Positions 1 through 58,902 of a stretch of 58,902 nucleotides of DNA are shown one piece after another. Made by a program: the position numbers and the translations under genes. Within the stretch, counting starts at the first letter, position 1. Every line of letters starts with the position of its first letter. The stretch lies in contig CAZKWI010000001.1 of assembly GCA_964556455.1 (NCBI GenBank), positions 1 through 58,902 of the forward strand. The letters are read 5' to 3'. The notes below the pieces were generated by a model. The model was not told where the DNA came from, did no database searches, and saw only the letters and a list, made by a program, of their open reading frames with translations. This DNA is from an uncultured Planctomycetia bacterium (GTDB lineage: Bacteria; Omnitrophota; Gorgyraeia; JABMRJ01).

Positions 1-3000
1 TAATATTTCCCGGGCATTCTCGTCAGCTTTTTTTCTTTGCCAGGGGGTCATGGAATCTTTCGGTCCGCCTGTGAGCCAGTCTGGAGTCGCATGCTTATGT
101 TCTTTGGTCTCAAGTGGCTCTTTAAACACAAATCGGTATTCCTTCTCCCCCGCGCCATCGTCAGCATTGCTTACATTGAACCATGCTGCTTGAGCTTTAA
201 ATCTATCGTGGCTTATCTCCACTACATCAGGCCTGTTACCTGCTCCCCTTGCGAGTTCTCTACGCGTCTTTTCTATATTGAGCAGTGCTTTTACATAAAT
301 AGGCCTTGCCCTTTGAGCAGCGTCCCGGGTGAGAGTGATAAGACATCTGTTCGATTCAAAGAAATTGTCCAGCACATCCGCTGTCATTGCCTCAGGCATT
401 AGCCTTAGGCTCCAGTAATACGCGATTGAGGCGATATTGATATGCCTGTATCCATCACCTCTTTCGAATTGCGCAAGGTTGTCGCAGTATCCCATTTTCA
501 GATGGCCCCGTATCTCATGGATAGCTATGGAATAGACTATGCTTGAGACAAGATTCGATTGCCTTCCGTTCCGCTCGCCTCTGATAGGTATGTGGTGATA
601 GTCGTTCTTAAGCAGGAACGCTATCAGGCATACAAAGGCTGTGTTTATAGCAAGATATTCTACTTTTCCTTTTTCGTCTCTTACTATCTTTGCTGTTATC
701 ATGGGGTCGGCGTCGAATGACTCGACTTTTAATTTCACATCTATCTTTTTGGATTCGTCTTTATTCTCATTTCTCAGTATCTCTTTAAAGATAGGTATAA
801 TGCCTTTGAAATGCTGAACAGTCCCTCTTCCGCCATATCCATTCTTAAGAGCCTTATTGTAAAACTTACCGCCTTTCATATTGCCGCGGTGGCGGTGATT
901 GAGGCATTCGCGGTCATCCACTACTATGGGTACAAACCTCTTATTTTTTAATGTAACGGCATTTTTGCCCCTTTTCTCCACGGTCCCCGGCTGCAGAAAC
1001 GCCCGAAAGTTCATCCCGCCTTCATTGGCCTCCGGCGGCGAGAGGATGGCTTTGACCTCGGCTATGGCCAGTTTTCTTTCAGCCCTTGTGCCGCCCGTGG
1101 CGAGGATGGTCACTGTATCATTTTGACTTACAGACAAAAACAAAAGGTTCGTGCCTGATCCGGCAGGCCTTGAATCTAGGCCTTTAATTATCTCGATCTC
1201 AATTCCCTTGCGCCGGTATTGTGCGACGATCTCTTCCATGGCATCCATTGAATCCTGGTGTATCCCATACGGGTCTGTTACCTTAACATCCGCTGCAGTA
1301 GCATAGAGGCTGTGGGCCTTCTTCTCCTGGTAGCGGTCTGTGTAATTATCATCGTAAAGCTGGCTGTAAACGGCCTCTGATTCAGTGTATCTTTTGGCAT
1401 CTCTATCCATTCCGAGCATTTCATAAGCGTTGGAAAGATGCTCAAATCTCGCCGTGATATTTATGTGTATATCAGGCATATGGAGATACCTTTCGCATAT
1501 GATCTTTCTCGCTGCGAAAAATGCTATGGGGAAATCATGCTGATGGGTCTGAATATCTCTATATTCATCCATGAGTGCCTGTGAAATCCCGGCTGCCGCG
1601 TGAGAATCAGATGTTGAGGCGATCAACGCGTAATCTATCACTTCTTCTGCGTATTTGTAGATAGATCTATCAGCCGCAAGGAGTCCATTGAGCGCCCTCC
1701 TGATAGCAGTCTCTTTTGATATTCTCTCTTTGTTGTTGCCGGTTAATTCCATCCTATGCAGGTATCGCATTACAAGTAAAGTCACTACCACACCCGCTGC
1801 GAAAGCCCCCAGGAGGCCGAGGGCGTATATCCAAGTGCCTACTCCTGTGATCACAAGGACAGATGCAATATCCCATGACCCGCGGCGGGGGTGAGATCGA
1901 TCTCTTTTGGATGGCTTATCAGTCTTTAATGCCTCCTCGAGCCCGCTCAGGAATGCCTCCAGCCTCTTCTTGCCCTCCTCGATAGTGAGTAGCATATGCA
2001 GGTCCCTGTGCGGCTCTACTGAGTTCATGAACTTCCTCGATAGAAATTGTGTAATAAGCGGATCGGATAGGTTTAGCACTGTGACCGTGTCAAGAATGTC
2101 ATTCAGGACATCCCTGACAGATATATTTATTAAATAGTTCTCAGTTGCAGTAGACTGAAATTCGACGCTTTTATAGATTTCATCCAAGGTGCTGAGTCTG
2201 TTTCGGGTCTCTTCCAGCCACTCTCGAAGCATGTCTCTGTCTTTCCCGGGGATGGCATTGAGTTTTATAAAGCCTGTTTCGTATATCGGTCTTACCAAAA
2301 GAACATACCGGCGGAAGAAGAATGTTAAATATACGACAGAAATAAATATGACTACTAAGAATGTGCTTCGGACAATATCATTGTCAGATGTTACTTCTAA
2401 TAAAACAATGATAAAGGGCAGTATTGCGTTTACAAAGGCCGCCGTACGCAGTTTTGCGTATACCTCTCTCACTATGTCGTATGATTTCAGCTCTTCGTGC
2501 ATGTCAAATCCAACCCAGGTTATATGTATAATTTTAGCAAAGTAATACATAAGCGGCACCATCGCCCCTATTACTAACACCATTGCCGACAAAGCATATG
2601 CATCTACCCAATCCACCACCGCAGGGAAGAACCCGCTTACGCCCATAAGGCTGATGATCACCCCTAGCCCCACGATCACAAGGATAGGCACAATATCCCA
2701 TGACCCGCGGCGGCGGAAGATCCGTTTTTTATGTTTGCGTTTAGCGCGGGGTTTTTTGGAGGGTTTTTCTTCCATCAGCGCATTGAACGTGTCTACAGCC
2801 TCCTTTATGCTCACGATGCCGGCCTTTTCCACGATCTCATCTATGCGCTCAAGCACCTCTACTGAAAAATCCAGGATCCTCAAGATCCCGGCTTGCGCTT
2901 TAGGGAGCGCCTCGGATTCTCCGAGATTGCCTATTTCGGTATCGCTCACCTCAAATACAGGGTCTTTGAATATCTCTGACATCTCCTCATTCATCTTTTC

Positions 3001-6000
3001 AAGCCGCTCGCTCAATAAGGCCAGCCTGGCAAGCTCATAATTTTTATCGGGCCCTGTATCCCAAATATGTTCTTCCACCTGTTTTTGCGTGCGGAGTAAG
3101 AATTCTTTTGTCATCGCATACAGGGTATTCTTGCACATATGTTTTAAGGCAGCAGGAAAAAGTTTTTCGAATCTTCCAGCCATCTCATCCTTGTAAGAAT
3201 CTATTTTTTTCTCCATAGCTTTCATGCCGGACATCGATATATAGGCATAGTTTATGACCTGGCCTATCGCCTGGATGCGCTTCATCATTCCCGCAAGCTT
3301 AAGTTGAAATTCCTTTATCATGCGGGCATACCGCGAGCTGCCGCCTTTTTTAAGGAGTTCTTGATCGAGCTCGAGTGCGTAATTCTTCAGCTCTATTAAC
3401 TTGGAATTGAGATATTCGATGTATTCTCTCGGCTTCTCTTCCCATTCCGTAAACCGCATGCCCTCAAGGAAGGTTTTTGTTTCGGGATATATCTTATTGT
3501 AGTAGGTATCATTAAACTTTTTCCTTGTAGCCTTCAATCTTCCGTATTCTCTCACCCTCCAGAAGTTAGACCAGGTAAGCACTATCAGAAGCACCGCTAT
3601 CACGGTGCGCGATACAAGGTCCTGCCTGTCCGCTGCGGCAAGATGCTCTCCGAACGCCTGCAAAAACGATACGATCTCGGGCCAGAATAACACTATAACA
3701 GCCGCTACGGCAACTATGGCGATTATTACGGGGGCCTGTGTCTTTGCGGTTTCGCGGCCCGGGGGGTGTTTTACAGGCGGGGCTTCCGAGGGCTTCCCGC
3801 TTTCAAGGAAAAAGCGCGCGCCTGTATCCAGGTGACGCCTGTCCCAGACTAATATACTGTTTTCCTCCCCTATGCGAGTAACAAGTGCGCTCTCATCATC
3901 CGCAACCTGCTCAGCTGCTTCACGTTTCGGTTCTTCTGCCTGTGACGCTGCGGTCTCAACTGTCTTTTTATCCGGAAGAGTAACAGTTCTTGCTATAGTG
4001 GAAGATGCCGGTTCTATGTCGAGTTCGTCTTTGAGCTTTGCCAGCATCTGACTTCTTTTAGCGAGCCTTCCATCTTGGCTTTCTACAGTGGAAGTCCTTG
4101 CCGGCCTGGCGTCTTCAGTCCGTAGTTTTTCCAAGAGACCATCCAGCATACCTTCCAGGGAGTCTGTTGAGATGTATGTTCTGTCATCAAGCTGGTTTTG
4201 TGTTATTACTTTGTTTTTGAGGTCTTCGGCTTGCTTTTGTCTGTGGGCTCTGAGCCATACGGTCTTTACCCTTCTGAGGTCATGTTCATCTTGTTTAGCG
4301 TCTATGAGGCATTTGTATATGCCTTTTCTGAGCCACTTCTTGGTCTCTTCTTCGGTGTAAACTCCTTTGTTCTGTATGAAGTGGGAGTATGTGGCTATGT
4401 GGTAGTCTCCTTTTTGGAGAAGTTCTTTATAGGGGGTTATTTTCTTTGTAAGGATAGCTACATAAGGCCTTTTGGGGGAGTCTTTGTCGAATTTGGGTAA
4501 AAGGACTACGTAAGATGTCTTATTGTTCTTTAGGACTTCTGTCATACCTTTTGTATGGAAGCCTCCTGTTACAAGGGCGGCTACATTCTGGTCTTTACTT
4601 CTCATCTTATCTATAGTGTTATTTATAAGGGCCTTGTCTCTTTCTAAGGCTAGCTTATAGAAGTCTATGGCTTCGTTGAGTGACGAGAAGAGCTTAGTTA
4701 CTTTGTCATCCTGAGGAGCCTGGGATGCTATGTAGGGCGACGAAGGATCTATACGTAAAGATTCTTCGCTTCGCTCAGAATGACAACGGATAAACTCTGT
4801 GAACTTAGCTGGATTAAATGAGTCTATGTTATCCAGGAGATACTCTAACCTTCCGTTTGTGAGGGAGATGCTGAAGAGATCCTTAAGTATGAGGGCTTCT
4901 TTCTGGAGGTGGTTTAGGGTATGCTGGTCCTGCGATGTAAATAGGCCTTCTTTTATCTTTTCTTCAAAGAGCTCCATCTCACTGAATAGTGATTGGATGT
5001 CTATTGTTTCATAGAGCTTTACGTATTCAGCGTACTTTATGAGGTTCTCGTACTCACTGTCATCCCGAGGAGCTGTTGTCATCCTGAGCGAGCCTTCGCC
5101 TGCATCAGGCACTTTTCCTGTCATCCTGAGCGAGCCTTCGCTTGCATCAGGCGAGCGAAGGATCTTACCCTGTTCCCGGGTAAGATCCTTCGGCGGCTTC
5201 GCCGCCTCAGAATGACAAAGTTTCATTACATCAAGCAGATACGTATGGAACTCATAGTTCGATATCTTATGCATCTTGTACTGGAGACTCTTTAAGACAA
5301 GCGCTTCAAGGTCTTCTTTGGGGAGGGTTTTTTTAAGGGAGTGGACGAGTAGGTCTCTTTCTTTATTGGCCTTTTTGAAGTCTATTGTCTTTTCTATTTC
5401 GATGGATCCTGATAGCTTGGAGAGGTTGGGATATAACCTGTCATCCTGAGCGAGCCCTTGTTTACACCTGGCGAGCGAAGGATCTTTACGTAAAGATCCT
5501 TCGGCGCTTCGCGCCTCAGAATGACAAAGGCTTCCCTCCATCTTCTCCCAGTACTCCTTGAACTCAATATCCCCTTCTTTGTAATCAGCGCTTGTCTTAA
5601 TAAGGTCTTTTACTTCTTCCGGGTATATCCTACTGGCTATTCTTTCAAGCTTATCTATGAGCGAGTCCACTATGGCTACATTCTCTTGCTTTGTAGCTAT
5701 ATTGGCCCTGAAGCTCTCAAGATGGTCCCTGTAGAGCTTATTGTCTTCTATGCCGTATAGCTGGACTTCCTTGTCCCCCACTATGCTGAAGAACTCCCCT
5801 GCTGATAGCTCGCCTTCTTCCATGAGGTAGTCTGCTGTGGATTTACGTATCTCTTCTATGGGGAAGGTCCTGAATATGGAGGTGTCTATGTAGCCGGATG
5901 ATCCTTCTAAGGCTACCATGGATAAGTTATATTCACGTGTTAATGTGTCTAATATATCGACTATGGAGTACTGGGCAGATAGAGAGTCGTGGGCGTCCTG

Positions 6001-6312
6001 TATGTTTATTATGACTTCATCAGAGCCCTGGATACTGATCTCTTTTGTGAGGGCCTTGTCTTGGGGTATGGTGAGGTTCTCTTGTATCTTGGGGTCTATT
6101 GCAGGCTTAACAGGCTGCGGGGTGGCCCCTCCTTGAGCCCAGGTCACCTGCTGCCAGCTGAAGACAATTATAAGTATGGTGCTAATAGCACGTATTATAC
6201 GCTTATATATGCTATTATTATTGCAATATATGTAAATGTAGTCATTATTGGCTGCAATGAATGCCGATCCGCTGCTATTCTGCTCTATTTTTTTTCTGTC
6301 CTGCGGGCTCAT
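1..6312 (-). CDS. Large multi-pass membrane protein, 3'-partial (at least 2,104 aa); ORF absent from the supplied track
   Basis: I read every plus-strand triplet in phase with nt 1 from 1 to 6318. None is tta, cta or tca (the minus-strand stops) until tca at 6319-6321. The first ATG is plus-strand cat at 6310-6312. The translation starts MSPQDRKKIEQNSSGSAF...KRIIRAISTILIIVFSWQQVTWAQGG and runs off the left edge at ...TPWQRKKADENAREIL. Several strongly hydrophobic segments are present. Confidence 0.8.
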   Translation of the reverse strand, partial: MSPQDRKKIEQNSSGSAFIAANNDYIYIYCNNNSIYKRIIRAISTILIIVFSWQQVTWAQGGATPQPVKPAIDPKIQENLTIPQDKALTKEISIQGSDEVIINIQDAHDSLSAQYSIVDILDTLTREYNLSMVALEGSSGYIDTSIFRTFPIEEIRKSTADYLMEEGELSAGEFFSIVGDKEVQLYGIEDNKLYRDHLESFRANIATKQENVAIVDSLIDKLERIASRIYPEEVKDLIKTSADYKEGDIEFKEYWEKMEGSLCHSEARSAEGSLRKDPSLARCKQGLAQDDRLYPNLSKLSGSIEIEKTIDFKKANKERDLLVHSLKKTLPKEDLEALVLKSLQYKMHKISNYEFHTYLLDVMKLCHSEAAKPPKDLTREQGKILRSPDASEGSLRMTGKVPDAGEGSLRMTTAPRDDSEYENLIKYAEYVKLYETIDIQSLFSEMELFEEKIKEGLFTSQDQHTLNHLQKEALILKDLFSISLTNGRLEYLLDNIDSFNPAKFTEFIRCHSERSEESLRIDPSSPYIASQAPQDDKVTKLFSSLNEAIDFYKLALERDKALINNTIDKMRSKDQNVAALVTGGFHTKGMTEVLKNNKTSYVVLLPKFDKDSPKRPYVAILTKKITPYKELLQKGDYHIATYSHFIQNKGVYTEEETKKWLRKGIYKCLIDAKQDEHDLRRVKTVWLRAHRQKQAEDLKNKVITQNQLDDRTYISTDSLEGMLDGLLEKLRTEDARPARTSTVESQDGRLAKRSQMLAKLKDELDIEPASSTIARTVTLPDKKTVETAASQAEEPKREAAEQVADDESALVTRIGEENSILVWDRRHLDTGARFFLESGKPSEAPPVKHPPGRETAKTQAPVIIAIVAVAAVIVLFWPEIVSFLQAFGEHLAAADRQDLVSRTVIAVLLIVLTWSNFWRVREYGRLKATRKKFNDTYYNKIYPETKTFLEGMRFTEWEEKPREYIEYLNSKLIELKNYALELDQELLKKGGSSRYARMIKEFQLKLAGMMKRIQAIGQVINYAYISMSGMKAMEKKIDSYKDEMAGRFEKLFPAALKHMCKNTLYAMTKEFLLRTQKQVEEHIWDTGPDKNYELARLALLSERLEKMNEEMSEIFKDPVFEVSDTEIGNLGESEALPKAQAGILRILDFSVEVLERIDEIVEKAGIVSIKEAVDTFNALMEEKPSKKPRAKRKHKKRIFRRRGSWDIVPILVIVGLGVIISLMGVSGFFPAVVDWVDAYALSAMVLVIGAMVPLMYYFAKIIHITWVGFDMHEELKSYDIVREVYAKLRTAAFVNAILPFIIVLLEVTSDNDIVRSTFLVVIFISVVYLTFFFRRYVLLVRPIYETGFIKLNAIPGKDRDMLREWLEETRNRLSTLDEIYKSVEFQSTATENYLINISVRDVLNDILDTVTVLNLSDPLITQFLSRKFMNSVEPHRDLHMLLTIEEGKKRLEAFLSGLEEALKTDKPSKRDRSHPRRGSWDIASVLVITGVGTWIYALGLLGAFAAGVVVTLLVMRYLHRMELTGNNKERISKETAIRRALNGLLAADRSIYKYAEEVIDYALIASTSDSHAAAGISQALMDEYRDIQTHQHDFPIAFFAARKIICERYLHMPDIHINITARFEHLSNAYEMLGMDRDAKRYTESEAVYSQLYDDNYTDRYQEKKAHSLYATAADVKVTDPYGIHQDSMDAMEEIVAQYRRKGIEIEIIKGLDSRPAGSGTNLLFLSVSQNDTVTILATGGTRAERKLAIAEVKAILSPPEANEGGMNFRAFLQPGTVEKRGKNAVTLKNKRFVPIVVDDRECLNHRHRGNMKGGKFYNKALKNGYGGRGTVQHFKGIIPIFKEILRNENKDESKKIDVKLKVESFDADPMITAKIVRDEKGKVEYLAINTAFVCLIAFLLKNDYHHIPIRGERNGRQSNLVSSIVYSIAIHEIRGHLKMGYCDNLAQFERGDGYRHINIASIAYYWSLRLMPEAMTADVLDNFFESNRCLITLTRDAAQRARPIYVKALLNIEKTRRELARGAGNRPDVVEISHDRFKAQAAWFNVSNADDGAGEKEYRFVFKEPLETKEHKHATPDWLTGGPKDSMTPWQRKKADENAREIL
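1766..3735 (-). other. Gene 2 membrane-spanning regions (segments at about 3559-3735, 2290-2715 and 1766-1888)
   Basis: APVIIAIVAVAAVIVLFWPEIVSF, TVIAVLLIVLTWSNFW, WDIVPILVIVGLGVIISLMGVSGFFPAVV, LSAMVLVIGAMVPLMYYFAKII, AAFVNAILPFIIVLLEV, STFLVVIFISVVYLTFFF and WDIASVLVITGVGTWIYALGLLGAFAAGVVVTLLVM. Basic clusters (KKPRAKRKHKKRIFRRRG, KRDRSHPRRG) precede two of them. Confidence 0.65.
4705..4784. repeat. Palindromic element copy A (GTCATCCTGAGG...GCTCAGAATGAC) inside the gene 2 coding frame
   Basis: Outer arms 4705-4716 and 4773-4784 match at 10 of 12 positions. The inner hairpin is cgaaggatct / agattcttcg (4741-4750 / 4759-4768) with loop atacgtaa. The frame stays open, and the translation is ...RCHSERSEESLRIDPSSPYIASQAPQDDK. 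Confidence 0.75.
5059..5216. repeat. Palindromic element copy B, with a triplicated left arm
   Basis: Left arms gtcatcc[ct]gag start at 5059, 5078 and 5120. The 32 nt at 5078-5109 recur at 5120-5151 with one mismatch. The inner stem is a perfect 14 bp, gaaggatcttaccc / gggtaagatccttc. The right arm ctcagaatgac ends at 5216. The frame is open, and the translation is LCHSEAAKPPKDLTREQGKILRSPDASEGSLRMTGKVPDAGEGSLRMTTAPRDD. Confidence 0.75.
5440..5525. repeat. Palindromic element copy C
   Basis: gtcatcctgagcgagc ... gcgcctcagaatgac. The inner stem is a perfect 12 bp, gaaggatcttta / taaagatccttc. The frame is open, and the translation is LCHSEARSAEGSLRKDPSLARCKQGLAQDDR. Confidence 0.75.
6140..6200 (-). 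other. Gene 2 N-terminal signal-anchor or signal-peptide-like segment
   Basis: KRIIRAISTILIIVFSWQQVTWA/QGGATPQP has a basic n-region, a hydrophobic core and an AxA-like TWA site. It is preceded by an unusually long stretch of about 36 aa. Confidence 0.4.
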
Positions 6313-6363
6313 ATTATCTCGTCAACGGGTTAATATCTTTTCTAAACGCTTAGATTGCCGGAT

Positions 6364-6400
6364 AAAAAAATAGGGCCTGGTTCCCCAATAGCCCAGACCC
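6364..6400 (-). terminator. Intrinsic-terminator-like hairpin plus U7 between the promoter candidate and the gene 2 start
   Basis: The minus strand reads GGGUCUGG-GCUAUUGGGGAA-CCAGGCCC-UA-UUUUUUU. The arms are 6393-6400 and 6373-6380, forming 8 bp including one G-U pair. The loop is 12 nt and the U-run is 6364-6370. Confidence 0.45.
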
Positions 6401-6443
6401 CCTAGTCTGCGAAACTTTATTTACTGCTTTACTAATTAAAAGA

Positions 6444-6472
6444 AGTATATCATATACAAAATCAAAAGTCAA
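6444..6472 (-). promoter_or_regulatory. Sigma70-like promoter candidate for gene 2 (TTGACT-N17-TATACT)
   Basis: The minus strand reads ggcTTGACTtttgattttgtatatgaTATACTtc. The -35 element is plus-strand agtcaa at 6467-6472. The -10 element is plus-strand agtata at 6444-6449. The spacer is exactly 17 nt. The site lies in an AT-rich spacer about 130 nt upstream of ATG 6312. Confidence 0.35.
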
Positions 6473-6564
6473 GCCTTAAATACTAGCTTTTTTAATATCT
6501 AATTTTATATATAAAATGTCTTTAGTAACTTTAATCCCTATACAAAAATCTAACTATTAGAAAA

Positions 6565-6773
6565 AAGGGGACGCCTCACTCGTCTTTAACGCATTATATT
6601 ATATAAAGTTATAGGAGTAGCCGGTACATGTTAGAAAAAATACATTAACTTTTGACATTATGGCTGGATTGATATGAGAGTATGGACAATGGGATGGGAG
6701 TGAAAAAAATGTACCTGTTACTATAGTAACTCGTTATGTTGTTTGGTGTAAGAGAGGAGTGAGGCGTCCCCTT
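6565..6773 (-). repeat. 17-bp perfect inverted repeat (6565-6581 / 6757-6773) enclosing 175 AT-rich nt, followed on the minus strand by a U-tract
   Basis: aaGGGGACGCCTCACTC at 6565-6581 is the exact reverse complement of GAGTGAGGCGTCCCCtt at 6757-6773. On the minus strand the second arm is followed directly by a T-run (plus-strand A-run 6561-6566, whose last two bases overlap the arm). The interior contains a 14-nt palindrome GTTACTATAGTAAC (6717-6730) and a 7-bp pair ggtacat (6623-6629) / atgtacc (6709-6715). The element starts 22 nt after the giant-gene stop. Confidence 0.5.
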
Positions 6774-6794
6774 ACATACCCTTACATACGTCCC

Positions 6795-9700
6795 TTACAT
6801 GGCGCGTTCGACGGCGAGGGTGGATGTGCGGGCTTCGAAGAGTTTCTGGAGCTCGATAGGCATAACGGCCTTTATCTTTAGGTCCGGTAACAGCGCAGCG
6901 ATATCTTTGTAATCTCTCCTGCTGCCGTACAGGTATAATGCCGGTTCGCTGTCTATGGAGATGCTGAGTATGGCTGAGAGCTTGCCGAGTGTGCCCTGAT
7001 CAAGGCCTTCGCCTATTATCCTCAAGCCCATCCTTCTGGCTTTCTTGTCAGATATGTTCTTGCCCATCTCCTGCTCAAGCCTTATCATGAAATCATTCCT
7101 GGCGGACATCGTATCGAGATTGCCGGACTTTGTGCTGAGGAGCATGACGAATTTCCCGAACACTTTAGGCGCATCCAGATGATCCGTTATAAATCCGTTC
7201 ATTGTGGAGGTACCAACCCCTATATTATGCTTTTGTAATTTCGCTATCATATCGGTTACGGTATCGCTCTCGGGTCTCTGGGTGATTATCCTGACTTGTG
7301 TGCTTTCTCCGACGAGATCCGCTATCTCACTGACGGCAAGAGGCGCCTCGAGGAACGTATCCTCTATCACTATCGTTTCATAGGTAAGCGGGCTCTTTTC
7401 CATCTTCTCTGCCGTGATAAACGCCTCTTTGTATTTGTTGTCGTTTACACGGCCGCCTATGATGGTGTCGATAAGACTGGTACGGGACTTCTTCTCAGCG
7501 GGCGGCCTGACCGCGGTCCGCATCAACGGCTTTACGGGCGCGGGCCTGAACAGCTTAATGCCGGGCAAGGCCTTAAGCCGGGTCTTCAGCTTTTGTATAA
7601 ACGTGAATTTATCTTTCTCAGCCGTGTCAATAGCGGCATCACGGGTTATACTGCTTTTCACGGCGCTCATCACTTCCAGCACCACCCTGTCATCCTGCAG
7701 GCTATCGCGCGAGATAACCGGTATCGTATTTACATGCCCTATTTTGGCGTACAGCGCTGTCAGCTCACGGTCGCTCAACTGCCCAAAGCCGTCCCTTATG
7801 ACCGCGATACGCTCTTTCAGCGTTTTAAGCCCTTCTCTTACGCCGTCAGGCATCGGGGCGGTGTAAAGTATCTCGTCTATGGTGCCTATCTCCTCTATGC
7901 CGTCCTTCAGGCGGGCCATCTTGTCATTAAGCCTGGCCACCTTGAAGCTTTCGCCGTCATAATAGAGCTCTTTTATATCGCCATTCGATTCTATTATGTA
8001 TTCGGATACAAACCGCCCGTAGAGCCTTTCTGTGGCGATGGCTGTGGCGGCGTCGCCGAGGAATTTATACCCTTCGCCTGCGGCGGCCGGCTCAGGATGC
8101 GTATGCAGGCTCAATAATACCCCTTCCTTACCGGAGAGGAGGTCCATCAGGTCTTCCGCGCCGTAGGTGAAGGATGTGCTTATATACTCTATCTCACCGG
8201 TCACATCAGAAATCGCTGTAATTGATCCGTCAGAGGTGATGACCTTACCACTGGAGAGAACGACGATCTTGCTCTCCTGTCTCATGCCTTCAGGGCTTCT
8301 GGCGCTTACCATGAACGCCAGCAGGCGCTCTTCCACGTTGTCCCATGCCTCTTCCGGCAGGAATGGCGCTATCTTGCCGAACAAGCGCTCGGTCTGCTTC
8401 GCTATCCTGGGGGTTATGCGCGCAGCTACAGGAGGAGCGGCATGTTTTGCGACAAGAACAGGAACTACTGTGATCTCTTTTATCCCGTCTGCGAACAGCT
8501 CTTCTGCCGCAGCTACAAGCCGGCCCTTCGCCGCGCTGTCCGCGATATAAACATGGAAATCTGCGGTCCTGACCTCTTTCCTGCGCGCAAGTGCATAAGC
8601 CCCTTTATGGTTGCCGTACAACCACTCATCCATTTTCATATGGGAGTAGTCTTTTGTCGTTAAAGATACCTTCCAGCCGCCGTTACGCAGATATTTTTCA
8701 GCGGCATCCGCATCTGTCATTCTCTGCCCCGGCGTCAGGCCAAACTCAATCTCTTTGCCTTCTGCGTCTACGGCATCCGCTTTTACGGGCTTGGTTATTA
8801 CCGGCGGGGCTTCCGGCTCTTCATAGTCAATCACAACGGGCGTACCGTCCTCAAACGTGTCACTAGGCGTATCAGACAGCTCCTCGTCAGCCAAATCCTC
8901 CAAATCAGCGGCCGGCGTAAGCTCGAACCGGCCTCTTCTCCCGCTAGCCAATTCCGCGCCCAGCAGTTCTTCGGCTGCGATCTTATTCTCCGTAGCCGTC
9001 GATGTGCGGGCGGTTCCGGCGTGCGGCTCGGATATCGTCGCTGTGCGGGCGGATGCCGCGGCCGATTCAGGCGCTCCGGCCTCAACCTCGGCCGCCGGCG
9101 TTCCATGCCTTGGCCTTCTCCTCGGCGTCTCTTTTCTCCAGCCGAGCCACGTCTCACGTCCCGTAGACCCGGTTTCAAGCCTTTTGCCTTCCGCATCGTA
9201 GAGGGTTTCGCTCGTCCCGCGCTCCGCGGGTTCGCCTTCAAGCCTTCTGCCATCGCCATCATACAGGCCTTCCCATTCTCCTTCCGGCCTCTCGGCGTAT
9301 TCGTGTGTCCCATCAGGTTCAACCGATGCAGCGCCAGGCATGATAACAGGCGATGGCGGGGTTGTGCCTGTCTCTGCCTCTCTGGCCTCCAGCGCTCTTC
9401 TCAGCCTATCTAACACTTCATCAAAGTCGAGATCGGTGTCTTCTTCTTCCGCTGTTTCCGCAGAAACAGTCTCTTCTACCTCCGCCTCGGCCGGAGCGAC
9501 TTCGGCTTCGGTCGCCTTCCTCGGCTCTGCAGTCACCCAGTCGAGCCATGTCTTCTGCCCCATGAACATGCTTTCAGGGCTCTCGCCTTTAGGGTCATAT
9601 GGCGTATCCCATTTTTCATCGGACTTCTTCAGATACTCACCTACCTTTTCAAATCCTGACGCGTCGTCATGTTCTATGAGCTGCTGCATCGGGTCGGTGC

Positions 9701-12700
9701 CGCTTACCATGCCGTCTATGAACTCCTTGAATAATGGCCTTGCTTCTTCCTTTGTCCTCGGAAGCCGCTTCTCCATGAATTCATCGAGCTTGCCCGCGGC
9801 GTCAACAAGCTTCGCAAATACACCTTCGGCGTATACGCTGAACATATCGCTGGCTTTATCATAAGCTCCGGCACCCTCTCCCCAGGCAAGCGGATTGAGG
9901 CCCAGCGTGTACTCGCAAGCTTCGTGTACGAACTGGCTCATGAAGAAATCCATGCCTGACCTCACTATAGAGTCCCTGCTCGCTGTATTTAAATACAATG
10001 TACTGTCGTTATCAAAAGTGGTAAACGGCACTCTGTTAAACCTCTCTTCTTTCTTACGCTGGCCCTCAAAGCGATGGTCCGCTTTTTCCGTGGCGAAGTT
10101 AACCCACTTCAGGGACATCCTTGAAAGCCCTATAAGCGCCCTGTCCAATAACTCTTTCTGGTAATCAGGCAGCAGGCCGCTTGCGAATTTCTGTATGTAT
10201 TTGCGGACACCTGCTATCGCCCTGCGTTTTAATTCATAGGGTTCCATAGCCGATATGTCATCGCTCAATTCATAACTGTGCCTCGTGACCCCGGTGAATA
10301 CCTCATTCGTAGGCACACGGCCGGAGTCTTCCATTACCCTTATTATAATTTCGGCATTCTCTTCCGGGGTGCTGCCCGTAAGTTTAGCGCCGAGCTTAAG
10401 CTCTATGCTGCTCTGGAGCTCGGGTGTCATATTTTCAAGCATGCTCATCGAACCGCCTATGAGCCACTCTTCCGTAATGGTTCTCCTGGCCAGCGCATAG
10501 AGTGTCTCTATCTTTGTATCATTCCTCTCTTCTTCGTCCATCGCCTCTGCCAGCTCTGCCATCTTCTGCGCCTCTTCAGGGGTAGCGACCTCTTTCGAGC
10601 CGTCAGGCCTGACGAACGCCAGGCGCCTCAATACAGTCTGCGGCGCAACTTCGAGCTCTTCGGCCCTCTGGATCACCTCTGCCAATGATGCGGACCTTTC
10701 TTCTCCTTCTGCGACAAGGCCGCCAAGGTCGATCTCGGCTTCGAGGTCATCCGTCCTGTCGAGGAGGGCCTGGGCACGCTGGAGGAGATCGCCCATACCG
10801 GCCTCTTCGGCGTTCCTCGCGAGCTGATCCATCTCTCCGGCTATGCTCTCATCAAACTCTCCGGTCCCTTCAAGATACGCCCTGCATCTGGAGGCCATGG
10901 CGTAGAAGACCGATCCCAGGAGTCTCATGTGGGCCGCTTCCTCTTCTGAGAGCGATTCATCATCCGCATTAGCAAAGAGGGCGTTGCCCCTGTCTACCAG
11001 AGATCTCGTGAGGGTATTTAATCTCTCCACGGCCCTGCGCCTCAATCCTGCGGTTGGCGTTTCCTCGATAGCATCTATAATTCCGTCGAAGTTATCCATC
11101 TCAGCCAGGAGCCTTCCGGAAAGGGCTACCACTGTCTCCATCGCCCTGTATGCGGCATAATTCATACGGCCGTCTACATTGATGGCATCCTCGTATAAAC
11201 CGGTTGCCCTCCAGAGCGCAAGGAAACGCTCTGATATATTCTGCAGGCGCCCATCTATATCCGTGTCCCGTTCCTCCGCCTCCAGGGCCTCTGCCCTCTG
11301 GATAAGACTGTCTGCCTCCCTTGCATTATCTTCTGCAGTCTGCTTCTCTGCCAGGTCGGTAATTGCGCCTTTTCTTGCGGCATCTATCTCTGCCTGCCTA
11401 TCCTCACTAAGCAGTCCGTCTTCGGCTATAGCCTCAGCCGCTCTCAGGTGCTCTTCTGCTCTATTAGTATTGCCCCTGTTTGTATGGGCAGTCGCCATCG
11501 CAATGTGCATGTCGTAAAGCTCTTTCGAGGCCTCTGTCAATTCGACATCTGTCTCCGAAGACTTCGCTATCGCAGGCGCCAGGTTTTCATTTATCTCGTC
11601 AACGAATCCGGCGGCTGTATTATTTATATCTTCCGTATTGTATATACGAGGTATCAGGGATCTGCCCACATTGAGCCAGAGCAGTATCCTCACATAGAAG
11701 GCCTTCCTCTTCACATCTCCGCAGAACCTGTCGATCTCGCCCACGAGCCCTCTATCAAAGGCTTCGTGTTCACTCGTAGCCTCAGCGCCGGCAGCTTCGG
11801 TTATCCTGTCAAGCGCAACAACGTTCAACTGTGCCATTGTGAATCTCGCCATGGAGACCAGCGCTTCCACTTCGCGGCGGCCGCTTTCGCTCACAGTAGC
11901 GTCACTTTCAAGGCGTTCTATAGCGGTTGCCTCTATTCTCCCAACAATAGCCTCTGCATGGTCTCTTGCGCCTCTGGCGTGGTTCAGCCTCTCATCGTCA
12001 TCTACATCCTCGCCCAGCATGTCTCTCAGCCCGGCAATATCTTCGAATATCCTGCTGTCGGTACTCCTGTCGAGTAAGCCCATAGCAACCATGGCGTCCA
12101 CAAGCTCTTCTATCGTATTCACATCCGCCGTAGTAACTTCCGCCAGGGCGATCTCAGCTTCAAGAGTATGGGCGCTCAGTGATGCCGCCTCTTCGTCTCT
12201 CGTATCCATCGCCTCATCGTACGAGGCCTCTTTCCCACCAAGGAGGACTTCCGCCTGCCATAAGTCTCCGGAGGCGATGAGGGCGTTTATCCTTCCGTCT
12301 TGAGCCTTGTCGCTTTCAGGATCTATCGTTAAGACTTCCCTGTCTACCCTTGCGGCATCGGCATGGCGTCCGGCCTCGCTGTATTTTCCGCCTATCTCGA
12401 GATACTCCTCTGCCGCCTTTTCATCACCTTCCTGGGCGCGGGTTATCCTTGCGCGGATTTCAAGGGCTTCAATGCGGCTGCCATCAGCTTCGATAGCCTT
12501 GTCACAGAGTCCCGTTATCCTGGCTGAGGTCTCTTCATCCAGGCTGCCCCTGCGCTCCAGGCAGGAGGCAAGGTTTATATAGGCATCCGCTGTCTCTGTG
12601 CCGTGGTCGATCGCCCTCTGGTAATTATCTGCCGCAAGACCGTAGACGCCCATAGATTCATAAGAACTCGCAAGACCGTAATATGCCCTTGCCATCTCGC

Positions 12701-15700
12701 CTTCATTTGCAAAGTTGCCGTATTCCAGCGCCCTAAGGAAGCTTTCGCATGCTCCTGCGTAGTCGCCGTTATCGAGCATGGCGTATCCGTCCGAGAGGCG
12801 GAATTCGCTGTCCTTTATACCTTCCGGCCTCAACTCATGAATACGCCTTATATAATCGATGGCCTCGGCGTTTGCGCTGTCAGATCCTAATACCATTCTG
12901 AATTCCTCAAGGGCCTCCCTGTATCTTCTGCCATCGAAGTGCAGTTTTCCTAATACAAGGTGCGCAGGCGCAAAGTCTTTATCCAGCGCAACGGCCGCAC
13001 CGGCTTCCCGCCGGGCCATATTGTCATGGCCCTGTTCCATATGGACATTCGCAAGGGCGACGTGTGCCTCTTTGGACTTTCTGTCAAACTGTATGGCCTC
13101 TTCGAGATACTCTATAGCCCTCCTGGGATGTCCGGCCTCGTTGTATAGCTCTGCTATGCTGACATAGATGTCTGCAGACGGGTTGAGCGTATATTCACGC
13201 CTCAGGAGGCCGACTCTAAGCTCTAATGTATCTTCACCGGATAAGGGCGGCATGCTGTTTATGAGGGTATCTATCCTCGCGGAATCATTATTTTCATTTA
13301 CAAAGTCCGGATTGGTGACTGTAATATTTCTCAGGGCTACTGTCAGCCTGTTTCTCTGCTCAGGAGACAGCCTGCCTAAGAGATCTTCTTCCTTTCTTGT
13401 GGCCGGTCTTCCTGTAATAGAGATTAACCGCGTCATCTCTCCCAGGATATCCGTGGACCCGAACTCTACATTGGTGTTGTCGGTCTTGAGTATGCTTACA
13501 GCGGTGACCTTGAGCGCTTTTAGCAGTCCGTTGAGGACGAGCATCTCCTCTACGGGGCTCAGGGTTCCGTCTTCCGCAAGCTCGACGAATTTTTTTAATT
13601 GCGCGGTCGTCTCTTCCTCTTTTGTCGCCCTGTCGAACCTCTGCTCAAATGAATCGGCGCCGGCTTCTGTGAAGTCTGTCAGCCTGGTTATAACCGAGCG
13701 CTCCCTGGCAGTCTCAAGGTCTGCTTCGCCGTCGGGTTCGTCATACGTATCGAGCCTTGCTGTTACTTCCTCTGTGAGTACAGTATCTACATCTATCGTT
13801 ACCGCATCATTTTCTCTCAAACTCTTTACTAGCAATCCGCCGTTCTCGGCCTCGCTGGCAGTCACTTTATCATCACTGAAGATGCCGTGTATGAGCCTTC
13901 GCGCAGCGGGCTCTTCTATCATATCGCTCTCTGCTACCAGCTTAAGTCCTTCCCAAGCGTTTGTGAATTCCATGCTCGTTCCTTCATCGGTAGCGCGCAT
14001 AACAGCCGTGTATTGCGGGATCGCCTCTTCCAGGCGTCCGGCCTTTCTTAGCGTATCGCCGAGCTTGACCCTCGATTCGAAATCGAGCGGGTTGCAGATG
14101 ACGGTGTCTCTGAGATGGTCTACAGCCATCGATACGGGCGATATGGTCTCTCCTATCGTTATGCCCATACCTTCCGCCTTACCCCTCAGCCACCGGAGAT
14201 CCGCCTGCACAGTCTCATCTGCCGCTACACCCAGGCGTTCCAACTCGCCATTATAATAAGAAGCCGCGTTAACGAGAATCTCCAATGCCCGGGCAACGGC
14301 ATCCTGTTCTTCGCCGGAGACCCATACACTTAAGAGCTCTCTCGCGTTCTCTACGGTATTCCTCAGGAGATCGGCAAGCTTATCCGTCTTTACTTTGATC
14401 TCGTCTTCTATCGATGCCGAAGGCATTGCAAAGAGCCCCAGGGTCTCCAGCTGGCTCTCCTTCTTATCCTCGAGTATCCTTATCTGCGTAAGTACTGCCT
14501 CCGCCTCTTCAGCATGGACGAGGAGGTGCGCTTCCGCCGCAGCAAGGCTCACCTTCGAATACTTCTCATCCTCTTCATGGCAGCGGCCTACAGCCAGTTT
14601 CACAAGCAACCTCTCCGCTATATCGCCTTCCTCGAGCCCCTCTGCGTATTCATCGTATTTCTCTATGGCCTCACCGTACTTCTCCTCTATCTCAAGCGCG
14701 CGTGCGCTATAATATAGGCCTCTTCCTTCTGTATCCTTTTCAAATGTGCCGAGCTCTTCCAGGAGGCCTTCTGTCTCTTCGAGCGACTTCTTAAGCTCTT
14801 CTATTTCTTCGTCGAACCCTGTCTCCGCTCTATCGTCAGCAACGATCCCTTCTTTAGTCTCCAGTTCCTCTATATAGTGCATGGTGGCCACTTCTGTATC
14901 TATGAGCGCTGTGTCTTCTCTTTCAGAAACGAGATCTTCGCGCTCCTGCCTTAAGTCCTGCAGGGCTTCCTGCCGCGCCTCTTCTATCTCTTTCTCAGCA
15001 GCTGTCTCAGCGCGTCCCGGGATAAAGAGCGATTCCCTCTCTTCTACCAGTTCCGCGATCTCTCTATCGAGCCTGGCAATTCTCCGTCTTAACGACCTGG
15101 CCCTAAGGGCCCTAATAGGCCTCATTCGCGATACGGGTCCGGCATTCCCTAAAATAGCCCTTATTACCCGGTGGCCTTCCGCTAGTGAGGCTACCGCTCC
15201 ATTGTCGAATAATTTTTCTGCGAGATCGCTCTTCCTGTCTACATAATCTTTCCATCCTTCTCTAGGACGTCGTAGTTCCGTTTCCACTCCTTCATAATAA
15301 TCCTCGTCAACCACATATCCCCGGACGCGGGCCCTGCGCTCCCTGATATCCAGGCTCAATTCAATAAGCTCGTCTATCTCCTCGCCCAAGCCAAGCTGCC
15401 TGAGAACCTGTATGCCCTCGAGCGCTGTCAATTCAAGGGCCAGCTCTTCTCTCTCATTCATCCTGTTTCCTATGACCGCGTCTTCTTCGGCCGTTATCCT
15501 CTCTATATCTTCAGTCTTCTCATCCGCAAGGGCCATAAGCCCTTCGATCCTCTCATCCAGCTCCCTTATCTTCCTGTCGAGCTCAGCCAGTGAATCGGCC
15601 CTCGCGGTCAATTCCGCTGTCTTGGTCTCCCTTTCGGTCTTAAGCGCCTCTGCCTCTCTGTCGAAGACCTCGAGCGCCTCTTCCTTTTCACTTATCTCCG

Positions 15701-18700
15701 CCCTGATGCGCTCTGCCTCGGCATTCAGCTCTTCCTTCCTCTCTTTTGTAAGCGAGCTGTCGGCCAGGGTCCTGTACGCAAATACTCTCGACCTGTTAGA
15801 ATTATTCTCATCCTGGGCGAATCTCAGGAGATCTCCTGTCTCAGGATGCCGGCATGCCCCAAATAGTGCGTTCGTCTCCTCTGCGCCCGCATCTTTAAGC
15901 CTCTCAACCCAGGTAACCTTCTCTTCGCCAGCCTTTGTGCGCTCTGCTTCAAGCTCGCTCTTCTTCTTGTCCAGCTCTTCGATCTGGCTCGTGAACTGCT
16001 TAGCCATATCTTCGTTGCCGTACATAGAGGCCATCTGGACCATTTGCTCCATCTGCTCTTTCTGCTTCTCAACGCCGGAGATCTCTTCGGTTATCTCGTC
16101 TCCGCGGCCAAGGACTATAACAACCGCGTCATTGTTACCGAGCACGGCTGCGGCGACCAGCATCTCATCCGAGCGCGCCTTCTGCGACTTACCATATCTT
16201 GCGGCCACCATACCGGAGATCCAGTTCCACAGCATGGCCGCCGGCGCTGCTATCAGTCCGCGGACGGACTTTCTCTCTTTCTTCTCTTCTGTCTTTTTCA
16301 GCTTCCTGAGCAAGCCCATCGCTAACGGAGAACTTGCGGTAAACATCAGGGCCTTGGTTGAGACCGCGGCAGCTGCCAGCCACACGATCCAGGAGGCCAC
16401 AGTGACCCCTACAAAAGGACTCAACACCGCTGCGATACCAAGGAGAACGAAGCTTATTCCGACAGCGAGGGCGACGCGCGCGCCTATTTCCAGCACACCC
16501 TGCGCGATCTTCATCTTGCCCCATTCCTCCGTAATCTTACTCTTTATCCAGCTGGCTATCTCACCGAGCACTCCAATCTGGGAGAGCAACACCAGGAGCT
16601 CGCCCTTCATATCTGTATTACCTCTCATGTTGCAGGATGAGAGCGCGCGCCTGTAAGCGGCGGCTGCCCTCCATGTTTCGTTCTTTGAGCTGTGCGCCTT
16701 ACCGAGCGCGTATTCTATATCCTCCGGGGCCCAATGCTCTATACCTCCAAGCTCTACATTGACGCCTTCGCGCGTTATAAGGTGCAGTGCCTCTATGATC
16801 TCCTCATTCAATTCTCTCATAAGGCTATCAAGGGCGCGGTTCGTTTCGTCCTCGGTGTCGAGGTTTCTTGCTATATCCGCAAGCTCTGCTGCTGCGCGCG
16901 CCTGCGCGGCTTCATCATCGCTGTTCCGCAGGTCGTTCACCAGGCCGCGTGATCTCTCCTGTATCTCTGCGTCTGCTTCTTCAAAGGCCTCCGGTATCTC
17001 GCGCCATGTCCAGATGAAGTCCTTTGTCCTCTCTTCGCGCTCTTCTTTTCTCGCCTTCTTGCCGGCATTCTTGAATATGAATTCTATCAGCGTAAATAAC
17101 GCGCGGCGCCACCAGCTCCTGCCGGGCACCTCTACCACGCTCACATCCGATATGAGGCGGCGCTCCCTGAGATCGTTCATGAACTCCTCGGCAGTGAGCC
17201 CTCTGTCGCCTACGGTTATATTCCCGTCAACATCTATGTGGACTTTGGGTTTTTCAGCAAGCCCGGATACCGTCCTGTCTTTACCGTCAAGCAGAGTGGC
17301 TTCATCGCCTGTGAGCGGAGTGAATACCTTCACGTCGTCGTCCGTATCGACGAACCCTATCTTCTGGCCTTCGATCTCGACGATGCCCTTCTCCTTGCCG
17401 GCGCTCTCATCGAGAAGCCGGTTTACACCGGCCTGTGACAGGTCATCATTCTCGTTATTGAGGCCTATGAGGCATCGGCCCAGATCATCGGTATCGTTTA
17501 AGAGCATAACGAAGAGTTCGCCTTCGCCGGAAGCGGAGCCTTCATCCTGGGCAAAGCCTACTATTACCACGTCTTCTCTCGTCCGCAGCTGCGGGTTCTC
17601 ATCGAGGAATCTATTGAGCTGGTCCCTGCGTCTCTGTGACAGGCTGCCGAGCTCGACAGGCTCTGCCTCTGCTTCGTCGGCTTCATCAGAGATGGCTTCT
17701 GTCCCGGGCGCTATAGCAAGAGATGGTCCCGTGCCGTATCTCTCATCCCACTCTGCTGCGACATCATCATACACCCTTCTTGCGTTTCGCCTCAATTTAT
17801 ACGCGGAGGCGGACTCATCCACCTGCGTCTCTAACCAGTCTAATATACCGTCCATATCACCAGCCTCCGGGAACTCCTGGTCCGATTCAGGCTGCTCAAT
17901 CGCAAGGCTGTCGAGCGTTGCAGCGCCTTCGTCAGACCTGACAGCGGCCCTGGTGACCGTCTCTGCAGGCGTCTCTGCTTCAGTCCTCCTACCGTATTTA
18001 CCCTGCCATACGCCTGACAACCTGCCCAGCGTCTCCCATGAGGACCCATGGTCGAGCGCTGCCAGATCTACCAGGTAAGAGAGGGCTATCCATGTACTCC
18101 TTGCCCTTACAGTATCGCCCTTGGCATCGACAATCGATCCCAGTTCAGCCAGCTCTTCTTCCAGCTTCCTGTCATCGCTGAAACCAAACCCACTCTTCCT
18201 CTTTCCGTGGACATCCTCATGCGCGGCGACCATCCTCTCGAATAACGCGATCCTGCTTGCGTCACTCAAGCCGCGGACGCCCTTTGCCACCAGTCCTTTT
18301 GAAATCGCAGAGACGCGCCTGCGCTGTTCGGGTGTAAGTCTTTCCGACATAAGTGCGAGATCTACAGGCCTTTCTTCACCCGCGGAGACAGGCTTCAGCC
18401 CGGCTTCATCATGGACCCTGATGTTATCGCATGATATCACGACATAGTCGCCTTCGACCTTCGGGCACCAGCCCATCGCGCCGCGGACCGGGCCATCGCC
18501 CATCTGTATCACATAGAGCTTCTTCATCGGGCCTTCTTCGACGACCTCCAGTATCTGGTAGAGGACTATCATCTGCGCGTCTTCATCCAACAAGAGCTCG
18601 TGGGAGGTTATGTCGTCGCCTTCATCGGCCACAAATCCTCTATCAACGAGGAATTCCCTGTTCAGCTTATTCATCGCCTGTATAACCATATCACGCGCGG

Positions 18701-21700
18701 CATCCTTGTCAGCCTGCGACAGGGTCCGCATCTCGCCCCTTATGAAGTCGAATCGGCCGAAGACCTCATCCGGCGTCTCCCACATGCCCATCGCCTCCTG
18801 CGTCATTATCGTCGTCTTCACTTCATCGACAGCTTCATTAAGTCTCCTCTCAAAGCGCTCCAGCCTCAAGGGATCCGACTCTACGCGGGAGGCATCCTCG
18901 GTCATCATGGCTGCGTCCTCTTTCGAAGTCAATCTTAAGGCAGCCCCCGCGCCCACTACCGCAAGCCCTTCTACTTCAGGAGACGTCGTCACTGCGCCGG
19001 CCGGGATCCTGTCTTCATCGTCTTTTGGTATCCAGGCTATCGGCTGCCTTGTAGCCTCTTCGTCGCTGCTGACTGATACGAGCGACGGACCGAGCTGGTC
19101 CTTATCCGCCATCAGGACTTCGACGCCGTCAACGCCGATGCGCGAACCATCCATCAGATCCACGGCCTCACCCATAATAGTCCCGTTCGACTCGATTTCT
19201 GACAATATCTCGCTGACATCGCTTGCCGCCGTCATAGCCGCCTGGGTCTCCTGCGTTGCAACGGTCGTGCCGACGACCCCTTCGCCTATTACAGGTGTCG
19301 TAACCTCGACAAACCTGGGGCCTGAGAGCGTCTCTTTCAGTTTGTTCTTAACGCGCGTCATTACACCGACGTCCGTTTTTGTCTTTATATTCTCGCGCTC
19401 CTGCAGCTGCCTGCCCCTGGCATCTGTTATACCCAGCTCCTCCCGGAGCTCATTTATACGCAATGTATAGCGGTCGATCACCGCTGTATGGGAACTGCTG
19501 TTTCCGGGATCGAAGGTCTTAAGTTCCTGGTAACATTCCGCTACCTTGTTTAGCCCAGCTAAGAGCCTGTCCTCTCTTAAGGTCCTGATCTCTTGGTCGA
19601 TCGTCCCTATGCTTTCGCCGGCGTCTATAAGCCTTTCGCGCTCTTCTTCGCGCGCCTCTATCTGCGCCTCTGTCGCCTCTACATACTCGCGCTCTCTCTT
19701 TATGGACGCTGTGAAGAAGTTTATCCCTTCCCTGTTTCTGCGGGCCTTGGCTATATTCTCGTCTATATGGGTAGATATACTCTCTGTAGTGACCTCTGTA
19801 TTCTGCAGCTTTACTATGGTATCGTTACAGCTATCCTTCGCCTTGGCCTTCTGGGTCCGGGTCAACTTGCCGCCGTGCATTATGCTCCCTACTTCCTCGT
19901 AGAAGTCTTTTCGTATCTCATCGATCTGGCCTCTCATATTCTCCCTGGCCGATACTTCGGTTAAGACCGAGACGAGAACTTCCCCGAACTCGGTATCTGT
20001 AACTTCCGCTACGCGCCTTGCCTCGGCAATATCGTTCTCGCCTATCATAATACCGAGCCTGTTCTGGACTTCGCGCGCTATTATGTAATCGTTGGCGCCT
20101 TCTATCGCGAGTATGTCATCGGCTTCCTGGATTATGCTGGCAGGCGGTGCGATACTCCTTGCCTTCCTGTAGGTCTCAGCCATCTTGTCAGACTGGGCTT
20201 CTCGTATCGCCTCGAGCATGGAGAATTTCAGATCTCCTGCCTCGGTATTCTCTTTGATCCTCTTCGCATCCATCTCTTCTCTTGCCTGCTGGACGATATC
20301 GAATGCTTCGTCGAAGAGTTCTTCTGAGCTTTCTCTCAGTCTCGCCAATTCTCTTTCGTTTCCTTCTTCACTGCTTAAGCGCTGCATCTGGTCGAAGGTA
20401 TCGTAAGCCTCGTTCAGCACCCTTCCTTTCCTGCTGAACGGGCTCGTGCCGAACCACCTCATCGCATCATCGAACATGCGCCTTGTGCTCTCTCCGCGGT
20501 TAAGGAGTAGATAGACTCTCGTCTCGCCTTCCTGCCCCTGCCTTCCTGCCCTGCCGCGCAGCTGCATCTCTACTCTATTGGAGCTGTGCAGATATAGCGC
20601 TATGACGAGCATACCTTTGTCTTTGGCAAGCGTCGTAAGCTCGATGTCTACGCCGCGGCCTCCTATGGCCGTTGCTATCGTTATCACTCCGGGGATGGCT
20701 GCCCTTCTCTTGATCTCGTCTTTATTCGCTTCCTCGCGCGCGGTGAACTTCTGGATGTTGCCCTCTTCTCTTATATCATAACCGTTACCGACGGCCTCGT
20801 TTATCCTCCTTACATTCTCTTCAGTAAGCAGCATATCCCGGACCTCATCTGCCTGCGCAATATCTTCGACGTTCAGCATGATAGGCCTGCCTGCCCTTAT
20901 ATTCTCTATCACGTCTTCTACAACCTGATTTTCCCTCTCTGCTCTATCCAAAAAGAGCCTCTTCGATGCATCCACCCTGCGGACGAAGTTGTGAGGAGGT
21001 ATGATCTGGCGGTTGAAACAGTACGTATCGCGGAGCATGTCGGACTCTTTGCCCCTTCCGAGGGTTCCTGTCATGCCTATCGTATTTACGTATATGTCTA
21101 CGAAGAGCTGTTTGGCCGTTATCTCCGAGGACGACCGTCCTTCACCCCTTATTATCAGCCATTCTTTTGCCTCGAGGAGCTGGTGGAGGCTAGCCTTCTT
21201 GCCGCCCCTCAGCCTCTGGCCTGCCGAGTCCGTTCCTGTCATCTCATGGGTCAGGACGACCTGCCCGCTGACGATTGTGTAGTGTGTGTCCACTTCATGG
21301 GCATGACAAGCAGTCAGGGCGTCTTCCATAATGGCGAAGTAGGAGCCCTCTTTCTTCATCCTCAGGCTCAATATCTCTTCCTCGCTTGCGTTATTCAGGC
21401 CCTTCTGTTCTTCTCTTATTCCGCTTACCATAGTGGAGACGGTGGTCGCTATGAGAGTCTCGTCTTCTGCCTGGTCGCGCCTGCCTGAGCGCCTCAATTG
21501 CTCCTTCAGTCTCAGTTCGAATTCATTCCTACGGCCTTCCGGCGCCAGGACATCCGCCATGGCATCCAGCACGTCTTCCCTCTTATCGGTATCTACGCGC
21601 CCCTGTCTCCAGGTTGTATCTATTACGCCTACGGTATTGTCATCCTGTTTGTTGGTCTGGCCTTCATCGATCTCACCCTCTACCTTTTCACGGTAAGACC

Positions 21701-24700
21701 CTCTCATGCCCCTTGTCTCTGCCGCCATGGCCGCGGCGATGATCTTCGCGGTATCTTCAAGCCCCAGGGTATCGCTGCCGTCAACGGTAATAAATGACGT
21801 CAGGGCCTGGTCTATCAATACGCTGTCGAGCTCATCGACTATCACTGAGAACTTTTTCAGATCCTTCCTGTCCGTTCTTATGAGCCTTCTGCTCGCCTCT
21901 ACCTCTGTGACATCGAGGTCATGGTTCGTATCGAAGGCGAGGGTGTCTACCGCAAGGCATATGATGTCGTTCTGCCTGTAGGCCTTCTGCTTCGTCTCGT
22001 TGTCCATGCGCTGTGTAACGTGGCCTATGGATATGCCGTATGGCTCCAGGACCCTCTTGGCGCCTGCAAAGGTCTTGTCAGAGAGTACGCTGCCTGTATC
22101 TACATAGAATACGCCTTCTCCCGAGAGCGAGTCTACGTAAGAGGCCATGTATCCGACGGTCGTCTTACCTTCGCCGGTGAGCAGCTCTATGACATTGCGC
22201 ACTTTACTGCCGTCTTCGTTTCTTTCGGTCAGCGCGTCTGCCGCGGCTACCTGGACTTCACGGACGACCTTATTGTCTCTTCTAAGCAGTATAAGCGCTG
22301 CGACTGCCATCTTCCTCGCCTTATTGTTTGCGCCATCCTGGTCTGCTCTGCGGAGGGCGTCTCTCCACATATCTATCTGCCCCTGGAGCTTTCTCCTCCT
22401 GTGGCCTTCGCGCGCCCCTTCGAGCTGGGCTTCCAGGTGCGTAATCTTGCCGGCGATCTTATCGCGCTCTGTCAGGAGCCTGGTATGCTCATTTGCGACG
22501 TTATCTATTATTTCCTGGCCGGACTCTGTCGCTTCTATGTCCCATATGGATAAGAGTATCGCTCCATCCGGGGCCTCTATCTCATCCCCCCACTCATCCT
22601 TTCGCCATTCATCTCTCATACTCGTCATCACTATATCTACATCATCGCCCTCTGCCATCCTCAGGTTAGTCTCAAGTTGCGCCCTTTCGGATATCTCTTT
22701 CTCCAGTTTGCCGAGCTCGCCTGTCAGGTCTACGAGTAAGCCGCCGAGGTCCTCTCTATTGCCGCTTTCGAGCATATCTCCTATATCTTCCGTCATCCTG
22801 CCGGTACTCTCCGCAAGGGTTACAAGTATTAATCCGGGGCCGTTACTTATGACTGAGAGCATCCCGCCGTAATTACTCCTTAAGAATGTCGCTGCCCTCT
22901 CTTTCTCTTCCTGCGTCAGGCCGGATCGTTCGATCAGGGCTATCGCGCCGAATTCCCCGACAAGCTCGTTATCAAGATTCATCATGTTATTAAGTATCTT
23001 TCTATAGAGGGTGCTGTCAGCGGAGATGATGCGCCTGAACTCAATATGCATCTCCTGTTCTCTCGTCTCTATGAGGCTGTTGACCGCGCTCCGGTTTATG
23101 GCCTCGAAGGCCCCTTCAAGCTCCGCAAGCGTAATCTCTCCCGTAGCTATGCGGACGACAAAGCGCCTCAGCGCCCACTGGTCGCCTTCTCTTATGGCAT
23201 TAAGCTCGTCTACTGAGACGGTATCGAGATGCCTCTCTATAATCCCGCACCATCCCGGGTGCTCGGAGAGTCCGTCCCTCAGCGACTCGGCAGCGCTCCA
23301 CATCGCCTCTGTCCGCTTCGTGCTTCTCGTTCCTGTCGCTATTATGAGGACTGCGAAATTGACAGCGCCTCTTATGTCACCGTCCAGCGCAGCGATACGG
23401 TCGATAACAGCGCCTACGTTTCTTCTTGTTATCCTGCCGCCGCCGGTGATATCTCTTATGGCCTCCCTGAGCGCCATGCCCTCCTCACCGAATACCTCGT
23501 CAACCCTCTCGATCGCATCATTCAGCTGGTCAGCGACTTCATCACGGAAGCTTTCATCTGTCCTCAGCCTCTCCTGCAGCTCACCGAGCTCGCCTTCCGC
23601 CAGGAGCGTATCGAATCCTTCACAGAAATCAGCGCTTACGGTACTCTCCGGGTCGTTCCTCCTCAGGATCTCGTTTTTCAGCTCGGTTATCCTGTTTCTC
23701 ATATCTGCCATGAGCCCGTTAATCGCATCTCTTAATTCGTTCTCAAGGGCTTCGAGCTCATTAATGAAATCAAGCATCTCTCTTCTTGCCGGGGTTGTCA
23801 GTTCGGTCATTGCCCACTCAGTCTCCAGATCTTTCAGCGCATCTATTTTCTCTGTCTCGGTCATATCTTCGCTGGAGATTATAGAAGCCGCCTTGCTGAA
23901 CACCGGATCACTGCTATCTGTCATGGCCAATATTTCAGCCTCTTTGTCAAATACATTATCCAGTATTCTGAGCGGCTCGCGCACGAGTTCTGCAGATTGC
24001 GTGCCTGAGAGCCTTTCGCCAATCTCCCGCATAGCCTCAAAATCTTCTCTTCCACAGGCTTCGCGGAACGCCGCGAGGTCGTTCATCTCGGAGACCATGT
24101 CTCTCTCTTTCTCACCGAAGAACTCAGCGCCTTTCTCGAGTTTGCCTTCTGCCGCAAGCTCGGGGATTTTCTTTCCTTCGTGCCTCTCTATAAGGACCTT
24201 GGCCTTCGACTTATTGATAACGCCCCTCTCCGCTCCTCTTTCGAGCATCTGTATTATGCTGCCGTCTGTCCCCTTGAGGAGCTCTGAGAACATTTCGCCC
24301 TGGGAGAGGCTGCCGACAAACGGCATCCAGCATAAGCTCCTGGTTACGCCTGTTGCGTGTTCCTGCTTGATCCTGCGCGTGCCGCCGCCGAACCTGGAGA
24401 CGGTATCGACATATCGCCTCTCCGCGGCAAAGTCTACAAGGAGAGCCATGTTCTCGTTTATAAGCTCCGCATCCCTTTCGCTGGCGTTACCGCTCTCAAG
24501 GAATGCCTGCTGGACAGGCAGGGTCTGGCGGAGTATCGCTATCTGTTTATTGCGGGCATCCGTAACAGCCCTCTGGTCTTCTTCGCTTACCGTGAGGGCG
24601 TCTCTCAGTGTACCGCCGCCTATAGTCGGTAAGGCCTCGAGCGCTGCCTCGACAGCTGGCAATCTGTCTGCGCCGAAGGTGTCCCTGTTGGAGAGGACTG

Positions 24701-27700
24701 CGGTTAATCTCTGGGCAACGGTCTCGGTGTTTTGGGCATCTTCGAACCAGTCGCGCGCAGCCTGCGGGGAGTCGAACCTCACATTATCCGCCGCGATCTC
24801 AGGCCCGCTCAGCCTCGAGACAAACTCCGGAGTAAAGCCCATGTTCAGCCTTCCTGCATTGGCCTGGAGCTCAGCGTGGTCCGCGGCTAAGCCGGAAGCG
24901 GCCATTACCGGGCTGCATGCAAGGCTCGCGAGTATTATCTGCACGCCCCTGTCGCCGGCAACGCTCTGCGCGTAATCCAGGATCTCAGCCGTTCGGGTCT
25001 CACCTATGCCCATCCCGTGGAGATCTATAATAATGCCTGAGGCGCTTACGAAATCACCTATGGCTATATGGTCCATCGCCATCCTAGTCAGTTCGCCGCC
25101 CAGCCGCAACAATACTCTATTTGCATTCTGTGGCGCGCCTGTTAAGAGATGTCCTCTTAGGCTCTCTGCTGTATCGGCATTCAGGACTGTGAGCGTCTCA
25201 TTAACGGCTATCATAGCCGTTGCCCTGCTATCTCTGTCGAGGCTCTTGAATGACATACCCTCTGTGAATGTTATGAATAGCTCGTTGGCCAATACTGCAA
25301 GCCCTGGACCTTCAAAGTTCATGCTCAATCCGGGTGAAAATGCTGCCTGCCCGTTTGCCCTCTGTAGCACGTGGCAAACAGTCCTGCCGAGATTCACCTG
25401 CGCTGCTGAGACATCTACGCCTATCGTCCCGGCAATATCGCTTAATGACTCCTGCGCCGAGGATACGGCGCCCAAAATTTCCACGAGTTGGCTTGTGGCA
25501 TTACCGTCTGTAATATCGATTTCATTAATCGCGTCGAGATTATGCGTCAGGAACTCTTCGGATGCGGTGATCTCTGCTACGCTGGCGGCAAGCCCGGCGG
25601 CAGCGTCTCTATCGGCAAGCCTTCCGAACCTGGCAACGGTGTTCATATTAATCATGAATACAAATACGTTCGATACTTCATTAAGGGAGGGCATATCTTC
25701 ACAGACGCTGCGGGCTTCGCCAACCAGCATATCAAGTGCGTCCATTATATGGCCGACACCGCCGGTAGTCCCTTCCAGCGCCACCTGGAGGACATTGACG
25801 GTCTCTACGAGTATATCGGTGCTGTTCGCCCTGTCCGCCGCCGGCATCTCACTAAAAACATCGACAGCCTTCGATACGGCAGCGGGTATACCGGCTGTTG
25901 CCTGCTTTATTGCATTACCCAGGCCTTCATTTAAATTTCTGCTAGAGAGGTTAATGCAGAGGATTAAATTTTCCGCCATATCTGTGAGGGTGTCAATCGC
26001 GGCAAGGTCGGTTACAAAGAGTTCGTTCGCTACTCTATTAATTATCGTGCCGCTGCTATTGGCCAGTGTTGTACCCAGGGTGATGACTGTGCTATTCTCG
26101 GCCCCGTATACGGTCTCGAGTAATTGCAGAGAAGCCGACTGCATCCCTGTGATATGGATCAGGCGATCCATTTCCGCGCCTTCGGTATGGACGAGATTTA
26201 AGATGCCGTTTTCTGTGATACTGGCAGCTATGCTTGAGAGCCCCTCTACAGAGAGCCCCTCTGCAACTATGTCGCTCATGATCTGCGCGCATCTCAAGGC
26301 GACCGCGTTAACTCCGGCCTCTACTGCTGTGAGATCATCCATCCTATTGGCGACATTGTCAGAATGCCTATCTACGATCTCCACTATCTCCCGGACAATT
26401 GTATCGCGCTCTGCTTCGTTATTCGTCCTTACGGCAGCTATGAGTCTCGTGCTGAGTGCGCCGAGGGTCTTTATATCATCTACGGCATCCTGGTTGAATG
26501 TATCCGTGCGGTTAAGCAATGTCGTTATATCGCTTTCTGTGACGGTACTCCCGGTCAAAGGCGAAGCCATATTGAGCGCCACTAAGAGCTGGTTTAATAT
26601 ATCTTCATTGATCCTCGTCGTATCGATGGTACTGACGGCATCCCTTACTGTGGCTACTGTCGGTGTCGTAACGAGGCCGAAGAACCTCATAGTCGCCATG
26701 CCCCAGTCTGTGCTTGTTGAGAGGATCTCCCGGGCCCTCTCTGAGAGCGGTGTTTCGCCTGCCTGGAGTGCTTCGGTATTCGTTACGTCGCACCCCTGCG
26801 CTATAGCTGTGATCAGATCCAGGAACCTGGTATTGCTTATGGGGCCGAACAGGACGCCTGCAAACCTGGCGGACCGCGTAAAGAGCCTCTCGAAGCGCTC
26901 ATTGCTTCCGTCATTATTGCAGAGAGCGGTCACGGCATCGACGAATGTATTGCCTGCCCTCCTGTTTTCACCCACGAGGGCTGTAGCAAGCTCTCTCCCG
27001 AGATCCACTCTCTCTGTCCGCGCCACCTGCGGTGATGCCAGGTTTACGATAGCCGCCTTTACGATATTCTGGGCGGTATCGGCGCTCCTCCCCTGGTTTA
27101 CGCCCATCATAAAGACTTCATGCGAGACTTCTCTTGCAAAATCTGCATCGGCCTCGATCGTATCCGCTAACCGGCTGAGCCCGGTGAGATCGCACCTGTG
27201 GGTGGAAAGGACCTCTGCGAACTCGCGGACCGACTGCGCTCTTACAATAGCGCTGCCGGTTAAGGCAGGCAGGACATCCCAGATAGCCTCCATGTTAAAG
27301 CTGCCGGCATGGTCAACAATGACATCCGCCATACCTCTTATGACCGTGGCGTTCAAGCCCTCCAGCGCCTGGCCAAGCGCACGCGCCTGATAAGAAGGTA
27401 TGCCGAGCTCCACGGCAACCCCCGCTATTTCATCTATATTATCTGGTGTAGATTCCATCTGGGCGGCGAGCGCGAAGAATCTCATATCATTATGGGCCAC
27501 ATCTATGCTGTTACAATGGTTCAGGACCATGGCCGCGAAGTCTCCCCGGGCTTCATCATCGAGCGGCGTAAGCGCCCTGAAGAAGATATCGTATATTCCC
27601 AAATCCTCAAGGAAGTTCTGTGAGGCGCTGTCGGTATTTTGAGCGAATAGCGCGCCTGCTACCGCCTGTATCACATTGACATCCAGGACAATATCGCCTG

Positions 27701-30700
27701 AAGGAGTCTCCTGGAAGAGATCGCCTGCTGAGGCAAGGAGGTAGGGAATCACATCACATACAGGGACACCCTCAGAGGCGGCATCCGTCAGTGTGTCAGC
27801 AAGGTCTTGCCCGGCAACCTGGGTATCCCAGCTATGCTCTCTCAATAGCTCTACTGCCCCTTCAGTCCCTTCAGTTAAGTCCATGCCGGCCGCAACTTCA
27901 AGGGCCGCCAGGCTCAGCAGCTGTCCGCGCTCGAATGAGACATACGGCATGGCTAATAGTAAACCTTCAGCCGCCTGGAGAACCTCAACATCGCATCCTT
28001 CATAATTGGCCTCGCGCACCTCTTCGCTTCTCTGAGCCTGCGAAAGAAGCTCCAGCTCCTCTGACGAATGCCTGCCCATGGCAAGCAGCCTATTTACCCC
28101 TGCCATGTCAGCGTCAGCAAATACGCCTGCGTCCTGCAATGTCTTTATCGCGCCTGTAAGGCCGGCCTGGAAATTCATGAAATTGCTATCCGCCTGTGCA
28201 GGCTGAAGTTGAGCAAGCGCCTGGTCAATAGCCTCAACCTGGTCCAGATCCCTTTGCATTTCGTGCACATCGAAGAGATCGATTCCATCCATCAGCTGCT
28301 GCCGCAACTGTCTCACTTCCGCAACGGCGGTATTGGTTTCGGTCCTCGTCTCCTGCTGGCTCACATTATAAGTGCCTGAGAAGTGCACACCGTTGGCGTC
28401 GAGGGCCTCTACCGCTATCTCCTGGATATTCTCATCCGGTATCCAACTGAGGAAGACGTTGGCGTAAATAGGCTCTCTAAGACCCTCTTCTGTGAACGCC
28501 CTAACAGCCTCTTTTGAAGGCCCTGAGCGCCTGTATGCCTTTGTTGCTGAGCGGAAGGCATTGCTTATTCCTCTGCCCAATCCGGATATGCCTCTCCAGC
28601 AAAAATCACCCAGCTTAGCCATCATGATTACAATCGGAATGTGTCCGCTGCCAGTCATGCCGGCTATACTGCCCATAGAACCCAGGGCGCCGCCGATACT
28701 GGTTCCTGTGCGCTGTACAGTAAACGAAGCGCGCGTGAGCGCGCCGGAAACACCATAGCCTATCACCTGGCCTGTGAACATCGGCACGACCTTGAAGTAA
28801 TTGAATATGAATACGAAAGATAATGACATGGTAGCGCTCTCAGCAGAGCTGAACATATGGGCAATTTGTCCTATGCCGCTACCACTATCGGCCATGCTAT
28901 TCAGCATCAATGCTATTCCCCTACCCATCCCGCTCAACGTGAACCACCCACCGTCCTCAGATAGGAGCGTATCTTCCATATCGCCCATGCCGGCCCAGCT
29001 GAGAGCTCCTCTCAAAGGTACAGAGACGGCATGGAGCATGATAGGCAGCGTAATATTCAATCTTATAAATTCACCTGCAAGATGCGCCGGGTGTAAGCCA
29101 CTCCATGCTGCTGCGCCCCATGCCTCTGCTCCTGTTAAGAATTTTAGGACTGCCTTTCCGGCATCATCAATCTCGGTCACAAAATACCTCAACTCAAAAT
29201 TCCTTATCTTGGTGGCAATGCCGCGTCCTATGCGCCCCATGCCACTGCCGACAGCCCCCAATAAGCGTAACGGCGCTCCTAAGACAGGCCTTGCTGCAGC
29301 CCTTGTAAGCATAGAAGCTGTTCCTGAGCTGATCATAAACCACTGGGTGCTTAATCTTGTAGTAACCGGAGCGGCTATTCTGCCTATAAATCCTCCTACA
29401 GCGGACCGGGCCGTGGCAACTACGCCCCTGAAAGCATGAATTCCTCCTACGGCAGCGGAGCGGACACCTATATTTATAAGGAACCCGCTCGCAGCCCATG
29501 TGCCTGCGATAAACGGCAGGTCATAAGCGATGCTCATAATGCCATGCCAGACTTTGTGGTCTTCAAAGTAGGATTCTATATTCTCTATAGTTACTGCGCC
29601 AAACTCCGCCTTTACATCTGAGGCGGTCCATAACGCGCCTCCATAGAAGGCCGCCGCTGTGGTAGCGGTCCAAAATGCCGACTTCAGCACTGCGGAAGAG
29701 ACCACTACTTTACCGGCAAGCGGTACACTTATAGTGGTCGTAGCTGCCCCGCCTACAAGAGACCCTCCACCTGCAAGAAGAGACCCGCCGCTCGCTATTA
29801 TTACAAATGCATATAAGACGCCTTCGCCTATAACGGCTGCCGTCTTCAAACCGCCGGCATCCAACCAGCTCGACAACTGTTTTATCTTCTCTTCTATTAC
29901 ACCAATCGACATAGCGGCATGAAGCGCATGCTCAGAATCCATCATGGTAACACCTGTATCCACATCAAAATGCCACTGCTCGGATACGCTGGATGAGGAC
30001 CCTATCCATGAATACGGATTATAGAAATGTGAGTCTTGGTAATCGCCTGTGAAAGCCACTACATTATCTTTTGTAATTCTAGGGCCCTGCCCCTTATATG
30101 TGAATGCAGCCAGGACACCGGTGTCTTCATCCCGGACCGCTTTGATGAATGCGATATTGCCGTCTATCTCCCTGGATACCTGCAGGAGGTTGCCGCCCAT
30201 ATCGTATTTGGCCGTCATATCCGCCTTCTGGGGGTTATTATCCCAGATACCGAAAACATCCCAGCCCCACAGGTTCAGCATGCCGGTTTCGTCCCTTGTG
30301 GAGATGTAGGCAAATCTCTCACCACCCGCGCCCATGATAGGCAAGGTTGCATTCATGCTGTCTTCATTATTCCCGGTTACAGTGTAAAGCGTCAGGTTGA
30401 CAAGGGTGTCGTTTGTTACGATATAATTTTCGTTGCTGCCTACTGTCCCCTCGTTTTTAAGCATGGCTATGCACTTTTTAACTGCGTAATTAAACTGCTT
30501 CCTTTGCGTATTGCCGTTTGCTACGGCCTCTGCCATTATCCCATCTATCACATCACTGCTGCATCCTGTAACACGCTGGAGCATAACCGGCAGTTCCTTC
30601 GCCATGAAATCTTCATCGGCCCGCTGGGCCGCCTCTGTGCGGAATACACCGAAGTCTCCCTGGGTAAGATCGTAATATTTCTCCTCCCATAACTGCTCCA

Positions 30701-33700
30701 GGGCCCCTATCTCCCCGCGCCTTACATCCGTTTCCAGGAATGCCCGCTGTTGGTCCTTTGTAAGATCGCCGAATCTTACAGAACCGTCCACATTAAAGGA
30801 GGCGACCATGGCCTTCTTTCCTGCTTCACCCGAGCCTGCGCCCGCCAGGTCAGCGCTTATCGTGAAACCCTCAAAAGCGCTGAGTTCCTTATCGATCTTG
30901 CCGTCGAGCTGGTCTGCGGTACAATTCAACACTTTTGTGCCGAACATGCGCGCAAGCTGCTGTACCACCATGCCGTCTTCGTCCATGCCCGTAGCCGGCA
31001 CATCAATAAGAACGCTACCCGTGAAAGCGGCGCCTTTATCATCAGTCGGACTGAGAGATACTATTGCAGTTACTGGGTCTTCGCTTTCAGCCATAGTTAA
31101 AAATTTCTTTAAAATAGAACTTGCCGTCTGGCCCACCATATAGTCATAAGTTGGCGTGTCATCGGCCCAATAGGCAAAAGAAGCATTCCCCAGGCCCGCA
31201 AATTCACGTGCCTTTTTATCTTTTTCTGTATATCCGGATTTCCCGGCCCAATTTCTTATAACATCCGAATATATGCCAGAATTGCCGCTTACACCTGTGG
31301 GATCAAGTCCGAATACGCCTATTCCTACATCTCTGAAGAACTTTTTCAGCACGGGCGAGCTGGCACTCTTTTTATGCAACCTTTCAACAGCCGCGAAAAA
31401 TTGATCCGGGTCAGCAAGATCCGCGTCTTCGTTCCCTTCGCATGTTTTTAACTCATTCAAAAGCCCAGGGTTCTTCAGGGCCAATACAAGATACGGCATG
31501 ATCTTAAAGCCAAAGCTGGCAACATAGCCTTTCTTGCTAGGAGAATATTTCAAGACGAGTTCCTTGTCCGCGCCGGCATATTCCGCTAACACGCCTATAT
31601 CTACTTCGGTCGTAAGCGCGTCCTTGCCTTTTTCTGCCTCAAGCTCAACAGTGATCTTGCCCGCTTTAATAGTGCCGAGTTTGGTAACCGCTTCAAATCT
31701 TCCGTCCGCGCCCAGGCGCAGGAATGTCTCTTCAGGGTTTAGCTTAAATCCGGAATTGCTATCCGCAGTGAAGCCGGAGGCGATATCCCTGCCTGTAACC
31801 TCCTTCAGCTCTGCAATGCTCATTTCGCCGTCCGAGTTCGGTATAAATCCGGTCCTCTCGCCTTTGCGGGCCCACTCGAAATACTTTTTGCCGCACTTGG
31901 CGAAATACGTTCCGTCCTCTGAGAGGATGATATACGCCTCTTCTTTACCGTCAACAAAACCTATCAGACAGCGGGCCGTTGGATCATTTGAGGCCGGACC
32001 GAGGCGAGCGCGATATGCAACGCCGCCTATCTCCACGTATGTCCCAGGCGTTTCTCCTTTATTTGCCAGGGCTATCGCCGCGACCGCCCTATCAAACCGC
32101 GAAACCTTTCTATTTTCGCCATTCTCAAATACCATATTCTTCTCGAATACCCGTTCTATGTCCCCCTTGGCGCTTGTCCTGAATTCGGCTCTCTCCAGGG
32201 CCTTTGACATCTCATCGCCTTTACCGTCTTCGCCCTGCCCCTCAAACTGCCATCTGTTATTTACAGAGACGTTCATCTCCTCAAGAGTGACGCCTGTGAA
32301 GTGGAGTTTTCCATCGGCATCCGGGAGAGCCATCTCTATCTTATATTTGGCGTCACCCTTTCTATCCCGGACAAGTGTGACACTCGTCACTTCTCCTTTG
32401 GCATTGCGGCCGAGCATCGCGAGTCCGCGCCTGCCTACTACATCGCCTTTACTGTCCAATGCCTCGAAATATACCTGGCCGTCGAGCGCGACACCCATGC
32501 GCGCGAGTATCGATTTTATCCCGGTGGCTTCATCTTTAGTGAGGTCTTTCTCATTGCGCAAGCTCTTCGCGCCCAGGAATCTTATACCCAACTCTCTGCT
32601 ATTGGCATCGGTTACCTTCTTATCGCTGGAACCTGCCGGGGGAGGTGGCGTCCCCTGCAAGAGGCCAAGGTAAGGGTCCCGTCCAGAACCTGCCGAAGGA
32701 CGTGGCGTCCCATCCAAGATGTGCGAGAGGCCAGCGGAAGACTTCCGTTCACCATCAAAGGCAGCGCTGACTGCGATCAGCAATCCCTCATCCTGCTCCG
32801 TGTAAACATACACAGTCTCACCATGGGGCCTGCGGATAAATACCAGGCCGTTGTCATCCACAAAGAGCGCGAATTTGGGATTGTTCTTCGCATCGAAAAA
32901 TTCGTCTGAGGCAGCAATAACAAAGAGCGCCTGCATGGGCGTTATATCTCTTCCTTCTTTTTCCGCGAGGGTCAGTATCGCGAGGATGGTATCCTCGGGG
33001 ACATTACCCAGGCGCTGCCTCTGGTTGCTATTCATTCCGGCGATACCGAGAATGAATATAAGATCATTGAAGCCTACGTCTTCTTCTGCTACGCCGGCCT
33101 TTTTGGCCATAATGGAAATGAGCGCTGACCTGGCCTGGCTCAAATCCAGAGTGCCGTTCGAAATCTCCTCAGAAGTCTCTGCCATGCCGGCTAAGATAGC
33201 CTTTACATCTTCAGCTTCGTATTTACCGGTCCTGTTTGCGCCCACTGTTATCATCATAACCGCCTGCTTGCTGCTTGTCGGGCCATCTAGTCCTAAATAC
33301 TTGCCTGCGGCAGCGGCAAAATTATCTACCTGGATCCCTGTAGCCTGTATGCTCGAATGACCTTCTGCAGTTACCAGATATAATGCAGGGCTTTCACCGA
33401 CACCCAATGCATAGATATTCTCTCCTGCATTAAACACCGTAAAGAGGATGGAACCGTCATCTCCCCGTATGACGCCGTCTATGCCAAGGTCCAGGTCGCC
33501 TATGTTCCAGGAGATAACATCTGACACCTTGCGACCGACAAGGTCGCCCTGTGTAATATTGATGTCGGCCATCATTACCCCGAGGACAAGCTGCCCCTGC
33601 ACGTACTTAACCGCGTCTACCCGCCTGCCTGTCTTGGGGTGCTTCATGTCGCCTGTGATCATAAGGTCATTGCCTATTTTGAAGACCGCTTCCGCCCCAG

Positions 33701-36700
33701 CCGTCTTGAATGAATCGCCGAGTATAAATACCATCCCTTCCGTTACGGCAAATTCAACTTTGCCCTCCTGTGTCGGCGCAAGTATGCAGAGTGATTTGGA
33801 GATAAATACGCCTCGCTCGTCATGTTCCAGGGTAACTACCGTGGCATCCCCGGCCGCGCCTTTTGCTTCGCCGCCCTGCGGGACCACCGCGCGGTTGGCG
33901 TAGACCTTATGCACCTGGACCTTTCCTACGGCTATCAGGGTGTTATCCTGGCCGAGGTTTATATTGGTCTCGCCCTTAAGGAGGGTCATCTTCTGGTTGT
34001 AGGCGCCGAGCATGTCGGCGTTGGTGGCGAGTATCTTGGCTCCGTCTGAGTTTATCATTACGTCGAGCTCGCCGTAGAATATGAGGCTTGAGTTGCCTAC
34101 CGTGAAGCTGAGCTGGCTTCCGCCTTCGTCTCTGGAGCCCTTCCTGAAGAAGGCGCGCACTCTCGCCACGGTCTCGCCGTTGTGTGTTTCCATCGTGACC
34201 GTTACGTTCTCCCCGCCGTTCAGTTTAGCGAGGGCGGTGTATACGAGGACATGCCTCTCGAGAGCCGCCCTGCCGCCTGTTAAGGACGTCAGGCCTTTTG
34301 AGTCGAACGCCTCCTTATTCTCCAGGGATATGGCCAGGCCTCCGACATTGATGCTCACGCTCTTGAGGTTCGGTATGAAACGGTCCACGGGGTCATTCGA
34401 TATCTCATCCAGCTTCGCGGTCATGCCTTTGATGAGCGTCCCCACTTCGAGCGCCAGCGCGTCGGCGAGCTTTACATCGCCGTTTTTCAGCGCGGTTATC
34501 ATCTGGTCGAGTTTGGAATCGGCGTAAGGCAGTGTCTCCGCAGCCATCACCTCCACCGCCATTACGGCGTTGCCCGAGAATCCCTGTATCGTGAGGTCGC
34601 CGCCTTTCCAGACGCCGTTATTGTCCCACATATCAGCCATGCCCAGCGTCTCGAGGCTCGCGCCTTCGTCGCCGAACGCGACGACCTGCACCGTTACGTC
34701 ATTTATGCTCTTTGAGTCCGCTCCGAGGGCGCCTTCGTATCTTGTAAATAGATCGTCCATCACGTTACCATTCTCATCCACCCTGCCCCTCACGAAGTCC
34801 AGAAACGCCTTTGTGTCCCTTTCCACTATAGCGACGTGGCCGGTCTGCAGGCCGTTCACGTAAGCTATGTCCCAGTTTACGCCGAAATACGCCGCTGTGT
34901 TGGAGGCAAGGACGTGCAGGCCTACGCAGTTCAGTCCCTCTTCCTGCAGGGTGATGTCCCTCGCTCCTGATTTGAGCGGGAGCTGCATCATATGGGATAT
35001 CAGGAACTCTCTTACGTCTTTCGAACCGTATAACTCATTTCCCTCCAGGCTCTCGCCCAATGCCTGCCACGGATTGTCTTTCGACATTATCGCGTCCACC
35101 GTCTCATAAAGCCCGGTGCCGAGGCCGGTAAGCATAAATTCCTCTATCTTATTCTGCGGTTCCATCTCGCCGCTTGCCAGGAGGTTCCAGTGATCTCTGA
35201 GGTTTTTGTTCAAGCTGTTTCCGAATTGACGGGTGGCGCCCTCTAAAAGCCTCTGTCCTGCGTCAGAACCGGCGCCGAGCGATAATTCCCTCATATCCTC
35301 TGCCGTGATATCGCCGCCCTGCGAGTATATGGTGTAGGCGATAAGGAAGAATCCGCCGTCAGTATCCATCACGGACGCGCCGCCCATAGCTCCTCTGATG
35401 GAATTATTTACAAGGGTATTAAGAGTCTCGTGTTTCGCGGCCGTATCCATGCCGGCTACCGCTTCAGGATTGATCTGCAGCAACCTCGCATAAGAGGGCT
35501 TCAGGGCGAGTATTACCGTGGCGGTCGCGCCGAATTCCGCCAAATCCATGGCGCCGGTATCGAGCTGGTATACTACATTCGCAACCTCTTCAAGCGATAT
35601 GCCGCCCTGCTGGACAGCGGCGTTGAGCATAACGCAGCCGGAGTATCTGGTGAATATTCCCACGCTCACTCTCTCAAGGCTCTCCAGGTCGCCAGCGGCT
35701 ATGGCGGTTGAAAGTTCTGCCATAGCGCCGCCCGTTATCATGGGAACGTTCTCAAGGAAACCAGCAGCTGAAACTTCGCCCCTCTGCATCTCCAAGCTTA
35801 AGAGGATAGCCCTTATGCTGCCGGGGTTATCGAGCTTTCTGGTGTTGCCGTCTAAATTGATGCTGAGTTTCGCTCCGGGGGCATCATACAGGTATGTGAA
35901 TCCGGCGGTGTTATTCCTTACATCTTCAACATATACACTTTCGATAGTGCCCTGGAAGAGCATAATTTCCGATGTGCTCTCGCTCAGGAAGACCGTGCCT
36001 TCAGTTCTGTCTGTCTTCATCGGACTGGCCTGGCCGCCTGCCGCTACGGGGATGGCTATCTCGCCTGTAAGCGTCAGCCTGAGCTGTCCGCTGACTATAC
36101 GTATCTCTCTTATACCGCTCGTTCTTGTGCCGCCGGCGGCATCCTGTGTCAAGAACTGTCCCAGCGGTATAAATCCATCCATATCACTTGACGCTCTTAT
36201 TGTAAGTATACCTTTATTGTCCGGCACGAATACGAGCATCCCCTGGTCATTCTGCACGTGGTTGTAGGTTATGGAGCCGTCCGGGTTCACTGTGGAATCG
36301 ACCATGAGCGGCGAGCCGTTCCTCTGTGAATTGCCGAGAGGCATAAGGGCGTGTATGCCGCCGTCCTCGAGCCTCTCGAGCCTGATACGGCTTGAGAGGT
36401 CATTGAGCTTATTTACATCTAATTTGCCGTCCTTCATTATATTGACAGGCGCGCACCCGCGCTCTGCGCCGTCTTCGTTCCTGCGGCTTATGAGATTGCT
36501 GCTCAACATCGCGCCGGCCCGGGCTTGCGTCACTACTATATCGCCCGCCGAGGTTACGCCGGCTATCTGCATCGATATGTCTGTGCCGGCGGTCTCCGCG
36601 ATAAAGGCTGTTATGGCGGCGTTCAGATCGGCGACGCTTAATCTCTTCGCCAGGTTCACCCCTATGACATTGCGGCCGACCGTAAATGTGTCACCGTTAC

Positions 36701-39700
36701 TTGCCCTCAGGGTGATCTGCTCGCCGAGATTGAGTGACGTCGCGAAGAAGTTCCTTGCGGCGGCGGTGTCCGCGAGGCTGCCGAAGCTGGCTATGGCCTG
36801 CCCTGTCAGCGCCTCGAACCTCGCTTCGCGTTCGGATGAGTATACGAAATTGCCCCTTGCGTCCTGAACCATCATGTTGTCGCTTATCGCCATCGAGCCG
36901 TCAGACGCGTAGCTAAACCAGCGGGCGTCCACTATGTGCACCCTGCCGTTCGCGTCCGCCATCGAGACGCCCTGCATCAGCGCGAAGCCTTCCGGAGCGA
37001 ATACCGTGAATTCCCTGCCCTTTGCCCTGATATCATTGCCGGCCACACCCGGTATCGCGCGGCCCACTGCCGCGTCTACATCTATAGACATAACTTCCGG
37101 GTCGCCTTCTTTATGTTTGTGCTGAACATCGGTGATCTCCTGGGACTGCCCTTCGCTCAGAATAGTGGGATCCGCGCCTATGCATATATCGATGCGCGCG
37201 TTATTGAGGATGGTGTTGAGCACCTTGTTATTAAACTCGAAATGCTCTGTGGCGTTGAATTTGAGGTCTTCGATGGTGCCAATGACCTGGCCGGTATTCC
37301 TGAGGATAACATCCGTGCCCTTGATATTTATATCCGCTGTGCCTGTAATGGTCACGCGCTGTTCTCCTTTGTTTTCAATAGTAAGCCTGCCGTTCTCGAT
37401 CGTAATGTTTGCCTGGCCTTTCACGGGATCCACGCCTGTTATGCTGACTTGCGACCTGTCATCTACGGATATGGAAAGGCTGGCGTCTTCCGGCACCTCA
37501 AAAGTCATAGGCGTATCTGACTTCTGTTCGACTGTTTCAAGCCCCGCGCCCGGCTGAGTAACATCCAGGGATTTTAAGTGGCCTATGGTCTCTTCGTGGG
37601 TCATCGGAAGGGGCATGCCGATGAATTCGTAGAATTCCATAAGCTTCTGAATAGCTACCGGGCTCGTATCGGCAACTTCTGACAATAAAGCCCTGATTGT
37701 TGGCCTTAGCCCGGCCCTTGCCTCTTTATGTTTATCGCTTACATTGGCATCGAACGCGGCTATCTCTTCGGCTGTTGTGAGTTTGTTCATTCCCTCCATA
37801 TTGGTCATAACAGGATAGCAGTAGGCAAAGAACTCTTCTGTTACACCGCCTTCACGGTACATGACAGAAATGCGTCTGATTGTTTTTTCTAACAATGTCT
37901 TTGCTTTGCCGCTGCCGGAATCCTCTAATGCTTTGAAAAATTCCTTTGCTTTCGGCTCAACTACATCATTTTCCTCTCTGCTGAAACAGTCAAACATGTA
38001 ATTCGATACAAATCCAATTCGTCTCCTGTCGCTCCCAACAAGATCATACTGTAATTTTAAATCTTTGCCAATTTCCGATTCAATCTTATAACCCAATAAT
38101 GCATGAAACGCCTCGTGCAATAAGATCTCGCCTCCTTCGAGCGGCTTGTATATAGCTATCCCGCCTCGAAGCAACGTTGTGAACCCTGCGTGAAGGTGGG
38201 AGCCCTGCTCACTAAATTCCATCCATTCAGCAAGGTTGTCTACGTAAGTAGCCTCTATGCCGGCCTCCTCCAGTTTCTCCTCTATCATCCTGATTGTGCG
38301 ATCCCTGTGCAGATTTTCCCTTCCGGCAGCGGGTTTTCTTACCGCCGTATCTACTGTAGCCGCATCAACAGGCCTGGCCTCTTCTTCGGCCGTCTCTACT
38401 GTTGAGACAGCCGGGACCGGCGCGGCCATCTGAGCAATCCGCTCATCCGCGCCCGCCAACATGTCCGCATTCACCGCAGTGCTTCTGGTCGTGTCTTCCC
38501 CTGGGGCCAGCTCAATATCTGCATCGGCCGGTGCGGGAGGCGTGGACACTACAGGCACAATTCCCTCTGCGCCTTTCCTTTCGCCGGACAATAATCCACC
38601 TTCCGGGAGGCCCTGCGCCACCATATCCGCGGCCCTTCCCACTGTGTTGCGAAACACGGCGTCCGCGGTATTCATTAATAAGCCGGCCAGGGCCCTTCCG
38701 CCGTAATGCGCCGCTCCGCCGTAGGCTATGCTCGATAACATCTCCTGTGCTTCTATGGTAAGTGAATTCCCGTACGCCGCGTTCACGGCCGCCGCGGCGA
38801 GCCTGAATCTGAGGGCAAGGGCCTTGTTGTAGACGAGATTGCCGTCATCGTCCGCTGAAACGAGATTATCCGTAGGCCTGAAATTGCCGTCGTTGAAATA
38901 GAGGTAATGTATAAGTACAGGTACCGCAGTGCCGTCCTGCTTACGGACTGCGCCCGATTCAAAGAGCCTCTGGCCCGACTCGTCCGTGGCGAGCACGCCT
39001 GCGCTAAGGCCGGTCGTATCCGCAAGAGAAGTCCATAATCTGCTGGTCAGCCCAAATCCGAAGCCCCTCATTCCCGCCGCGTCCACGGACGCGAGGGTTT
39101 CGTCTGTTGCCGCCTGGAACTCGGCATCGGTGCCCTCGCCTGATATCGTAGCCCCGTATGTAACGCCGCCCCTCAGCGTAGTGACCTGTAAGGTCCTGGC
39201 GTCTGACCCTTCGGCGGAAGAGAACGCCGTGTAGGTGTCCTCCCCGAATGTCGCTGATACGGAAGCAAAATCGAGGGCGTCCGATATTCTGAAGAGTTCT
39301 TCGGCTATGTTCGCCTGCGTGACGATATAAGTGCCGAGGCCTGTGCCCCCGAGCATATTAGCCCTCAGGGTCGGCAGGTCCATCGTGTCGAATGCTACGC
39401 TTCCGTCTTCGGCCCTCGTAAAGGGCACGCTGGCGGTGACGCTGGCGCCGTTCGCCGTGACGCCCCTTGCGCTTACGCCGGCAAAGTCATAACCTGTCAC
39501 CCTGTGCGTAACGACGGACGTGGATTCACGCACAGGCTGGCCGTGTGCCGTGAGCGTCAGGCCGTCTATAGTGACTGTGGCGGACGAGAAGCCTTTTGAT
39601 ATTATAAAGGCGAGGTTTTTGAAGGCGGTATCGCTCTTGAACTCGAGCTCCGATACAAGCTCTCTGAAGTTGGCCACGAGCTCGGAGCCGCGGACCGTCC

Positions 39701-42700
39701 TGGCGGCGTTAATATCGACCGACGCCGCTACCACGAACCTCGTCCTTTCGTCAAAATACGAAATCCCGATAGAACCGCTGTCCCTGCCCCTGGTATTCAA
39801 GGTTGACGTTACAGTAGCTCTCACTTCGCCCCCGCTGTCGTTAATATACGTTCCGCTGGTGACTATGTTGGCGGCCGGCGCCCTGTGTTCCGTGAAGCTC
39901 ACGGTCGCTATGGTAGACGGGTCTCTCAGGCTGGATTCCAGGCCTTCGGCGACCAGGTTTGCGCTGTGCCTGGCGAGCGCTCCCTCAAGGAACCTGCCGG
40001 CGGGCGTAGAGGTATCGGTGAATTGCGCTGTGGAAGCGGGGTCGACTATGTGTACGTCTATCCTGAAGCCGCTCAGCGTGTAAGACACGCTGTAAGAGAC
40101 TGCTGCGTAAGCGTCCGGGCTGTTCGCCATCGACTCGGCCATTTCCATAAGGCTGACAGCGAGATCTCCGTTTACGGCGAGGGGGGCTATAGCTTCAAGC
40201 TGGGCGCCGCTAATACCGGTCAATCCTAAAGAGATGGTGCCGTCCGGGGCCAACCCAATATCGACATGTATATCTTCCGGTATGCCTTCTGACACAGAAA
40301 CGTTCTCAAAGGCCCTGTTAAGATCCAGCAGGGCTTCTTCGACCTCAAACATTGTGCCGCCTTCCATGTTGTCAAGAAGGGACCTTAACCGGGTGGAGAG
40401 GTTGGCGTTCAGCTTGCCGTCTTTAAATGTCCCCGCAAGCTGGTATTTCGACCCGCCCGATTCCAGCGTGTTCACAAGCCATTCCATGACCGCAGCGCCG
40501 AGCTTCGCATTTATGGCGCCTTTTTCGTCGGCGGCCTTGATATGATCCATCCACTGCTTCTTCGTCCGGTCGATCGGGGTAACGCTGTACGCTCCTTTGT
40601 CGTCCACGCCGAACGCCACGGGTATGGGGCTGCCCTGCTGGTTAGCGGCGTCTACAAGCGTCTGGAAGCTGTCCAGCTGCTGCAGGGCATTGCCTTTTAT
40701 ATCGGCCTGCCGCATAGCCTCGCTCAGCGCTTTCACGTCCGAGGTCGTCACGAAGACCTGGACCTCGCCGCTCTTACTGATATTTAAACCAAACCTTATA
40801 TTGAGGTCGTTATCTTCGCCCGAGGCCGCCTTTATCCTCTCGAAAAACTCCATCTCCGGGCCCTGGTCTACGATCTCCGCGATAGCCAGGATCTGCCTCT
40901 GGCTCACTATCGGGTCCACCCTTACCTTGCCCTGCTCGTTGACATCTATGGAGACCATGGTGTCTTCAGGGTCCTCTAGATTAAGCCTCTCGTCGCGCAG
41001 GACTTTCAGAAGCCCCGTGGTCATTGTGCCTATGCCGTCCTCCTTATCCTTAGACCCGAAGCGCGCTGCCAGCAGTACATTCACCGCCACGCTCAATTTC
41101 AAAGCGCCGTCCTTTTCCACCGTCAGCGTAAAGTGGAACTTGCCTGTGGTCGATATGCCGGCGTTCTTTGCCCTGCCGGCGATGTCGAGCACCTTCTGGT
41201 AGTTGTCGACTGACCTGACGTTGATGTTGTTCTCCTCCATCTTCTGCGAGTCCATCATGGCCAAGGCCCGCGCTTCGGCGCTCGTCAGCTGCATGGACCC
41301 GGCCTCGAGCTCGTTATCAGAGTTGAGGGAGATCTGTATAGTTCTGTTCATAATAGCGCTGCCGTGCGTTCCCAGCGCCTGCAGGAAGGATATGCGCGAA
41401 ATGAGATCTGATTTGAGCTTACTGTCAGCGCCAAGCTTCTGATGGAGGGATATGGGGATCGTCAGTTTGACTTCCGTGCCCTCAGCTGTTTCGGCAAAAT
41501 GGAACGACGCGCTATCGAGGTTCTTTATACCGCCCGCGGCTTCTTTCAACTTGCCCAGGAGTTTTATATCGTCGTCACTAAGTATGCCGGCGAGGTCCCG
41601 GTTTTCGGCCGTTTCAAGCTTTTTACCTTCTCTCAGCGCCTCTCTTATCTCTTCGCGCGTCAGCCGCCGCCCCTCGAATGTGCGCTCGGTCACGGATAAG
41701 TTCCATTCCGCGCGCAGGGTGCCGGTGTTATCGGGGGAGAAGAGCATGGACGTATCGTCTGGCACATCAGCGTACCTGCCGTCATTGTCTATCAGATTGC
41801 TTATGTCGGTCCTGAAGCGGTACTTCTTTTCGCCGAGGGCGGTTATATCCAGAAGGAATGTGACCTTGTCTATATCCCTAACGCGCTTTTCCACCTCTTC
41901 TTCAAATTCCTTGGGTGCGTTCTTTATGATCCTGGTCGTGCTGCCGTCGCCGCCTATGGTAGGATGGTCCCCCGGGGCGAGGTCGTCATACTCATTGCCG
42001 ACCATATTGATAGTCGCCGTCCAGAGCATGGTGGGGAGCGTCGCCAGGCTGTTCGTATGCAGGATATGGGCTATCCTCTTGACGAGCTCCTTTTTCTTTG
42101 CCCCGATGTCATCGAACTTCAGCGCGATGTCATCGCCGGTTATCGCCATGGCGCGCACCCAGCCGTCTTCAAGGGCGTCCATCTGATCATTCAGGAGATT
42201 TTTATTCTTTGCCCAGACCTGCGTGGCGAATGTCTCCATGATGTCATTGAAGAGATGGAAGACCGAGCTGTCGTTGCCTATAAGGATACCCAGAAGGAAA
42301 TCGAGGGACGTATTTATCTTGTTTACAACGTCTATCAGCGTGGCCCCGCTTCCTGTAAGCATTTGTGTGCTGTCGCTCGCGCTCTCGCCGTCAGGCAGGT
42401 CCATTATGTCATCCCTGCCGATATTGGGGAGCTCCGCTTCCCAATCTTCTCTTGATATCTCGAAGGCGTTCGCGTACCACTGGAGCTCTCCGAGTATCTC
42501 CGAGTCATCCGTCATGGAGTTATCAAGAGCGGTCATATTGGCGGCCGTAAATGACAGTTTCTGGGGCGGCGGCGGAGGCTCCTCGCCTGTTTCAGGTTCG
42601 GCGTTCTTATAGCTAGAGTTCATTATAGGGCCGTTATAGTCGTTGCTGGTGCCAAGACCTGGCGGCTCCCACTGCCCCCACGGTTCAGGCACGTCCACGA

Positions 42701-45700
42701 AGAAGGTTACCACCGTTCCCGCGAAGCCCCCGAAGTTCCGGGGCACTGTTTGCGGCTGGGTATCCCTTTCGCTTGCGCGATCCACATCCCACTCCAGCTC
42801 TACCTTCACGGTCATATCGTTCTCCTGCGCGCCCAATATCTCCTCCTGCAGGAAGGTTACAAGATCCGTATATCCTTGTCCATCATTATAGTCGGATGAG
42901 GCGTAGTCGGGTGACTCGCCGTATACAAGTCTGCGGATCTCTATATACCCCTCGAGATACCTTACCGCTATGCCCATAGTGGTGCTGTTAAGGTTGGTCA
43001 TCTGGCCCTGGAGCCACTCTCTGGCGTTCGCTATCCCGGCGTTATATCCCTTGATAGCATCGAGCTCCTGGTCTATTATGCCGGGCGTCTTAGCGCGCCA
43101 TGTCTCATCGCTTCTCTGGCCTGCCTGCATCCTCTCTTCCAGGCTCCTGTAAGGTTCGCCGCCGCCTCTGCAGCCGTATATGGCGCCCCTCCAGGTCTCA
43201 AGGGCCTGGTTCAGTTTGGCGTAGTACCAGCAGAGCGCGTCGTACAGGTACTCAGGCAAGGCGTCATCCAGCATCCCGTTATTATCCACCGTCTGGCCGT
43301 CCGCGCCTATAGGCGTATCCGCGAGATCCCACTCTTCTACAATCTCCTGTATAGAGGTATATACACGGCCGGCGGAGTTTGTGCTGTTTATTATCTGGAG
43401 GAACTCATCGTTCGCCCTGTCTATGGAGCCTATGAGTATCCTGTAAATCTGCTTGCGGCTGCGCTGTATCCTGTTCCACACCCGCGTGAAATCTCCTACC
43501 ATATTGTTGTATATCGTTTGCATCTCAGTGACAACAGTATCATAGGAGTCAAACAGGCTCGTTAAAGCGTTTTCCGCCGTGTCCCTGGCTATTCCCACCA
43601 CATCTTCCATGAGTATCGGCGAGAGATACGGGGTGGCGATTATGCTGGCCGCGCGGTCGACTCTCGCGGTGCGCTCATCTATCATCTTTTGTTTTTTGGC
43701 AGTACCCAGAACGCCGGGGTCATACACCCCGTTTTTGAATACCCCGGGGGTACCGGCGCCTTCCACGCTGATCACAGGCGGCACATACGAAGTAACGCCT
43801 TCATCTGTGAACGCGTCAGGCCCGACAGCGTAAGGTTCATCATGGTTGCCCGGGTTGCGGAGGTTCTCTATAACAGTGTCCCCTTCGTAATCATGCGTTG
43901 ATTTTGATATCGCAATATCCCTGAGGATCACGGCCCCCGGGCCGGGAGCGGTAGCTGTGCCGGGCGGATCGATCTCGCCGTTACCGTCGCCATCGCCGTA
44001 ATAAACGAGCCCGCCTGTCGGGTCGTAGGCGTTAGGCGTATCTTCATTGTCCGTCTCCGGGTCTTTCCACTGGCCGCCCCTTACGGGGTTTACGGCGTCC
44101 CGGTACTTTTCAGTATAGATATCGCTTACATCGGTCCTGTACGCCGCTTCTGCGCTGCCTATGCCTTTATCTATAAGGCGGTTTCCGTCGTCAGGAGGGA
44201 CAGGATCTTCTACGTCGGGTTCGGGTATGATCTCGTAAAAGCCGCTGGTTTCATTTTGACGGTCTATATATCTTCTGTAAGTCCCGCCCCTTACCCCTTT
44301 CCACGCATCCAGCTCGTTATTTATAGCCGTGTTTTTGGGTTTCCGCAGGTTATAGAGCTCGGCCTGGTTGTAACTGCTGATATCGTACGTATAATGAGCC
44401 TCAGAACTATCAGCCCAATCATTACCGTGTCCGGGACAATCATACATTCCCAGCTCGGTTTCGCAGTTTGGCGTTCTCTTGTTCTCATCGGTTGTGTCGG
44501 TCCGCCAGCCGTCATACTTCTCCCAGAAATCCGAAAACTTTTCGCCCAAAGAGTAATAGTCAAAATTGAATACGCACAGCAGATCTTCAAATGTTTGTTC
44601 CCACCCGGCCCCGCTCTCATATTCCGACTCGGTTATCGTAAGGTCGAAAGTAAAAACACCCCAGTTGGTCCTGTTGAAGTCATCGCCGGTCCTGCTCCTG
44701 ATCTCCCAGTCGCCTTCATTGTGCGTACCGAGCAGGTCGCCTGCTTCATTGTAACAGTAAACTTCAACGCCTTCCCAGGTGTGGTTTTCCTCCGTTAACG
44801 CGCCCACTACGCTGCTATAAAGAGCTTCGTAGAAATCATCCGCCACGAAATCATACCATGTATTGTCCGCGTCGCGGATAGCCTTCATCTTCTTGGCGTA
44901 GGCGCCTTTTCTGGCGAGAGTCACGGCAGTGTCGAGATCGCCCGCTATGTCGCTGAATATGCTGTTTGAGGCGAGCTCCAGGATATCCCTCTCTATCCCC
45001 ATGACATCATCCATGCTGCCCGTAGGGGCAAGCAGGCTGTGGCCCCAGGGCTCGGTGGAGCTTATCATATGCTCGCCCAGCATCTTGTCGCGCAGGGTCT
45101 TTGAGACGGTATCCGCGCCTGACCTGCAGGCTTCAGCCTCAGACCTGAATTCGGCAAGGCCTGAAGGAATAGGAGAGTTTATGTCGCTATCGTAATCGGC
45201 CGAACCCATTATCCTGTAGAACGCGTTCCTTGCCTTGGCCCACCTGCTCAGCTGGTCTATAGTGCCGTCATCGTTTGTGTCTACGCCCTCCTTGAGCTTC
45301 TCCTTTTCCGCATCAAAGACATCGCCTGGGGTCGCGTCCGGGTTGCCGTCGAGTATTTCCGCTATCGAGTGTGCGAGCTTCTGTTCCAGCAGTTCGAGCG
45401 CGTCTTCATACACGTGCTTTTCAAAATCATACCCTCTCTGCGCTATCTCCTTTATCATCGCTTCAAGTTCGTCCACGTGGTCGTCCAGTTTGTTCTTTAT
45501 GATGTTCTGGGTGGCTACGAAGTCGTCCTCTACCATCTCCTGTGCCGTCTCGTAGCGCTCCCTTGCCGCCCTGTATTCAGCGTTAATGGCGGCCGCATCA
45601 GGCAGGATGTTGCCGGGAGTGTTCACTTCTGAATAGCCGCCGCTGAACGCGGTGACCAGGTCGCCAAACTCGGTCCATACCGTGCTTATCAGCGTCCTGA

Positions 45701-48700
45701 GCGCGGTCACAAAGGCCTCGAGTTCCGTTTCGGTTATCGGCGGTTCATCCGTGCCCATACCATAATCAGAGGGCCTGAATCCTTTCCGGAAGGCCTCCAG
45801 CTGTTTTTCATATATTAGGAGTTTACTCGCATCCGACTCCGCGTTAAGGTTCCACGCGAGTATCTCCTGCAGGGTAGACGTGCTTAACGGCCGGATATTA
45901 TCTGTCCCGCGGAAGGTATCCAGCGCTGCCGCAACATCGGTCTCGAACGTCGAAAGGGCGTTCTGCATTGAGGTGCACACGCCGCCCGGGCCTATAAGGT
46001 TGTCCCTTATCCTCTCCACCTCGGTCTTGAGCTCGTCTGTCTCATCTATGAGTTTCTGCCAGGTCTCGGTTATCGCGGTCCTGTAATCTGCTTCCGTTCC
46101 CAGGAGGTCAGCGGTTATCTCGCCAAGGGTCGTATCTTTAAGGACGCCCAGGAGCGCTGTTAATTCCGCCTGCTGTGTAACATCTCCCAGATTTTCATAT
46201 AATACATTGAGGTCGTCTATGATAGCCTGTATGCAGTCCTTAAGGTCCTGCACGTGTGTATCCCAGTCCACGCTTTCCAGCAGGCCGACTATGCCGTTAT
46301 CAGCGGTGTCGTCCATCATTTCCTCAAACTCATCGAGCATCGCTTGTTTCTCGTCTCTGAACGACTGGAGCATAAGCGTCAGGTCGGTTGACGCGTTTCC
46401 TTCGCCGTCTACAAGCCCGTCCAGGTAGTTGCCGTAGGTCTCGAGCGACTGGAGCAGTGACTCGAAGATCTCATCATCCCAGCTCCAAGACCCGCTGCCG
46501 TAATTTTCGGATATTATCCACTCCATCATATGTTCCTGGTAGGTCTCGTTCCCGGCCCCGTCAGTGATAACGCCGTTTAAGTACTCTATGATCTGGCTGC
46601 TGTACGGGAGTATGGCGTCGCTGTAATACTGGACCCAAGCGTCGTCCACTTCATCCGTGTGCGCAAGGAGCCCTTCCAGTGTAGTCGAGTAGTGGTCAAG
46701 GAAGGCCTGGAGCATATCGTTGTTCAGCTGATCCCTGCTCTCCCAGAATGGAGTCTCGTCGTAACCCCTCAGCGTATCCGTAACAAGACTGCCGTAAAGC
46801 GTGCTTCTGTCATTGTACCAGTGATCCCACTCGGTGGTTGAGATGGTGTCGTACCTGGTAGCTATGGCCGGCGACCACGGTGAGCCCAGGACATCATCGT
46901 ACGGACGGGTGACCTTCAGCTTATCCTCTGATGTGAAGCTTATGCCGTCCGCATCATGCGAAACCTTGATGACCCCGAACCCGTCGTCGATTATCTCATA
47001 CAACACCCAGCCGCCCGACTCTTCGCCTTCGCCGTTGGGATAATCTTCATCCCATCTGTATTTCCAGGTCTGCTCCATGGACATTGCGATCTGGCCGCCG
47101 TCCCCGGAGCTTCCGCCGCTGTCATCCTTAGGCACTATATACCAGATCACCGTCCTCTTGTCGCCATCATCATTGACGCCGTTGCCGTTAACGTCGGTGA
47201 TATTGACCGAGTGGACGTAATCGCTCCCCGGGACGGACGCGTGCTTCCTGGTATCTTCCAGCTTTATGAACTTCCCGTGCTTTGAGGTTATAACAAGCTC
47301 GCCTTCGATGCGGGCCTGCGTATTAGGCCTCAAATAGCGCGTGCGGATATAGCTGGGGGCCCATGCGGTGCCGAACTGGCCCTGCCATGCGGCGATGAGC
47401 TCCTGCCTGTCCGGGCTTGGCGGGAGGGAGCGGAGCGTGTTTGACCCGTCTTCGAAGCACGGGCCGTTCTCTCTCTTATTGACAAGCCACGGCCTGTAGG
47501 CGTATTCGATAGTGGTGCTCACCTGCTGGTCGCCGGTAACAACGGTTTCGGTCTTGTGCATGGAGACTTGCAGGGCTACAAGCTCCTGGATCTTGTAGCC
47601 CCATTCGTTGATCTGTTTGAGCCTGCCGTCACTGTCGTATTCTGTCTTTATAAGGCTTTCGGCCTGCATCCAGGTAGTGCCGGCGCCGGGGAGGGTTCCA
47701 CTGGGGGTATATTTGTATTCAAAGGTATGCTTTATGCTCCTCGTGGGCAGGCCGTTCGTGTACTCTGTGATCTCGTCGTATTCCACGCGCTCGTTGGTAT
47801 CGGGGTTGTGCACGGCGGTCCTGTAGCGGCCTTTTGTCAAAGAGTGGGTGGGCAGGCCGCGCCAGTCATAATAGGTATGCTTGTCATACTCTACAGTAGC
47901 CGGCGTGGTTATTACGGAGCCACCTTGTTCCCAGACGCTCTTCGGGGCTCCCCAGGTCTTCCTGCCGGCCTGCGGGTCGTTTTCGGGCGCGTTGCTCGGC
48001 GTGGCGTAGGTGGTGATGCTCGTTGACCAGCCGCCCTGTGAAGGCAGGTTTACATAGCCGGGTGCGTTCATGCTCGTACTCGCCTGCACAGGCTCCCCGT
48101 CATTATAGGTGGTCATCGTCCTGTTAATGGACCTTACCCTCTTATTTATATTGTCGAATAGGCAGCTTATGTTTATGGTGCTCGAAAGCTCGTCATTGGC
48201 GAATGTGCTGTAGGTCATTGCGACGGACCTCTGTCCAAGAAGAGCCAGCTCGTCCGCGTCCAACTCGTCCGTCTTCGGCAACATCCTCCATATGGGGTTG
48301 TTCGCGTCAGGCGCCAGGTAATCCTGCCGCACAGCCCTCCAGCCTATTTCTGTGTTTCCGGCGTTCACCCTCCACTCTATATTGAAGGCGGATTTCTTCT
48401 CGCCCGGCGTAGTGCTTGCGGTATCATGATAGTATGACTCTGACTCGTAATACATGTCACCGCTCGGGACCTTCTTCGTGCCGTTAAAGCCGTAATTCTG
48501 GCCTCTCGTATATGTATATATAACATTTCCAAGCTTATAAATAGTATATGACGGTGCTATCAGGTCGTCCGTGTCATCCAGGCCTATATCGTCTTTTACT
48601 TCGCTCGTAAGGCGCTGGTCCCTGCTGTAGCTCCTGTTGTAACAGCCGGTAGTCTGGTCTGTGAGGGTTTTGGTGATCTTGGGGTCGCCTATATGGTTGC

Positions 48701-51700
48701 CGTCATTATCCGACACAGCGCCGGCCGGCATATCGGCAGCAGTGTAATACTCGGTAATATCTTTCGACTCGCCGCTCCTGAAGCCGGCCCTGGAGTAGCT
48801 GATACGCGTCGTGGTGGCTTTAGTTGGGTCGTTCTTGTCATATTCGGTATCGGCATAGCTCGTGCCGCTTATGCCCTTAGGCACCATGAAGTCTTTGGGG
48901 TCCTGAGGGGGGTTCGCAGGGTCGAAATCGTCCCAGTCTATGAAACTGCCGGTGCCGTCATTGCCCTTGAAGGGCCTTAGCTCCTCGCCGCTGTCCCAGG
49001 CTGTATTGAAGTCTGTCTCAAACTGCTCTATAGAGCTGATATCGAATGTAAGGTCTGAGGATATCGGGTAGCTTTCTTGAGGGGTTAAGTTCAATATATA
49101 GTGGTGTGTCGCTGTATCGACTCCGCCGCCTGATTGGATCATGAGAGGGTAGAAATTAAAGACTACCGGGTTGAAATGGTCGGCTGCCCAGGCCGGATCG
49201 AAGAAGCCCGCGGGCCTTGTCGCGGGGATGTCTTCGCCATTCATAGCGCCCCTTGTGCGGTTGGCCGCGTCTACGCCGCTTTCCGTCTCAGTGCCCAGCG
49301 ACCTGTTGTACGATATGGTGAATGTCTTCGAAGCCTCTACATCTTCTACAGCGCCCTTGGGATCGGAGGTGGATTCGGTTATATACTTCGTGAGGGTTAC
49401 GCTGTCGTGCATTTTGTGGCTATCGTGCTTATCCACACCCTCTTCCCACCTTACTGACTGCTCCTGCCAGCCTTTTTCATTGAACCTCGTCTCGGTGTAA
49501 TAATATCCTGTATTTTTTGACACCCCTCCGATAAGGTACTTATGGAACATCTTGCCGGACCCCTGAGAGTACATCGCGGTATCGAACACTATGTTAAAGG
49601 TGGTCCTCGTATAATATTCAGCGGTTTTGTTGCTGGTATATCTGTCATAGGACATACCCTCTGTCTCGGTCTTCTCAAGCTGGCCCCACTCGTTGTATTT
49701 GCTGAAGGCATAGCTGTTTCCTACAGTGGCGCCGTTGTACCTGTCCTTGCTTATAGTATCGGTCTCTGACTTACTTATGATGCCCCAGTCGCTGGTAAAT
49801 TCGTTTATTGTCGTATAGGTGCCGGTGGCCGTCTGGGTGTGGCGGTCTACGGTATCGCCGTTCGTGACGCTTTTTATCACTGTGCCGTAGTTATCTATAT
49901 GGCCCTGGGCCTTGTCGGATATGGTGGTGTAGCTGCCTGTGCGGACAGGCATGGGGCTGCCTCCGTCATCATTTACGATATGCTTGTCATAGCTTATGCC
50001 CGTAGTCTGCGTCTTTCTTAAAATACCGCGGTCGGTAAACCAGCTTATGGTGGTGTAGTCGCCCACCTTGTTTTCGGTGAACTTGTCTTTCGTGGTGCCC
50101 TTTGTCACGTTCTTCTTGACCGTGCCGTACTTGTCGATCTCGGTCGCTGTTTCGTCCTCAATTTCCTGGGCTTCTGCTTTATACCCGCTGCCCATCTCAC
50201 CCGCATTCCAGTTTGCCTCATCCAGCACATTCCAGCTTGCCGCGCTGTTTTTGGCGATAGTCATGTATTCCGCTATAGGATCCTTCGTATAATCATATTC
50301 ATCTGAACCCGTCCCGGGTATCAGGCCCCATGTATAGCCCTTGGTGCATGTATTCTGCATAACGCCAAACCGCTTCTGAAAGTTGTTATACGTATAATAC
50401 GTACCTATATTTGGCCCGCAAAGTTCGTCTATCCAGGGGTCTCTATCGGTGCTCTTGCCTATCAACATGTTGTCGTGCGTATCCAGGCCAACCTTGTAAT
50501 TACGGCCTTCTGTGTATGATTTTTCTATCACGCCGAATTCAGTTATATAACCGCCGGTTATATCGGTCTTGTATGTACCGCTTACATTGTAGTTCTTGTG
50601 GCCGCTGGTGGCGGCCTTCTCTTTAACGTAGCTGGCGCCGACAGTATGCTGCTCTTCCAGGTAGCCCCATTTGCTGTTCTTAGCCAGCGTCCTGTATTCG
50701 CCTGTTATGTTCGCGCCTTTTTTGGAATTGCCTATTGTAAATACGCGCTCTACTATGCCGTACTGGCTTATCTTGCCGAGCTTGTCGTTGCCGGTGGCGG
50801 CGATCTCTTCCTGTATATCGCTCCACAGCCAGTTCGAGATATCCTGCGGGTCCTGCACATAAACGGCGTCGACATTCGCGAAGCTCCAGTATGTACCGGT
50901 CACCGCGGTAAGCTCGTGGCCGTAGTTCCTCCCGTGCGTTATCTGGCTCTCCAGTATGCCCCAATGCTCGTTATTGTTGTTCCTTGTGACATATTCGCTT
51001 GTTATGTCGCCGTTCTCGCCGCGGCAGGAGTTGCCTATGGTCACGCTGTTCTTCACCACGCCCCAGTCGGTTATCTCGCCAAGGGCCGGAGCGGTTATGA
51101 TGCTCCTCACCCATGGCTGTGAGGTGTTGTAGAGGGCGAGGCTGGTAAGCTCGTTAAACTCGATGCCCGCGTAGCTCTCGTATTTGCCGCCTATATCCTT
51201 GGCCGCGTTCACGTACGTCCTGCCGCAGGTGTACTGCTTATCCAGCATGCCCCAGTTATTATTCCTGTTCTGCGTTATGTATTCGCCTGTCGTCACGTAA
51301 TCCGGAGTAGCGGACGATGTATCGCCGCGTAAAGACCTGCCCAATGTCACCGACTCGGTAACGACGCCCCAGCTGTCGCGCCTTCCAAGGACAACCACAG
51401 GCGGCGTATCCGTATTTGTATATTTCAGCTCGTCTATCCTGGTGCTAAGCCACGGCGTGATATTGCCGCCCCAGAGGGTCGCGGGGCTTTCCCAGTTCAC
51501 ATAGGTCAGGTACTCGCCGCTTATAGTGTCTTCCCTGTTATCCGTCGCGTAACTCTTTCCGTGGGTGTAGCTCTTATGGAATGTGCCCCAGTCCGTATTA
51601 TGGCTCTGGGTTACATATTCGCCGGTCACGACAACATTGGCTCCGGCGTCCGGGTGCTGGGAATTACCCAGGGTCACCGACTTCTTGATTATTCCCCAGT

Positions 51701-54700
51701 CGTTCACTTCTCCGAGCTTGTCGTTGGCGTCCTTGAGGCTGGTCAGTTCCGTCTGTGCCCATGGGGCTATTTCGCCTGCCGGCGCGTTAAACGGCCAATT
51801 ACCGAACGGGTTTGCCGCCGTAGGCCCGGGATAATCGCTTTCCACATAAGTTATGTACTCTCCGGCAAAATCATTGTTCCTGTTAACTCCTAGATAGCTT
51901 CTGCCGTATGTCTCCTGTTCCTTCAGTATGCCCCAGGCGGTGTTTATGGTCTCTGTCACGTATTCGCCGGTTATCTTCGTGCCTGCCCCTATGCCGTGGC
52001 GTGAATTACCTGTGGTGACGGAGCTCTTCACAGTGCCCCACTTGTCTATCTCGCCCCATTTGCCGGCGTTCTTCAGGCCCGCGAGCTTTGCCACCAACCA
52101 TCCCGGTTTAGGGGCAGGGCCAAATGGGTCATCCACAAAGAGAGAGTCCTGGCAATATATATCGTCTGTTACATCATCAAGCTCGGTGTCATCGATGCCG
52201 GCGGCCGTTTCGTACTCGCCTCCTACAGCAGGGTCGGGATTATTGTTGTTCACATATGTCTTGCCCTGGGTATGTTGTCTATTAAGGACGCCCCATATCG
52301 TGTTAAAGGCGTTCGTTATATACTCTCCTGTCACATCCCCGCCTGCGCCGTGGCGCGAGTTGCCGAATGTTACGCTCTGCGTAGCAGTGCCCCACTGGTC
52401 TACCTGGCCCAATGTATTCAGGCGTCCCGCAGCCGGCATTGTCATGTCTGGTGTGCGCATAGCCAAAAGCCTGGTGTTTGTCCATGAATGCTTCCTGTTG
52501 GGATATACGCTGCTTATTGCGGGTACATTTGCAAGGTCTATATTCACGAAGGTCTCATATTCGCCGCTTACGTCCTTATTGAGGTTCGCATAGCTCTTGC
52601 CGTGGGTAAACTGGTTGCTCAGAATACCCCAGTCGTTATTATTCGCCAGGGTAAGGTATTCGCCGGTTATTTCATCTGTCGGGTCGCCTGCGTCATTCTG
52701 GTGGCCGTGGCGGGAGTTGCCTATGGTCACCGACTGCTGGACGCTGCCCCATCTGTCCACGCCTCCGAGAGTATTGACCGTGCCGCCTGTCCTGGGCGTG
52801 AGGGCCGCGTTGGCCATCGTCTGGAGCCACGGTGTCAGCCCGGAAGGCGGTGTCCTGTCCACATAAGTAATGTATTCCCCTGATATCTTTAGCGCAAGAG
52901 CCGCGGGAGGGGTGCCTATCCTCGCATAGGTCTTGCCCTCTGTGTGCTGGTTGTGCAGTACTCCCCAGGCGCTGTTGTTGGATGTGGTGATATATTCGCC
53001 TGTAACTTCGTTAGGAGTAAATGCGGGGGCGGGGTTTAACCCGCGGCAGGACTGGCCGAGCGTTATACTCTGTTCTACAACGCCCCACTGGTTCACTCTA
53101 CCGAGCGTGCCGCCTGTTAGCGCCGCGAACGCCGCTCCGTCATTTCCGCCCCAGCAAGCTGCCGCGCCTCTTATCCATAAATGTTCAGAAGCATTATAAA
53201 TTGAAGTCGCGGGAAGCGCGATAGGATCAATATTGGCGAATGTTTCATAGGTTCCGTTCACGAGTATGTTGCCTGTAGTCAGGTCGCGCGAATAGTTCTT
53301 TCCTATTGTATATTGGTTTGTGAGCGTACCCCAGTTGTTATTATTGGCTACGGTGATATATTCGCCTGTCTTCTGAGCCACGGTGCCGCGCATCGATCTG
53401 CCTACAGTTATAGTCTTTGTCACAGTGCCCCAATTATTTATCACACCATAGCCACCCATGTCAGGAAAGAGAGGATGCGCCCTGGCCCATGGCTCGAAGG
53501 GCGACGGCAATCCTCCGGCTTCACCGGCGAACGGGTTGCCGCCAGGCGCAGCCGGATTGTGCGCCCACGACAGGTATCCGCCTGTAAGGAGCGGCATCGG
53601 CAGGGCCGCGCTGTTCCACATGCGTGTCCTGCCTGTTGTTTTCTGGTTGAGCAGAATCCCCCAGGTGTCGTTATTTGAAACTGTGAAGTATTCGGCTGTA
53701 ATGGAGCCTGTCTGGTTTCCGCCGGCTGTGAAGTTGCCGCGGATGGAATTTCCTATGGTGACTGTCTTTCTTATATCTCCCCACGCGCCGATATCGCCGA
53801 ATGTCCCGGCTGTCAACAATGCCGCCACATCGCCCCCCAAGACGCCTAAGCCGGTCATGAGCCAACCTGTAGTATTTGAATCGGCTGTGCGCACCCTCGT
53901 GCCGCCGCCCGATCCGAGGTAAGTATCCAGCCGGAAATCAGGTGTCCCCGGTGCGCCGGCTCCTCCGGGGGCGCAGTTAGCGTATGTGACATACTCGCCG
54001 CCTATGTCATTACTGTCGTTGGTGTATGTTATGCCCGCTGTGATCTGGGCCTGGAGTATATTATCGGTGAAGGCTGCGAGTCCCAGATAATCCGACCATG
54101 TTATATATTCGCCTGTTATGGGGCCGGTCCGGCCGCGGCGGGACCTTCCTATGGTAACGGTCTGAAGCACATCGCCGGATGGGCCTATGCGCCCCAACAC
54201 CGGGGCGCCGGGTATCAATACTCTGAAGGCCCTCCGCAGCATATTCCTGACCCAGTCGGTGCCGTTCGTTATGGGGCCGCGTCCCGCGAAGGTGTCGTAT
54301 TCGCCGGTCACGGACTTCGCGGCGTCTGAATATGATTTTCCGTGTGTATGCTGTTCTCCCAGGACGCCGTAGTCGCTGTTGGTCGATACCGTTACATATT
54401 CGCCTGTTATCTCGTTGGGATTCCCGGCGCCGTCCAGGTGTCGGAAAGACGCTCCTATAGTAACAGATTTGTCCACGGTCCCGCCTGTGACCGTGCCGCA
54501 CCTTCCCCCGCCGTTACCGTGAGCGGTCGCCATAGCCGTCACCCAGGGCGCATACCCTGCGCCGACTATCTGTGAATTCACAAGCGTCTGGTATCTGCCA
54601 ACCACTACCCTGGTGCCGAAGGGGTTGATTGTGGTCGAATACGAGTAAGACTCGCCTATAGTGCGCTGTGACATAAGCGTATTCCAGTTGTTATTGTTCG

Positions 54701-57700
54701 TCTCTGTAATGTATACGCTTGACGTATCGGGATTTGGCACGCCGCCCGCAGATCCGCGGCAGGATATGCCTATCGTAACCGACTGCAATATAGTGCCGTA
54801 TACAGGATCAACTATGCCGTAAGTCTGTTGCCCGGGCGGGCCCGAAAGGAATCCGGCCAGCGTAGCTGTGAACCATGCGGGCGCTCCGTTAGGATCAGGA
54901 GTTAAAGAGCCGAATTCTCCACCCGGAGGAGGTATATTGGCGAAGGTCCAGTAGCGGCCCATTATCTGAGCGCCCATTCCCAAGCTGGATATATTGCTTC
55001 CCCTTGTTTCCTGATTATTCAATACGCCAAAGGGATTATTGTTGCTAATTGTAACATACTCACCTGCAATGCTGGCCCCTCCTCCTCCCGCTCCGAAGGC
55101 GTTCGTGTTACCGTAAGTGACGCTCTGGAGAATAGTTCCCCAGGCGTCTATGTTACCAGCCGCTGCAGGCACAAAGGCGCGCGTCCACCCCGCGTCCGTG
55201 AAACCAGGAATGTTTGCTACGCCGAAAAAGTTGTTAGTTGCGGTCCAGTATTGGCCACCTACAGCCCCTCCCAAGTTAAGGTATGACTGGCCGTGGGTCT
55301 GCTGGTCCATCAAAATACCCCATCGCGTATTCTGGGATACCGTTATATATTCACCGCTTACGACACCGTTCTTGCCTATGGAGTTACCTACGGTTATCGA
55401 CTGCTGCACTGTTCCCCATTGATCGATATAGCCTATTGTAGCCCTCCCTGCCGGAAAGCCACCGCCTATATCAGCGTTGATCATACCTATTGCCCATCCA
55501 TTCGCAGTACCCAGGTCCGCATTTATGAATGCGCGGTCGACAAACCCCTGGGACGGCCTGTTCGTGACAAGCCCCGGTAAGAACGGATCGTAAGCGAATG
55601 TCCAGTACCTGCCGTTCACAGTGCTGGTGTCCGAGAAATTCACCCCCGCGGTCAGCTGTATCTGGAGGATGCCCCACCTGTTATTGGCGGAGTCGGTGGT
55701 GTAGCGGGATCTTACGGCGCCGCCAGGGCCGTTGGAAAAGCCCACTGTGCGGGTCGCGCGGACAGTGCCCCATGCGTTTATCTGGTTTGTGCCGGTTCCC
55801 GGCACCGGCACGGTCGCGTCCGCTGTAGTGGTATATCCGCCTCCTACGGTGCGGTTTCCGTCGATATACGTCTGGCCGTTGGTCACCTGGAGTATGAGCG
55901 TGCCGCACCTGTTATTGGTCGCTATGGTGGTATATTCGCCTGTCAGGATGAGCTGCCCTGCGGCGCTGCCCCTGAATGTGTCGCCGTAAGTTTCAAGAGA
56001 GCGGACCACTCCGCCTATTATCGATGTCGCGGTCGTGGTATATATGCTTGACAGTTGGGGATTGGCATTGCCGTTTATGTAAGTCTCGCCTCTTGTATTC
56101 TGCGCGGTCAGCGTGCCGTATGGATTGAAGAACGCATTGGTCGTATACCGGCCCGTTACGGCACCGCCTAAGCCCCTCATGGACATGCCGCTTGTAGTGG
56201 TAAGGTCCACCTTGCCGTAATCATCCATGAAGGACTCTGTGAAATAATAGCTGCCCACGTCTCCGGCGTCGTTTACGCGGCCCCAGCCCTCTGTCTCCTG
56301 GAGCGTCATCTTGCCCCAATCGTCGTATACGGCTATCGTCTCATAAGTCCCTGTGGTGGTGGTGCCGTTAACATAAGAGCCTTCTGTCCCTGTAGTCTCT
56401 ACTATTCCCCAGGCGTGAAAACCTGTCGCCACGGTAGTATATCGACTGCCTACCGTTCCGCCTTCATCAACATAACCCACGCCTTCGGTAACCTGCGAGT
56501 TCAGCATGCCGTCCGCGTCGAATTCGGAATCAGTGGTATAACAGCCTGTGACGAATGAATCCGTCAGGATAATATCGTCCCTGGTAAGCGTACCGTCATC
56601 CACTATAAAAGCGCCCGCCGCCACGCTCCAGCCTTCCGTCCGGCTGTCCTGTACAGTGCCCCACTCGCTTATAGTGTTGGGGTCGGCGGTCGTTATATAA
56701 TAGCTGTTTATGCCTGCGCCGGAGTTATAGAAGTTCACGCCTATCGTATTCTGGCTCTCAAGTATGGCTGTAGTCTCGTTAAAAATGGAGCTGGTATGGT
56801 ATTCGCCGGCAGTTATATTGCCCTGGCCCATGTTGTAGCCTTCGGTGTCACTGGCTTTGATAACCCCGTATTCCGATATGTTATCGGAAGTGGCTGTGGT
56901 CAGGTAAATGCTGGCCAATCGCTCTGTGGCGTCTATATAGCTTTCGCCTTCGGTCCTCTGCGAGGTCAGTATTCCACCTGCCTCACTGAAGGTCGAATCT
57001 GTCGTGTACCTGCCTGTTATGGCCGTCCTCGCGCCCCTGTTTGATGTCCCGAGCGTACGGCTGAATGTTACGGTGCCGTATTGGTTGATGTCGTCATTCC
57101 CGTCTTCATTTACGTCCTCCGAGGCGTCCGCAGTAGTGGTATAGGTGCCTACTATAACGCCCGACCTTCCTTCCAGGTATGTAATGCCTTCTGTCTGCTG
57201 GTAGTTCAGCACCCCTGTGTCGGTATTGAATCTGTTATTGGTGGTGTAGTCTCCCGTCTTCTTGGACGCGTCACCGTGCATTGAACAGCCGACCGTCTGC
57301 GAACTTGCTATTACGCCCCACGCCGTTACATCCTGCATTGTTACGGTGGTAGTATACTGCCCTGTAAGCTTGGCGGGCTCGTTCAAAAGATGGCTCCAAC
57401 CCTCGGTGAGCTGCGTCCTGATATGGCCGTAGGAAGGATCGAACGTGCTCGTGGTGGAATAGCGGCCTATGACATTGGTCTCTGTGCCGCGCAGCGAAAG
57501 GCCTCGCGTGGACGAGTCTGTGACCACGTTCGAGTTGTTTATGTCGCCGTTTGCCCTGGTGGAGGTGGTTGTGTATTTTCCGGTAAGCTTTGTCGGCTCT
57601 CCCGCGACGTATGATATGCCTTCAGTTACCTGGCTCAGAAGGTCGCCGGCTATGTTGTAGTCGTTCTCCGTTGTATACTGGCCAGTGGCCTTGCTCGGGT

Positions 57701-58902: not shown

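What the first reader, a model, noticed from the sequence alone, without database searches (positions are those of the whole stretch)
1..6312. A 2,104-codon ORF immediately downstream of the giant gene is missing from the ORF track
The minus-strand frame in phase with nt 1 has no stop from the left edge up to 6318, and it has an ATG at 6310-6312. It was presumably dropped because it lacks an in-window stop. All listed plus-strand ORFs between 37 and 6333 are its antisense shadows. The product has an N-terminal hydrophobic anchor and a domain with weak Tiki/TraB/ChaN-like signatures (QDAH...LEG...GGFHTKG). It also has at least 8 TM segments and large helical loops. It is co-oriented with the giant gene and only 482 nt away, which makes it a candidate partner such as a membrane platform or processing factor.
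Basis: seen in the sequence. Interest (0 to 1): 0.7.

Follow-up and report, generated by a model that had tools for sequence, protein, structure and literature searches.

The report
Unlisted long gene beside giant gene
The unlisted reading frame is a real gene: it is the first 2,104 codons of another very long membrane protein of a multi-copy Omnitrophota family that begins with a hydrolase-like "head" domain, so it is more likely a sibling of the neighbouring giant gene than its dedicated helper.

Summary
The minus-strand frame is open from nt 1 to 6321, with a stop at 6322-6324 and an ATG at 6310-6312. That gives 2,104 codons, cut by the window's left edge, which is why the ORF lister omits it. 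The giant ORF upstream is also open to the right edge, so it is partial too.

Residues ~37-650 match at least 87 proteins and at least 544 genomic loci, almost all from Omnitrophota. This "N-module" follows a signal-peptide-like helix. D106-x-H108, E136, R558 and GG-x-H586 are invariant or nearly so. They have the order and spacing of the TIKI/Ere/ChaN/TraB "2His/2Glu" site, split by a ~360-residue helical insert. Pfam, NCBIfam and Foldseek all point to this superfamily, but all below threshold.

The rest of the protein is almost an orphan. It has transmembrane hairpins, an HPr-like domain and a zincin-like HEIRGH domain.

N-module genes are usually longer than 3,800 aa, and one reaches 10,511 aa. 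They sit in tandem arrays, and complete members share a C-terminal module. The "partner or processing factor" idea is therefore only partly supported. The gene is best read as the next member of an array, probably with its own transcription signals.

Three palindromic mobile elements are inserted in frame in the N-module.

The parts
1..6312 (-). Coding sequence, 2,104 codons. The 5' end is complete (ATG 6310-6312, upstream in-frame stop 6322-6324). The 3' end is cut by the window edge.
6136..6198 (-). N-terminal hydrophobic helix (aa 39-59, IIRAISTILIIVFSWQQVTWA). It follows a K/R-containing N-region and ends in the family motif WAQGG. It is a signal peptide or a signal anchor.
   Evidence: helix in the AF2 model
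4363..6060 (-). Family-defining N-module (aa 85-650). It has an alpha/beta core in two halves (aa ~95-190 and ~545-650), split by a ~360-residue all-helical insertion (aa ~191-544).
5989..6000 (-). QDAH (aa 105-108). H108 is invariant and Q105/D106 are nearly invariant. Proposed first acid-x-His of a TIKI-type 2His/2Glu site.
   Evidence: motif definition from PMC6254334
5899..5910 (-). LEGS (aa 135-138). E136 is invariant and lies 28 residues after H108.
4546..4644 (-). ERDKALINN ... GGFHTKG (aa 557-589). R558, G583, G584 and H586 are invariant and N565 is nearly invariant. This is the stretch that aligns with Pfam PF04187 (ChaN, Tiki superfamily).
5437..5527 (-). Palindromic MITE-like element A, inserted in frame (peptide CHSEARSAEGSLRKDPSLARCKQGLAQDD). 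It is absent from homologues and falls in a lower-confidence stretch of the model (pLDDT 53-57).
5058..5221 (-). Palindromic element B (composite, with 3-4 half-sites), in frame, aa ~364-416. It is a query-specific insertion and falls in a low-confidence loop.
4700..4785 (-). Palindromic element C, in frame (CHSERSEESLRIDPSSPYIASQAPQDD).
3562..3750 (-). First transmembrane hairpin (aa 855-917), followed by a strongly basic juxtamembrane stretch.
2293..2712 (-). Basic stretch + RRGSWDI + cluster of four hydrophobic segments (aa 1201-1340).
1768..1887 (-). Second copy of the basic-stretch + RRGSWDI + hydrophobic 34-mer unit (aa 1476-1515). It is an internal repeat of the unit at aa 1201 onward.
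   Evidence: (D2)
1045..1290 (-). Divergent HPr-like domain (aa 1675-1756), with a G-I-H at aa 1683-1685.
   Evidence: all below Pfam's threshold
247..945 (-). Conserved domain (aa ~1790-2022) with HEIRGH (aa 1932-1937, nt 502-519) and AQxERG. The predicted fold is closest to minimal zincin metallopeptidases.
6313..6794 (-). AT-rich 482-nt spacer. It contains a 17-bp-stem long hairpin followed by a U-run directly after the giant gene's stop (about 6560-6775). It also has a sigma-70-like site (6472-6444) and a second hairpin with T7 (about 6362-6405).
6795..58902 (-). Upstream giant ORF of at least 17,349 aa, open to the right edge. SecA_DEAD, P-loop and PP_bind domains lie at its aa ~12,118-12,737 and TPRs at ~15,224-15,437.

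Best explanation
The ORF is the 5' part of a genuine gene for a very long, modular membrane protein. It belongs to a multi-copy family found almost only in Omnitrophota. What is shown: the family has a fixed 'head', made of a signal-peptide-like helix plus a ~600-residue N-module. Complete members also have a fixed ~320-residue 'tail'. Between the two lies a region that differs from paralogue to paralogue. What is inferred: the N-module is a remote member of the TIKI/erythromycin-esterase/ChaN/TraB superfamily. Its alpha/beta core keeps the D-x-H ... E ... H catalytic set plus an Arg/Asn helix, and is split by a large helical insertion. It most likely acts as a membrane-tethered hydrolase (protease or esterase) at the start of each protein. 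It may process the long polypeptide itself or a common envelope substrate. In this gene the variable part consists of transmembrane hairpins, each preceded by a basic stretch and separated by helical spacers. It also contains a divergent HPr-like domain and a zincin-like HEIRGH domain. By the positive-inside rule these soluble parts face the cytoplasm. The gene follows the giant gene because such genes occur in tandem arrays. It is a sibling in an array rather than a dedicated accessory factor, and it probably has its own transcription signals. Its true length is unknown and may be much greater than 2,104 aa.
For: The frame is open and the other five frames are closed. Eighty-seven homologues, almost all Omnitrophota, match only aa ~37-650 at 20-58% identity. 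H108, Q114, E136, G187, R558, G583, G584, H586 and P606 are invariant in 63 sequences, and Q105, D106, G137, E189 and N565 are nearly so. The order and the 28-residue His-to-Glu spacing match the 2His/2Glu TIKI site of RRSP (His-3902, Glu-3930, His-4030; PMC6254334). E. coli YbaP, a TraB-family protein, shows the same layout: GSIH..VEAD..helical insert..QRN..VGALHLYG. In the AF2 model (pLDDT 74.8) these motifs sit at strand ends. The only alpha/beta Foldseek hits are EreC, Bcr135 and HopBA1, and names Bcr135 and HopBA1 as TIKI-superfamily structures and describes the Ere family as sharing its active-site architecture. Of 24,736 Pfam models, PF04187 (ChaN, Tiki superfamily) is the one hit by most core sequences, 6 of 23, best E 5.9e-4, on the RN-helix/GGxH stretch. 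One core sequence hits TIGR00261 traB. For the family's extent: at least 544 loci in species-representative genomes. In 33 of 38 loci the gene is still open after ~3,800 codons. A 10,511-aa gene starts with the N-module, and one contig carries N-modules at ~19, 48, 80 and 90 kb. A C-terminal module is found at the very end of complete members. It also ends upstream long ORFs: 10 at E<=1.4e-6 plus one at 0.0027. For the variable region: no word-index homologues were found for aa 700-2104, and only aa ~1790-2022 is shared with 18 representatives, plus one that matches the HPr-like stretch. For its folds: the zincin-like model has selecase as top hit (probability 0.92, target TM 0.57), and both the query and P0105 weakly hit PTS-HPr. 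For the spacer: terminator-like and promoter-like signals are present.
Against: No TIKI-clan match reaches a curated threshold: PF04187 scores 20.3 bits against a cut-off of 27.7. Foldseek E-values are 0.2-1.5. hhalign against YbaP gives 0.8% probability. Profile searches of PDB sequences find no TIKI member. Topology is unresolved. The N-terminus looks like a Sec signal, but counting hydrophobic segments with the positive-inside rule puts the N-module on the cytoplasmic side. Several complete members carry cytoplasm-type enzymes with no further membrane segment. The window's giant gene shows no detectable C-module and no similarity to the family beyond a 26-28% SecA region. Its N-terminus lies outside the window, so its membership of the same family is not shown. 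No hydrolytic activity or processing has been demonstrated for any member.
Confidence: 0.6

Rival explanations
1. Dedicated partner of the giant protein. The downstream protein is a membrane platform or protease that inserts, anchors or cleaves the neighbouring giant protein. It would use its Tiki-like and zincin-like domains for this. Conversely, it could be a client of the SecA-like motor carried by the giant protein.
For: The two genes are co-oriented and only 482 nt apart. The ORF has two hydrolase-like domains. The giant carries SecA_DEAD, P-loop and PP_bind domains, which the visible part of this ORF lacks. In 16-17 of 41 loci with a full upstream flank, a co-oriented ORF fills the whole 10 kb upstream of a family member. 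Three of five looked-up homologues follow genes of 5,047, 10,511 and 13,053 aa. In L001 a family member is followed by a 2,701-aa SecA_DEAD protein.
Against: Many of the upstream long genes are family members themselves. Ten end with the C-module at E<=1.4e-6, one more at 0.0027, and one 10,511-aa gene starts with the N-module. Thirteen of 41 loci have an RND pump upstream instead, and others have unrelated genes. The non-N-module part is not conserved even in the closest relative, which is 47% identical and diverges after aa ~786. A fixed partner would be expected to be conserved. The spacer contains terminator-like structures and a promoter-like site. No orthologous pair was found to test.
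Confidence: 0.15
2. The N-module is not an enzyme. It would be a ligand- or metal-binding, or purely structural, membrane-proximal domain, as in the haem-binding lipoprotein ChaN. It would serve as a common anchoring, sorting or assembly head for the family.
For: The best Pfam pointer is to the ChaN family (PF04187) rather than to a protease family. Its position directly after a signal-like helix, and its presence on proteins with unrelated cargo, suggest a generic targeting or anchoring role. The ~360-residue helical insertion has a weak EF-hand-like stretch.
Against: The complete D-x-H / E / H set plus Arg is invariant down to 19-21% identity. That set is what distinguishes active TIKI members from inactive ones such as PMT (PMC6254334).
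Confidence: 0.2
3. The frame is a decaying pseudogene or an assembly chimera, kept open by chance. The three mobile-element insertions would be signs of inactivation.
For: Three palindromic elements lie inside the coding region within 830 bp. Most of the protein has no homologues.
Against: An open frame of 6,321 nt, against 71-164 codons in the other frames, cannot arise by chance. All catalytic-type invariant residues are intact. All three insertions preserve the frame, contain no stops, and fall in variable loops of the model, as described for in-frame MITEs such as Rickettsia palindromic elements (PMC10969869). The distal HEIRGH domain is 38-47% identical to its relatives and has intact motifs.
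Confidence: 0.03

Closest known systems
Omnitrophota giant and long proteins ('Archaeovorin-type'; West-Roberts et al. 2023, bioRxiv 10.1101/2023.11.21.568195; 2026 preprint 10.64898/2026.06.07.730766)
   Same: Same phylum. The proteins are very long, with many membrane segments, and mix enzyme-like domains (radical SAM, HAD, PEP-utilising, TPR, SecA_DEAD). These appear among this ORF's homologues and in the neighbouring giant gene. Topology predictions are ambiguous, as those authors also report.
   Different: Those papers describe the N-terminal regions as generally lacking identifiable domains, apart from C39 or S8 peptidases. They do not mention Tiki, TraB or paralogues, and the only 'tandem' in either is repeats within a single gene, not arrays of genes. 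Here a shared N-module, a shared C-module and tandem arrays also link genes of 2-4 kaa to genes over 10 kaa. They report small pilZ genes directly downstream of most giant genes. That is not the case in this window.
TIKI superfamily (Tiki, TraB/PrgY, ChaN, erythromycin esterases, HopBA1, the MARTX effector RRSP)
   Same: The order and spacing of acid-x-His, Glu, Arg/Asn and G-x-His are the same. The predicted core is beta-alpha-beta. The weak Pfam, NCBIfam and Foldseek pointers all fall within this superfamily.
   Different: No match reaches significance. The first motif is QDAH rather than GxxH or ExH. A ~360-residue helical insertion splits the core. The domain sits at the head of proteins of 2 to over 10 kaa.
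MARTX and other modular toxins with conserved ends and variable internal cargo (analogy only)
   Same: Conserved terminal modules bracket a variable set of enzyme-like domains. A TIKI-fold endopeptidase is a known MARTX component.
   Different: There is no sequence similarity to RTX repeats or to the cysteine protease domain. There is no evidence of secretion or autoprocessing. The cargo here looks like housekeeping enzymes.
Minimal zincins (selecase, jannalysin, Acel_2062), and the HEXXGH zinc motif of the M49 dipeptidyl peptidase III family (the M49 motif is from my own knowledge)
   Same: The predicted strands plus a helix carrying HEIRGH resemble selecase. The motif has the HExxGH spacing.
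   Different: Foldseek E is 0.1 and model pLDDT is 58.8. The motif is not the canonical HEXXH. The third metal ligand is not identified, and no Pfam family matches.
Rickettsia palindromic elements and other in-frame MITEs (PMC10969869)
   Same: They are short palindromic repeats inserted into coding sequence without breaking the frame, adding loop peptides.
   Different: This is a different element sequence in a different phylum. Only this one gene in the window carries them, and none was found in 85 related loci.

Membership tests
   E down to 4.5e-196, 47-58% identity to the nearest member, and all invariant residues present.
   The 3' end lies beyond nt 1. The HMM finds no match in the visible 2,104 aa. 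Contig extension failed.
TIKI superfamily | 2His/2Glu catalytic set in the order acid-x-His ... Glu ... His (PMC6254334) | tested here: met
   D106-A-H108, E136 (28 residues after H108, the same spacing as RRSP His-3902 to Glu-3930) and H586. They are invariant or nearly invariant in 63 sequences. An Asp replaces the first Glu.
TIKI superfamily | A parallel beta-sheet core flanked by helices that superposes on solved members | tested here: inconclusive
   The AF2 model has the beta-alpha-beta elements. Foldseek's only alpha/beta hits are EreC, Bcr135 and HopBA1, but with E 0.2-1.5 and probability 0.13-0.47.
TIKI superfamily | A significant profile match to a family of the clan (PF04187, PF01963, PF05139) | tested here: not met
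   PF04187 is hit by 6 of 23 cores, best 20.3 bits against a gathering score of 27.7. The full ORF gives no hit. The PDB profile search is negative.
TraB/PrgY family | A match to TIGR00261 or PF01963, or to a bona fide member | tested here: not met
   One of 23 cores hits TIGR00261, at E 0.008. hhalign against E. coli YbaP gives 0.8% probability. The resemblance is at motif level only.
Archaeovorin-type giant proteins (West-Roberts et al. 2023) | Numerous transmembrane regions | tested here: met
   Seven or eight membrane-length hydrophobic segments plus the N-terminal helix. This comes from a hydropathy scan only.
Archaeovorin-type giant proteins (West-Roberts et al. 2023) | A divergent SecA DEAD domain, and giant length | tested here: inconclusive
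   There is no SecA domain in the visible 2,104 aa. The rest of the gene is outside the window. The neighbouring giant gene does have one.
PTS HPr (PF00381) | A profile match above the gathering score, with the active-site His in a G-[IL]-H context | tested here: inconclusive
   The score is 19.4 bits against 23 (E 0.001), covering profile positions 4-78. G-I-H is present at aa 1683-1685. The homologue P0105 also hits weakly. There is no PDB sequence hit.
Zincin metallopeptidases (minigluzincin-like) | HEXXH on an active-site helix packed against a small sheet, plus a third ligand | tested here: inconclusive
   The motif is HEIRGH, i.e. HEXXXH, and is conserved in 10 of the 11 aligned relative segments. 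Foldseek's top eight hits are selecase or Acel_2062 (probability up to 0.92, E 0.1). Model pLDDT is 58.8. There is no Pfam hit.

The most novel reading that the evidence does not exclude
The fixed head (a TIKI-like hydrolase) and fixed tail bracket interchangeable enzyme 'cargo'. This would define a previously unrecognised Omnitrophota system. In it, long and giant polyproteins are inserted or exported, perhaps with the SecA-like motors embedded in some members, or via the RND/outer-membrane-factor operons found upstream of 13 of 41 arrays. The head domain would then cut them into working pieces at the membrane. Functionally this would parallel autoprocessing multi-effector toxins, used here by an episymbiotic or predatory nanobacterium.
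Probability: 0.1. Interest if true: 0.8.

Novelty: new variant of a known kind. Interest (0 to 1): 0.45.

Why it matters
Giant genes of Omnitrophota are an open puzzle. Their N-terminal regions have been called domain-less, and nobody knows how they are inserted, whether they are cleaved, or how the many long genes in one genome relate to each other.

This ORF gives a handle on that puzzle. It shows a conserved, probably catalytic, TIKI-like head domain and a conserved tail. These tie genes of 2-4 kaa to genes over 10 kaa as one family arranged in tandem arrays.

That makes concrete tests possible. One can mutate three residues, look for cleavage products in existing Velamenicoccus proteomes, and check topology.

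For annotation, it is a reminder that ORF tracks which drop end-truncated frames can hide the largest genes on a contig.

Tried and rejected
- **Word-index searches:** queries with aa 700-2104 and with aa 1785-2035 found nothing. Only the exhaustive HMMER search found relatives of the distal domain.
- **PDB sequence searches:**
  - The whole N-module profile gave only a weak EF-hand-like match to troponin C, inside the helical insert.
  - The spliced core profile gave nothing.
  - The HPr-like and HEIRGH stretches gave nothing.
- **hhalign** of the core profile against E. coli YbaP (TraB family) was not significant.
- **NCBIfam** on the full ORF gave no family. On the cores it gave mostly noise plus one traB hit.
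The first alignment was too large and one alignment call failed. The TIKI fold could therefore only be tested with the helical insert present, and coiled-coil proteins swamp that Foldseek result.
- **Contig extension and orthologous gene pairs:** metagenome scans with the ORF's distal 585 aa and with the giant's last 700 aa found no relatives.
- **Giant gene versus related loci:** tblastn of the giant against 84 loci found nothing. The C-module HMMs do not detect the giant's C-terminus, despite a superficial resemblance I noticed by eye. I therefore dropped the idea that the window's giant demonstrably belongs to the same family.
- **Rfam on the spacer** gave only a sub-threshold McaS match. 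The leader fold is no better than shuffled sequence.
- **The palindromic element motif** is absent from 85 related loci.
- **Pseudogene or chance ORF** was considered and rejected; see the rival explanations.
Full report
**Observation.** Translating the minus strand of 1-6330 gives a stop at 6322-6324 and an ATG at 6310-6312. After that come 2,104 codons with no stop down to nt 1. The other five frames of the same stretch have longest open runs of 71-164 codons. The ORF tool lists only plus-strand ORFs of 128 aa or less between 37 and 6333. By its own description, it omits ORFs that run off an end. The giant ORF (6795-58844, 17,349 aa) ends 482 nt upstream. There is no in-frame stop between its listed GTG and the right edge of the window, so it is also incomplete at its 5' end. 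The length of 2,104 codons is a lower bound.

**What the protein matches.** A search of the full translation returned 87 proteins, almost all labelled Omnitrophota/Omnitrophica, of 1,200-3,700 aa. Their annotated domains vary widely and include SecA_DEAD, TPR, HAD, radical SAM, PEP-utilising, HPr, GT2, cellulase and Glu dehydrogenase. Local BLAST shows that every hit aligns only with aa ~37-650 of the query, reaching aa 786 in the closest hit, which is 47% identical. I call this region the N-module. In all homologues it directly follows a hydrophobic helix. That helix is preceded by basic residues and ends in a WAQGG-like motif.

**The N-module.** In a 63-sequence alignment whose identity falls to 19-21%, nine residues are invariant: H108, Q114, E136, G187, R558, G583, G584, H586 and P606. 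Q105, D106, G137, E189 and N565 are nearly invariant (confirmed).
- The AF2 model of aa 37-660 has mean pLDDT 74.8. It shows a strand ending in QDAH, a helix, a strand ending in LEG and a strand ending in YGIE. A ~360-residue all-helical insertion follows. Then come a long helix carrying ERD..N, a strand ending in GGFH, a helix and a strand.
- This is the layout described for the TIKI superfamily. That layout is a parallel sheet with a 2His/2Glu site, which in RRSP is Glu-3900, His-3902, Glu-3930 and His-4030 (PMC6254334). The His-to-Glu spacing of 28 residues is identical here.
- E. coli YbaP, a TraB-family protein, shows the same order with a helical insert in the same place: GSIH, VEAD, QRN, VGALHLYG.

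**Independent tests of the TIKI assignment.** All the tests point the same way, but none is significant.
- Foldseek with the whole model is dominated by coiled-coil proteins. Its only alpha/beta hits are EreC, Bcr135 and HopBA1, with E 0.2-1.5. One search lists Bcr135 and HopBA1 as TIKI-superfamily structures.
- After splicing out the insertion, six of 23 core sequences hit Pfam PF04187 ('Haem-binding uptake, Tiki superfamily, ChaN'). The best E is 5.9e-4, at 20.3 bits against a cut-off of 27.7. The alignment covers the RN-helix and GGxH strand.
- One core sequence hits TIGR00261 traB.
- PDB sequence profiles and hhalign against YbaP are negative.

I therefore treat the TIKI-like fold as likely, at about 65%, and not as proven. 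The gene is not a member of any curated family.

**The rest of the ORF.**
- Residues 700-2104 have no word-index homologues.
- A hydropathy scan finds a hairpin at aa 855-917, four segments at aa 1202-1340, and a 34-residue hydrophobic stretch at aa 1482-1515.
- Two of these blocks are preceded by the same unit, a basic run followed by RRGSWDI. This unit is also visible as a DNA repeat (1838-1891 and 2663-2716) and as a protein repeat with E 3e-10.
- The positive-inside rule places aa 918-1206, 1341-1481 and 1516 onward in the cytoplasm. Counting segments then puts the N-module on the same side. That conflicts with its signal-peptide-like N-terminus. West-Roberts et al. report the same kind of ambiguity for giant proteins. 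I leave topology open.
- Residues 1675-1756 weakly match PTS-HPr, with E 0.001 and 19.4 bits against a cut-off of 23. A G-I-H sits at the expected place. A relative of this stretch, P0105, also weakly hits HPr.
- Residues ~1790-2022 form a conserved domain. It is shared with 18 of the 19 representatives found among 1.84 billion, at E down to 1e-34 and 38-47% identity. It carries the motif HEIR[GA]H ... AQxxRG.
- The model of this domain has pLDDT 58.8 overall and 73-89 over the core. Its eight best Foldseek hits are the minimal zincins selecase and Acel_2062, with probability up to 0.92, target TM 0.57 and E 0.1. Pfam has no match.

**Genomic context of the family.**
- A scan of species-representative genomes found at least 544 loci, almost all Omnitrophota MAGs. 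Many genomes hold several copies.
- In 38 loci with at least 11 kb after the match, 33 genes are still open at the end of the locus, at ~3,800 codons.
- In 41 loci with a full 10-kb upstream flank, 16-17 have a co-oriented ORF that fills the flank. Thirteen have an AcrB-type RND pump instead.
- Complete members share a ~320-residue C-terminal module. Among the upstream long ORFs, ten end with that module at E<=1.4e-6, and one more does so at E 0.0027. One of them, 2,584 aa and complete, also starts with the N-module.
- On contig PLNN01000019.1, N-modules lie at ~19.3, 48.4, 80.2 and ~90 kb. The 10,511-aa gene upstream of P0043 starts at the 48.4-kb N-module.
- Family members downstream of genes of 13,053 and 5,047 aa were also seen.
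- The window's layout, a very long gene followed after a few hundred nt by an N-module gene, is therefore typical of tandem arrays of this family.

**The neighbouring giant gene.** It has SecA_DEAD, P-loop_SecA and SecA_PP_bind domains at aa ~12,118-12,737, and TPRs near aa 15,230-15,440. It has no Pfam hit in its first 10,000 aa. That content fits the SecA-bearing giant proteins of West-Roberts et al.. It shows no detectable C-module. Its only similarity to family members is 26-28% identity in the SecA region. Its N-terminus is outside the window. Whether it is itself headed by an N-module cannot be decided here.

**The spacer.** Directly after the giant's stop codon, a 17-bp perfect stem closes a ~190-nt AT-rich loop and is followed by a U-run. 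The fold z-score is -4.1, with 0 of 200 shuffles folding as well. A sigma-70-like site with 10 of 12 matches and an extended TG lies at 6472-6444. A second GC hairpin with T7 lies at about 6405-6362. The leader fold as a whole is not better than shuffles, and Rfam finds nothing above threshold. These signals suggest separate transcription, but they are consensus matches only.

**Interpretation.** The ORF is the start of another long member of the family. It is probably not a dedicated accessory of the giant protein. The invariant catalytic-type residues argue that the head domain is an active hydrolase. Its substrate is unknown. Candidates are the protein's own polypeptide chain, the other array products, or an envelope component. 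The dedicated-partner reading keeps about 15% weight, mainly because this giant gene carries a SecA-like motor that the visible part of the ORF lacks. The two preprints on Omnitrophota giant genes do not describe the shared head or tail, or any Tiki/TraB relationship. The family definition and the TIKI link therefore appear to be new. The phenomenon of long modular Omnitrophota proteins is already known.

**Side observation.** Three palindromic elements interrupt the N-module coding sequence. They have outer arms TGTCATYCTGAG / CTCAGRATGACA and perfect inner palindromes.
- There are eight half-sites between 4704 and 5526. The only other match in the window is a single one-mismatch site at 47,120, against 0.48 matches expected by chance.
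- They coincide with query-specific insertions in the family alignment and with low-confidence stretches of the model.
- All three keep the frame.
- This resembles the in-frame MITEs known from Rickettsia (PMC10969869).

Noticed in passing
window 4700-4785, 5058-5221, 5437-5527 (minus-strand coding): Three nested-palindrome MITE-like elements (outer arms TGTCATYCTGAG, perfect inner palindromes) are inserted in frame in the N-module. They add loop peptides (CHSE...SLR...QDD/LRMT) that homologues lack. There are eight half-sites within 830 bp, and only one weak site in the other 58 kb.
   Followed up: partly
window 58845-58902: The 17,349-aa giant ORF has no in-frame stop upstream of its listed GTG. 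It therefore runs off the right edge and is longer than listed.
   Followed up: yes
window 6560-6797: Directly after the giant gene's stop, a 17-bp perfect stem (AAGGGGACGCCUCACUC / GAGUGAGGCGUCCCCUU) closes a ~190-nt AT-rich loop and is followed by a U-run (z = -4.1). It could be a terminator or a small TIR-flanked element. The stop codon itself lies in three tandem ATGTAAGGG-like repeats.
   Followed up: partly
loci L007, L009, L010, L027, L031, L044, L047, L055, L061, L065, L067, L070, L073 (upstream of the match); L001 101-9715: Thirteen of 41 family members with a full upstream flank sit immediately downstream of an AcrB-type RND pump. In L001 this is a complete outer-membrane-factor, adaptor and RND operon. 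The association is recurrent and unexplained.
   Followed up: partly
C-termini of P0018, P0035, P0043, P0047, P0055-P0058, P0060, P0063 and of upstream ORFs in L013, L049, L057, L064 etc.: Complete family members share a ~320-residue C-terminal module ending ...LY.FLP...P.DLE.EIR.YY.....L.RA. No Pfam annotation is recorded for it in the precomputed lists.
   Followed up: partly
window 1838-1891 and 2663-2716 (ORF aa 1201-1207 and 1476-1482): An internal repeat: a basic stretch plus RRGSWDI, immediately before hydrophobic segments. Similar basic-RRG-hydrophobic units are visible in P0006, P0007 and P0055. It may be a reusable membrane re-entry unit of these long proteins.
   Followed up: partly
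N-module helical insert, ORF aa ~225-285 (profile positions 199-256 of alignment A2): A weak EF-hand-like match to the C-lobe of troponin C (E 4e-4), centred on ...H.EGKI.F..YW.... The usual acidic calcium ligands are mostly missing.
   Followed up: no
N-termini of P0088, P0089 and P0093 (proteins sharing only the HEIRGH domain): These proteins lack the N-module, yet they start with a similar hydrophobic helix ending in Q-x-I-x-W-A-Y-P-D (the N-module family has Q-x-x-x-W-A-Q-G-G). This hints at a phylum-specific N-terminal sorting or cleavage motif.
   Followed up: no
P0001 / locus L052 (closest homologue): P0001 carries its own duplicated peptide, TQSRAGL(S/N)LPYFG. One copy is near the N-terminus and one is at the loop equivalent to insertion A of the query. 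It also has an ...ASEAPRNDE stretch at the site of insertion B. The same loops seem to accept different inserted elements in different genomes.
   Followed up: no
locus L001 15688-23793: The gene for P0007 (1,923 aa) overlaps the start of a 2,701-aa SecA_DEAD ORF by ~85 nt on the same strand. This may be one longer gene split by a frameshift or an assembly error.
   Followed up: no

Follow-up and report, generated by a model that had tools for sequence, protein, structure and literature searches.

Three palindromic elements (A, B and C; Table 1) lie within the open frame of gene 2 in the 58,902-nt stretch of DNA analysed here (the window), and we consider it likely that they are cargo-less hairpin dimers of the Ssn type, carried as tolerated, in-frame passengers in variable linkers of the gene 2 protein. 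Insertion of palindromes in frame is a known type of event, as in Rickettsia; the repeat variant and the host are new. An earlier note on the same DNA had described three palindromic copies that leave the coding frame intact. All three were recovered, and the minus frame runs without stops from position 1 to 6321. Our analysis goes beyond that description in that the arms, judged by their sequence, appear to belong to the CGTC/TGTC-tagged REP superfamily, and in other genomes they flank Ssn GIY-YIG genes.

The motif GTCATYCTGAG, with at most one mismatch, occurs at 12 sites in the window, eight of them between 4705 and 5525; 1.96 ± 1.38 sites are expected across the whole 58.9 kb, and no shuffle reached 12. 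All eight window arms begin with TGTC. The elements share one orientation within the minus-strand ORF, their lengths from TGTCAT to ATGAC are each divisible by three, and one common frame reads them as 27 (A), 53 (B) and 29 (C) extra residues, with the minus-strand peptides CHSERSEESLRIDPSSPYIASQAPQDD, CHSEAAKPPKDLTREQGKILRSPDASEGSLRMTGKVPDAGEGSLRMTTAPRDD and CHSEARSAEGSLRKDPSLARCKQGLAQDD, respectively. Sense frame 0 is the only sense frame open in A, B and C alike. The GC content of the elements (49-58%, versus 43% for the host domain) indicates a foreign composition.

The inner stem, previously described as perfect in every copy, is so in B (15+15 nt) and C (14+14 nt), but the inner palindrome of A (GAAGGATCT / AGATTCTTC) carries one mismatch. 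Triplication of the left arm of B, including a direct repeat, was confirmed: plus-strand tags begin at 5059 (one mismatch), 5078 and 5120, and positions 5078-5111 and 5120-5153 share 32 of 34 positions, with one difference in the first 33 nt, the truncated arm from 5078 being a duplicate of the start of the 5120-5164 arm (33 nt, one mismatch). The difference in reading phase among the arms that the earlier note described is confined to the two additional arms of B (SLRMT); the outer arms of all three elements are read in one phase (CHSE... and ...QDD/RDD). In element C, the plus arm retains the ATCCT/AGGAT stem in its ssDNA fold, while the GCGAAGC mini-hairpin of the minus arm is lengthened to GGCGC-GAA-GCGCC. 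The minus arm of A has the same sequence as the commonest arm in other phyla. A second repeat in gene 2 (1838-1891 and 2663-2716) was rejected as a member of the same family; it represents the duplication of a protein segment comprising RRGSWDI and a TM helix.

Table 1. Coordinates of gene 2 and of the palindromic elements and their arms in the window.
Feature	Position	Strand	Description
Gene 2 (host ORF)	1..6321	-	ATG at 6312; at least 2104 codons; exits window at left end
Element C	5440..5526	-	87 nt; residues 263-291 of gene 2; two tagged hairpin arms arranged head to head as a dimer
Element C plus arm	5440..5484	+	45 nt; long-loop variant, GTCATCCTGAG-CGAGCC-N13-GGCGAG-CGAAGGATC
Element C minus arm	5495..5525	-	GTCATTCTGAG-GCGCGAAGCGCC-GAAGGATC
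Element B	5059..5217	-	159 nt; residues 366-418; dimer plus two extra plus-strand arm fragments (cluster)
Element B extra arms	5059..5119	+	tag 5059-5069 (GTCATCCCGAG); truncated arm from 5078
Element B complete plus arm	5120..5164	+	45 nt; ssDNA fold -13 kcal/mol
Element B minus arm	5184..5216	-	GTCATTCTGAG-GCGGCGAAGCCGCC-GAAGGATC
Element A	4705..4785	-	81 nt; residues 510-536; most diverged of the three copies
Element A plus arm	4705..4749	+	45 nt; long-loop variant
Element A minus arm	4760..4784	-	canonical 25-nt family arm GTCATTCTGAGCGAAGCGAAGAATC

Every 25-nt arm forms a hairpin of its own, consisting of a TGTC tag, an ATYCT/AGRAT stem, a GCGNAGC core and a conserved C, with tandem G.A pairs and the GCGNAGC mini-hairpin enclosed by the stem. 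The nine stem positions are A-T, T-A, Y-R, C-G, T-A, G.A, A.G, G-C and C-G, two of them thus being G.A, and the stem folds as ssDNA with 5+2 pairs. Covariation supports this local structure: the Y-R pair (arm positions 6 and 22) is C-G in 137, T-A in 81 and non-Watson-Crick in six of 224 arms, which gives Watson-Crick pairing in 218 of them. Elements combine left and right arms freely, 41 of 105 being hybrids. The T.G asymmetry of the outer arms had pointed to a long, strand-specific RNA stem, a reading that we rejected because the two variable positions covary inside each arm and not between arms. The C directly after the palindrome, a base that the search pattern did not impose, occurs in 222 of 235 arms, and the tail reads C then T (186/235), not CCA. 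Of 126 copies, 97 have T and 24 have C before GTC (GTC itself was part of the pattern), so that TGTC accounts for 77% and CGTC for 19% of the family tags. Canonical arms have a 3-nt GNA loop, and the 45-nt arms of the window have loops of 13-25 nt.

In a scan of one genome per species, we found at least 120 family loci, with GTCATYCTGAG-CGNAGC-GAAGRATC arms arranged as inverted pairs. Among the matches listed, the hosts span more than 15 bacterial phyla, including Bacteroidota, Chloroflexota, Acidobacteriota, Omnitrophota, Patescibacteria, Bacillota, Planctomycetota, Verrucomicrobiota and Pseudomonadota. About 95% of 126 sampled copies lie outside long ORFs, and in only seven does the frame stay open for 100 codons or more upstream and 60 or more downstream, in agreement with the earlier description of a widespread, mostly intergenic REP/MITE-like repeat. 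Copies read in frame elsewhere are found inside a TatD domain (L114), in PurS-PurL of a member of the Omnitrophota (L078), and in a protein of 2666 aa or more from Planctomycetia (L086). Other genes read family elements in other frames, and both orientations relative to genes occur. The element ends read T|GTCAT and ATGAC|A (the bar marks the boundary), and flanking direct repeats of 2-6 nt were at or below chance in the 126 copies, giving no sign of target-site duplication. A MITE derived from a DDE transposase was rejected, as the inverted ends are present but target-site duplications are not. Family lengths are uniform modulo three (43/42/41), yet A, B and C all keep frame. A full-text literature search for the arm sequences returned only primers and unrelated matches, and the 14-mers never occurred.

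The same arms also bracket genes. GIY-YIG genes lie exactly between family arms at L042, L132, L145, L148-153 and L189, and between arms of a sister family at L146. The bracketed gene encodes a single-domain GIY-YIG protein of about 96 aa that is homologous to Neisseria SsnA, and two Omnitrophota assemblies are among these cases. One such protein (P0051) is 52% identical (E 6e-22) to the 94-aa, NTS-flanked SsnA orthologue of N. gonorrhoeae. Five of nine over-long Ssn ORF calls include arm peptides. Since the arms of the window bracket an SsnA-homologous gene elsewhere, we regard the window copies as non-autonomous relatives of the Ssn-hairpin unit. Ssn binds and cuts hairpin ssDNA only, cutting (in the case of SsnA) just upstream of the hairpins, and it depends critically on GTC upstream of the palindrome and on C after it; the NTS-ssnA-NTS arrangement is IS-like, and the role published for Ssn in vivo is to restrict ssDNA that enters the cell during transformation (Chenal et al., 2025, PMC11893778). 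The search pattern published for Ssn-related motifs (SRM), HGTCWYN(0-2)YYVSBRHN(0-5)WNVSBRGN(0-2)RNCYNB, matched none of 252 family arms and no window site, while the NTS control matched. No ssn homologue was found within the 59-kb window, and the elements would have been mobilised via single-stranded DNA by an Ssn enzyme encoded elsewhere in the source genome.

In the host protein, an N-terminal signal/TM segment is followed by an alpha/beta domain that contains a large helical insert, and then by a long C-terminal region with TM segments. We detected fifty homologues, all in Omnitrophota (E 1e-45 to 1e-190), the nearest being just 51% identical. A Pfam search of gene 2 returned no family, and neither a PDB sequence profile nor Foldseek against PDB gave a significant match for the host domain; the only hits were weak ones to EreC, BcR135, ChaN and HopBA1 (probability up to 0.41), which assign no fold to it. 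The AlphaFold model is confident (mean pLDDT 81.9, pTM 0.78), and the conserved motifs of the domain are intact. Within this model, the inserts are low-confidence loops between confident helices: pLDDT is 37-71 within them and >90 beside them, with values of 51-60 for element C (model residues 211-230), <50 for B (model residues 323-356) and 62-71 for A.

The 29 aligned Omnitrophota homologues have gaps or unrelated short linkers at all three sites, namely a clean 53-aa gap at site B and unrelated linkers of ~10 aa and ~17 aa at sites C and A, and CHSE/LRMT-type element peptides are found in none of the fifty homologues. On both sides of each copy, the flanking sequence follows the homologue alignment colinearly in a single frame. 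The element thus recurs at other loci and its peptides are missing from orthologues, as the insertion hypothesis of the earlier note had predicted. At sites A and C, the native linker known from homologues is absent, and simple insertion is therefore not a full account. Some homologues carry other repeats in frame in the same loops: a half-element of the GTCATTGCGAG family plus GGGGACAGTCCCC in P0001, an NTS-like GTCATTCCCGCG element plus a half in P0028, and GGGGACAGTCCCC hairpins in P0014. An empty-site allele was not found among 21 metagenome loci matching the window-specific right-arm module, whose GC content ranges from 45 to 73%.

We propose that A, B and C are cargo-less head-to-head dimers of the tagged hairpin repeat, B being a small arm cluster, and that the family sits in the CGTC/TGTC-tagged REP superfamily alongside Neisseria dRS3/NTS and Rickettsia RPE-4/-6. 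Within the helical insert of the N-terminal domain, the elements probably inserted into, or took the place of, three short variable linkers. They would persist because each is a multiple of three in length and stop-free in the only sense frame that is open in all three. The ribosome would then read them as hydrophilic loops of 27-53 residues, which the fold appears to tolerate. The gene 2 protein is presumably made, and the elements are probably neutral passengers. Among the options raised in the earlier note, tolerated insertion in a surface loop is the one that best fits the contrast in model confidence between the inserts and the residues beside them.

The loops might also be actively targeted and not merely permissive, with hairpin-directed replacement of ssDNA cassettes diversifying a surface protein encoded beside a giant gene. 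This idea has its basis in the presence of various Ssn-type hairpin families and other palindromes at the same linkers in separate lineages, and in the loss of native linker residues at two of the three window sites; we consider it unlikely. To our knowledge, Ssn transposition has never been demonstrated, and targeted loops, if real, would provide the first trace in nature to suggest mobility of Ssn-hairpin units.

A related possibility is that the repeat peptides were recruited and kept for a function, for example as flexible or variable surface linkers or as selected sites of diversification in what is seen as a cell-surface protein whose gene adjoins a giant gene. It could draw on the different in-frame palindromic repeats at the same loops of P0001, P0028 and P0014, and on the position of the elements in place of the native linker at sites A and C. 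Repeats would, however, be just as likely to recur at these loops if only those places tolerate insertions. Moreover, no sequence is conserved in the peptides other than that imposed by the DNA arms, other genes read these elements in different frames, and model confidence within the inserts is low. We therefore find recruitment rather improbable and prefer to view the elements as passengers.

Selection might instead act on the mRNA, with hairpins that pause translation, set breaks for co-translational folding, or protect or target the transcript. Folding of the RNA, a check that the earlier note had suggested, predicted strong structures, with energies of -46 (C), -82.6 (B) and -30.9 (A) kcal/mol (z -5.8, -6.2 and -4.7, respectively), far more stable than shuffles, and the outer stem on the sense strand still pairs via G.U. 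Di Nocera et al. argued that many intergenic REPs work as RNA (PMC3733652). Nevertheless, the family-wide covariation backs the local arm hairpin and not a long-range stem, hybrid arms (the 41 noted above) produce a wobble plus an A.C mismatch on either strand, and both orientations relative to genes occur. SsnA does not interact with its motif as RNA (PMC11893778). A permissive Rfam search of window positions 4000-6800 gave no family at E up to 1, and the region is thus not a known structured RNA or ribozyme. A function at the RNA level accordingly seems quite unlikely to us.

The insertions could alternatively mark a gene that is decaying and no longer under selection, its open frame being a matter of luck. 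The load is heavy (three insertions within 820 nt), and native linker residues are gone at two sites. Set against this are a frame open for at least 2104 codons, the intact domain motifs and the confident model. Three random copies would all be frame-preserving and stop-free with a chance of only ~0.1 cubed, or ~1e-3 (open-frame fraction 223/756 x 1/3 length class, per copy), and we judge decay very improbable. Scarcely credible is the notion that the segments are ordinary coding sequence native to the protein family or a metagenome mis-join, for although assemblers can be misled by repeats, the segments are absent from homologues, their DNA arms match intergenic repeats of unrelated phyla exactly, and the sequence on either side of each copy keeps to one frame and aligns colinearly with the homologues.

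The interpretation of the elements as tolerated Ssn-type hairpin dimers joins three formerly separate strands: an unnamed repeat that yields many open frames of the CHSE/SLRMT/AQDD type in metagenomes, the CGTC-tagged REP superfamily, for which no enzyme was known in 2013, and the Ssn single-strand nucleases reported in 2025. It brings in an arm variant that is very widespread and escapes the published SRM pattern, and extends the Ssn-hairpin association to Omnitrophota and several unclassified metagenomic and viral contigs for this variant, and to a Nitrospirota isolate (Thermodesulfovibrio) for the sister arm family. For annotation, it accounts for a class of spurious small ORFs and for over-extended GIY-YIG gene calls. 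For protein evolution, it offers a case outside Rickettsia of selfish palindromes turned into loop peptides, three of them in one domain, and draws attention to the repeated colonisation of loops in a protein family with links to giant genes.

Among known systems, REPINs resemble the family in that the replicating unit consists of two inverted REP hairpins plus a spacer, shows no target-site duplication and has an enzyme gene that is itself repeat-flanked (Bertels and Rainey, 2011; PMC3116915, PMC3337134). Their tag, however, is GTAG and not (C/T)GTC, and their enzyme, RAYT, is an IS200-like HUH tyrosine transposase, whereas the arms here bracket a GIY-YIG nuclease. Our first reading, a REPIN mobilised by RAYT, was dropped on these grounds.

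Rickettsia RPEs (Ogata et al., 2000, as reviewed in PMC10969869) are likewise palindromes found in frame in unrelated protein genes and read as extra peptides, which were judged compatible with the fold. The likeness drawn here is one of insertion behaviour. RPE-1 is ~150 bp and confined to Rickettsia, and nearly half of R. conorii RPEs are intragenic, compared with ~3-5% of the family copies here. Unlike RPEs, the window has three copies in one domain of one gene.

CGTC-tagged REPs, which according to Di Nocera et al. (2013; PMC3733652) include RPE-4 and RPE-6, have a CGTC tag (TGTC or CCTC allowed) and an 8-9 bp stem whose first pairs are A-T and T-A, and they share with our family the CGTC/TGTC tag and the stem starting AT. 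Both are mainly intergenic head-to-head dimers with variable spacers, a minority lying in frame inside ORFs. Intragenic CGTC dimers encode 20-30 aa and clusters 43-82 aa, as against 27, 29 and 53 aa in the window. The arms differ from those of CGTC REP families 1-4 in loop and tail, the loop being 4-5 nt there and GNA (3 nt), or 13-25 nt in the window plus-strand arms, here, and the tail CCA there and CTY here. No dedicated enzyme was found in that study, in contrast to the arms that bracket Ssn genes, its hosts do not include Omnitrophota, and its supplementary tables contain no CHSE/LRMT/AQDD peptides.

The family also resembles the SRM (Neisseria NTS/dRS3; Chenal et al., 2025; PMC11893778), which has the unpaired xGTC, a stem starting AT and C right after the stem, occurs as inverted arms on both sides of a ~95-aa single-domain GIY-YIG gene, and has many cargo-less copies dispersed in genomes. 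Word searches of that paper found no mention of in-frame or intragenic SRM copies. The SRM has a continuous 8-bp stem and a 4-nt loop, whereas the family stem is broken by tandem G.A and closed by GCGNAGC. Finally, the SRM study emphasises symbiont-rich Pseudomonadati, while the family described here is also found in Omnitrophota, Patescibacteria, Chloroflexota and Acidobacteriota.

Elements A, B and C, the three palindromic repeats within gene 2, share an identical orientation, and only one shared frame is stop-free across all of them, namely that of gene 2, a minus-strand frame that an ORF search found free of stops over window positions 1-6321 (ATG at 6312; at least 2104 codons, exiting the window at its left end). 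With up to one mismatch allowed, the window contains 12 occurrences of the motif GTCATYCTGAG, 8 of them within the 820 bases of A-C, against an expectation of about 2 window-wide; no additional element copy was found in the remaining 58 kb. The elements have a GC content of 49-58%, compared with 43% for the domain around them. Element B contains two extra arm fragments, its stretch from 5078 being equal to that from 5120 with 1 mismatch in 33 nt. The earlier note's description of three in-frame palindromic elements is thus correct. Its statement that the arms are read in different phases holds for B's extra arms only; the outer arms keep a single phase throughout.

Palindromic elements in gene 2 and in its homologues P0001, P0028 and P0014 (sites A, B and C are the gene 2 positions of the elements so named)
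Feature	Coordinates	Length	Site	Content
Element A	window 4705-4785	81 nt	A	gene-strand peptide CHSERSEESLRIDPSSPYIASQAPQDD
Element B	window 5059-5217	159 nt	B	gene-strand peptide CHSEAAKPP...SLRMTGKVPDAGEGSLRMTTAPRDD
Element C	window 5440-5526	87 nt	C	gene-strand peptide CHSEARSAEGSLRKDPSLARCKQGLAQDD
P0001	half-element at L121:1409-1567		A	right half of GTCATTGCGAG-type element and GGGGACAGTCCCC palindrome, in frame
P0028	L122:1676-1834		near A	complete NTS-like GTCATTCCCGCG...GGGGATGAC element and further arm, in frame
P0014	L123:10910-10984, 11471-11566		C and A	GGGGACAGTCCCC hairpins at C, another hairpin at A, in frame

Directly upstream of gene 2 lies a minus-strand ORF of 17,349 codons (6795-58844). 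Given that the Omnitrophota contig L123 also carries a giant gene (at least 9145 aa) followed by the gene 2 homologue P0014, the two genes appear to form a conserved unit. The AT-rich spacer that separates these two genes (GC 27-38%) holds a 68-nt inverted repeat (6565-6632 and 6706-6773; 71% complementary, 73 nt apart). Within gene 2, a 54-nt direct repeat (1838-1891 and 2663-2716; 81% identity) translates into a duplicated segment, RRRGSWDIVPILVIVG... and HPRRGSWDIASVLVITG..., with a hydrophobic helix after each; this is an internal protein duplication unrelated to the palindromic family. The gene 2 N-terminal domain (window 4330-6135) has no Pfam match and no PDB sequence match, and Foldseek returned only weak, non-significant matches (erythromycin esterase EreC, BcR135, ChaN, HopBA1). 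Its conserved motifs, DAH...AQ...EG...GG.HT, hint at the EreC-type esterase/Tiki-like superfamily.

Using the N-terminal 622 residues of gene 2 with the elements removed as query, we found 50 homologues (31-51% identity; the named ones nearly all Omnitrophota), none of which contains the element peptides, so that the inserts are absent from homologues, a check that the earlier note had proposed. In a MAFFT alignment of the best 29 of the 50, site B is a clean gap in the homologues, which carry a linker of ~10 residues (e.g., LAAKTGTDYR) at site C and a segment of ~17 residues (e.g., DASLKYGVAIEGNYDL), missing from gene 2, at site A. These native linkers indicate that the elements at A and C occupy the place of a variable linker and are not mere additions. 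Simple insertion does not account for the lost linkers; post-insertion deletion and recombinational replacement are both possible. An AlphaFold2 model built from a 49-sequence alignment (mean pLDDT 81.9, pTM 0.78) gave blockwise pLDDT values that fall to 51-60, 37-55 and 62-71 exactly over inserts C, B and A, respectively, and are above 90 on both sides. The model places all three sites in a long helical region, preceded by an N-terminal and followed by a C-terminal beta/alpha part, in agreement with the earlier proposal that the elements lie between two conserved halves of the domain.

In three homologues, the same loops contain other palindromes, likewise in frame, including GGGGACAGTCCCC hairpins that encode KGTVPFGDSP-type peptides, which shows that the same linkers have been colonised repeatedly. 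This bears on the earlier suggestion of hot spots. Active targeting of the loops by hairpin elements is nevertheless unlikely, since tolerance alone would yield repeated colonisation.

We scanned one genome per bacterial species with the pattern GTCATYCTGAG-N45-75-CTCAGRATGAC and detected at least 120 loci. The matches listed include Bacteroidota isolates (Hymenobacter, Mucilaginibacter) and assemblies of Chloroflexota, Acidobacteriota, Omnitrophota, Patescibacteria, Bacillota, Planctomycetota, Verrucomicrobiota, Gemmatimonadota, Nitrospirota, Pseudomonadota and others. The 126 copies listed follow a common plan (GTCATYCTGAG-CGNAGC-GAAGRATC, then a centre that varies and is usually self-complementary, then the inverse arm), and their flanks show a T before and an A after, nothing more conserved and no target-site duplication. 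As the earlier note had said, the repeat is widespread and mostly intergenic: only seven of the 126 are preceded by 100 or more open codons and followed by 60 or more. Judged by Pfam, some of these seven are genuine in-frame copies. One lies within a TatD DNase domain in Saccharibacteria (L114:2646-2719), where Pfam profile positions 1-253 are spread over 312 residues, and another, from an Omnitrophota genome, lies close to where a PurS-PurL fusion ends. A Planctomycetia copy is in frame in a protein of at least 2666 residues, and the L091 copy is probably a read-through between two genes.

The three modulo-3 length classes are evenly populated in the family and the chance of being stop-free is ~0.3 per frame (223/756), so about 1 in 10 random insertions would leave the frame unharmed, and three consecutive ones would do so with a probability of ~1e-3. 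The intact gene 2 frame is best read as the outcome of selection acting as a filter. Dense arm arrays occur in an Aminivibrio genome (L057:3237-4806; 16 tags within 1.6 kb), along a 10-kb metagenome contig (L132:810-9592; 13 tags) and at a viral contig end (L171:8546-8969; five tandem elements); this clustering is of BIME-like layout. At L139 (JACKQG010336037.1), the sequences flanking the element are inverted complements (CTGCTGACTTT ... AAAGTCAGCAG); a pre-existing hairpin may have received the element in its loop, or the palindrome may be longer in some copies.

Each element is a head-to-head dimer of two tagged hairpin halves, or arms. In the 25-nt arm, positions 6 and 22 covary (C-G 137, T-A 81, other 6 of 224), and left and right arms are mixed freely within elements (41 hybrids among 105), which together indicate conserved pairing within each arm and not between arms. 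From its order, ATYCT, GA, GCGNAGC, GA, AGRAT, the arm is predicted to form a stem that contains two G.A pairs and ends in a GNA mini-hairpin. An unpaired TGTC precedes the stem, a C follows it in 222 of 235 arms, and the fold obtained with DNA folding parameters has the shape of the Neisseria NTS, a hairpin motif flanking ssn genes. The minus-strand arms in the window are canonical in A and have a lengthened mini-hairpin in B and C; on the plus strand, all three have arms of a 45-nt long-loop variant. The right-arm module of B and C also occurs in 21 metagenome contigs (45-73% GC).

Arms of the family bracket genes of the GIY-YIG type. In an Omnitrophota locus (L042), a plus arm on one side and minus arms on the other exactly enclose a 96-residue GIY-YIG gene, and L132 has a second such gene between arms. 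Database relatives of the L042-type protein number more than 6000, all of them PF01541, and arm-derived peptides (RHSERSEES, ILRFAQND) appear in five of the nine over-long gene calls listed. We inspected the DNA of three further relatives. In L145 (Omnitrophica), 13 nt separate the end of an arm from the ATG, and the inverse arm begins right behind the stop codon; in the isolate Thermodesulfovibrio hydrogeniphilus (L146), the gene is bracketed by a sister family, GTCACTGCGAG/CTCGCAATGAC. In the third (L148:1-3294, also L149-L153), the arm-flanked gene lies between genes for a D5-type primase-helicase and a large serine recombinase, neighbours that assign it to an integrative mobile element, which may serve as a vehicle for spread across phyla. 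One more arm-bracketed case was found among 42 viral-contig matches. By tblastn, the 96-residue protein is 52% identical (E 6e-22) to the product of a 94-residue N. gonorrhoeae gene surrounded by CGTCATTCCCGCGCAGGCGGGAATC repeats, which we identify as the SsnA orthologue because length, context and species agree.

The nature of elements A, B and C is established: they are non-coding, non-autonomous copies of the hairpin dimer that flanks genes of the Ssn single-stranded DNA nuclease family, now in a coding frame, and no ssn gene lies within the 59-kb window. The finding is real, and the interpretation in the earlier note is supported. The elements may have been copied into gene 2 via a single-stranded DNA intermediate, possibly aided by an Ssn enzyme whose gene lies elsewhere in the genome; only copies with the right length, orientation and phase would have survived, and these would be translated as disordered loops. 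To our knowledge, nobody has demonstrated movement of Ssn units.

Site-specific nuclease activity was shown for SsnA and its homologues (CDD cd10448), which bind their hairpin motif only as ssDNA, cut a few nucleotides upstream and are inactive on double-stranded DNA and RNA; cutting depends on the three bases before the palindrome and binding on the C that directly follows it (Chenal et al., 2025, PMC11893778). Copies of the cognate motif (SRM) flank most ssn genes, in a motif-gene-motif layout that the authors consider insertion-sequence-like, and the sole in vivo role shown is the cutting of incoming single-stranded DNA in Neisseria (PMC11893778). Such hairpins, including Neisseria dRS3 and Rickettsia RPE-4/-6, were previously grouped as CGTC-tagged REPs, whose tag is frequently TGTC, whose stem starts with AT and the majority of which are head-to-head dimers; in-frame intragenic dimers contribute 20-30 residues and clusters 43-82, and a dedicated transposase was not found (Di Nocera et al., 2013, PMC3733652). 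In-frame palindromic elements of Rickettsia have been known since 2000 (reviewed in PMC10969869). Our case adds another example to a known phenomenon; its repeat variant and its host phylum lie outside both defining papers, and its three elements in one domain make an unusually dense cluster. The window elements match the SRM and CGTC-REP types in tag, stem start, trailing C, dimer form, peptide sizes and Ssn association. However, the published SRM search pattern matches none of 252 family arms, the loop is GNA or much longer instead of 4-5 nt, and the tail is CTY instead of CCA; we thus treat the elements as a new variant within the known SRM/CGTC-REP type.

Follow-up and report, generated by a model that had tools for sequence, protein, structure and literature searches.

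How proteins tens of thousands of residues long are made, inserted and exported by the cell has yet to be explained, and the SecA-like motors built into some of these proteins are the main clue to how they are handled. The window that we analyzed, a 58,902-nt stretch of a genome assembly from the Omnitrophota lineage, presents this question in a comparatively simple form, with one motor, two membrane blocks (one of which is conserved as a module) and at least one homologue that is colinear with it. Because of this simple layout, the conserved module and the colinear homologue, the locus is a tractable object for topology mapping and for work on motor function; it adds no new principle to those already proposed for giant proteins of Omnitrophota.

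Nearly the whole window is filled by a single giant ORF on the minus strand (6795..58844), which encodes 17,349 aa as listed and in which the codon for amino acid i begins at base 58844-3(i-1) of the window. Upstream of the listed GTG, the frame continues for 58 nt without a stop and stays open to base 58902; the gene probably starts beyond the window edge. Because the frame is open to that edge, neither the true N-terminus nor a possible signal peptide is in view, and 17,349 aa is a lower bound for the length of the ORF. For the same reason, the 9,660 aa that the first-pass annotation counted N-terminal to the first membrane block hold as a minimum but not as a full length. Parts of SecA and TPR repeats, the latter in the C-terminal region (12522..14105, minus strand; aa ~14,914-15,441; found with both Pfam and NCBIfam), are the sole families matched in the giant protein by these two libraries. 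No family was detected in aa 1-8,800 at E<=0.01 (Pfam) or E<=0.1 (NCBIfam), with the RHS_repeat and YD-repeat models included, and Pfam gave no peptidase match at E<=5 around the motifs HEAFH, HEDVH (aa 13,542, between the two blocks) and HTHPEP (searched regions aa 6,780-7,120, 13,380-13,720 and 16,750-17,349). The labels YD-like, zincin and JAB-like, proposed in the first-pass annotation, find no support in Pfam or NCBIfam.

The motor occupies positions 20196..22493 (minus strand; aa ~12,118-12,883) and consists of NBD1, a divergent preprotein cross-linking domain and NBD2. At aa ~12,118-12,737, Pfam reports SecA_DEAD with an E-value of 1.4e-28 and P-loop_SecA with one of 1.8e-16, and SecA chains from the PDB align to the region at E 1.4e-33 with their motifs in register. 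The segments tgegkt, ivdeldsvlid, gmtgt, tiataiggrgvdi and lrgragrqg align to Thermotoga maritima SecA, and the Walker A/B and arginine-finger motifs are intact. The match to PPXD is weak in the giant protein (21.6 bits against a cutoff of 23.5) but clear in the Planctomycetia homologue L004 (1.8e-13). The SecA scaffold and wing (PF07516) were not reported by Pfam at E<=0.01, and the PDB alignments end at about chain residue 593-629. The divergence is considerable, with the best NCBIfam SecA model scoring 170.7 bits, short of its curated cutoff of 862. Database relatives of the motor are ordinary SecAs only, at 25-33% identity and at most 130 bits, whereas the pairwise score of the motor region to the L004 giant is 196 bits over 743 aa. 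On balance, we read the ORF as a giant membrane protein of the PVC group (Omnitrophota, Planctomycetota) carrying a divergent SecA-type ATPase that lacks the scaffold and wing. Since such a motor requires ATP and its catalytic motifs are intact, the segment that contains it is cytoplasmic, as the first-pass annotation had argued.

The same annotation had placed clusters of transmembrane helices on either side of the motor, and both proved to be genuine apolar blocks that are non-random in shuffles, with block 1 also conserved. The GES and Wimley-White scales did not discriminate, giving dozens of matches in the Gly/Thr/Ser-rich N-terminal repeats. The second cluster (16,190-16,510) corresponds to aa 14,112-14,219, and its core (16341..16484, minus strand; aa 14,121-14,168) is a two-helix transmembrane hairpin with the connecting turn SPFVG. 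No other helix candidates in the protein score as well as the two found here, at aa 14,124-14,142 (Hessa -1.36, Kyte-Doolittle (KD) 2.56) and 14,144-14,162 (Hessa 1.07). No other long stretch of the protein is as apolar as the first cluster (28,460-29,860; aa 9,662-10,129). Within it, block 1 proper (28569..29861, minus strand; aa 9,662-10,092) is an acid-poor, Gly/Ala-rich conserved membrane module with approximately seven to eight hydrophobic segments bearing conserved polar residues. Its hydrophobicity in the giant protein itself is only moderate, most segments being weak or amphipathic with Arg, and a single one passes strict single-helix thresholds, namely the first helix (29769..29843, minus strand; aa 9,668-9,692), scored at aa 9,671-9,693 (KD 1.76, Eisenberg <H> 0.70, Hessa 2.6 kcal/mol).

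These modest values bear on whether the blocks are membrane spans in the producing cell at all, or whether the giant protein is instead soluble, with the blocks as buried or amphipathic helices. Just three segments of the giant protein meet strict thresholds, a 19-mer as hydrophobic as the best one arose in 42 of 500 shuffles, and block 1 is Arg-rich with amphipathic stretches whose hydrophobic moment (muH) reaches 0.67. Single segments are nevertheless a poor guide to the whole, because the 48-aa helix pair of block 2 was matched in none of 500 shuffles and the mean biological hydrophobicity of block 1 over 431 aa in none of 200. Both blocks, moreover, have hardly any acidic residues, although D+E make up 15.5% of the protein overall (5.3% in the first cluster, where D, E and K are all absent from aa 9,779-9,878), and the first block 1 helices of the homologues are strongly hydrophobic at the same alignment columns (Hessa -2.6, -2.1 and -1.7). 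A soluble protein is thus very improbable. Block 2 is a helical hairpin in the membrane, and the ~4,000-aa segment bearing the motor is tethered to the membrane at both ends by the two blocks. Between them, one isolated hydrophobic stretch (24882..24944, minus strand; aa 11,301-11,321; Hessa 2.76, KD 1.86) has no equivalent in L004 between its module and its SecA-like domain and is probably a buried helix rather than a membrane span.

Block 1 is retained in four other giant-protein fragments (P0022, P0023, L004 and L005), which come from Planctomycetia, Omnitrophota and unassigned metagenome assemblies, the named sources being one Planctomycetia MAG and one Omnitrophota MAG; the window itself carries no marker gene. 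BLASTP alignments that cover block 1 together with the domain before it gave 3e-39 for P0022 and 1e-58 for the L004 ORF. L004 is colinear with the giant protein, running from block 1 through a SecA-like domain to a second hydrophobic block, the likeness of which to block 2 is positional only (E 0.13); a further locus, L002, is colinear with the giant protein further upstream. P0022 has the module and no SecA-like domain, so that module and motor are not obligatorily coupled. We had considered P0022 as a complete protein without a signal peptide, which would have argued for a cytoplasmic domain before block 1, and dropped this idea when its start proved to be an N-run artefact; directly upstream lies a 3,308-aa ORF that is itself open at the locus edge. 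Word-indexed searches with block 1 alone or with a three-sequence alignment returned no relatives, probably because Gly/Ala-rich words swamped the candidates, and it was an exhaustive search that found them. A metagenome scan yielded only a duplicate of L004, and a viral origin was rejected, the viral contigs containing no relative.

The conserved unit extends beyond the hydrophobic part on both sides. Just N-terminal to block 1 is a soluble conserved domain of unmatched family (29862..31127, minus strand; aa ~9,240-9,661; no Pfam match at E<=5), and the block is followed by a charged conserved tail (28395..28568, minus strand; aa 10,093-10,150), in which the invariant columns of alignments A1 and A2 read F[TW]EE..[RK]EP..N..L.W.P.E..E..VE..D. 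Block 1 itself carries the conserved motifs FFDEH, GxHPA..GE.IRL.ITLQ.SLH and IVP.FTG. It had no match in Pfam or the PDB at E<=10, and identity with SecY, a candidate that we examined, was rejected (hhalign probability 0.14% against Escherichia coli SecY). AlphaFold models were uninformative, with pLDDT values of 35.6 (single sequence) and 35.2 (three-sequence alignment). The portions available of the two giant-protein preprints (10.1101/2023.11.21.568195 and 10.64898/2026.06.07.730766) do not describe the module. Block 1 is a conserved polytopic membrane module of a family not yet described. Its Gly/Ala-rich, zipper-like sequence, together with the predatory lifestyle proposed for the group, might suggest a toxin-like pore or translocation region, as in large clostridial or MARTX toxins, that, once secreted, inserts into a prey membrane and delivers the downstream part of the protein. 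Such a region would have to deliver a cargo of more than 7,000 aa that includes a second membrane hairpin, helices of the grade seen in the homologues would, from established Sec biology, be trapped as stop-transfer anchors in the producer, and block 1 resembles no toxin family; we consider this reading scarcely credible.

On which side of the membrane the N-terminal part lies depends on the parity of block 1. The first-pass annotation had placed these ~9,660 aa outside the cytoplasm, which requires an odd number of helices and is not established, because the count is ambiguous: in our own crude hydropathy scoring it ranges from 0 to 14, and its parity is parameter-dependent, flipping with the threshold. 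Under that model, a signal peptide encoded upstream of the window would direct export of the N-terminal 9,660 or more residues as a surface fibre; the model likewise has a cytoplasmic motor, with the chain returned to the membrane by block 2. The composition of the N-terminal 3,100 aa, in which Thr, Gly, Asn, Ser and Tyr account for 48% of residues and Lys and Arg are scarce, resembles that of surface beta-repeat proteins, and comparable repeat regions of giant Omnitrophota proteins have been modelled as RHS-like beta-helix tubes. A signal peptide plus a transmembrane helix is predicted for 39% of long Omnitrophota proteins, the start of this ORF is out of sight, and an N-outside arrangement also results if S1, S3 and S4 are taken as helices with the Arg-rich stretch inside. 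Against it, the positive-inside term that the annotation had recommended gave an even block 1 count in every setting and in all four homologues, placing the N-terminal flank inside. In 4/4 sequences, a conserved Lys immediately precedes the first helix and a conserved Arg immediately follows the fourth segment, and no Lys/Arg cluster follows helix 1, unlike a stop-transfer anchor. In addition, composition changes without a sharp break across the block 1 boundary, and an adhesin or YD identity of the N-terminal part is without HMM support. The charges thus lean toward an even helix count and a predicted cytoplasmic N-terminus, and the exported fibre is a plausible but less than likely arrangement, which would gain support if a signal peptide were encoded past the window edge.

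The C-terminal side depends, as the first-pass annotation recognized, on the parity of block 2. The decisive feature is a weak third hydrophobic segment (16197..16259, minus strand; aa 14,196-14,216; Hessa 4.3, Eisenberg <H> 0.48), which has a counterpart by position in L004 and is scored as a transmembrane helix in a minority of settings. Between it and the hairpin is the loop GLLRKLKKTEEKKERKSVR (16260..16316, minus strand), whose nine Lys/Arg residues mark it as cytoplasmic by the positive-inside rule; the charged tail of the block 1 module is taken to be on the same side. In 15/18 settings, block 2 comprises two helices and the C-terminal 3,130 aa are cytoplasmic. Most likely, then, this region, with its coiled coil and TPR repeats, is on the same side of the membrane as the motor.

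Directly downstream of the ORF is a second giant gene (1..6312, minus strand), which extends past the window; in the matching JGI contig its product is 9,008 aa long, with an N-terminus that resembles a signal peptide and with many strong transmembrane helices. For a PVC-group giant membrane protein with a tethered SecA-type motor, we envisage that ATP use would drive a very long polypeptide into the inner membrane or through it. Candidate substrates are the protein's own chain, handled in trans, and the neighboring 9,008-aa protein with its signal peptide, and the motor might act at SecYEG or at block 1 itself. A bolder version makes block 1 a dedicated conduit or docking site for the motor and the whole a SecY-independent, self-contained exporter of chains longer than 9,000 aa, which we think unlikely. 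The cargo would there be the protein's own N-terminal fibre or the 9,008-aa neighbor.

The first-pass annotation had called this layout an unusual inside-out design. It is not unusual for its class, since transmembrane anchors next to SecA-like domains are already described in the giant proteins of Omnitrophota and the PVC group (West-Roberts et al. 2023, bioRxiv 10.1101/2023.11.21.568195), and the architecture is thus a published one; a 20-protein SecA_DEAD architecture cluster is likewise reported in a 2026 preprint (10.64898/2026.06.07.730766). With these SecA_DEAD giants the protein shares one ORF that runs uninterrupted for more than 10,000 aa, SecA DEAD and preprotein-binding parts with scaffold and wing missing, transmembrane regions adjoining the motor, a long beta-repeat N-terminal region without recognizable domains, another giant gene alongside, and homologues in Omnitrophota and Planctomycetia MAGs. 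It differs in having two membrane blocks in 17,349 aa, against a published mean of ~22 helices for proteins longer than 10,000 aa. Unlike the Archaeovorin and Dockerin types, it has none of their defining enzyme, dockerin, C39 or S8 domains; in Pfam and NCBIfam searches it showed no glycosyl transferase, hydrolase, methyltransferase or NUDIX domain and no dockerin, TSP3 or discoidin repeats.

The comparison with SecA and SecA2 is similarly mixed. NBD1 and NBD2 are shared, with Walker A, Walker B, GMTGT, GRG.DI and LRGR.GRQG, whereas the helical scaffold, wing and two-helix finger were not detected in the giant protein's motor, and its 170 bits fall far below the NCBIfam cutoffs of 725-1,493. 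SecA is soluble and docks on SecY; this motor, in contrast, is part of a giant chain whose own membrane blocks tether it. Block 1 is similar in size to SecY (~430-450 aa) and, like SecY, combines several hydrophobic helices with a neighboring SecA-type motor, albeit without any sequence relationship. In Gram-positive bacteria, SecA2 works with SecY2/Asp to export very large serine-rich adhesins, and the handling of an unusually large export substrate may be a parallel between that system and the one encoded here.

The window is dominated by a giant ORF on the minus strand (58844..6795; 17,349 aa), with the first base of codon i at window position 58844-3(i-1). No in-frame stop codon precedes the listed GTG in the 58 nt up to the window edge (window 58845-58902); the frame reads GALNLSVSYKDSTERTTGT and then VPAAAD. 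Thus, the gene very probably starts beyond the window, so that the true N-terminus and any signal peptide are not visible, and the protein is probably longer than 17,349 aa. Near the visible start lies a Gly/Ser/Arg low-complexity tract, GGGGSGGGGVTGSSSGSGRGGARGSGRGGIRGASGG (aa ~305-345; window ~57,810-57,930), followed by a long series of ca. 75-aa repeats of the form GEY.T..NN.WG.L..Q.T.G.SY. Pfam searches of the whole protein gave only three kinds of outcome: parts of SecA, TPR repeats (aa ~14,914-15,441), and an N-terminal stretch, aa 1-8,800, with no Pfam domain.

Within aa ~12,118-12,737, the SecA parts comprise SecA_DEAD (E 1.4e-28) and P-loop_SecA (E 1.8e-16); the preprotein cross-linking domain there scored below threshold. 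Solved SecA structures align to this part with an E of 1.4e-33, over the nucleotide-binding parts NBD1 and NBD2 and the end of the cross-linking domain only, and the motifs TGEGKT, IVDELDSVLID, GMTGT, TIATAIGGRGVDI, and LRGRAGRQG are all present. The score with NCBIfam SecA models was 170 bits, where the cutoffs are 725-1,493, and the relatives found in a collection of 5.8 billion proteins were ordinary SecAs only, at 25-33% identity. Taken together, the intact motifs, the partial alignment, and the scores below the NCBIfam cutoffs identify a bona fide and probably active SecA-type motor, which lacks the scaffold and wing and is not a SecA orthologue.

The first-pass annotation had described two hydrophobic clusters bracketing this ATPase, and both were confirmed; converted to minus-strand residues, they occupy aa 9,662-10,129 (cluster 1, which holds block 1) and aa 14,112-14,219 (cluster 2, which holds block 2). 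Block 2 contains the two best transmembrane candidates in the giant protein, aa 14,124-14,142 (Kyte-Doolittle 2.56; simple Hessa sum -1.36 kcal/mol) and aa 14,144-14,162 (Hessa 1.07), which are adjacent and joined by the turn SPFVG. An equally hydrophobic single 19-mer arose in 42/500 shuffles of the protein; the 48-aa helix pair was reached in none of 500. Lys and Arg flank the hairpin on both sides, nine of them within the 19 residues that follow it, and there is a third, weaker segment at aa 14,196-14,216 (Hessa 4.3; Eisenberg <H> 0.48). Topology was scored with a simple dynamic programming scheme of our own, which adds a Lys/Arg-inside bonus to the Hessa sum of each helix. When the ATPase side was fixed inside, two helices and a cytoplasmic C-terminus were returned in 15 of the 18 settings. 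The side of the C-terminal part had previously been left to helix parity in this block; with two helices favored, the C-terminal 3,130 aa most likely lie in the cytoplasm.

Block 1 is a 431-aa Gly/Ala-rich stretch in which D+E make up 5.3% of residues, versus 15.5% overall, and D, E, and K are absent from aa 9,779-9,878. Its mean hydrophobicity was reached in 0/200 shuffles. Strict single-helix criteria were passed by aa 9,671-9,693 only, the remainder scoring 4.4-9 kcal/mol and consisting partly of Arg-bearing amphipathic stretches; from the window protein alone, the membrane nature of the block would be doubtful. An exhaustive profile-free search for relatives returned three database proteins: P0021, which is a truncated call of the same protein on a JGI contig, P0022 (7,458 aa), and P0023, an 881-aa fragment. 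A scan of GTDB genomes added two loci, L004 from a Planctomycetia MAG and L005 from an Omnitrophota MAG. P0022, P0023, L004, and L005 share the module, with invariant polar positions (alignments A1 and A2), and in all of them its first helices are strongly hydrophobic (Hessa sums -2.57, -2.14, and -1.73). This hydrophobicity and the conservation in relatives mark block 1, by sequence comparison, as a conserved integral-membrane module. It had no match in Pfam or the PDB (E<=10 for each), nor any to E. coli SecY (hhalign probability 0.14%).

The layout recurs in L004, where a frame of 7,068 aa, open over the entire 21.2-kb locus, runs colinear with the window protein. Residues 2,890-3,735 of L004 match aa 9,293-10,152 (E 1e-58), and the SecA-like region has its match in residues 5,087-5,762 (E 9e-52). 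Pfam finds SecA_DEAD, PPXD (the preprotein cross-linking domain), and P-loop_SecA in L004, and, as in the window protein, no wing or scaffold. About 870 aa after the motor there is a hydrophobic block laid out like block 2: a hairpin whose turn is APYVGIT, then a Lys-rich loop, then a third segment. In sequence it is only marginally similar to block 2 (E 0.13). P0022 carries the module but has no SecA-like domain and no Pfam match at all. An N-run in the ENA contig (L002 ~9,840-9,940) creates its apparent start by splitting the giant gene into P0022 and a 3,308-aa ORF directly upstream, which can be aligned to aa 3,923-5,310 of the window protein; the database protein is thus incomplete, with an artificial N-terminus. 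Module and motor occur together in both proteins with a SecA-like domain and enough visible sequence, but the two are not obligatorily linked.

Because the motor requires ATP, the region between the blocks (aa ~10,100-14,120) is cytoplasmic, as had been proposed. Within it is a lone hydrophobic stretch, VQIILASLACSPVMAASGLAA (aa 11,301-11,321; window 24,882-24,944), which scores about like the first helix of block 1 and has no counterpart in L004. It is probably a buried helix; as a membrane span, it would alter the topology from block 1 to the motor. The side of the N-terminal part is set by the helix parity of block 1, for which the window protein offers 0 to 14 candidate helices, the parity shifting with the threshold. 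With the positive-inside term on, the count was even in every setting and in each of four homologues, placing the N-terminal flank inside. In 4/4 sequences, helix 1 is immediately preceded by a conserved Lys, and a conserved Arg immediately follows the fourth segment. Stop-transfer anchors are usually followed by a Lys/Arg cluster, and none follows helix 1. The first ~3,100 aa of the protein are 48% Ser+Thr+Asn+Gln+Gly+Tyr and poor in Lys/Arg, a composition resembling that of surface beta-repeat proteins, and there may be a signal peptide beyond the window edge. AlphaFold, suggested earlier as a check for a channel-like bundle, gave no usable model of block 1 (pLDDT 35). The two orientations are rated about equally likely, N-inside being slightly favored by the charge bias. 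The bracketed cytoplasmic motor of the first-pass annotation stands, while its "inside-out" design, with the N-terminal part outside, is not shown.

Only two HExxH motifs occur in the giant protein, HEAFH (aa 6,910; window 38,100-38,115) and HEDVH (aa 13,542; window 18,206-18,220), where chance alone, given its composition, would yield about 0.24. No match to a peptidase family covers the region of either motif. A similar HEHVHK...FGG close to the C-terminus of P0022 hints at a common small domain.

Directly downstream on the same strand, after a gap of 483 nt, a second giant gene runs from about base 6312 to the window edge (1-6312); in the identical JGI contig (L001 23319-32836) it encodes 9,008 aa. 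Its product begins with a sequence resembling a signal peptide, KRIIRAISTILIIVFSWQQVTWAQ/GG, and has at least seven strongly hydrophobic helices in the first 1,530 aa; no domain in it passes the Pfam threshold. This protein may serve the tethered motor as a substrate or be its partner. By consensus matches only, the gap between the two genes contains, at window 6371-6472 (minus strand), a promoter-like site that matches at 10/12 positions and has the TG, as well as a single weak terminator-like hairpin. The downstream gene, together with the final ~1.2 kb of the giant gene, has a G+C of 45-47%, versus 50-58% in the rest of the latter (window 1-8000 vs 8001-58902), a difference that could stem from amino-acid composition or from different origin.

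Numerous transmembrane regions are encoded by full-length giant genes from Omnitrophota, and by some from other phyla; most of these genes also specify SecA DEAD and preprotein-binding domains that are divergent and lack scaffold and wing (West-Roberts et al., 10.1101/2023.11.21.568195). The same authors describe transmembrane anchors followed by SecA-related domains, which neighboring transmembrane regions may anchor, as well as RHS-like beta-helix tubes; they suggest that the giant protein itself may be what the motors export, and note that transmembrane predictions for such proteins are unreliable (10.1101/2023.11.21.568195). A 2026 preprint applied DeepTMHMM to 916 long Omnitrophota proteins and defined an architecture cluster of 20 proteins by SecA_DEAD alone (10.64898/2026.06.07.730766). 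The window protein fits this SecA_DEAD giant-protein class in every feature tested, and differs from the named Archaeovorin and Dockerin subtypes, whose domain sets it lacks. It makes a modest addition to these systems: a membrane module that is conserved and undescribed (block 1), an unusually sparse two-block layout around the motor, and a colinear relative in Planctomycetia.

Follow-up and report, generated by a model that had tools for sequence, protein, structure and literature searches.

The giant proteins of the Omnitrophota rank with the largest proteins known, and most of their length is unannotated. In some of them an antiparallel β-helix tubule of ~1,500 amino acids (aa) with regularly spaced outer helices has been predicted, and its resemblance to Rhs proteins was noted; the outer helices are paired in the Archaeovorin example, and a dockerin-type example carries outer β-sheets (West-Roberts et al. 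2023, bioRxiv 10.1101/2023.11.21.568195). For the tubule, neither a sequence motif nor a repeat family is named in the portion of that preprint available to us. RHS/YD shells, which include type VI secretion system (T6SS) Rhs proteins, the ABC toxin components TcB/TcC, and teneurins, are likewise built from tandem β-hairpins that form a long, curling antiparallel sheet, and the single-layer sheets of the MORN/OspA type are elongated arrays of antiparallel hairpins that lack the usual globular core. Cell-wall-binding and choline-binding repeats and the clostridial CROPs are made of hairpins rich in aromatic residues and glycine, and in these proteins each fixed run of short units is followed by a longer one. 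Here, we describe a repeat array that shares features with all of these systems. It is encoded in a window of 58,902 nucleotides (nt), the whole stretch of DNA that was analyzed.

A repeat array at the start of a giant open reading frame

The original prediction placed an array of hairpin repeats at nt 49370 to 57797, which corresponds to aa ~350 to 3159 of a single minus-strand open reading frame (ORF) (Table 1). The repeat is present there, but not as a protein of its own: the array makes up only the first 16% of the ORF, which belongs to a bacterium of the Omnitrophota type and whose product exceeds 17,000 residues. The true N terminus probably lies outside the window, and in relatives the repeat units begin 1,400 to 2,350 aa from the N terminus. 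The 52-kb open frame and the existence of homologs (25 to 42% identical) in other metagenomes excluded noncoding sequence or an artifact.

Table 1. Features of the giant ORF and their positions in the window
Feature	Position (nt)	Strand	Residues (aa)	Remarks
Giant ORF	6795..58844	-	17,349 in total	Frame open up to the window edge, nt 58902
Pre-array module	57708..58844	-	1-379	Tyr-containing strands abundant; Gly/Ser/Arg linker at its end (aa ~305-346)
Simple-unit array I	55794..57707	-	380-1017	~18 hairpin units of ~35 aa, without helix inserts
Super-unit array	50541..55793	-	1018-2768	16 units of ~110 aa
Simple-unit array II	49545..50540	-	2769-3100	Final ~7 recognizable hairpin units, without helix inserts
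First hydrophobic, membrane-like cluster	28605..29897	-	~9650-10080	Hydropathy scan and sequence reading
SecA-like ATPase module	20634..22493	-	12118-12737	SecA_DEAD, SecA_PP_bind, and P-loop_SecA matches
Strongest predicted transmembrane helix	16419..16475	-	14124-14142	Hydropathy scan
TPR repeats	12534..14105	-	~14914-15437	Domain match

A hydropathy scan of the ORF detected no membrane-like segments N-terminal to aa ~9,650. The SecA-like module is 27 to 33% identical to canonical SecA (SecA_DEAD match, E = 1.6e-28), and the scaffold/wing domain (SecA_SW) was not detected in it. A homolog search with this module returned canonical SecA for all 120 matches listed, with no related giant proteins among them. 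The pre-array module had no Pfam match. It is conserved in relatives, five of which (P0005, P0006, P0007, P0009, and P0022) aligned by BLAST to aa 6 to 1245; a scan of metagenomes that used the N-terminal 348 aa as the query gave no matches.

Within the array, the repeat unit is 32 to 36 aa long (~35 aa) and is present in ~56 copies from aa ~380 to ~3,090, with the consensus [YWF]G[TIV][LV]xx[QST]xTxGxS[YF]-loop-xxGxYTTx[AS]xN[DN]. We counted 54 occurrences of its core pattern, G.[LIVMTAF]...xT.G, in aa 350 to 3160, compared with 2.45 (maximum, 7) in shuffled versions of this region and 5 across the remaining ~14,200 residues of the ORF. An HMM of the WG strand found 52 copies at the reporting threshold, every one of them within aa 400 to 3,052, and a family-wide unit HMM found 56 units in the ORF.

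A higher-order organization, with at least 16 units of ~110 aa at nt ~50,560 to 55,800, had also been proposed, and we recovered 16 such super-units. They start at aa 1018, 1136, 1228, 1342, 1447, 1549, 1681, 1798, 1913, 2025, 2144, 2262, 2376, 2485, 2587, and 2688, end at aa 2768 (a span of 1,750 aa), and range from 81 to 132 aa in length. Each follows the strand order WGxVxxSVTxGNS / ITGEYxTxSxN / WGxLxxQxTxGxxY / VxGxYxTxAN and closes with a variable, predicted helical insert that starts with a conserved Trp. This residue had been noticed in nearly every insert and is present in 15 of the 16 super-units. The amphipathic context ascribed to it was not borne out; the mean helical hydrophobic moment is 0.29 compared with 0.26 in shuffles, and none of the 15 inserts reached P < 0.05.

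A diverged repeat family outside the curated databases

The super-units are on average 36% identical at the amino acid level and 48% identical at the nucleotide level. Tandem Repeats Finder reported no long-period repeat in the array, nucleotide identity between super-units is 40 to 57%, and synonymous differences between them (proportion, 0.70) are near saturation. Recent tandem expansion was thereby ruled out, and the earlier view of the array as old and divergent at the DNA level stands; the module is ancient and conserved. The ratio of nonsynonymous to synonymous change between super-units, dN/dS, has a crude median of 0.43, which is an unreliable estimate because synonymous sites are saturated.

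Word-indexed homolog searches returned either 0 or 3 matches, the index having been misled by low-complexity words, and we therefore used an exhaustive profile search. Among 1.84 billion protein representatives, it identified 49 relatives. Of the cluster members, 13 have an organism name, and all 13 belong to Candidatus Omnitrophota; two scans of a species-representative genome collection gave no matches. Across the family, the unit set comprises 376 units in 46 proteins. In three relatives (P0004, P0005, and P0006), Dockerin_1, TSP3_bac, EF-hand, and Peptidase_C39 domains adjoin the same repeat; two others (L005 and L006) have no dockerin, TSP3, EF-hand, or C39 domain. The window ORF, whose N terminus is missing from the window, had no dockerin or TSP3 match, either in aa 1 to 8500 or in the rest of its length. 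Signal-peptide-like segments were found at the start of three relatives with intact 5' ends.

The repeat unit belongs to no curated family. Pfam returned no families at E ≤ 0.1 for aa 1 to 8500 and none at E ≤ 10 for four shorter pieces within aa 1 to 3948, NCBIfam returned none for the array, and PDB sequence profiles gave no matches at E ≤ 10. Specifically, no Pfam profile for MORN (PF02493), CW_binding_1 (PF01473), VCBS, FG-GAP, the YadA head, YVTN, or Kelch matched, in agreement with the original prediction that the repeat fits none of the repeat families it named. In the searchable literature, we also found no sequence-level definition of the repeat or of the family that it forms. To call the array undescribed is nonetheless too strong, since the architecture of the host protein is already published for Omnitrophota giant proteins and the published account of a tubule fits the 1,750-aa super-unit segment (West-Roberts et al. 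2023).

Predicted fold and strand register

AlphaFold predicts, with moderate confidence, that the array folds as a regular antiparallel meander. Structure prediction had been proposed as a check on the repeat, and a regular repeat fold was predicted for both fragments that were modeled. For four super-units (aa 1913 to 2375; 463 aa), the pTM was 0.71 and the pLDDT was 69, with strand blocks mostly at 80 to 90. The model of the simple units (aa 500 to 1017; 518 aa) is all-β, with ~30 strands of 10 to 13 residues and a mean pLDDT of 59.8. Each modeled super-unit has four strands of 9 to 13 residues and one or two helices, the latter with pLDDT values of ~50 to 70. Thus, instead of the three hairpins per super-unit suggested originally, the model has two hairpins and a helix that begins at the conserved Trp. 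Extended to the whole array, the basic unit would be a β-hairpin with two strands of ~12 residues, neighboring hairpins would associate laterally to form a single continuous antiparallel sheet, and a short Trp-started helix after every second hairpin would generate the super-units of the central region.

Covariation among 292 nonredundant units from the 46 proteins supports the antiparallel register seen in the model without any input from AlphaFold. The signal falls on the anti-diagonal i + j = 36 between the two strands (z = 10.1 versus permutations), and all other antiparallel or parallel registers have z ≤ 5.6. Columns 12 and 24 carry opposite rather than like charges in a ratio of 29:2 between neighboring units and 34:14 within units. 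In this register, the invariant Gly11 would lie opposite the invariant Tyr25, and Thr9 opposite Thr27. Columns 7 and 31, which reflect the alternation of two unit subtypes, were left out of the permutation-tested analysis.

Foldseek neighbors of the super-unit model are exclusively arrays of antiparallel strands, namely, Rhs cores, OspA, porin-like barrels, and MORN repeats. Among solved structures, the best matches are to Rhs cores, which have no detectable sequence relationship to the array. The local matches to MORN/OspA-type sheets have TM-scores of ~0.1 to 0.2, and those proteins differ from the array in unit length and conserved residues and in having no Pfam match to it. Cell-wall-binding and choline-binding repeats and CROPs showed no sequence match and no significant structural match; the strands of the array are longer than theirs, and what recurs periodically in it is a helix, not a long hairpin.

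A probable stalk in a putative giant surface protein

The protein encoded in the window, whose ORF spans 17,349 aa or more, resembles the published tubule proteins in having a long N-terminal part without membrane segments, late membrane anchors, a SecA DEAD module without a detectable scaffold/wing domain, and TPRs. Dockerin, TSP3, and C39 domains are common to the published giant proteins and the relatives identified here, and all relatives with an organism name come from the same phylum as the published proteins. Both the ~1,500-aa tubule and the 1,750-aa super-unit array are unannotated, both are predicted to form one continuous antiparallel sheet of more than 1,000 aa with regularly spaced helices, and both show an Rhs likeness in Foldseek searches. 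Unlike the paired helices of Archaeovorin, the array mostly has one Trp-initiated helix per four strands, with helix-free stretches on either side. Set against the published description, as distinct from the modeled sequences, the array is most likely the tubule element of these proteins. It may be a different variant, since the dockerin-type example has outer β-sheets and not helices.

On balance, we think that the array is probably a β-rich stalk or tube scaffold in a giant Omnitrophota-type surface protein, positioned between adhesive modules and the membrane-anchored half and acting in attachment. Judging from the relatives, the protein would be exported through an N-terminal signal peptide encoded outside the window. 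The array would then be extracellular, with distal modules for adhesion (in relatives, dockerin, TSP3, and EF-hand) on one side and the membrane-anchored C-terminal half, including the SecA-like ATPase and the TPRs, on the other. It would be nonenzymatic, either a long rigid stalk or a hollow β-helix "tubule." In an ultra-small cell that lives as a predator or epibiont, it would probably support the attachment machinery or extend it toward the prey. The analysis establishes the repeat with its hierarchy, age, and rarity, the Omnitrophota origin of every relative with an organism name, the predicted secondary structure, and the antiparallel register. The extracellular location, the tubular geometry (a tube with a lumen and outward-facing helices in place of a flat ribbon), the identity with the published tubule, and the role in attachment are inferred. 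At 4.8 Å per strand, the array would measure roughly 18 nm as a tube and 54 nm as a flat ribbon.

The array might instead be an adhesin in its own right, with rows of Trp, Tyr, Thr, and Asn forming a lectin-like or cell-wall-binding surface for prey polymers, as in choline-binding/CROP repeats or MORN. We regard this as unlikely overall, although it is compatible with a stalk. Thr (13.4%), Gly (12.9%), Asn (7.4%), Tyr (5.1%), and Trp (2.5%) are each well above their levels in the rest of the protein, aromatic columns 1, 14, and 25 are conserved family-wide, and MORN-repeat proteins were the best named matches in a viral structure library; in clostridial CROP repeats, too, long units are interspersed periodically among short ones. 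Cross-strand packing in the register described above, however, accounts for the conservation of Gly11, Tyr25, Thr9, and Thr27, and in Pfam and NCBIfam the sequence matched neither CW_binding_1 nor MORN, nor any family that binds carbohydrates. A two-sheet parallel β-solenoid of the curli or autotransporter type, in which each unit forms a strand-arc-strand coil stacked in register, could explain the very high per-column conservation as residue ladders. The best matches of the simple-unit model, which were curli CsgA (E = 0.03), Ag43, EtpA, and pertactin, point in this direction but are not significant and come from a low-confidence model; the better, super-unit model matched only antiparallel structures. 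Moreover, the anti-diagonal covariation, which involves the variable face of the strands, and the charge complementarity of flanking strands are expected of in-plane hairpins and not of arches, making a parallel solenoid very unlikely.

A further alternative is a strongly divergent RHS/YD-type shell around a toxin or cargo domain. The T6SS Rhs cores 8qjc and 8qjb were the top PDB matches in Foldseek (E, ~3e-7), an Rhs resemblance was noted for the published tubule as well (West-Roberts et al. 2023), and the giant protein contains a few YD-like strings outside the array. With the 463-aa model, however, the TM-scores to 8qjc and 8qjb were only 0.05 to 0.08 at an rmsd of ~25 Å; there was no RHS_repeat (PF05593) or YD match in Pfam or NCBIfam, and hhalign of the super-unit profile against Escherichia coli RhsA gave a probability of 0.2%. 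The Rhs core/autoproteolysis motif PxxxxDPxG[LW] was absent from all 17,349 aa in a regular-expression search, and RHS/YD shells, unlike the array, do not have periodic helix inserts. The YD repeat is ~21 aa long, compared with ~35 aa for the present unit, and the 2,700-aa array is several times the length of a closed Rhs shell. An RHS shell, already disfavored, is thus highly improbable. Another reading is a self-contained, single-polypeptide hollow β-nanotube serving as a conduit, along which the protein's own SecA-like motor would pass its distal domains, or separate effectors, to a prey cell. We give this idea very little credence; if true, it would constitute a new kind of contact-dependent delivery device made from a repeat family so far confined to the Omnitrophota.

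The array reveals no new kind of system. The analysis does provide a usable sequence signature and an HMM-level definition for one of the largest unannotated modules of these proteins, together with evidence for strand pairing that is independent of AlphaFold. With such a definition, the module could be annotated even in fragmented metagenome assemblies, where breaks tend to fall within the array, and fragments of 4 to 8 super-units are suited to structural and binding experiments. In one relative (L001), a stop codon follows the array in place of the long C-terminal half.

A hairpin repeat with two levels of organization

The original prediction was of an array of about 2,800 aa, built from a hairpin repeat that matched no family known to its author. 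The repeat is real: aa 350-3160 contain 54 copies of the core pattern G.[LIVMTAF]...xT.G, compared with 2.45 in shuffles (maximum 7), and there are just 5 copies in the other ~14,200 residues of the giant ORF. Stacking the copies revealed a ~35-aa unit, tGxYtT...(n)xWGxLxxQxTxGxsY. An HMM of the WG strand detected 52 copies at the reporting threshold, all within aa 400-3,052, and a family-wide unit HMM detected 56 units. At the higher level we delimited 16 super-units of 81-132 aa, in agreement with the prediction of at least 16 units of ~110 aa at nt ~50,560-55,800. Their mean pairwise identity is 36% (range, 23-47%), with invariant columns G9, T16, G18, Y39, T41, T56, G58, G77, and Y79. The predicted insert Trp was recovered in 15 of 16 super-units; the amphipathic context ascribed to it was not, as the helical moment of the inserts averaged 0.29 versus 0.26 when shuffled and none of the 15 reached p<0.05. 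The loop DVNEDGNDD, between two hairpins, lies at a spot also flagged as a 12-nt tandem repeat.

No long-period DNA repeat was detected in the array with Tandem Repeats Finder. Super-unit pairs share 40-57% nucleotide identity, their proportion of synonymous differences (0.70) is close to saturation, and adjacent super-units are scarcely more similar than distant ones (0.39 versus ~0.35). The array is therefore old, as had been proposed from its divergent copies. The crude median dN/dS between super-units, 0.43, is unreliable at such divergence.

The repeat is absent from the curated resources that we searched and is very rare. Pfam returned no family at E<=0.1 in aa 1-8500, nor at E<=10 when aa 1-348, aa 349-1017, aa 3149-3948, and a stretch of four super-units were each queried separately. 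NCBIfam likewise gave none, and the super-unit (A1) and homologue-based (A4) alignments, run as profiles against all PDB sequences, gave no match at E<=10. The original statement that the unit fits no repeat family known to its author was thus right. An exhaustive hmmsearch of 1.84 billion representative proteins with the super-unit profile yielded only 49 proteins at E<=1e-3, of which 26 passed E<=1e-10 and 15 passed E<=1e-30, hence the rarity of the family.

Predicted fold of the array

Four super-units (aa 1913-2375) were modeled with AlphaFold from an alignment of four rows, made of paralogous windows that do not overlap; pLDDT was 69.1 and pTM was 0.71, and strand blocks scored mostly 80-90. 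In each super-unit, four strands (9-13 residues) precede one or two helices of 8-15 residues (pLDDT ~50-70) starting at the conserved Trp. Thus, a super-unit comprises two basic hairpins and a helix, rather than the three hairpins first proposed. The simple units that lack helix inserts (aa 500-1017, modeled with six homologue segments) were predicted with lower confidence (pLDDT 59.8, pTM 0.63) to be all-beta, with ~30 strands.

We also examined strand pairing independently of AlphaFold, in 292 units with <80% mutual identity and with two columns marking alternating unit subtypes excluded. Inter-strand mutual information was maximal along the i+j=36 anti-diagonal (z=10.1 versus permutations), and all remaining registers, antiparallel or parallel, gave z<=5.6. 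Opposite charges outnumbered like charges at columns 12 and 24, by 34:14 inside a unit and by 29:2 from strand B to strand A of the next unit. Such covariation and charge pairing are as expected for a continuous antiparallel meander, and in the inferred register Gly11 would face Tyr25 and Thr9 would face Thr27. Packing of an aromatic residue over a glycine across the strand pair is known to be stabilizing. As a flat ribbon, ~112 strands at 4.8 A would span an estimated ~54 nm; coiled as an Rhs spiral, the array might measure roughly 18 nm.

Foldseek searches of the PDB with the super-unit model returned Rhs cores of the type VI secretion system (T6SS), at E ~3e-7 and with TM 0.05-0.08, as well as OspA and porin-like barrels, and a viral library returned MORN-repeat proteins. 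All of these are antiparallel-strand arrays, and the model matched none globally. The first of them would be in keeping with a divergent Rhs cocoon; hhalign gave the super-unit profile a 0.2% probability against genuine E. coli RhsA, the Rhs core motif was found nowhere in the giant ORF protein, and we consider such a cocoon very improbable. A parallel two-sheet solenoid, the direction in which the simple-unit model's non-significant beta-solenoid matches (e.g., curli CsgA and Ag43) would point, is improbable too, the covariation maximum being antiparallel.

The giant ORF and its relatives

The frame of the giant ORF remains open to the edge of the window, so its N terminus probably lies outside and the listed GTG start is probably false. 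Only ~380 aa precede the first repeat unit, versus 1,400-2,350 aa in four relatives' loci whose ORF starts inside the contig (L003, L004, L005, and L006), where the contig ends within the array.

Features of the window, with nucleotide and giant-ORF residue positions
Feature	nt	aa	Strand	Remarks
Second ORF	1-6321		minus	at least 2,107 aa; leaves window at left edge; directly downstream of giant gene
Giant ORF	6795-58844		minus	17,349 aa, single frame
HTHPE	8091-8105	16914		JAMM-like
HEACEY	9909-9926	16307		metalloprotease-like HExxH string
Strongest predicted membrane helix		14,124-14,142	minus	hydropathy scan
SecA-like module	20634-22493		minus	SecA_DEAD E=1.6e-28, P-loop_SecA, SecA_PP_bind
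Hydrophobic cluster		~9,650-10,080	minus	hydropathy scan
HEAFH	38103-38117	6910		metalloprotease-like HExxH string
YD-like strings	~47600-47660	~3736 (3400-3760 generally)		e.g. EYDSDGRLKQINEWGY; C-terminal to array
Repeat array	49370-57797	~350-3159		first 16% of visible giant ORF
Super-units	50541-55793	1018-2768		
DVNEDGNDD loop	57090-57116	577-585		
Gly/Ser/Arg-rich low-complexity linker	57807-57932	~305-346	minus	GGGGSGGGG...RGGARGSGRGGIRGASGG; immediately N-terminal to first hairpin units
Short 9-nt repeat	57896-57917			within linker; Tandem Repeats Finder
Open frame of giant ORF	58845-58902			no stop up to right edge

The hydropathy scan showed no membrane-like segments N-terminal to aa ~9,650. 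Identity between the SecA-like module and canonical SecA proteins is only 27-33%; a domain search detected no scaffold/wing domain in the module, and TPRs follow it. The YD-like strings lack Pfam support and may mark another degenerate hairpin region; no Pfam match lies behind HEAFH, HEACEY, or HTHPE. Pfam matches of the second ORF were weak and limited to PTS-HPr (E=0.005) and DUF4271. G+C content is 0.45-0.47 in this ORF and in the final ~1.2 kb of the giant gene, and 0.50-0.58 elsewhere.

Most relatives are fragments truncated by contig ends, with 21-53% identity to the window protein in best BLAST alignments (25-29% in long ones). All 13 organism-named cluster members come from "Candidatus Omnitrophota/Omnitrophica" metagenome-assembled genomes and, one dockerin-containing protein excepted, are annotated as hypothetical. 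Pooling the window protein with its relatives gave 376 units in 46 proteins, with the signature [YWF]1-G2-[TIV]3-[LV]4-x-x-[QST]7-x-T9(97%)-x-G11(97%)-x-S13(76%)-[YF]14-loop(5-9)-[VIT]21-x-G23(86%)-x-Y25(95%)-T26-T27(93%)-x-[AS]29-x-N31-[DN]32. In place of the Trp helix, some relatives carry calcium-binding-type DxDGDG loops, and the DVNEDGNDD loop resembles these loops. In several relatives the repeat adjoins Dockerin_1 domains (8 stretches in P0004), EF-hands, Peptidase_C39, and TSP3 repeats of the bacterial type. Three relatives with intact N termini (P0005, P0006, and P0022) begin with a signal-peptide-like hydrophobic segment, after which P0006 continues as a partial protein. In locus L001 (JGI 3300021154, Ga0216261_1001667; relative P0001), a spurious minus-strand ORF pattern at nt 1110-7217 repeats exactly every 3,462 nt, indicating a recent 3.46-kb (1,154-aa) DNA-level duplication inside the array of P0001, in contrast to the ancient units of the window; the P0001 ORF has a stop directly after its array.

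Relation to published giant proteins

A preprint by West-Roberts et al. (2023, bioRxiv 10.1101/2023.11.21.568195) describes Omnitrophota giant proteins that the window protein resembles in its SecA-like module without a detected scaffold/wing domain, its late membrane segments, and its TPRs. In the same preprint, a "Dockerin-type" class contains dockerin, TSP3, and C39, all also present in our relatives, and a predicted antiparallel beta-helix tubule of ~1,500 aa is called novel and Rhs-like. Complete Omnitrophota genomes are the subject of a 2026 preprint, which lists a SecA-DEAD architecture cluster and defers structural prediction of the unannotated fraction to follow-up. Although the repeat is very rare and missing from curated resources, the element that it builds was very probably already predicted in this protein class, so that the original interpretation of an apparently undescribed repeat is supported in part. 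No sequence-level definition of the repeat was found in the literature searched; new here are its sequence signature, census, and AlphaFold-independent strand register.

We favor, with some confidence, the reading that the array is the sequence basis of the published beta-helix or stalk module; its tubular geometry and identity with the modeled tubule are inferred. The relatives' signal peptides and the lack of early membrane segments suggest that the array is extracellular. It would then be an exported, non-catalytic scaffold between distal adhesive modules and a membrane-anchored, ATPase-bearing C-terminal half, and might help an ultra-small predatory or epibiotic bacterium reach or hold prey. 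A surface that binds glycan or cell wall directly would be compatible with this stalk role, though we think it unlikely. Upstream neighbors of related giant genes differ between L003 (nt 7097-9500) and L004 (nt 1-8348): one of these loci encodes PilZ and UvrD-type helicase proteins, and the other encodes an RND efflux system made up of an outer-membrane factor, a membrane-fusion protein, and a pair of AcrB-like pumps. Conserved pilZ genes are reported by West-Roberts et al. (bioRxiv 10.1101/2023.11.21.568195), but downstream of giant genes.
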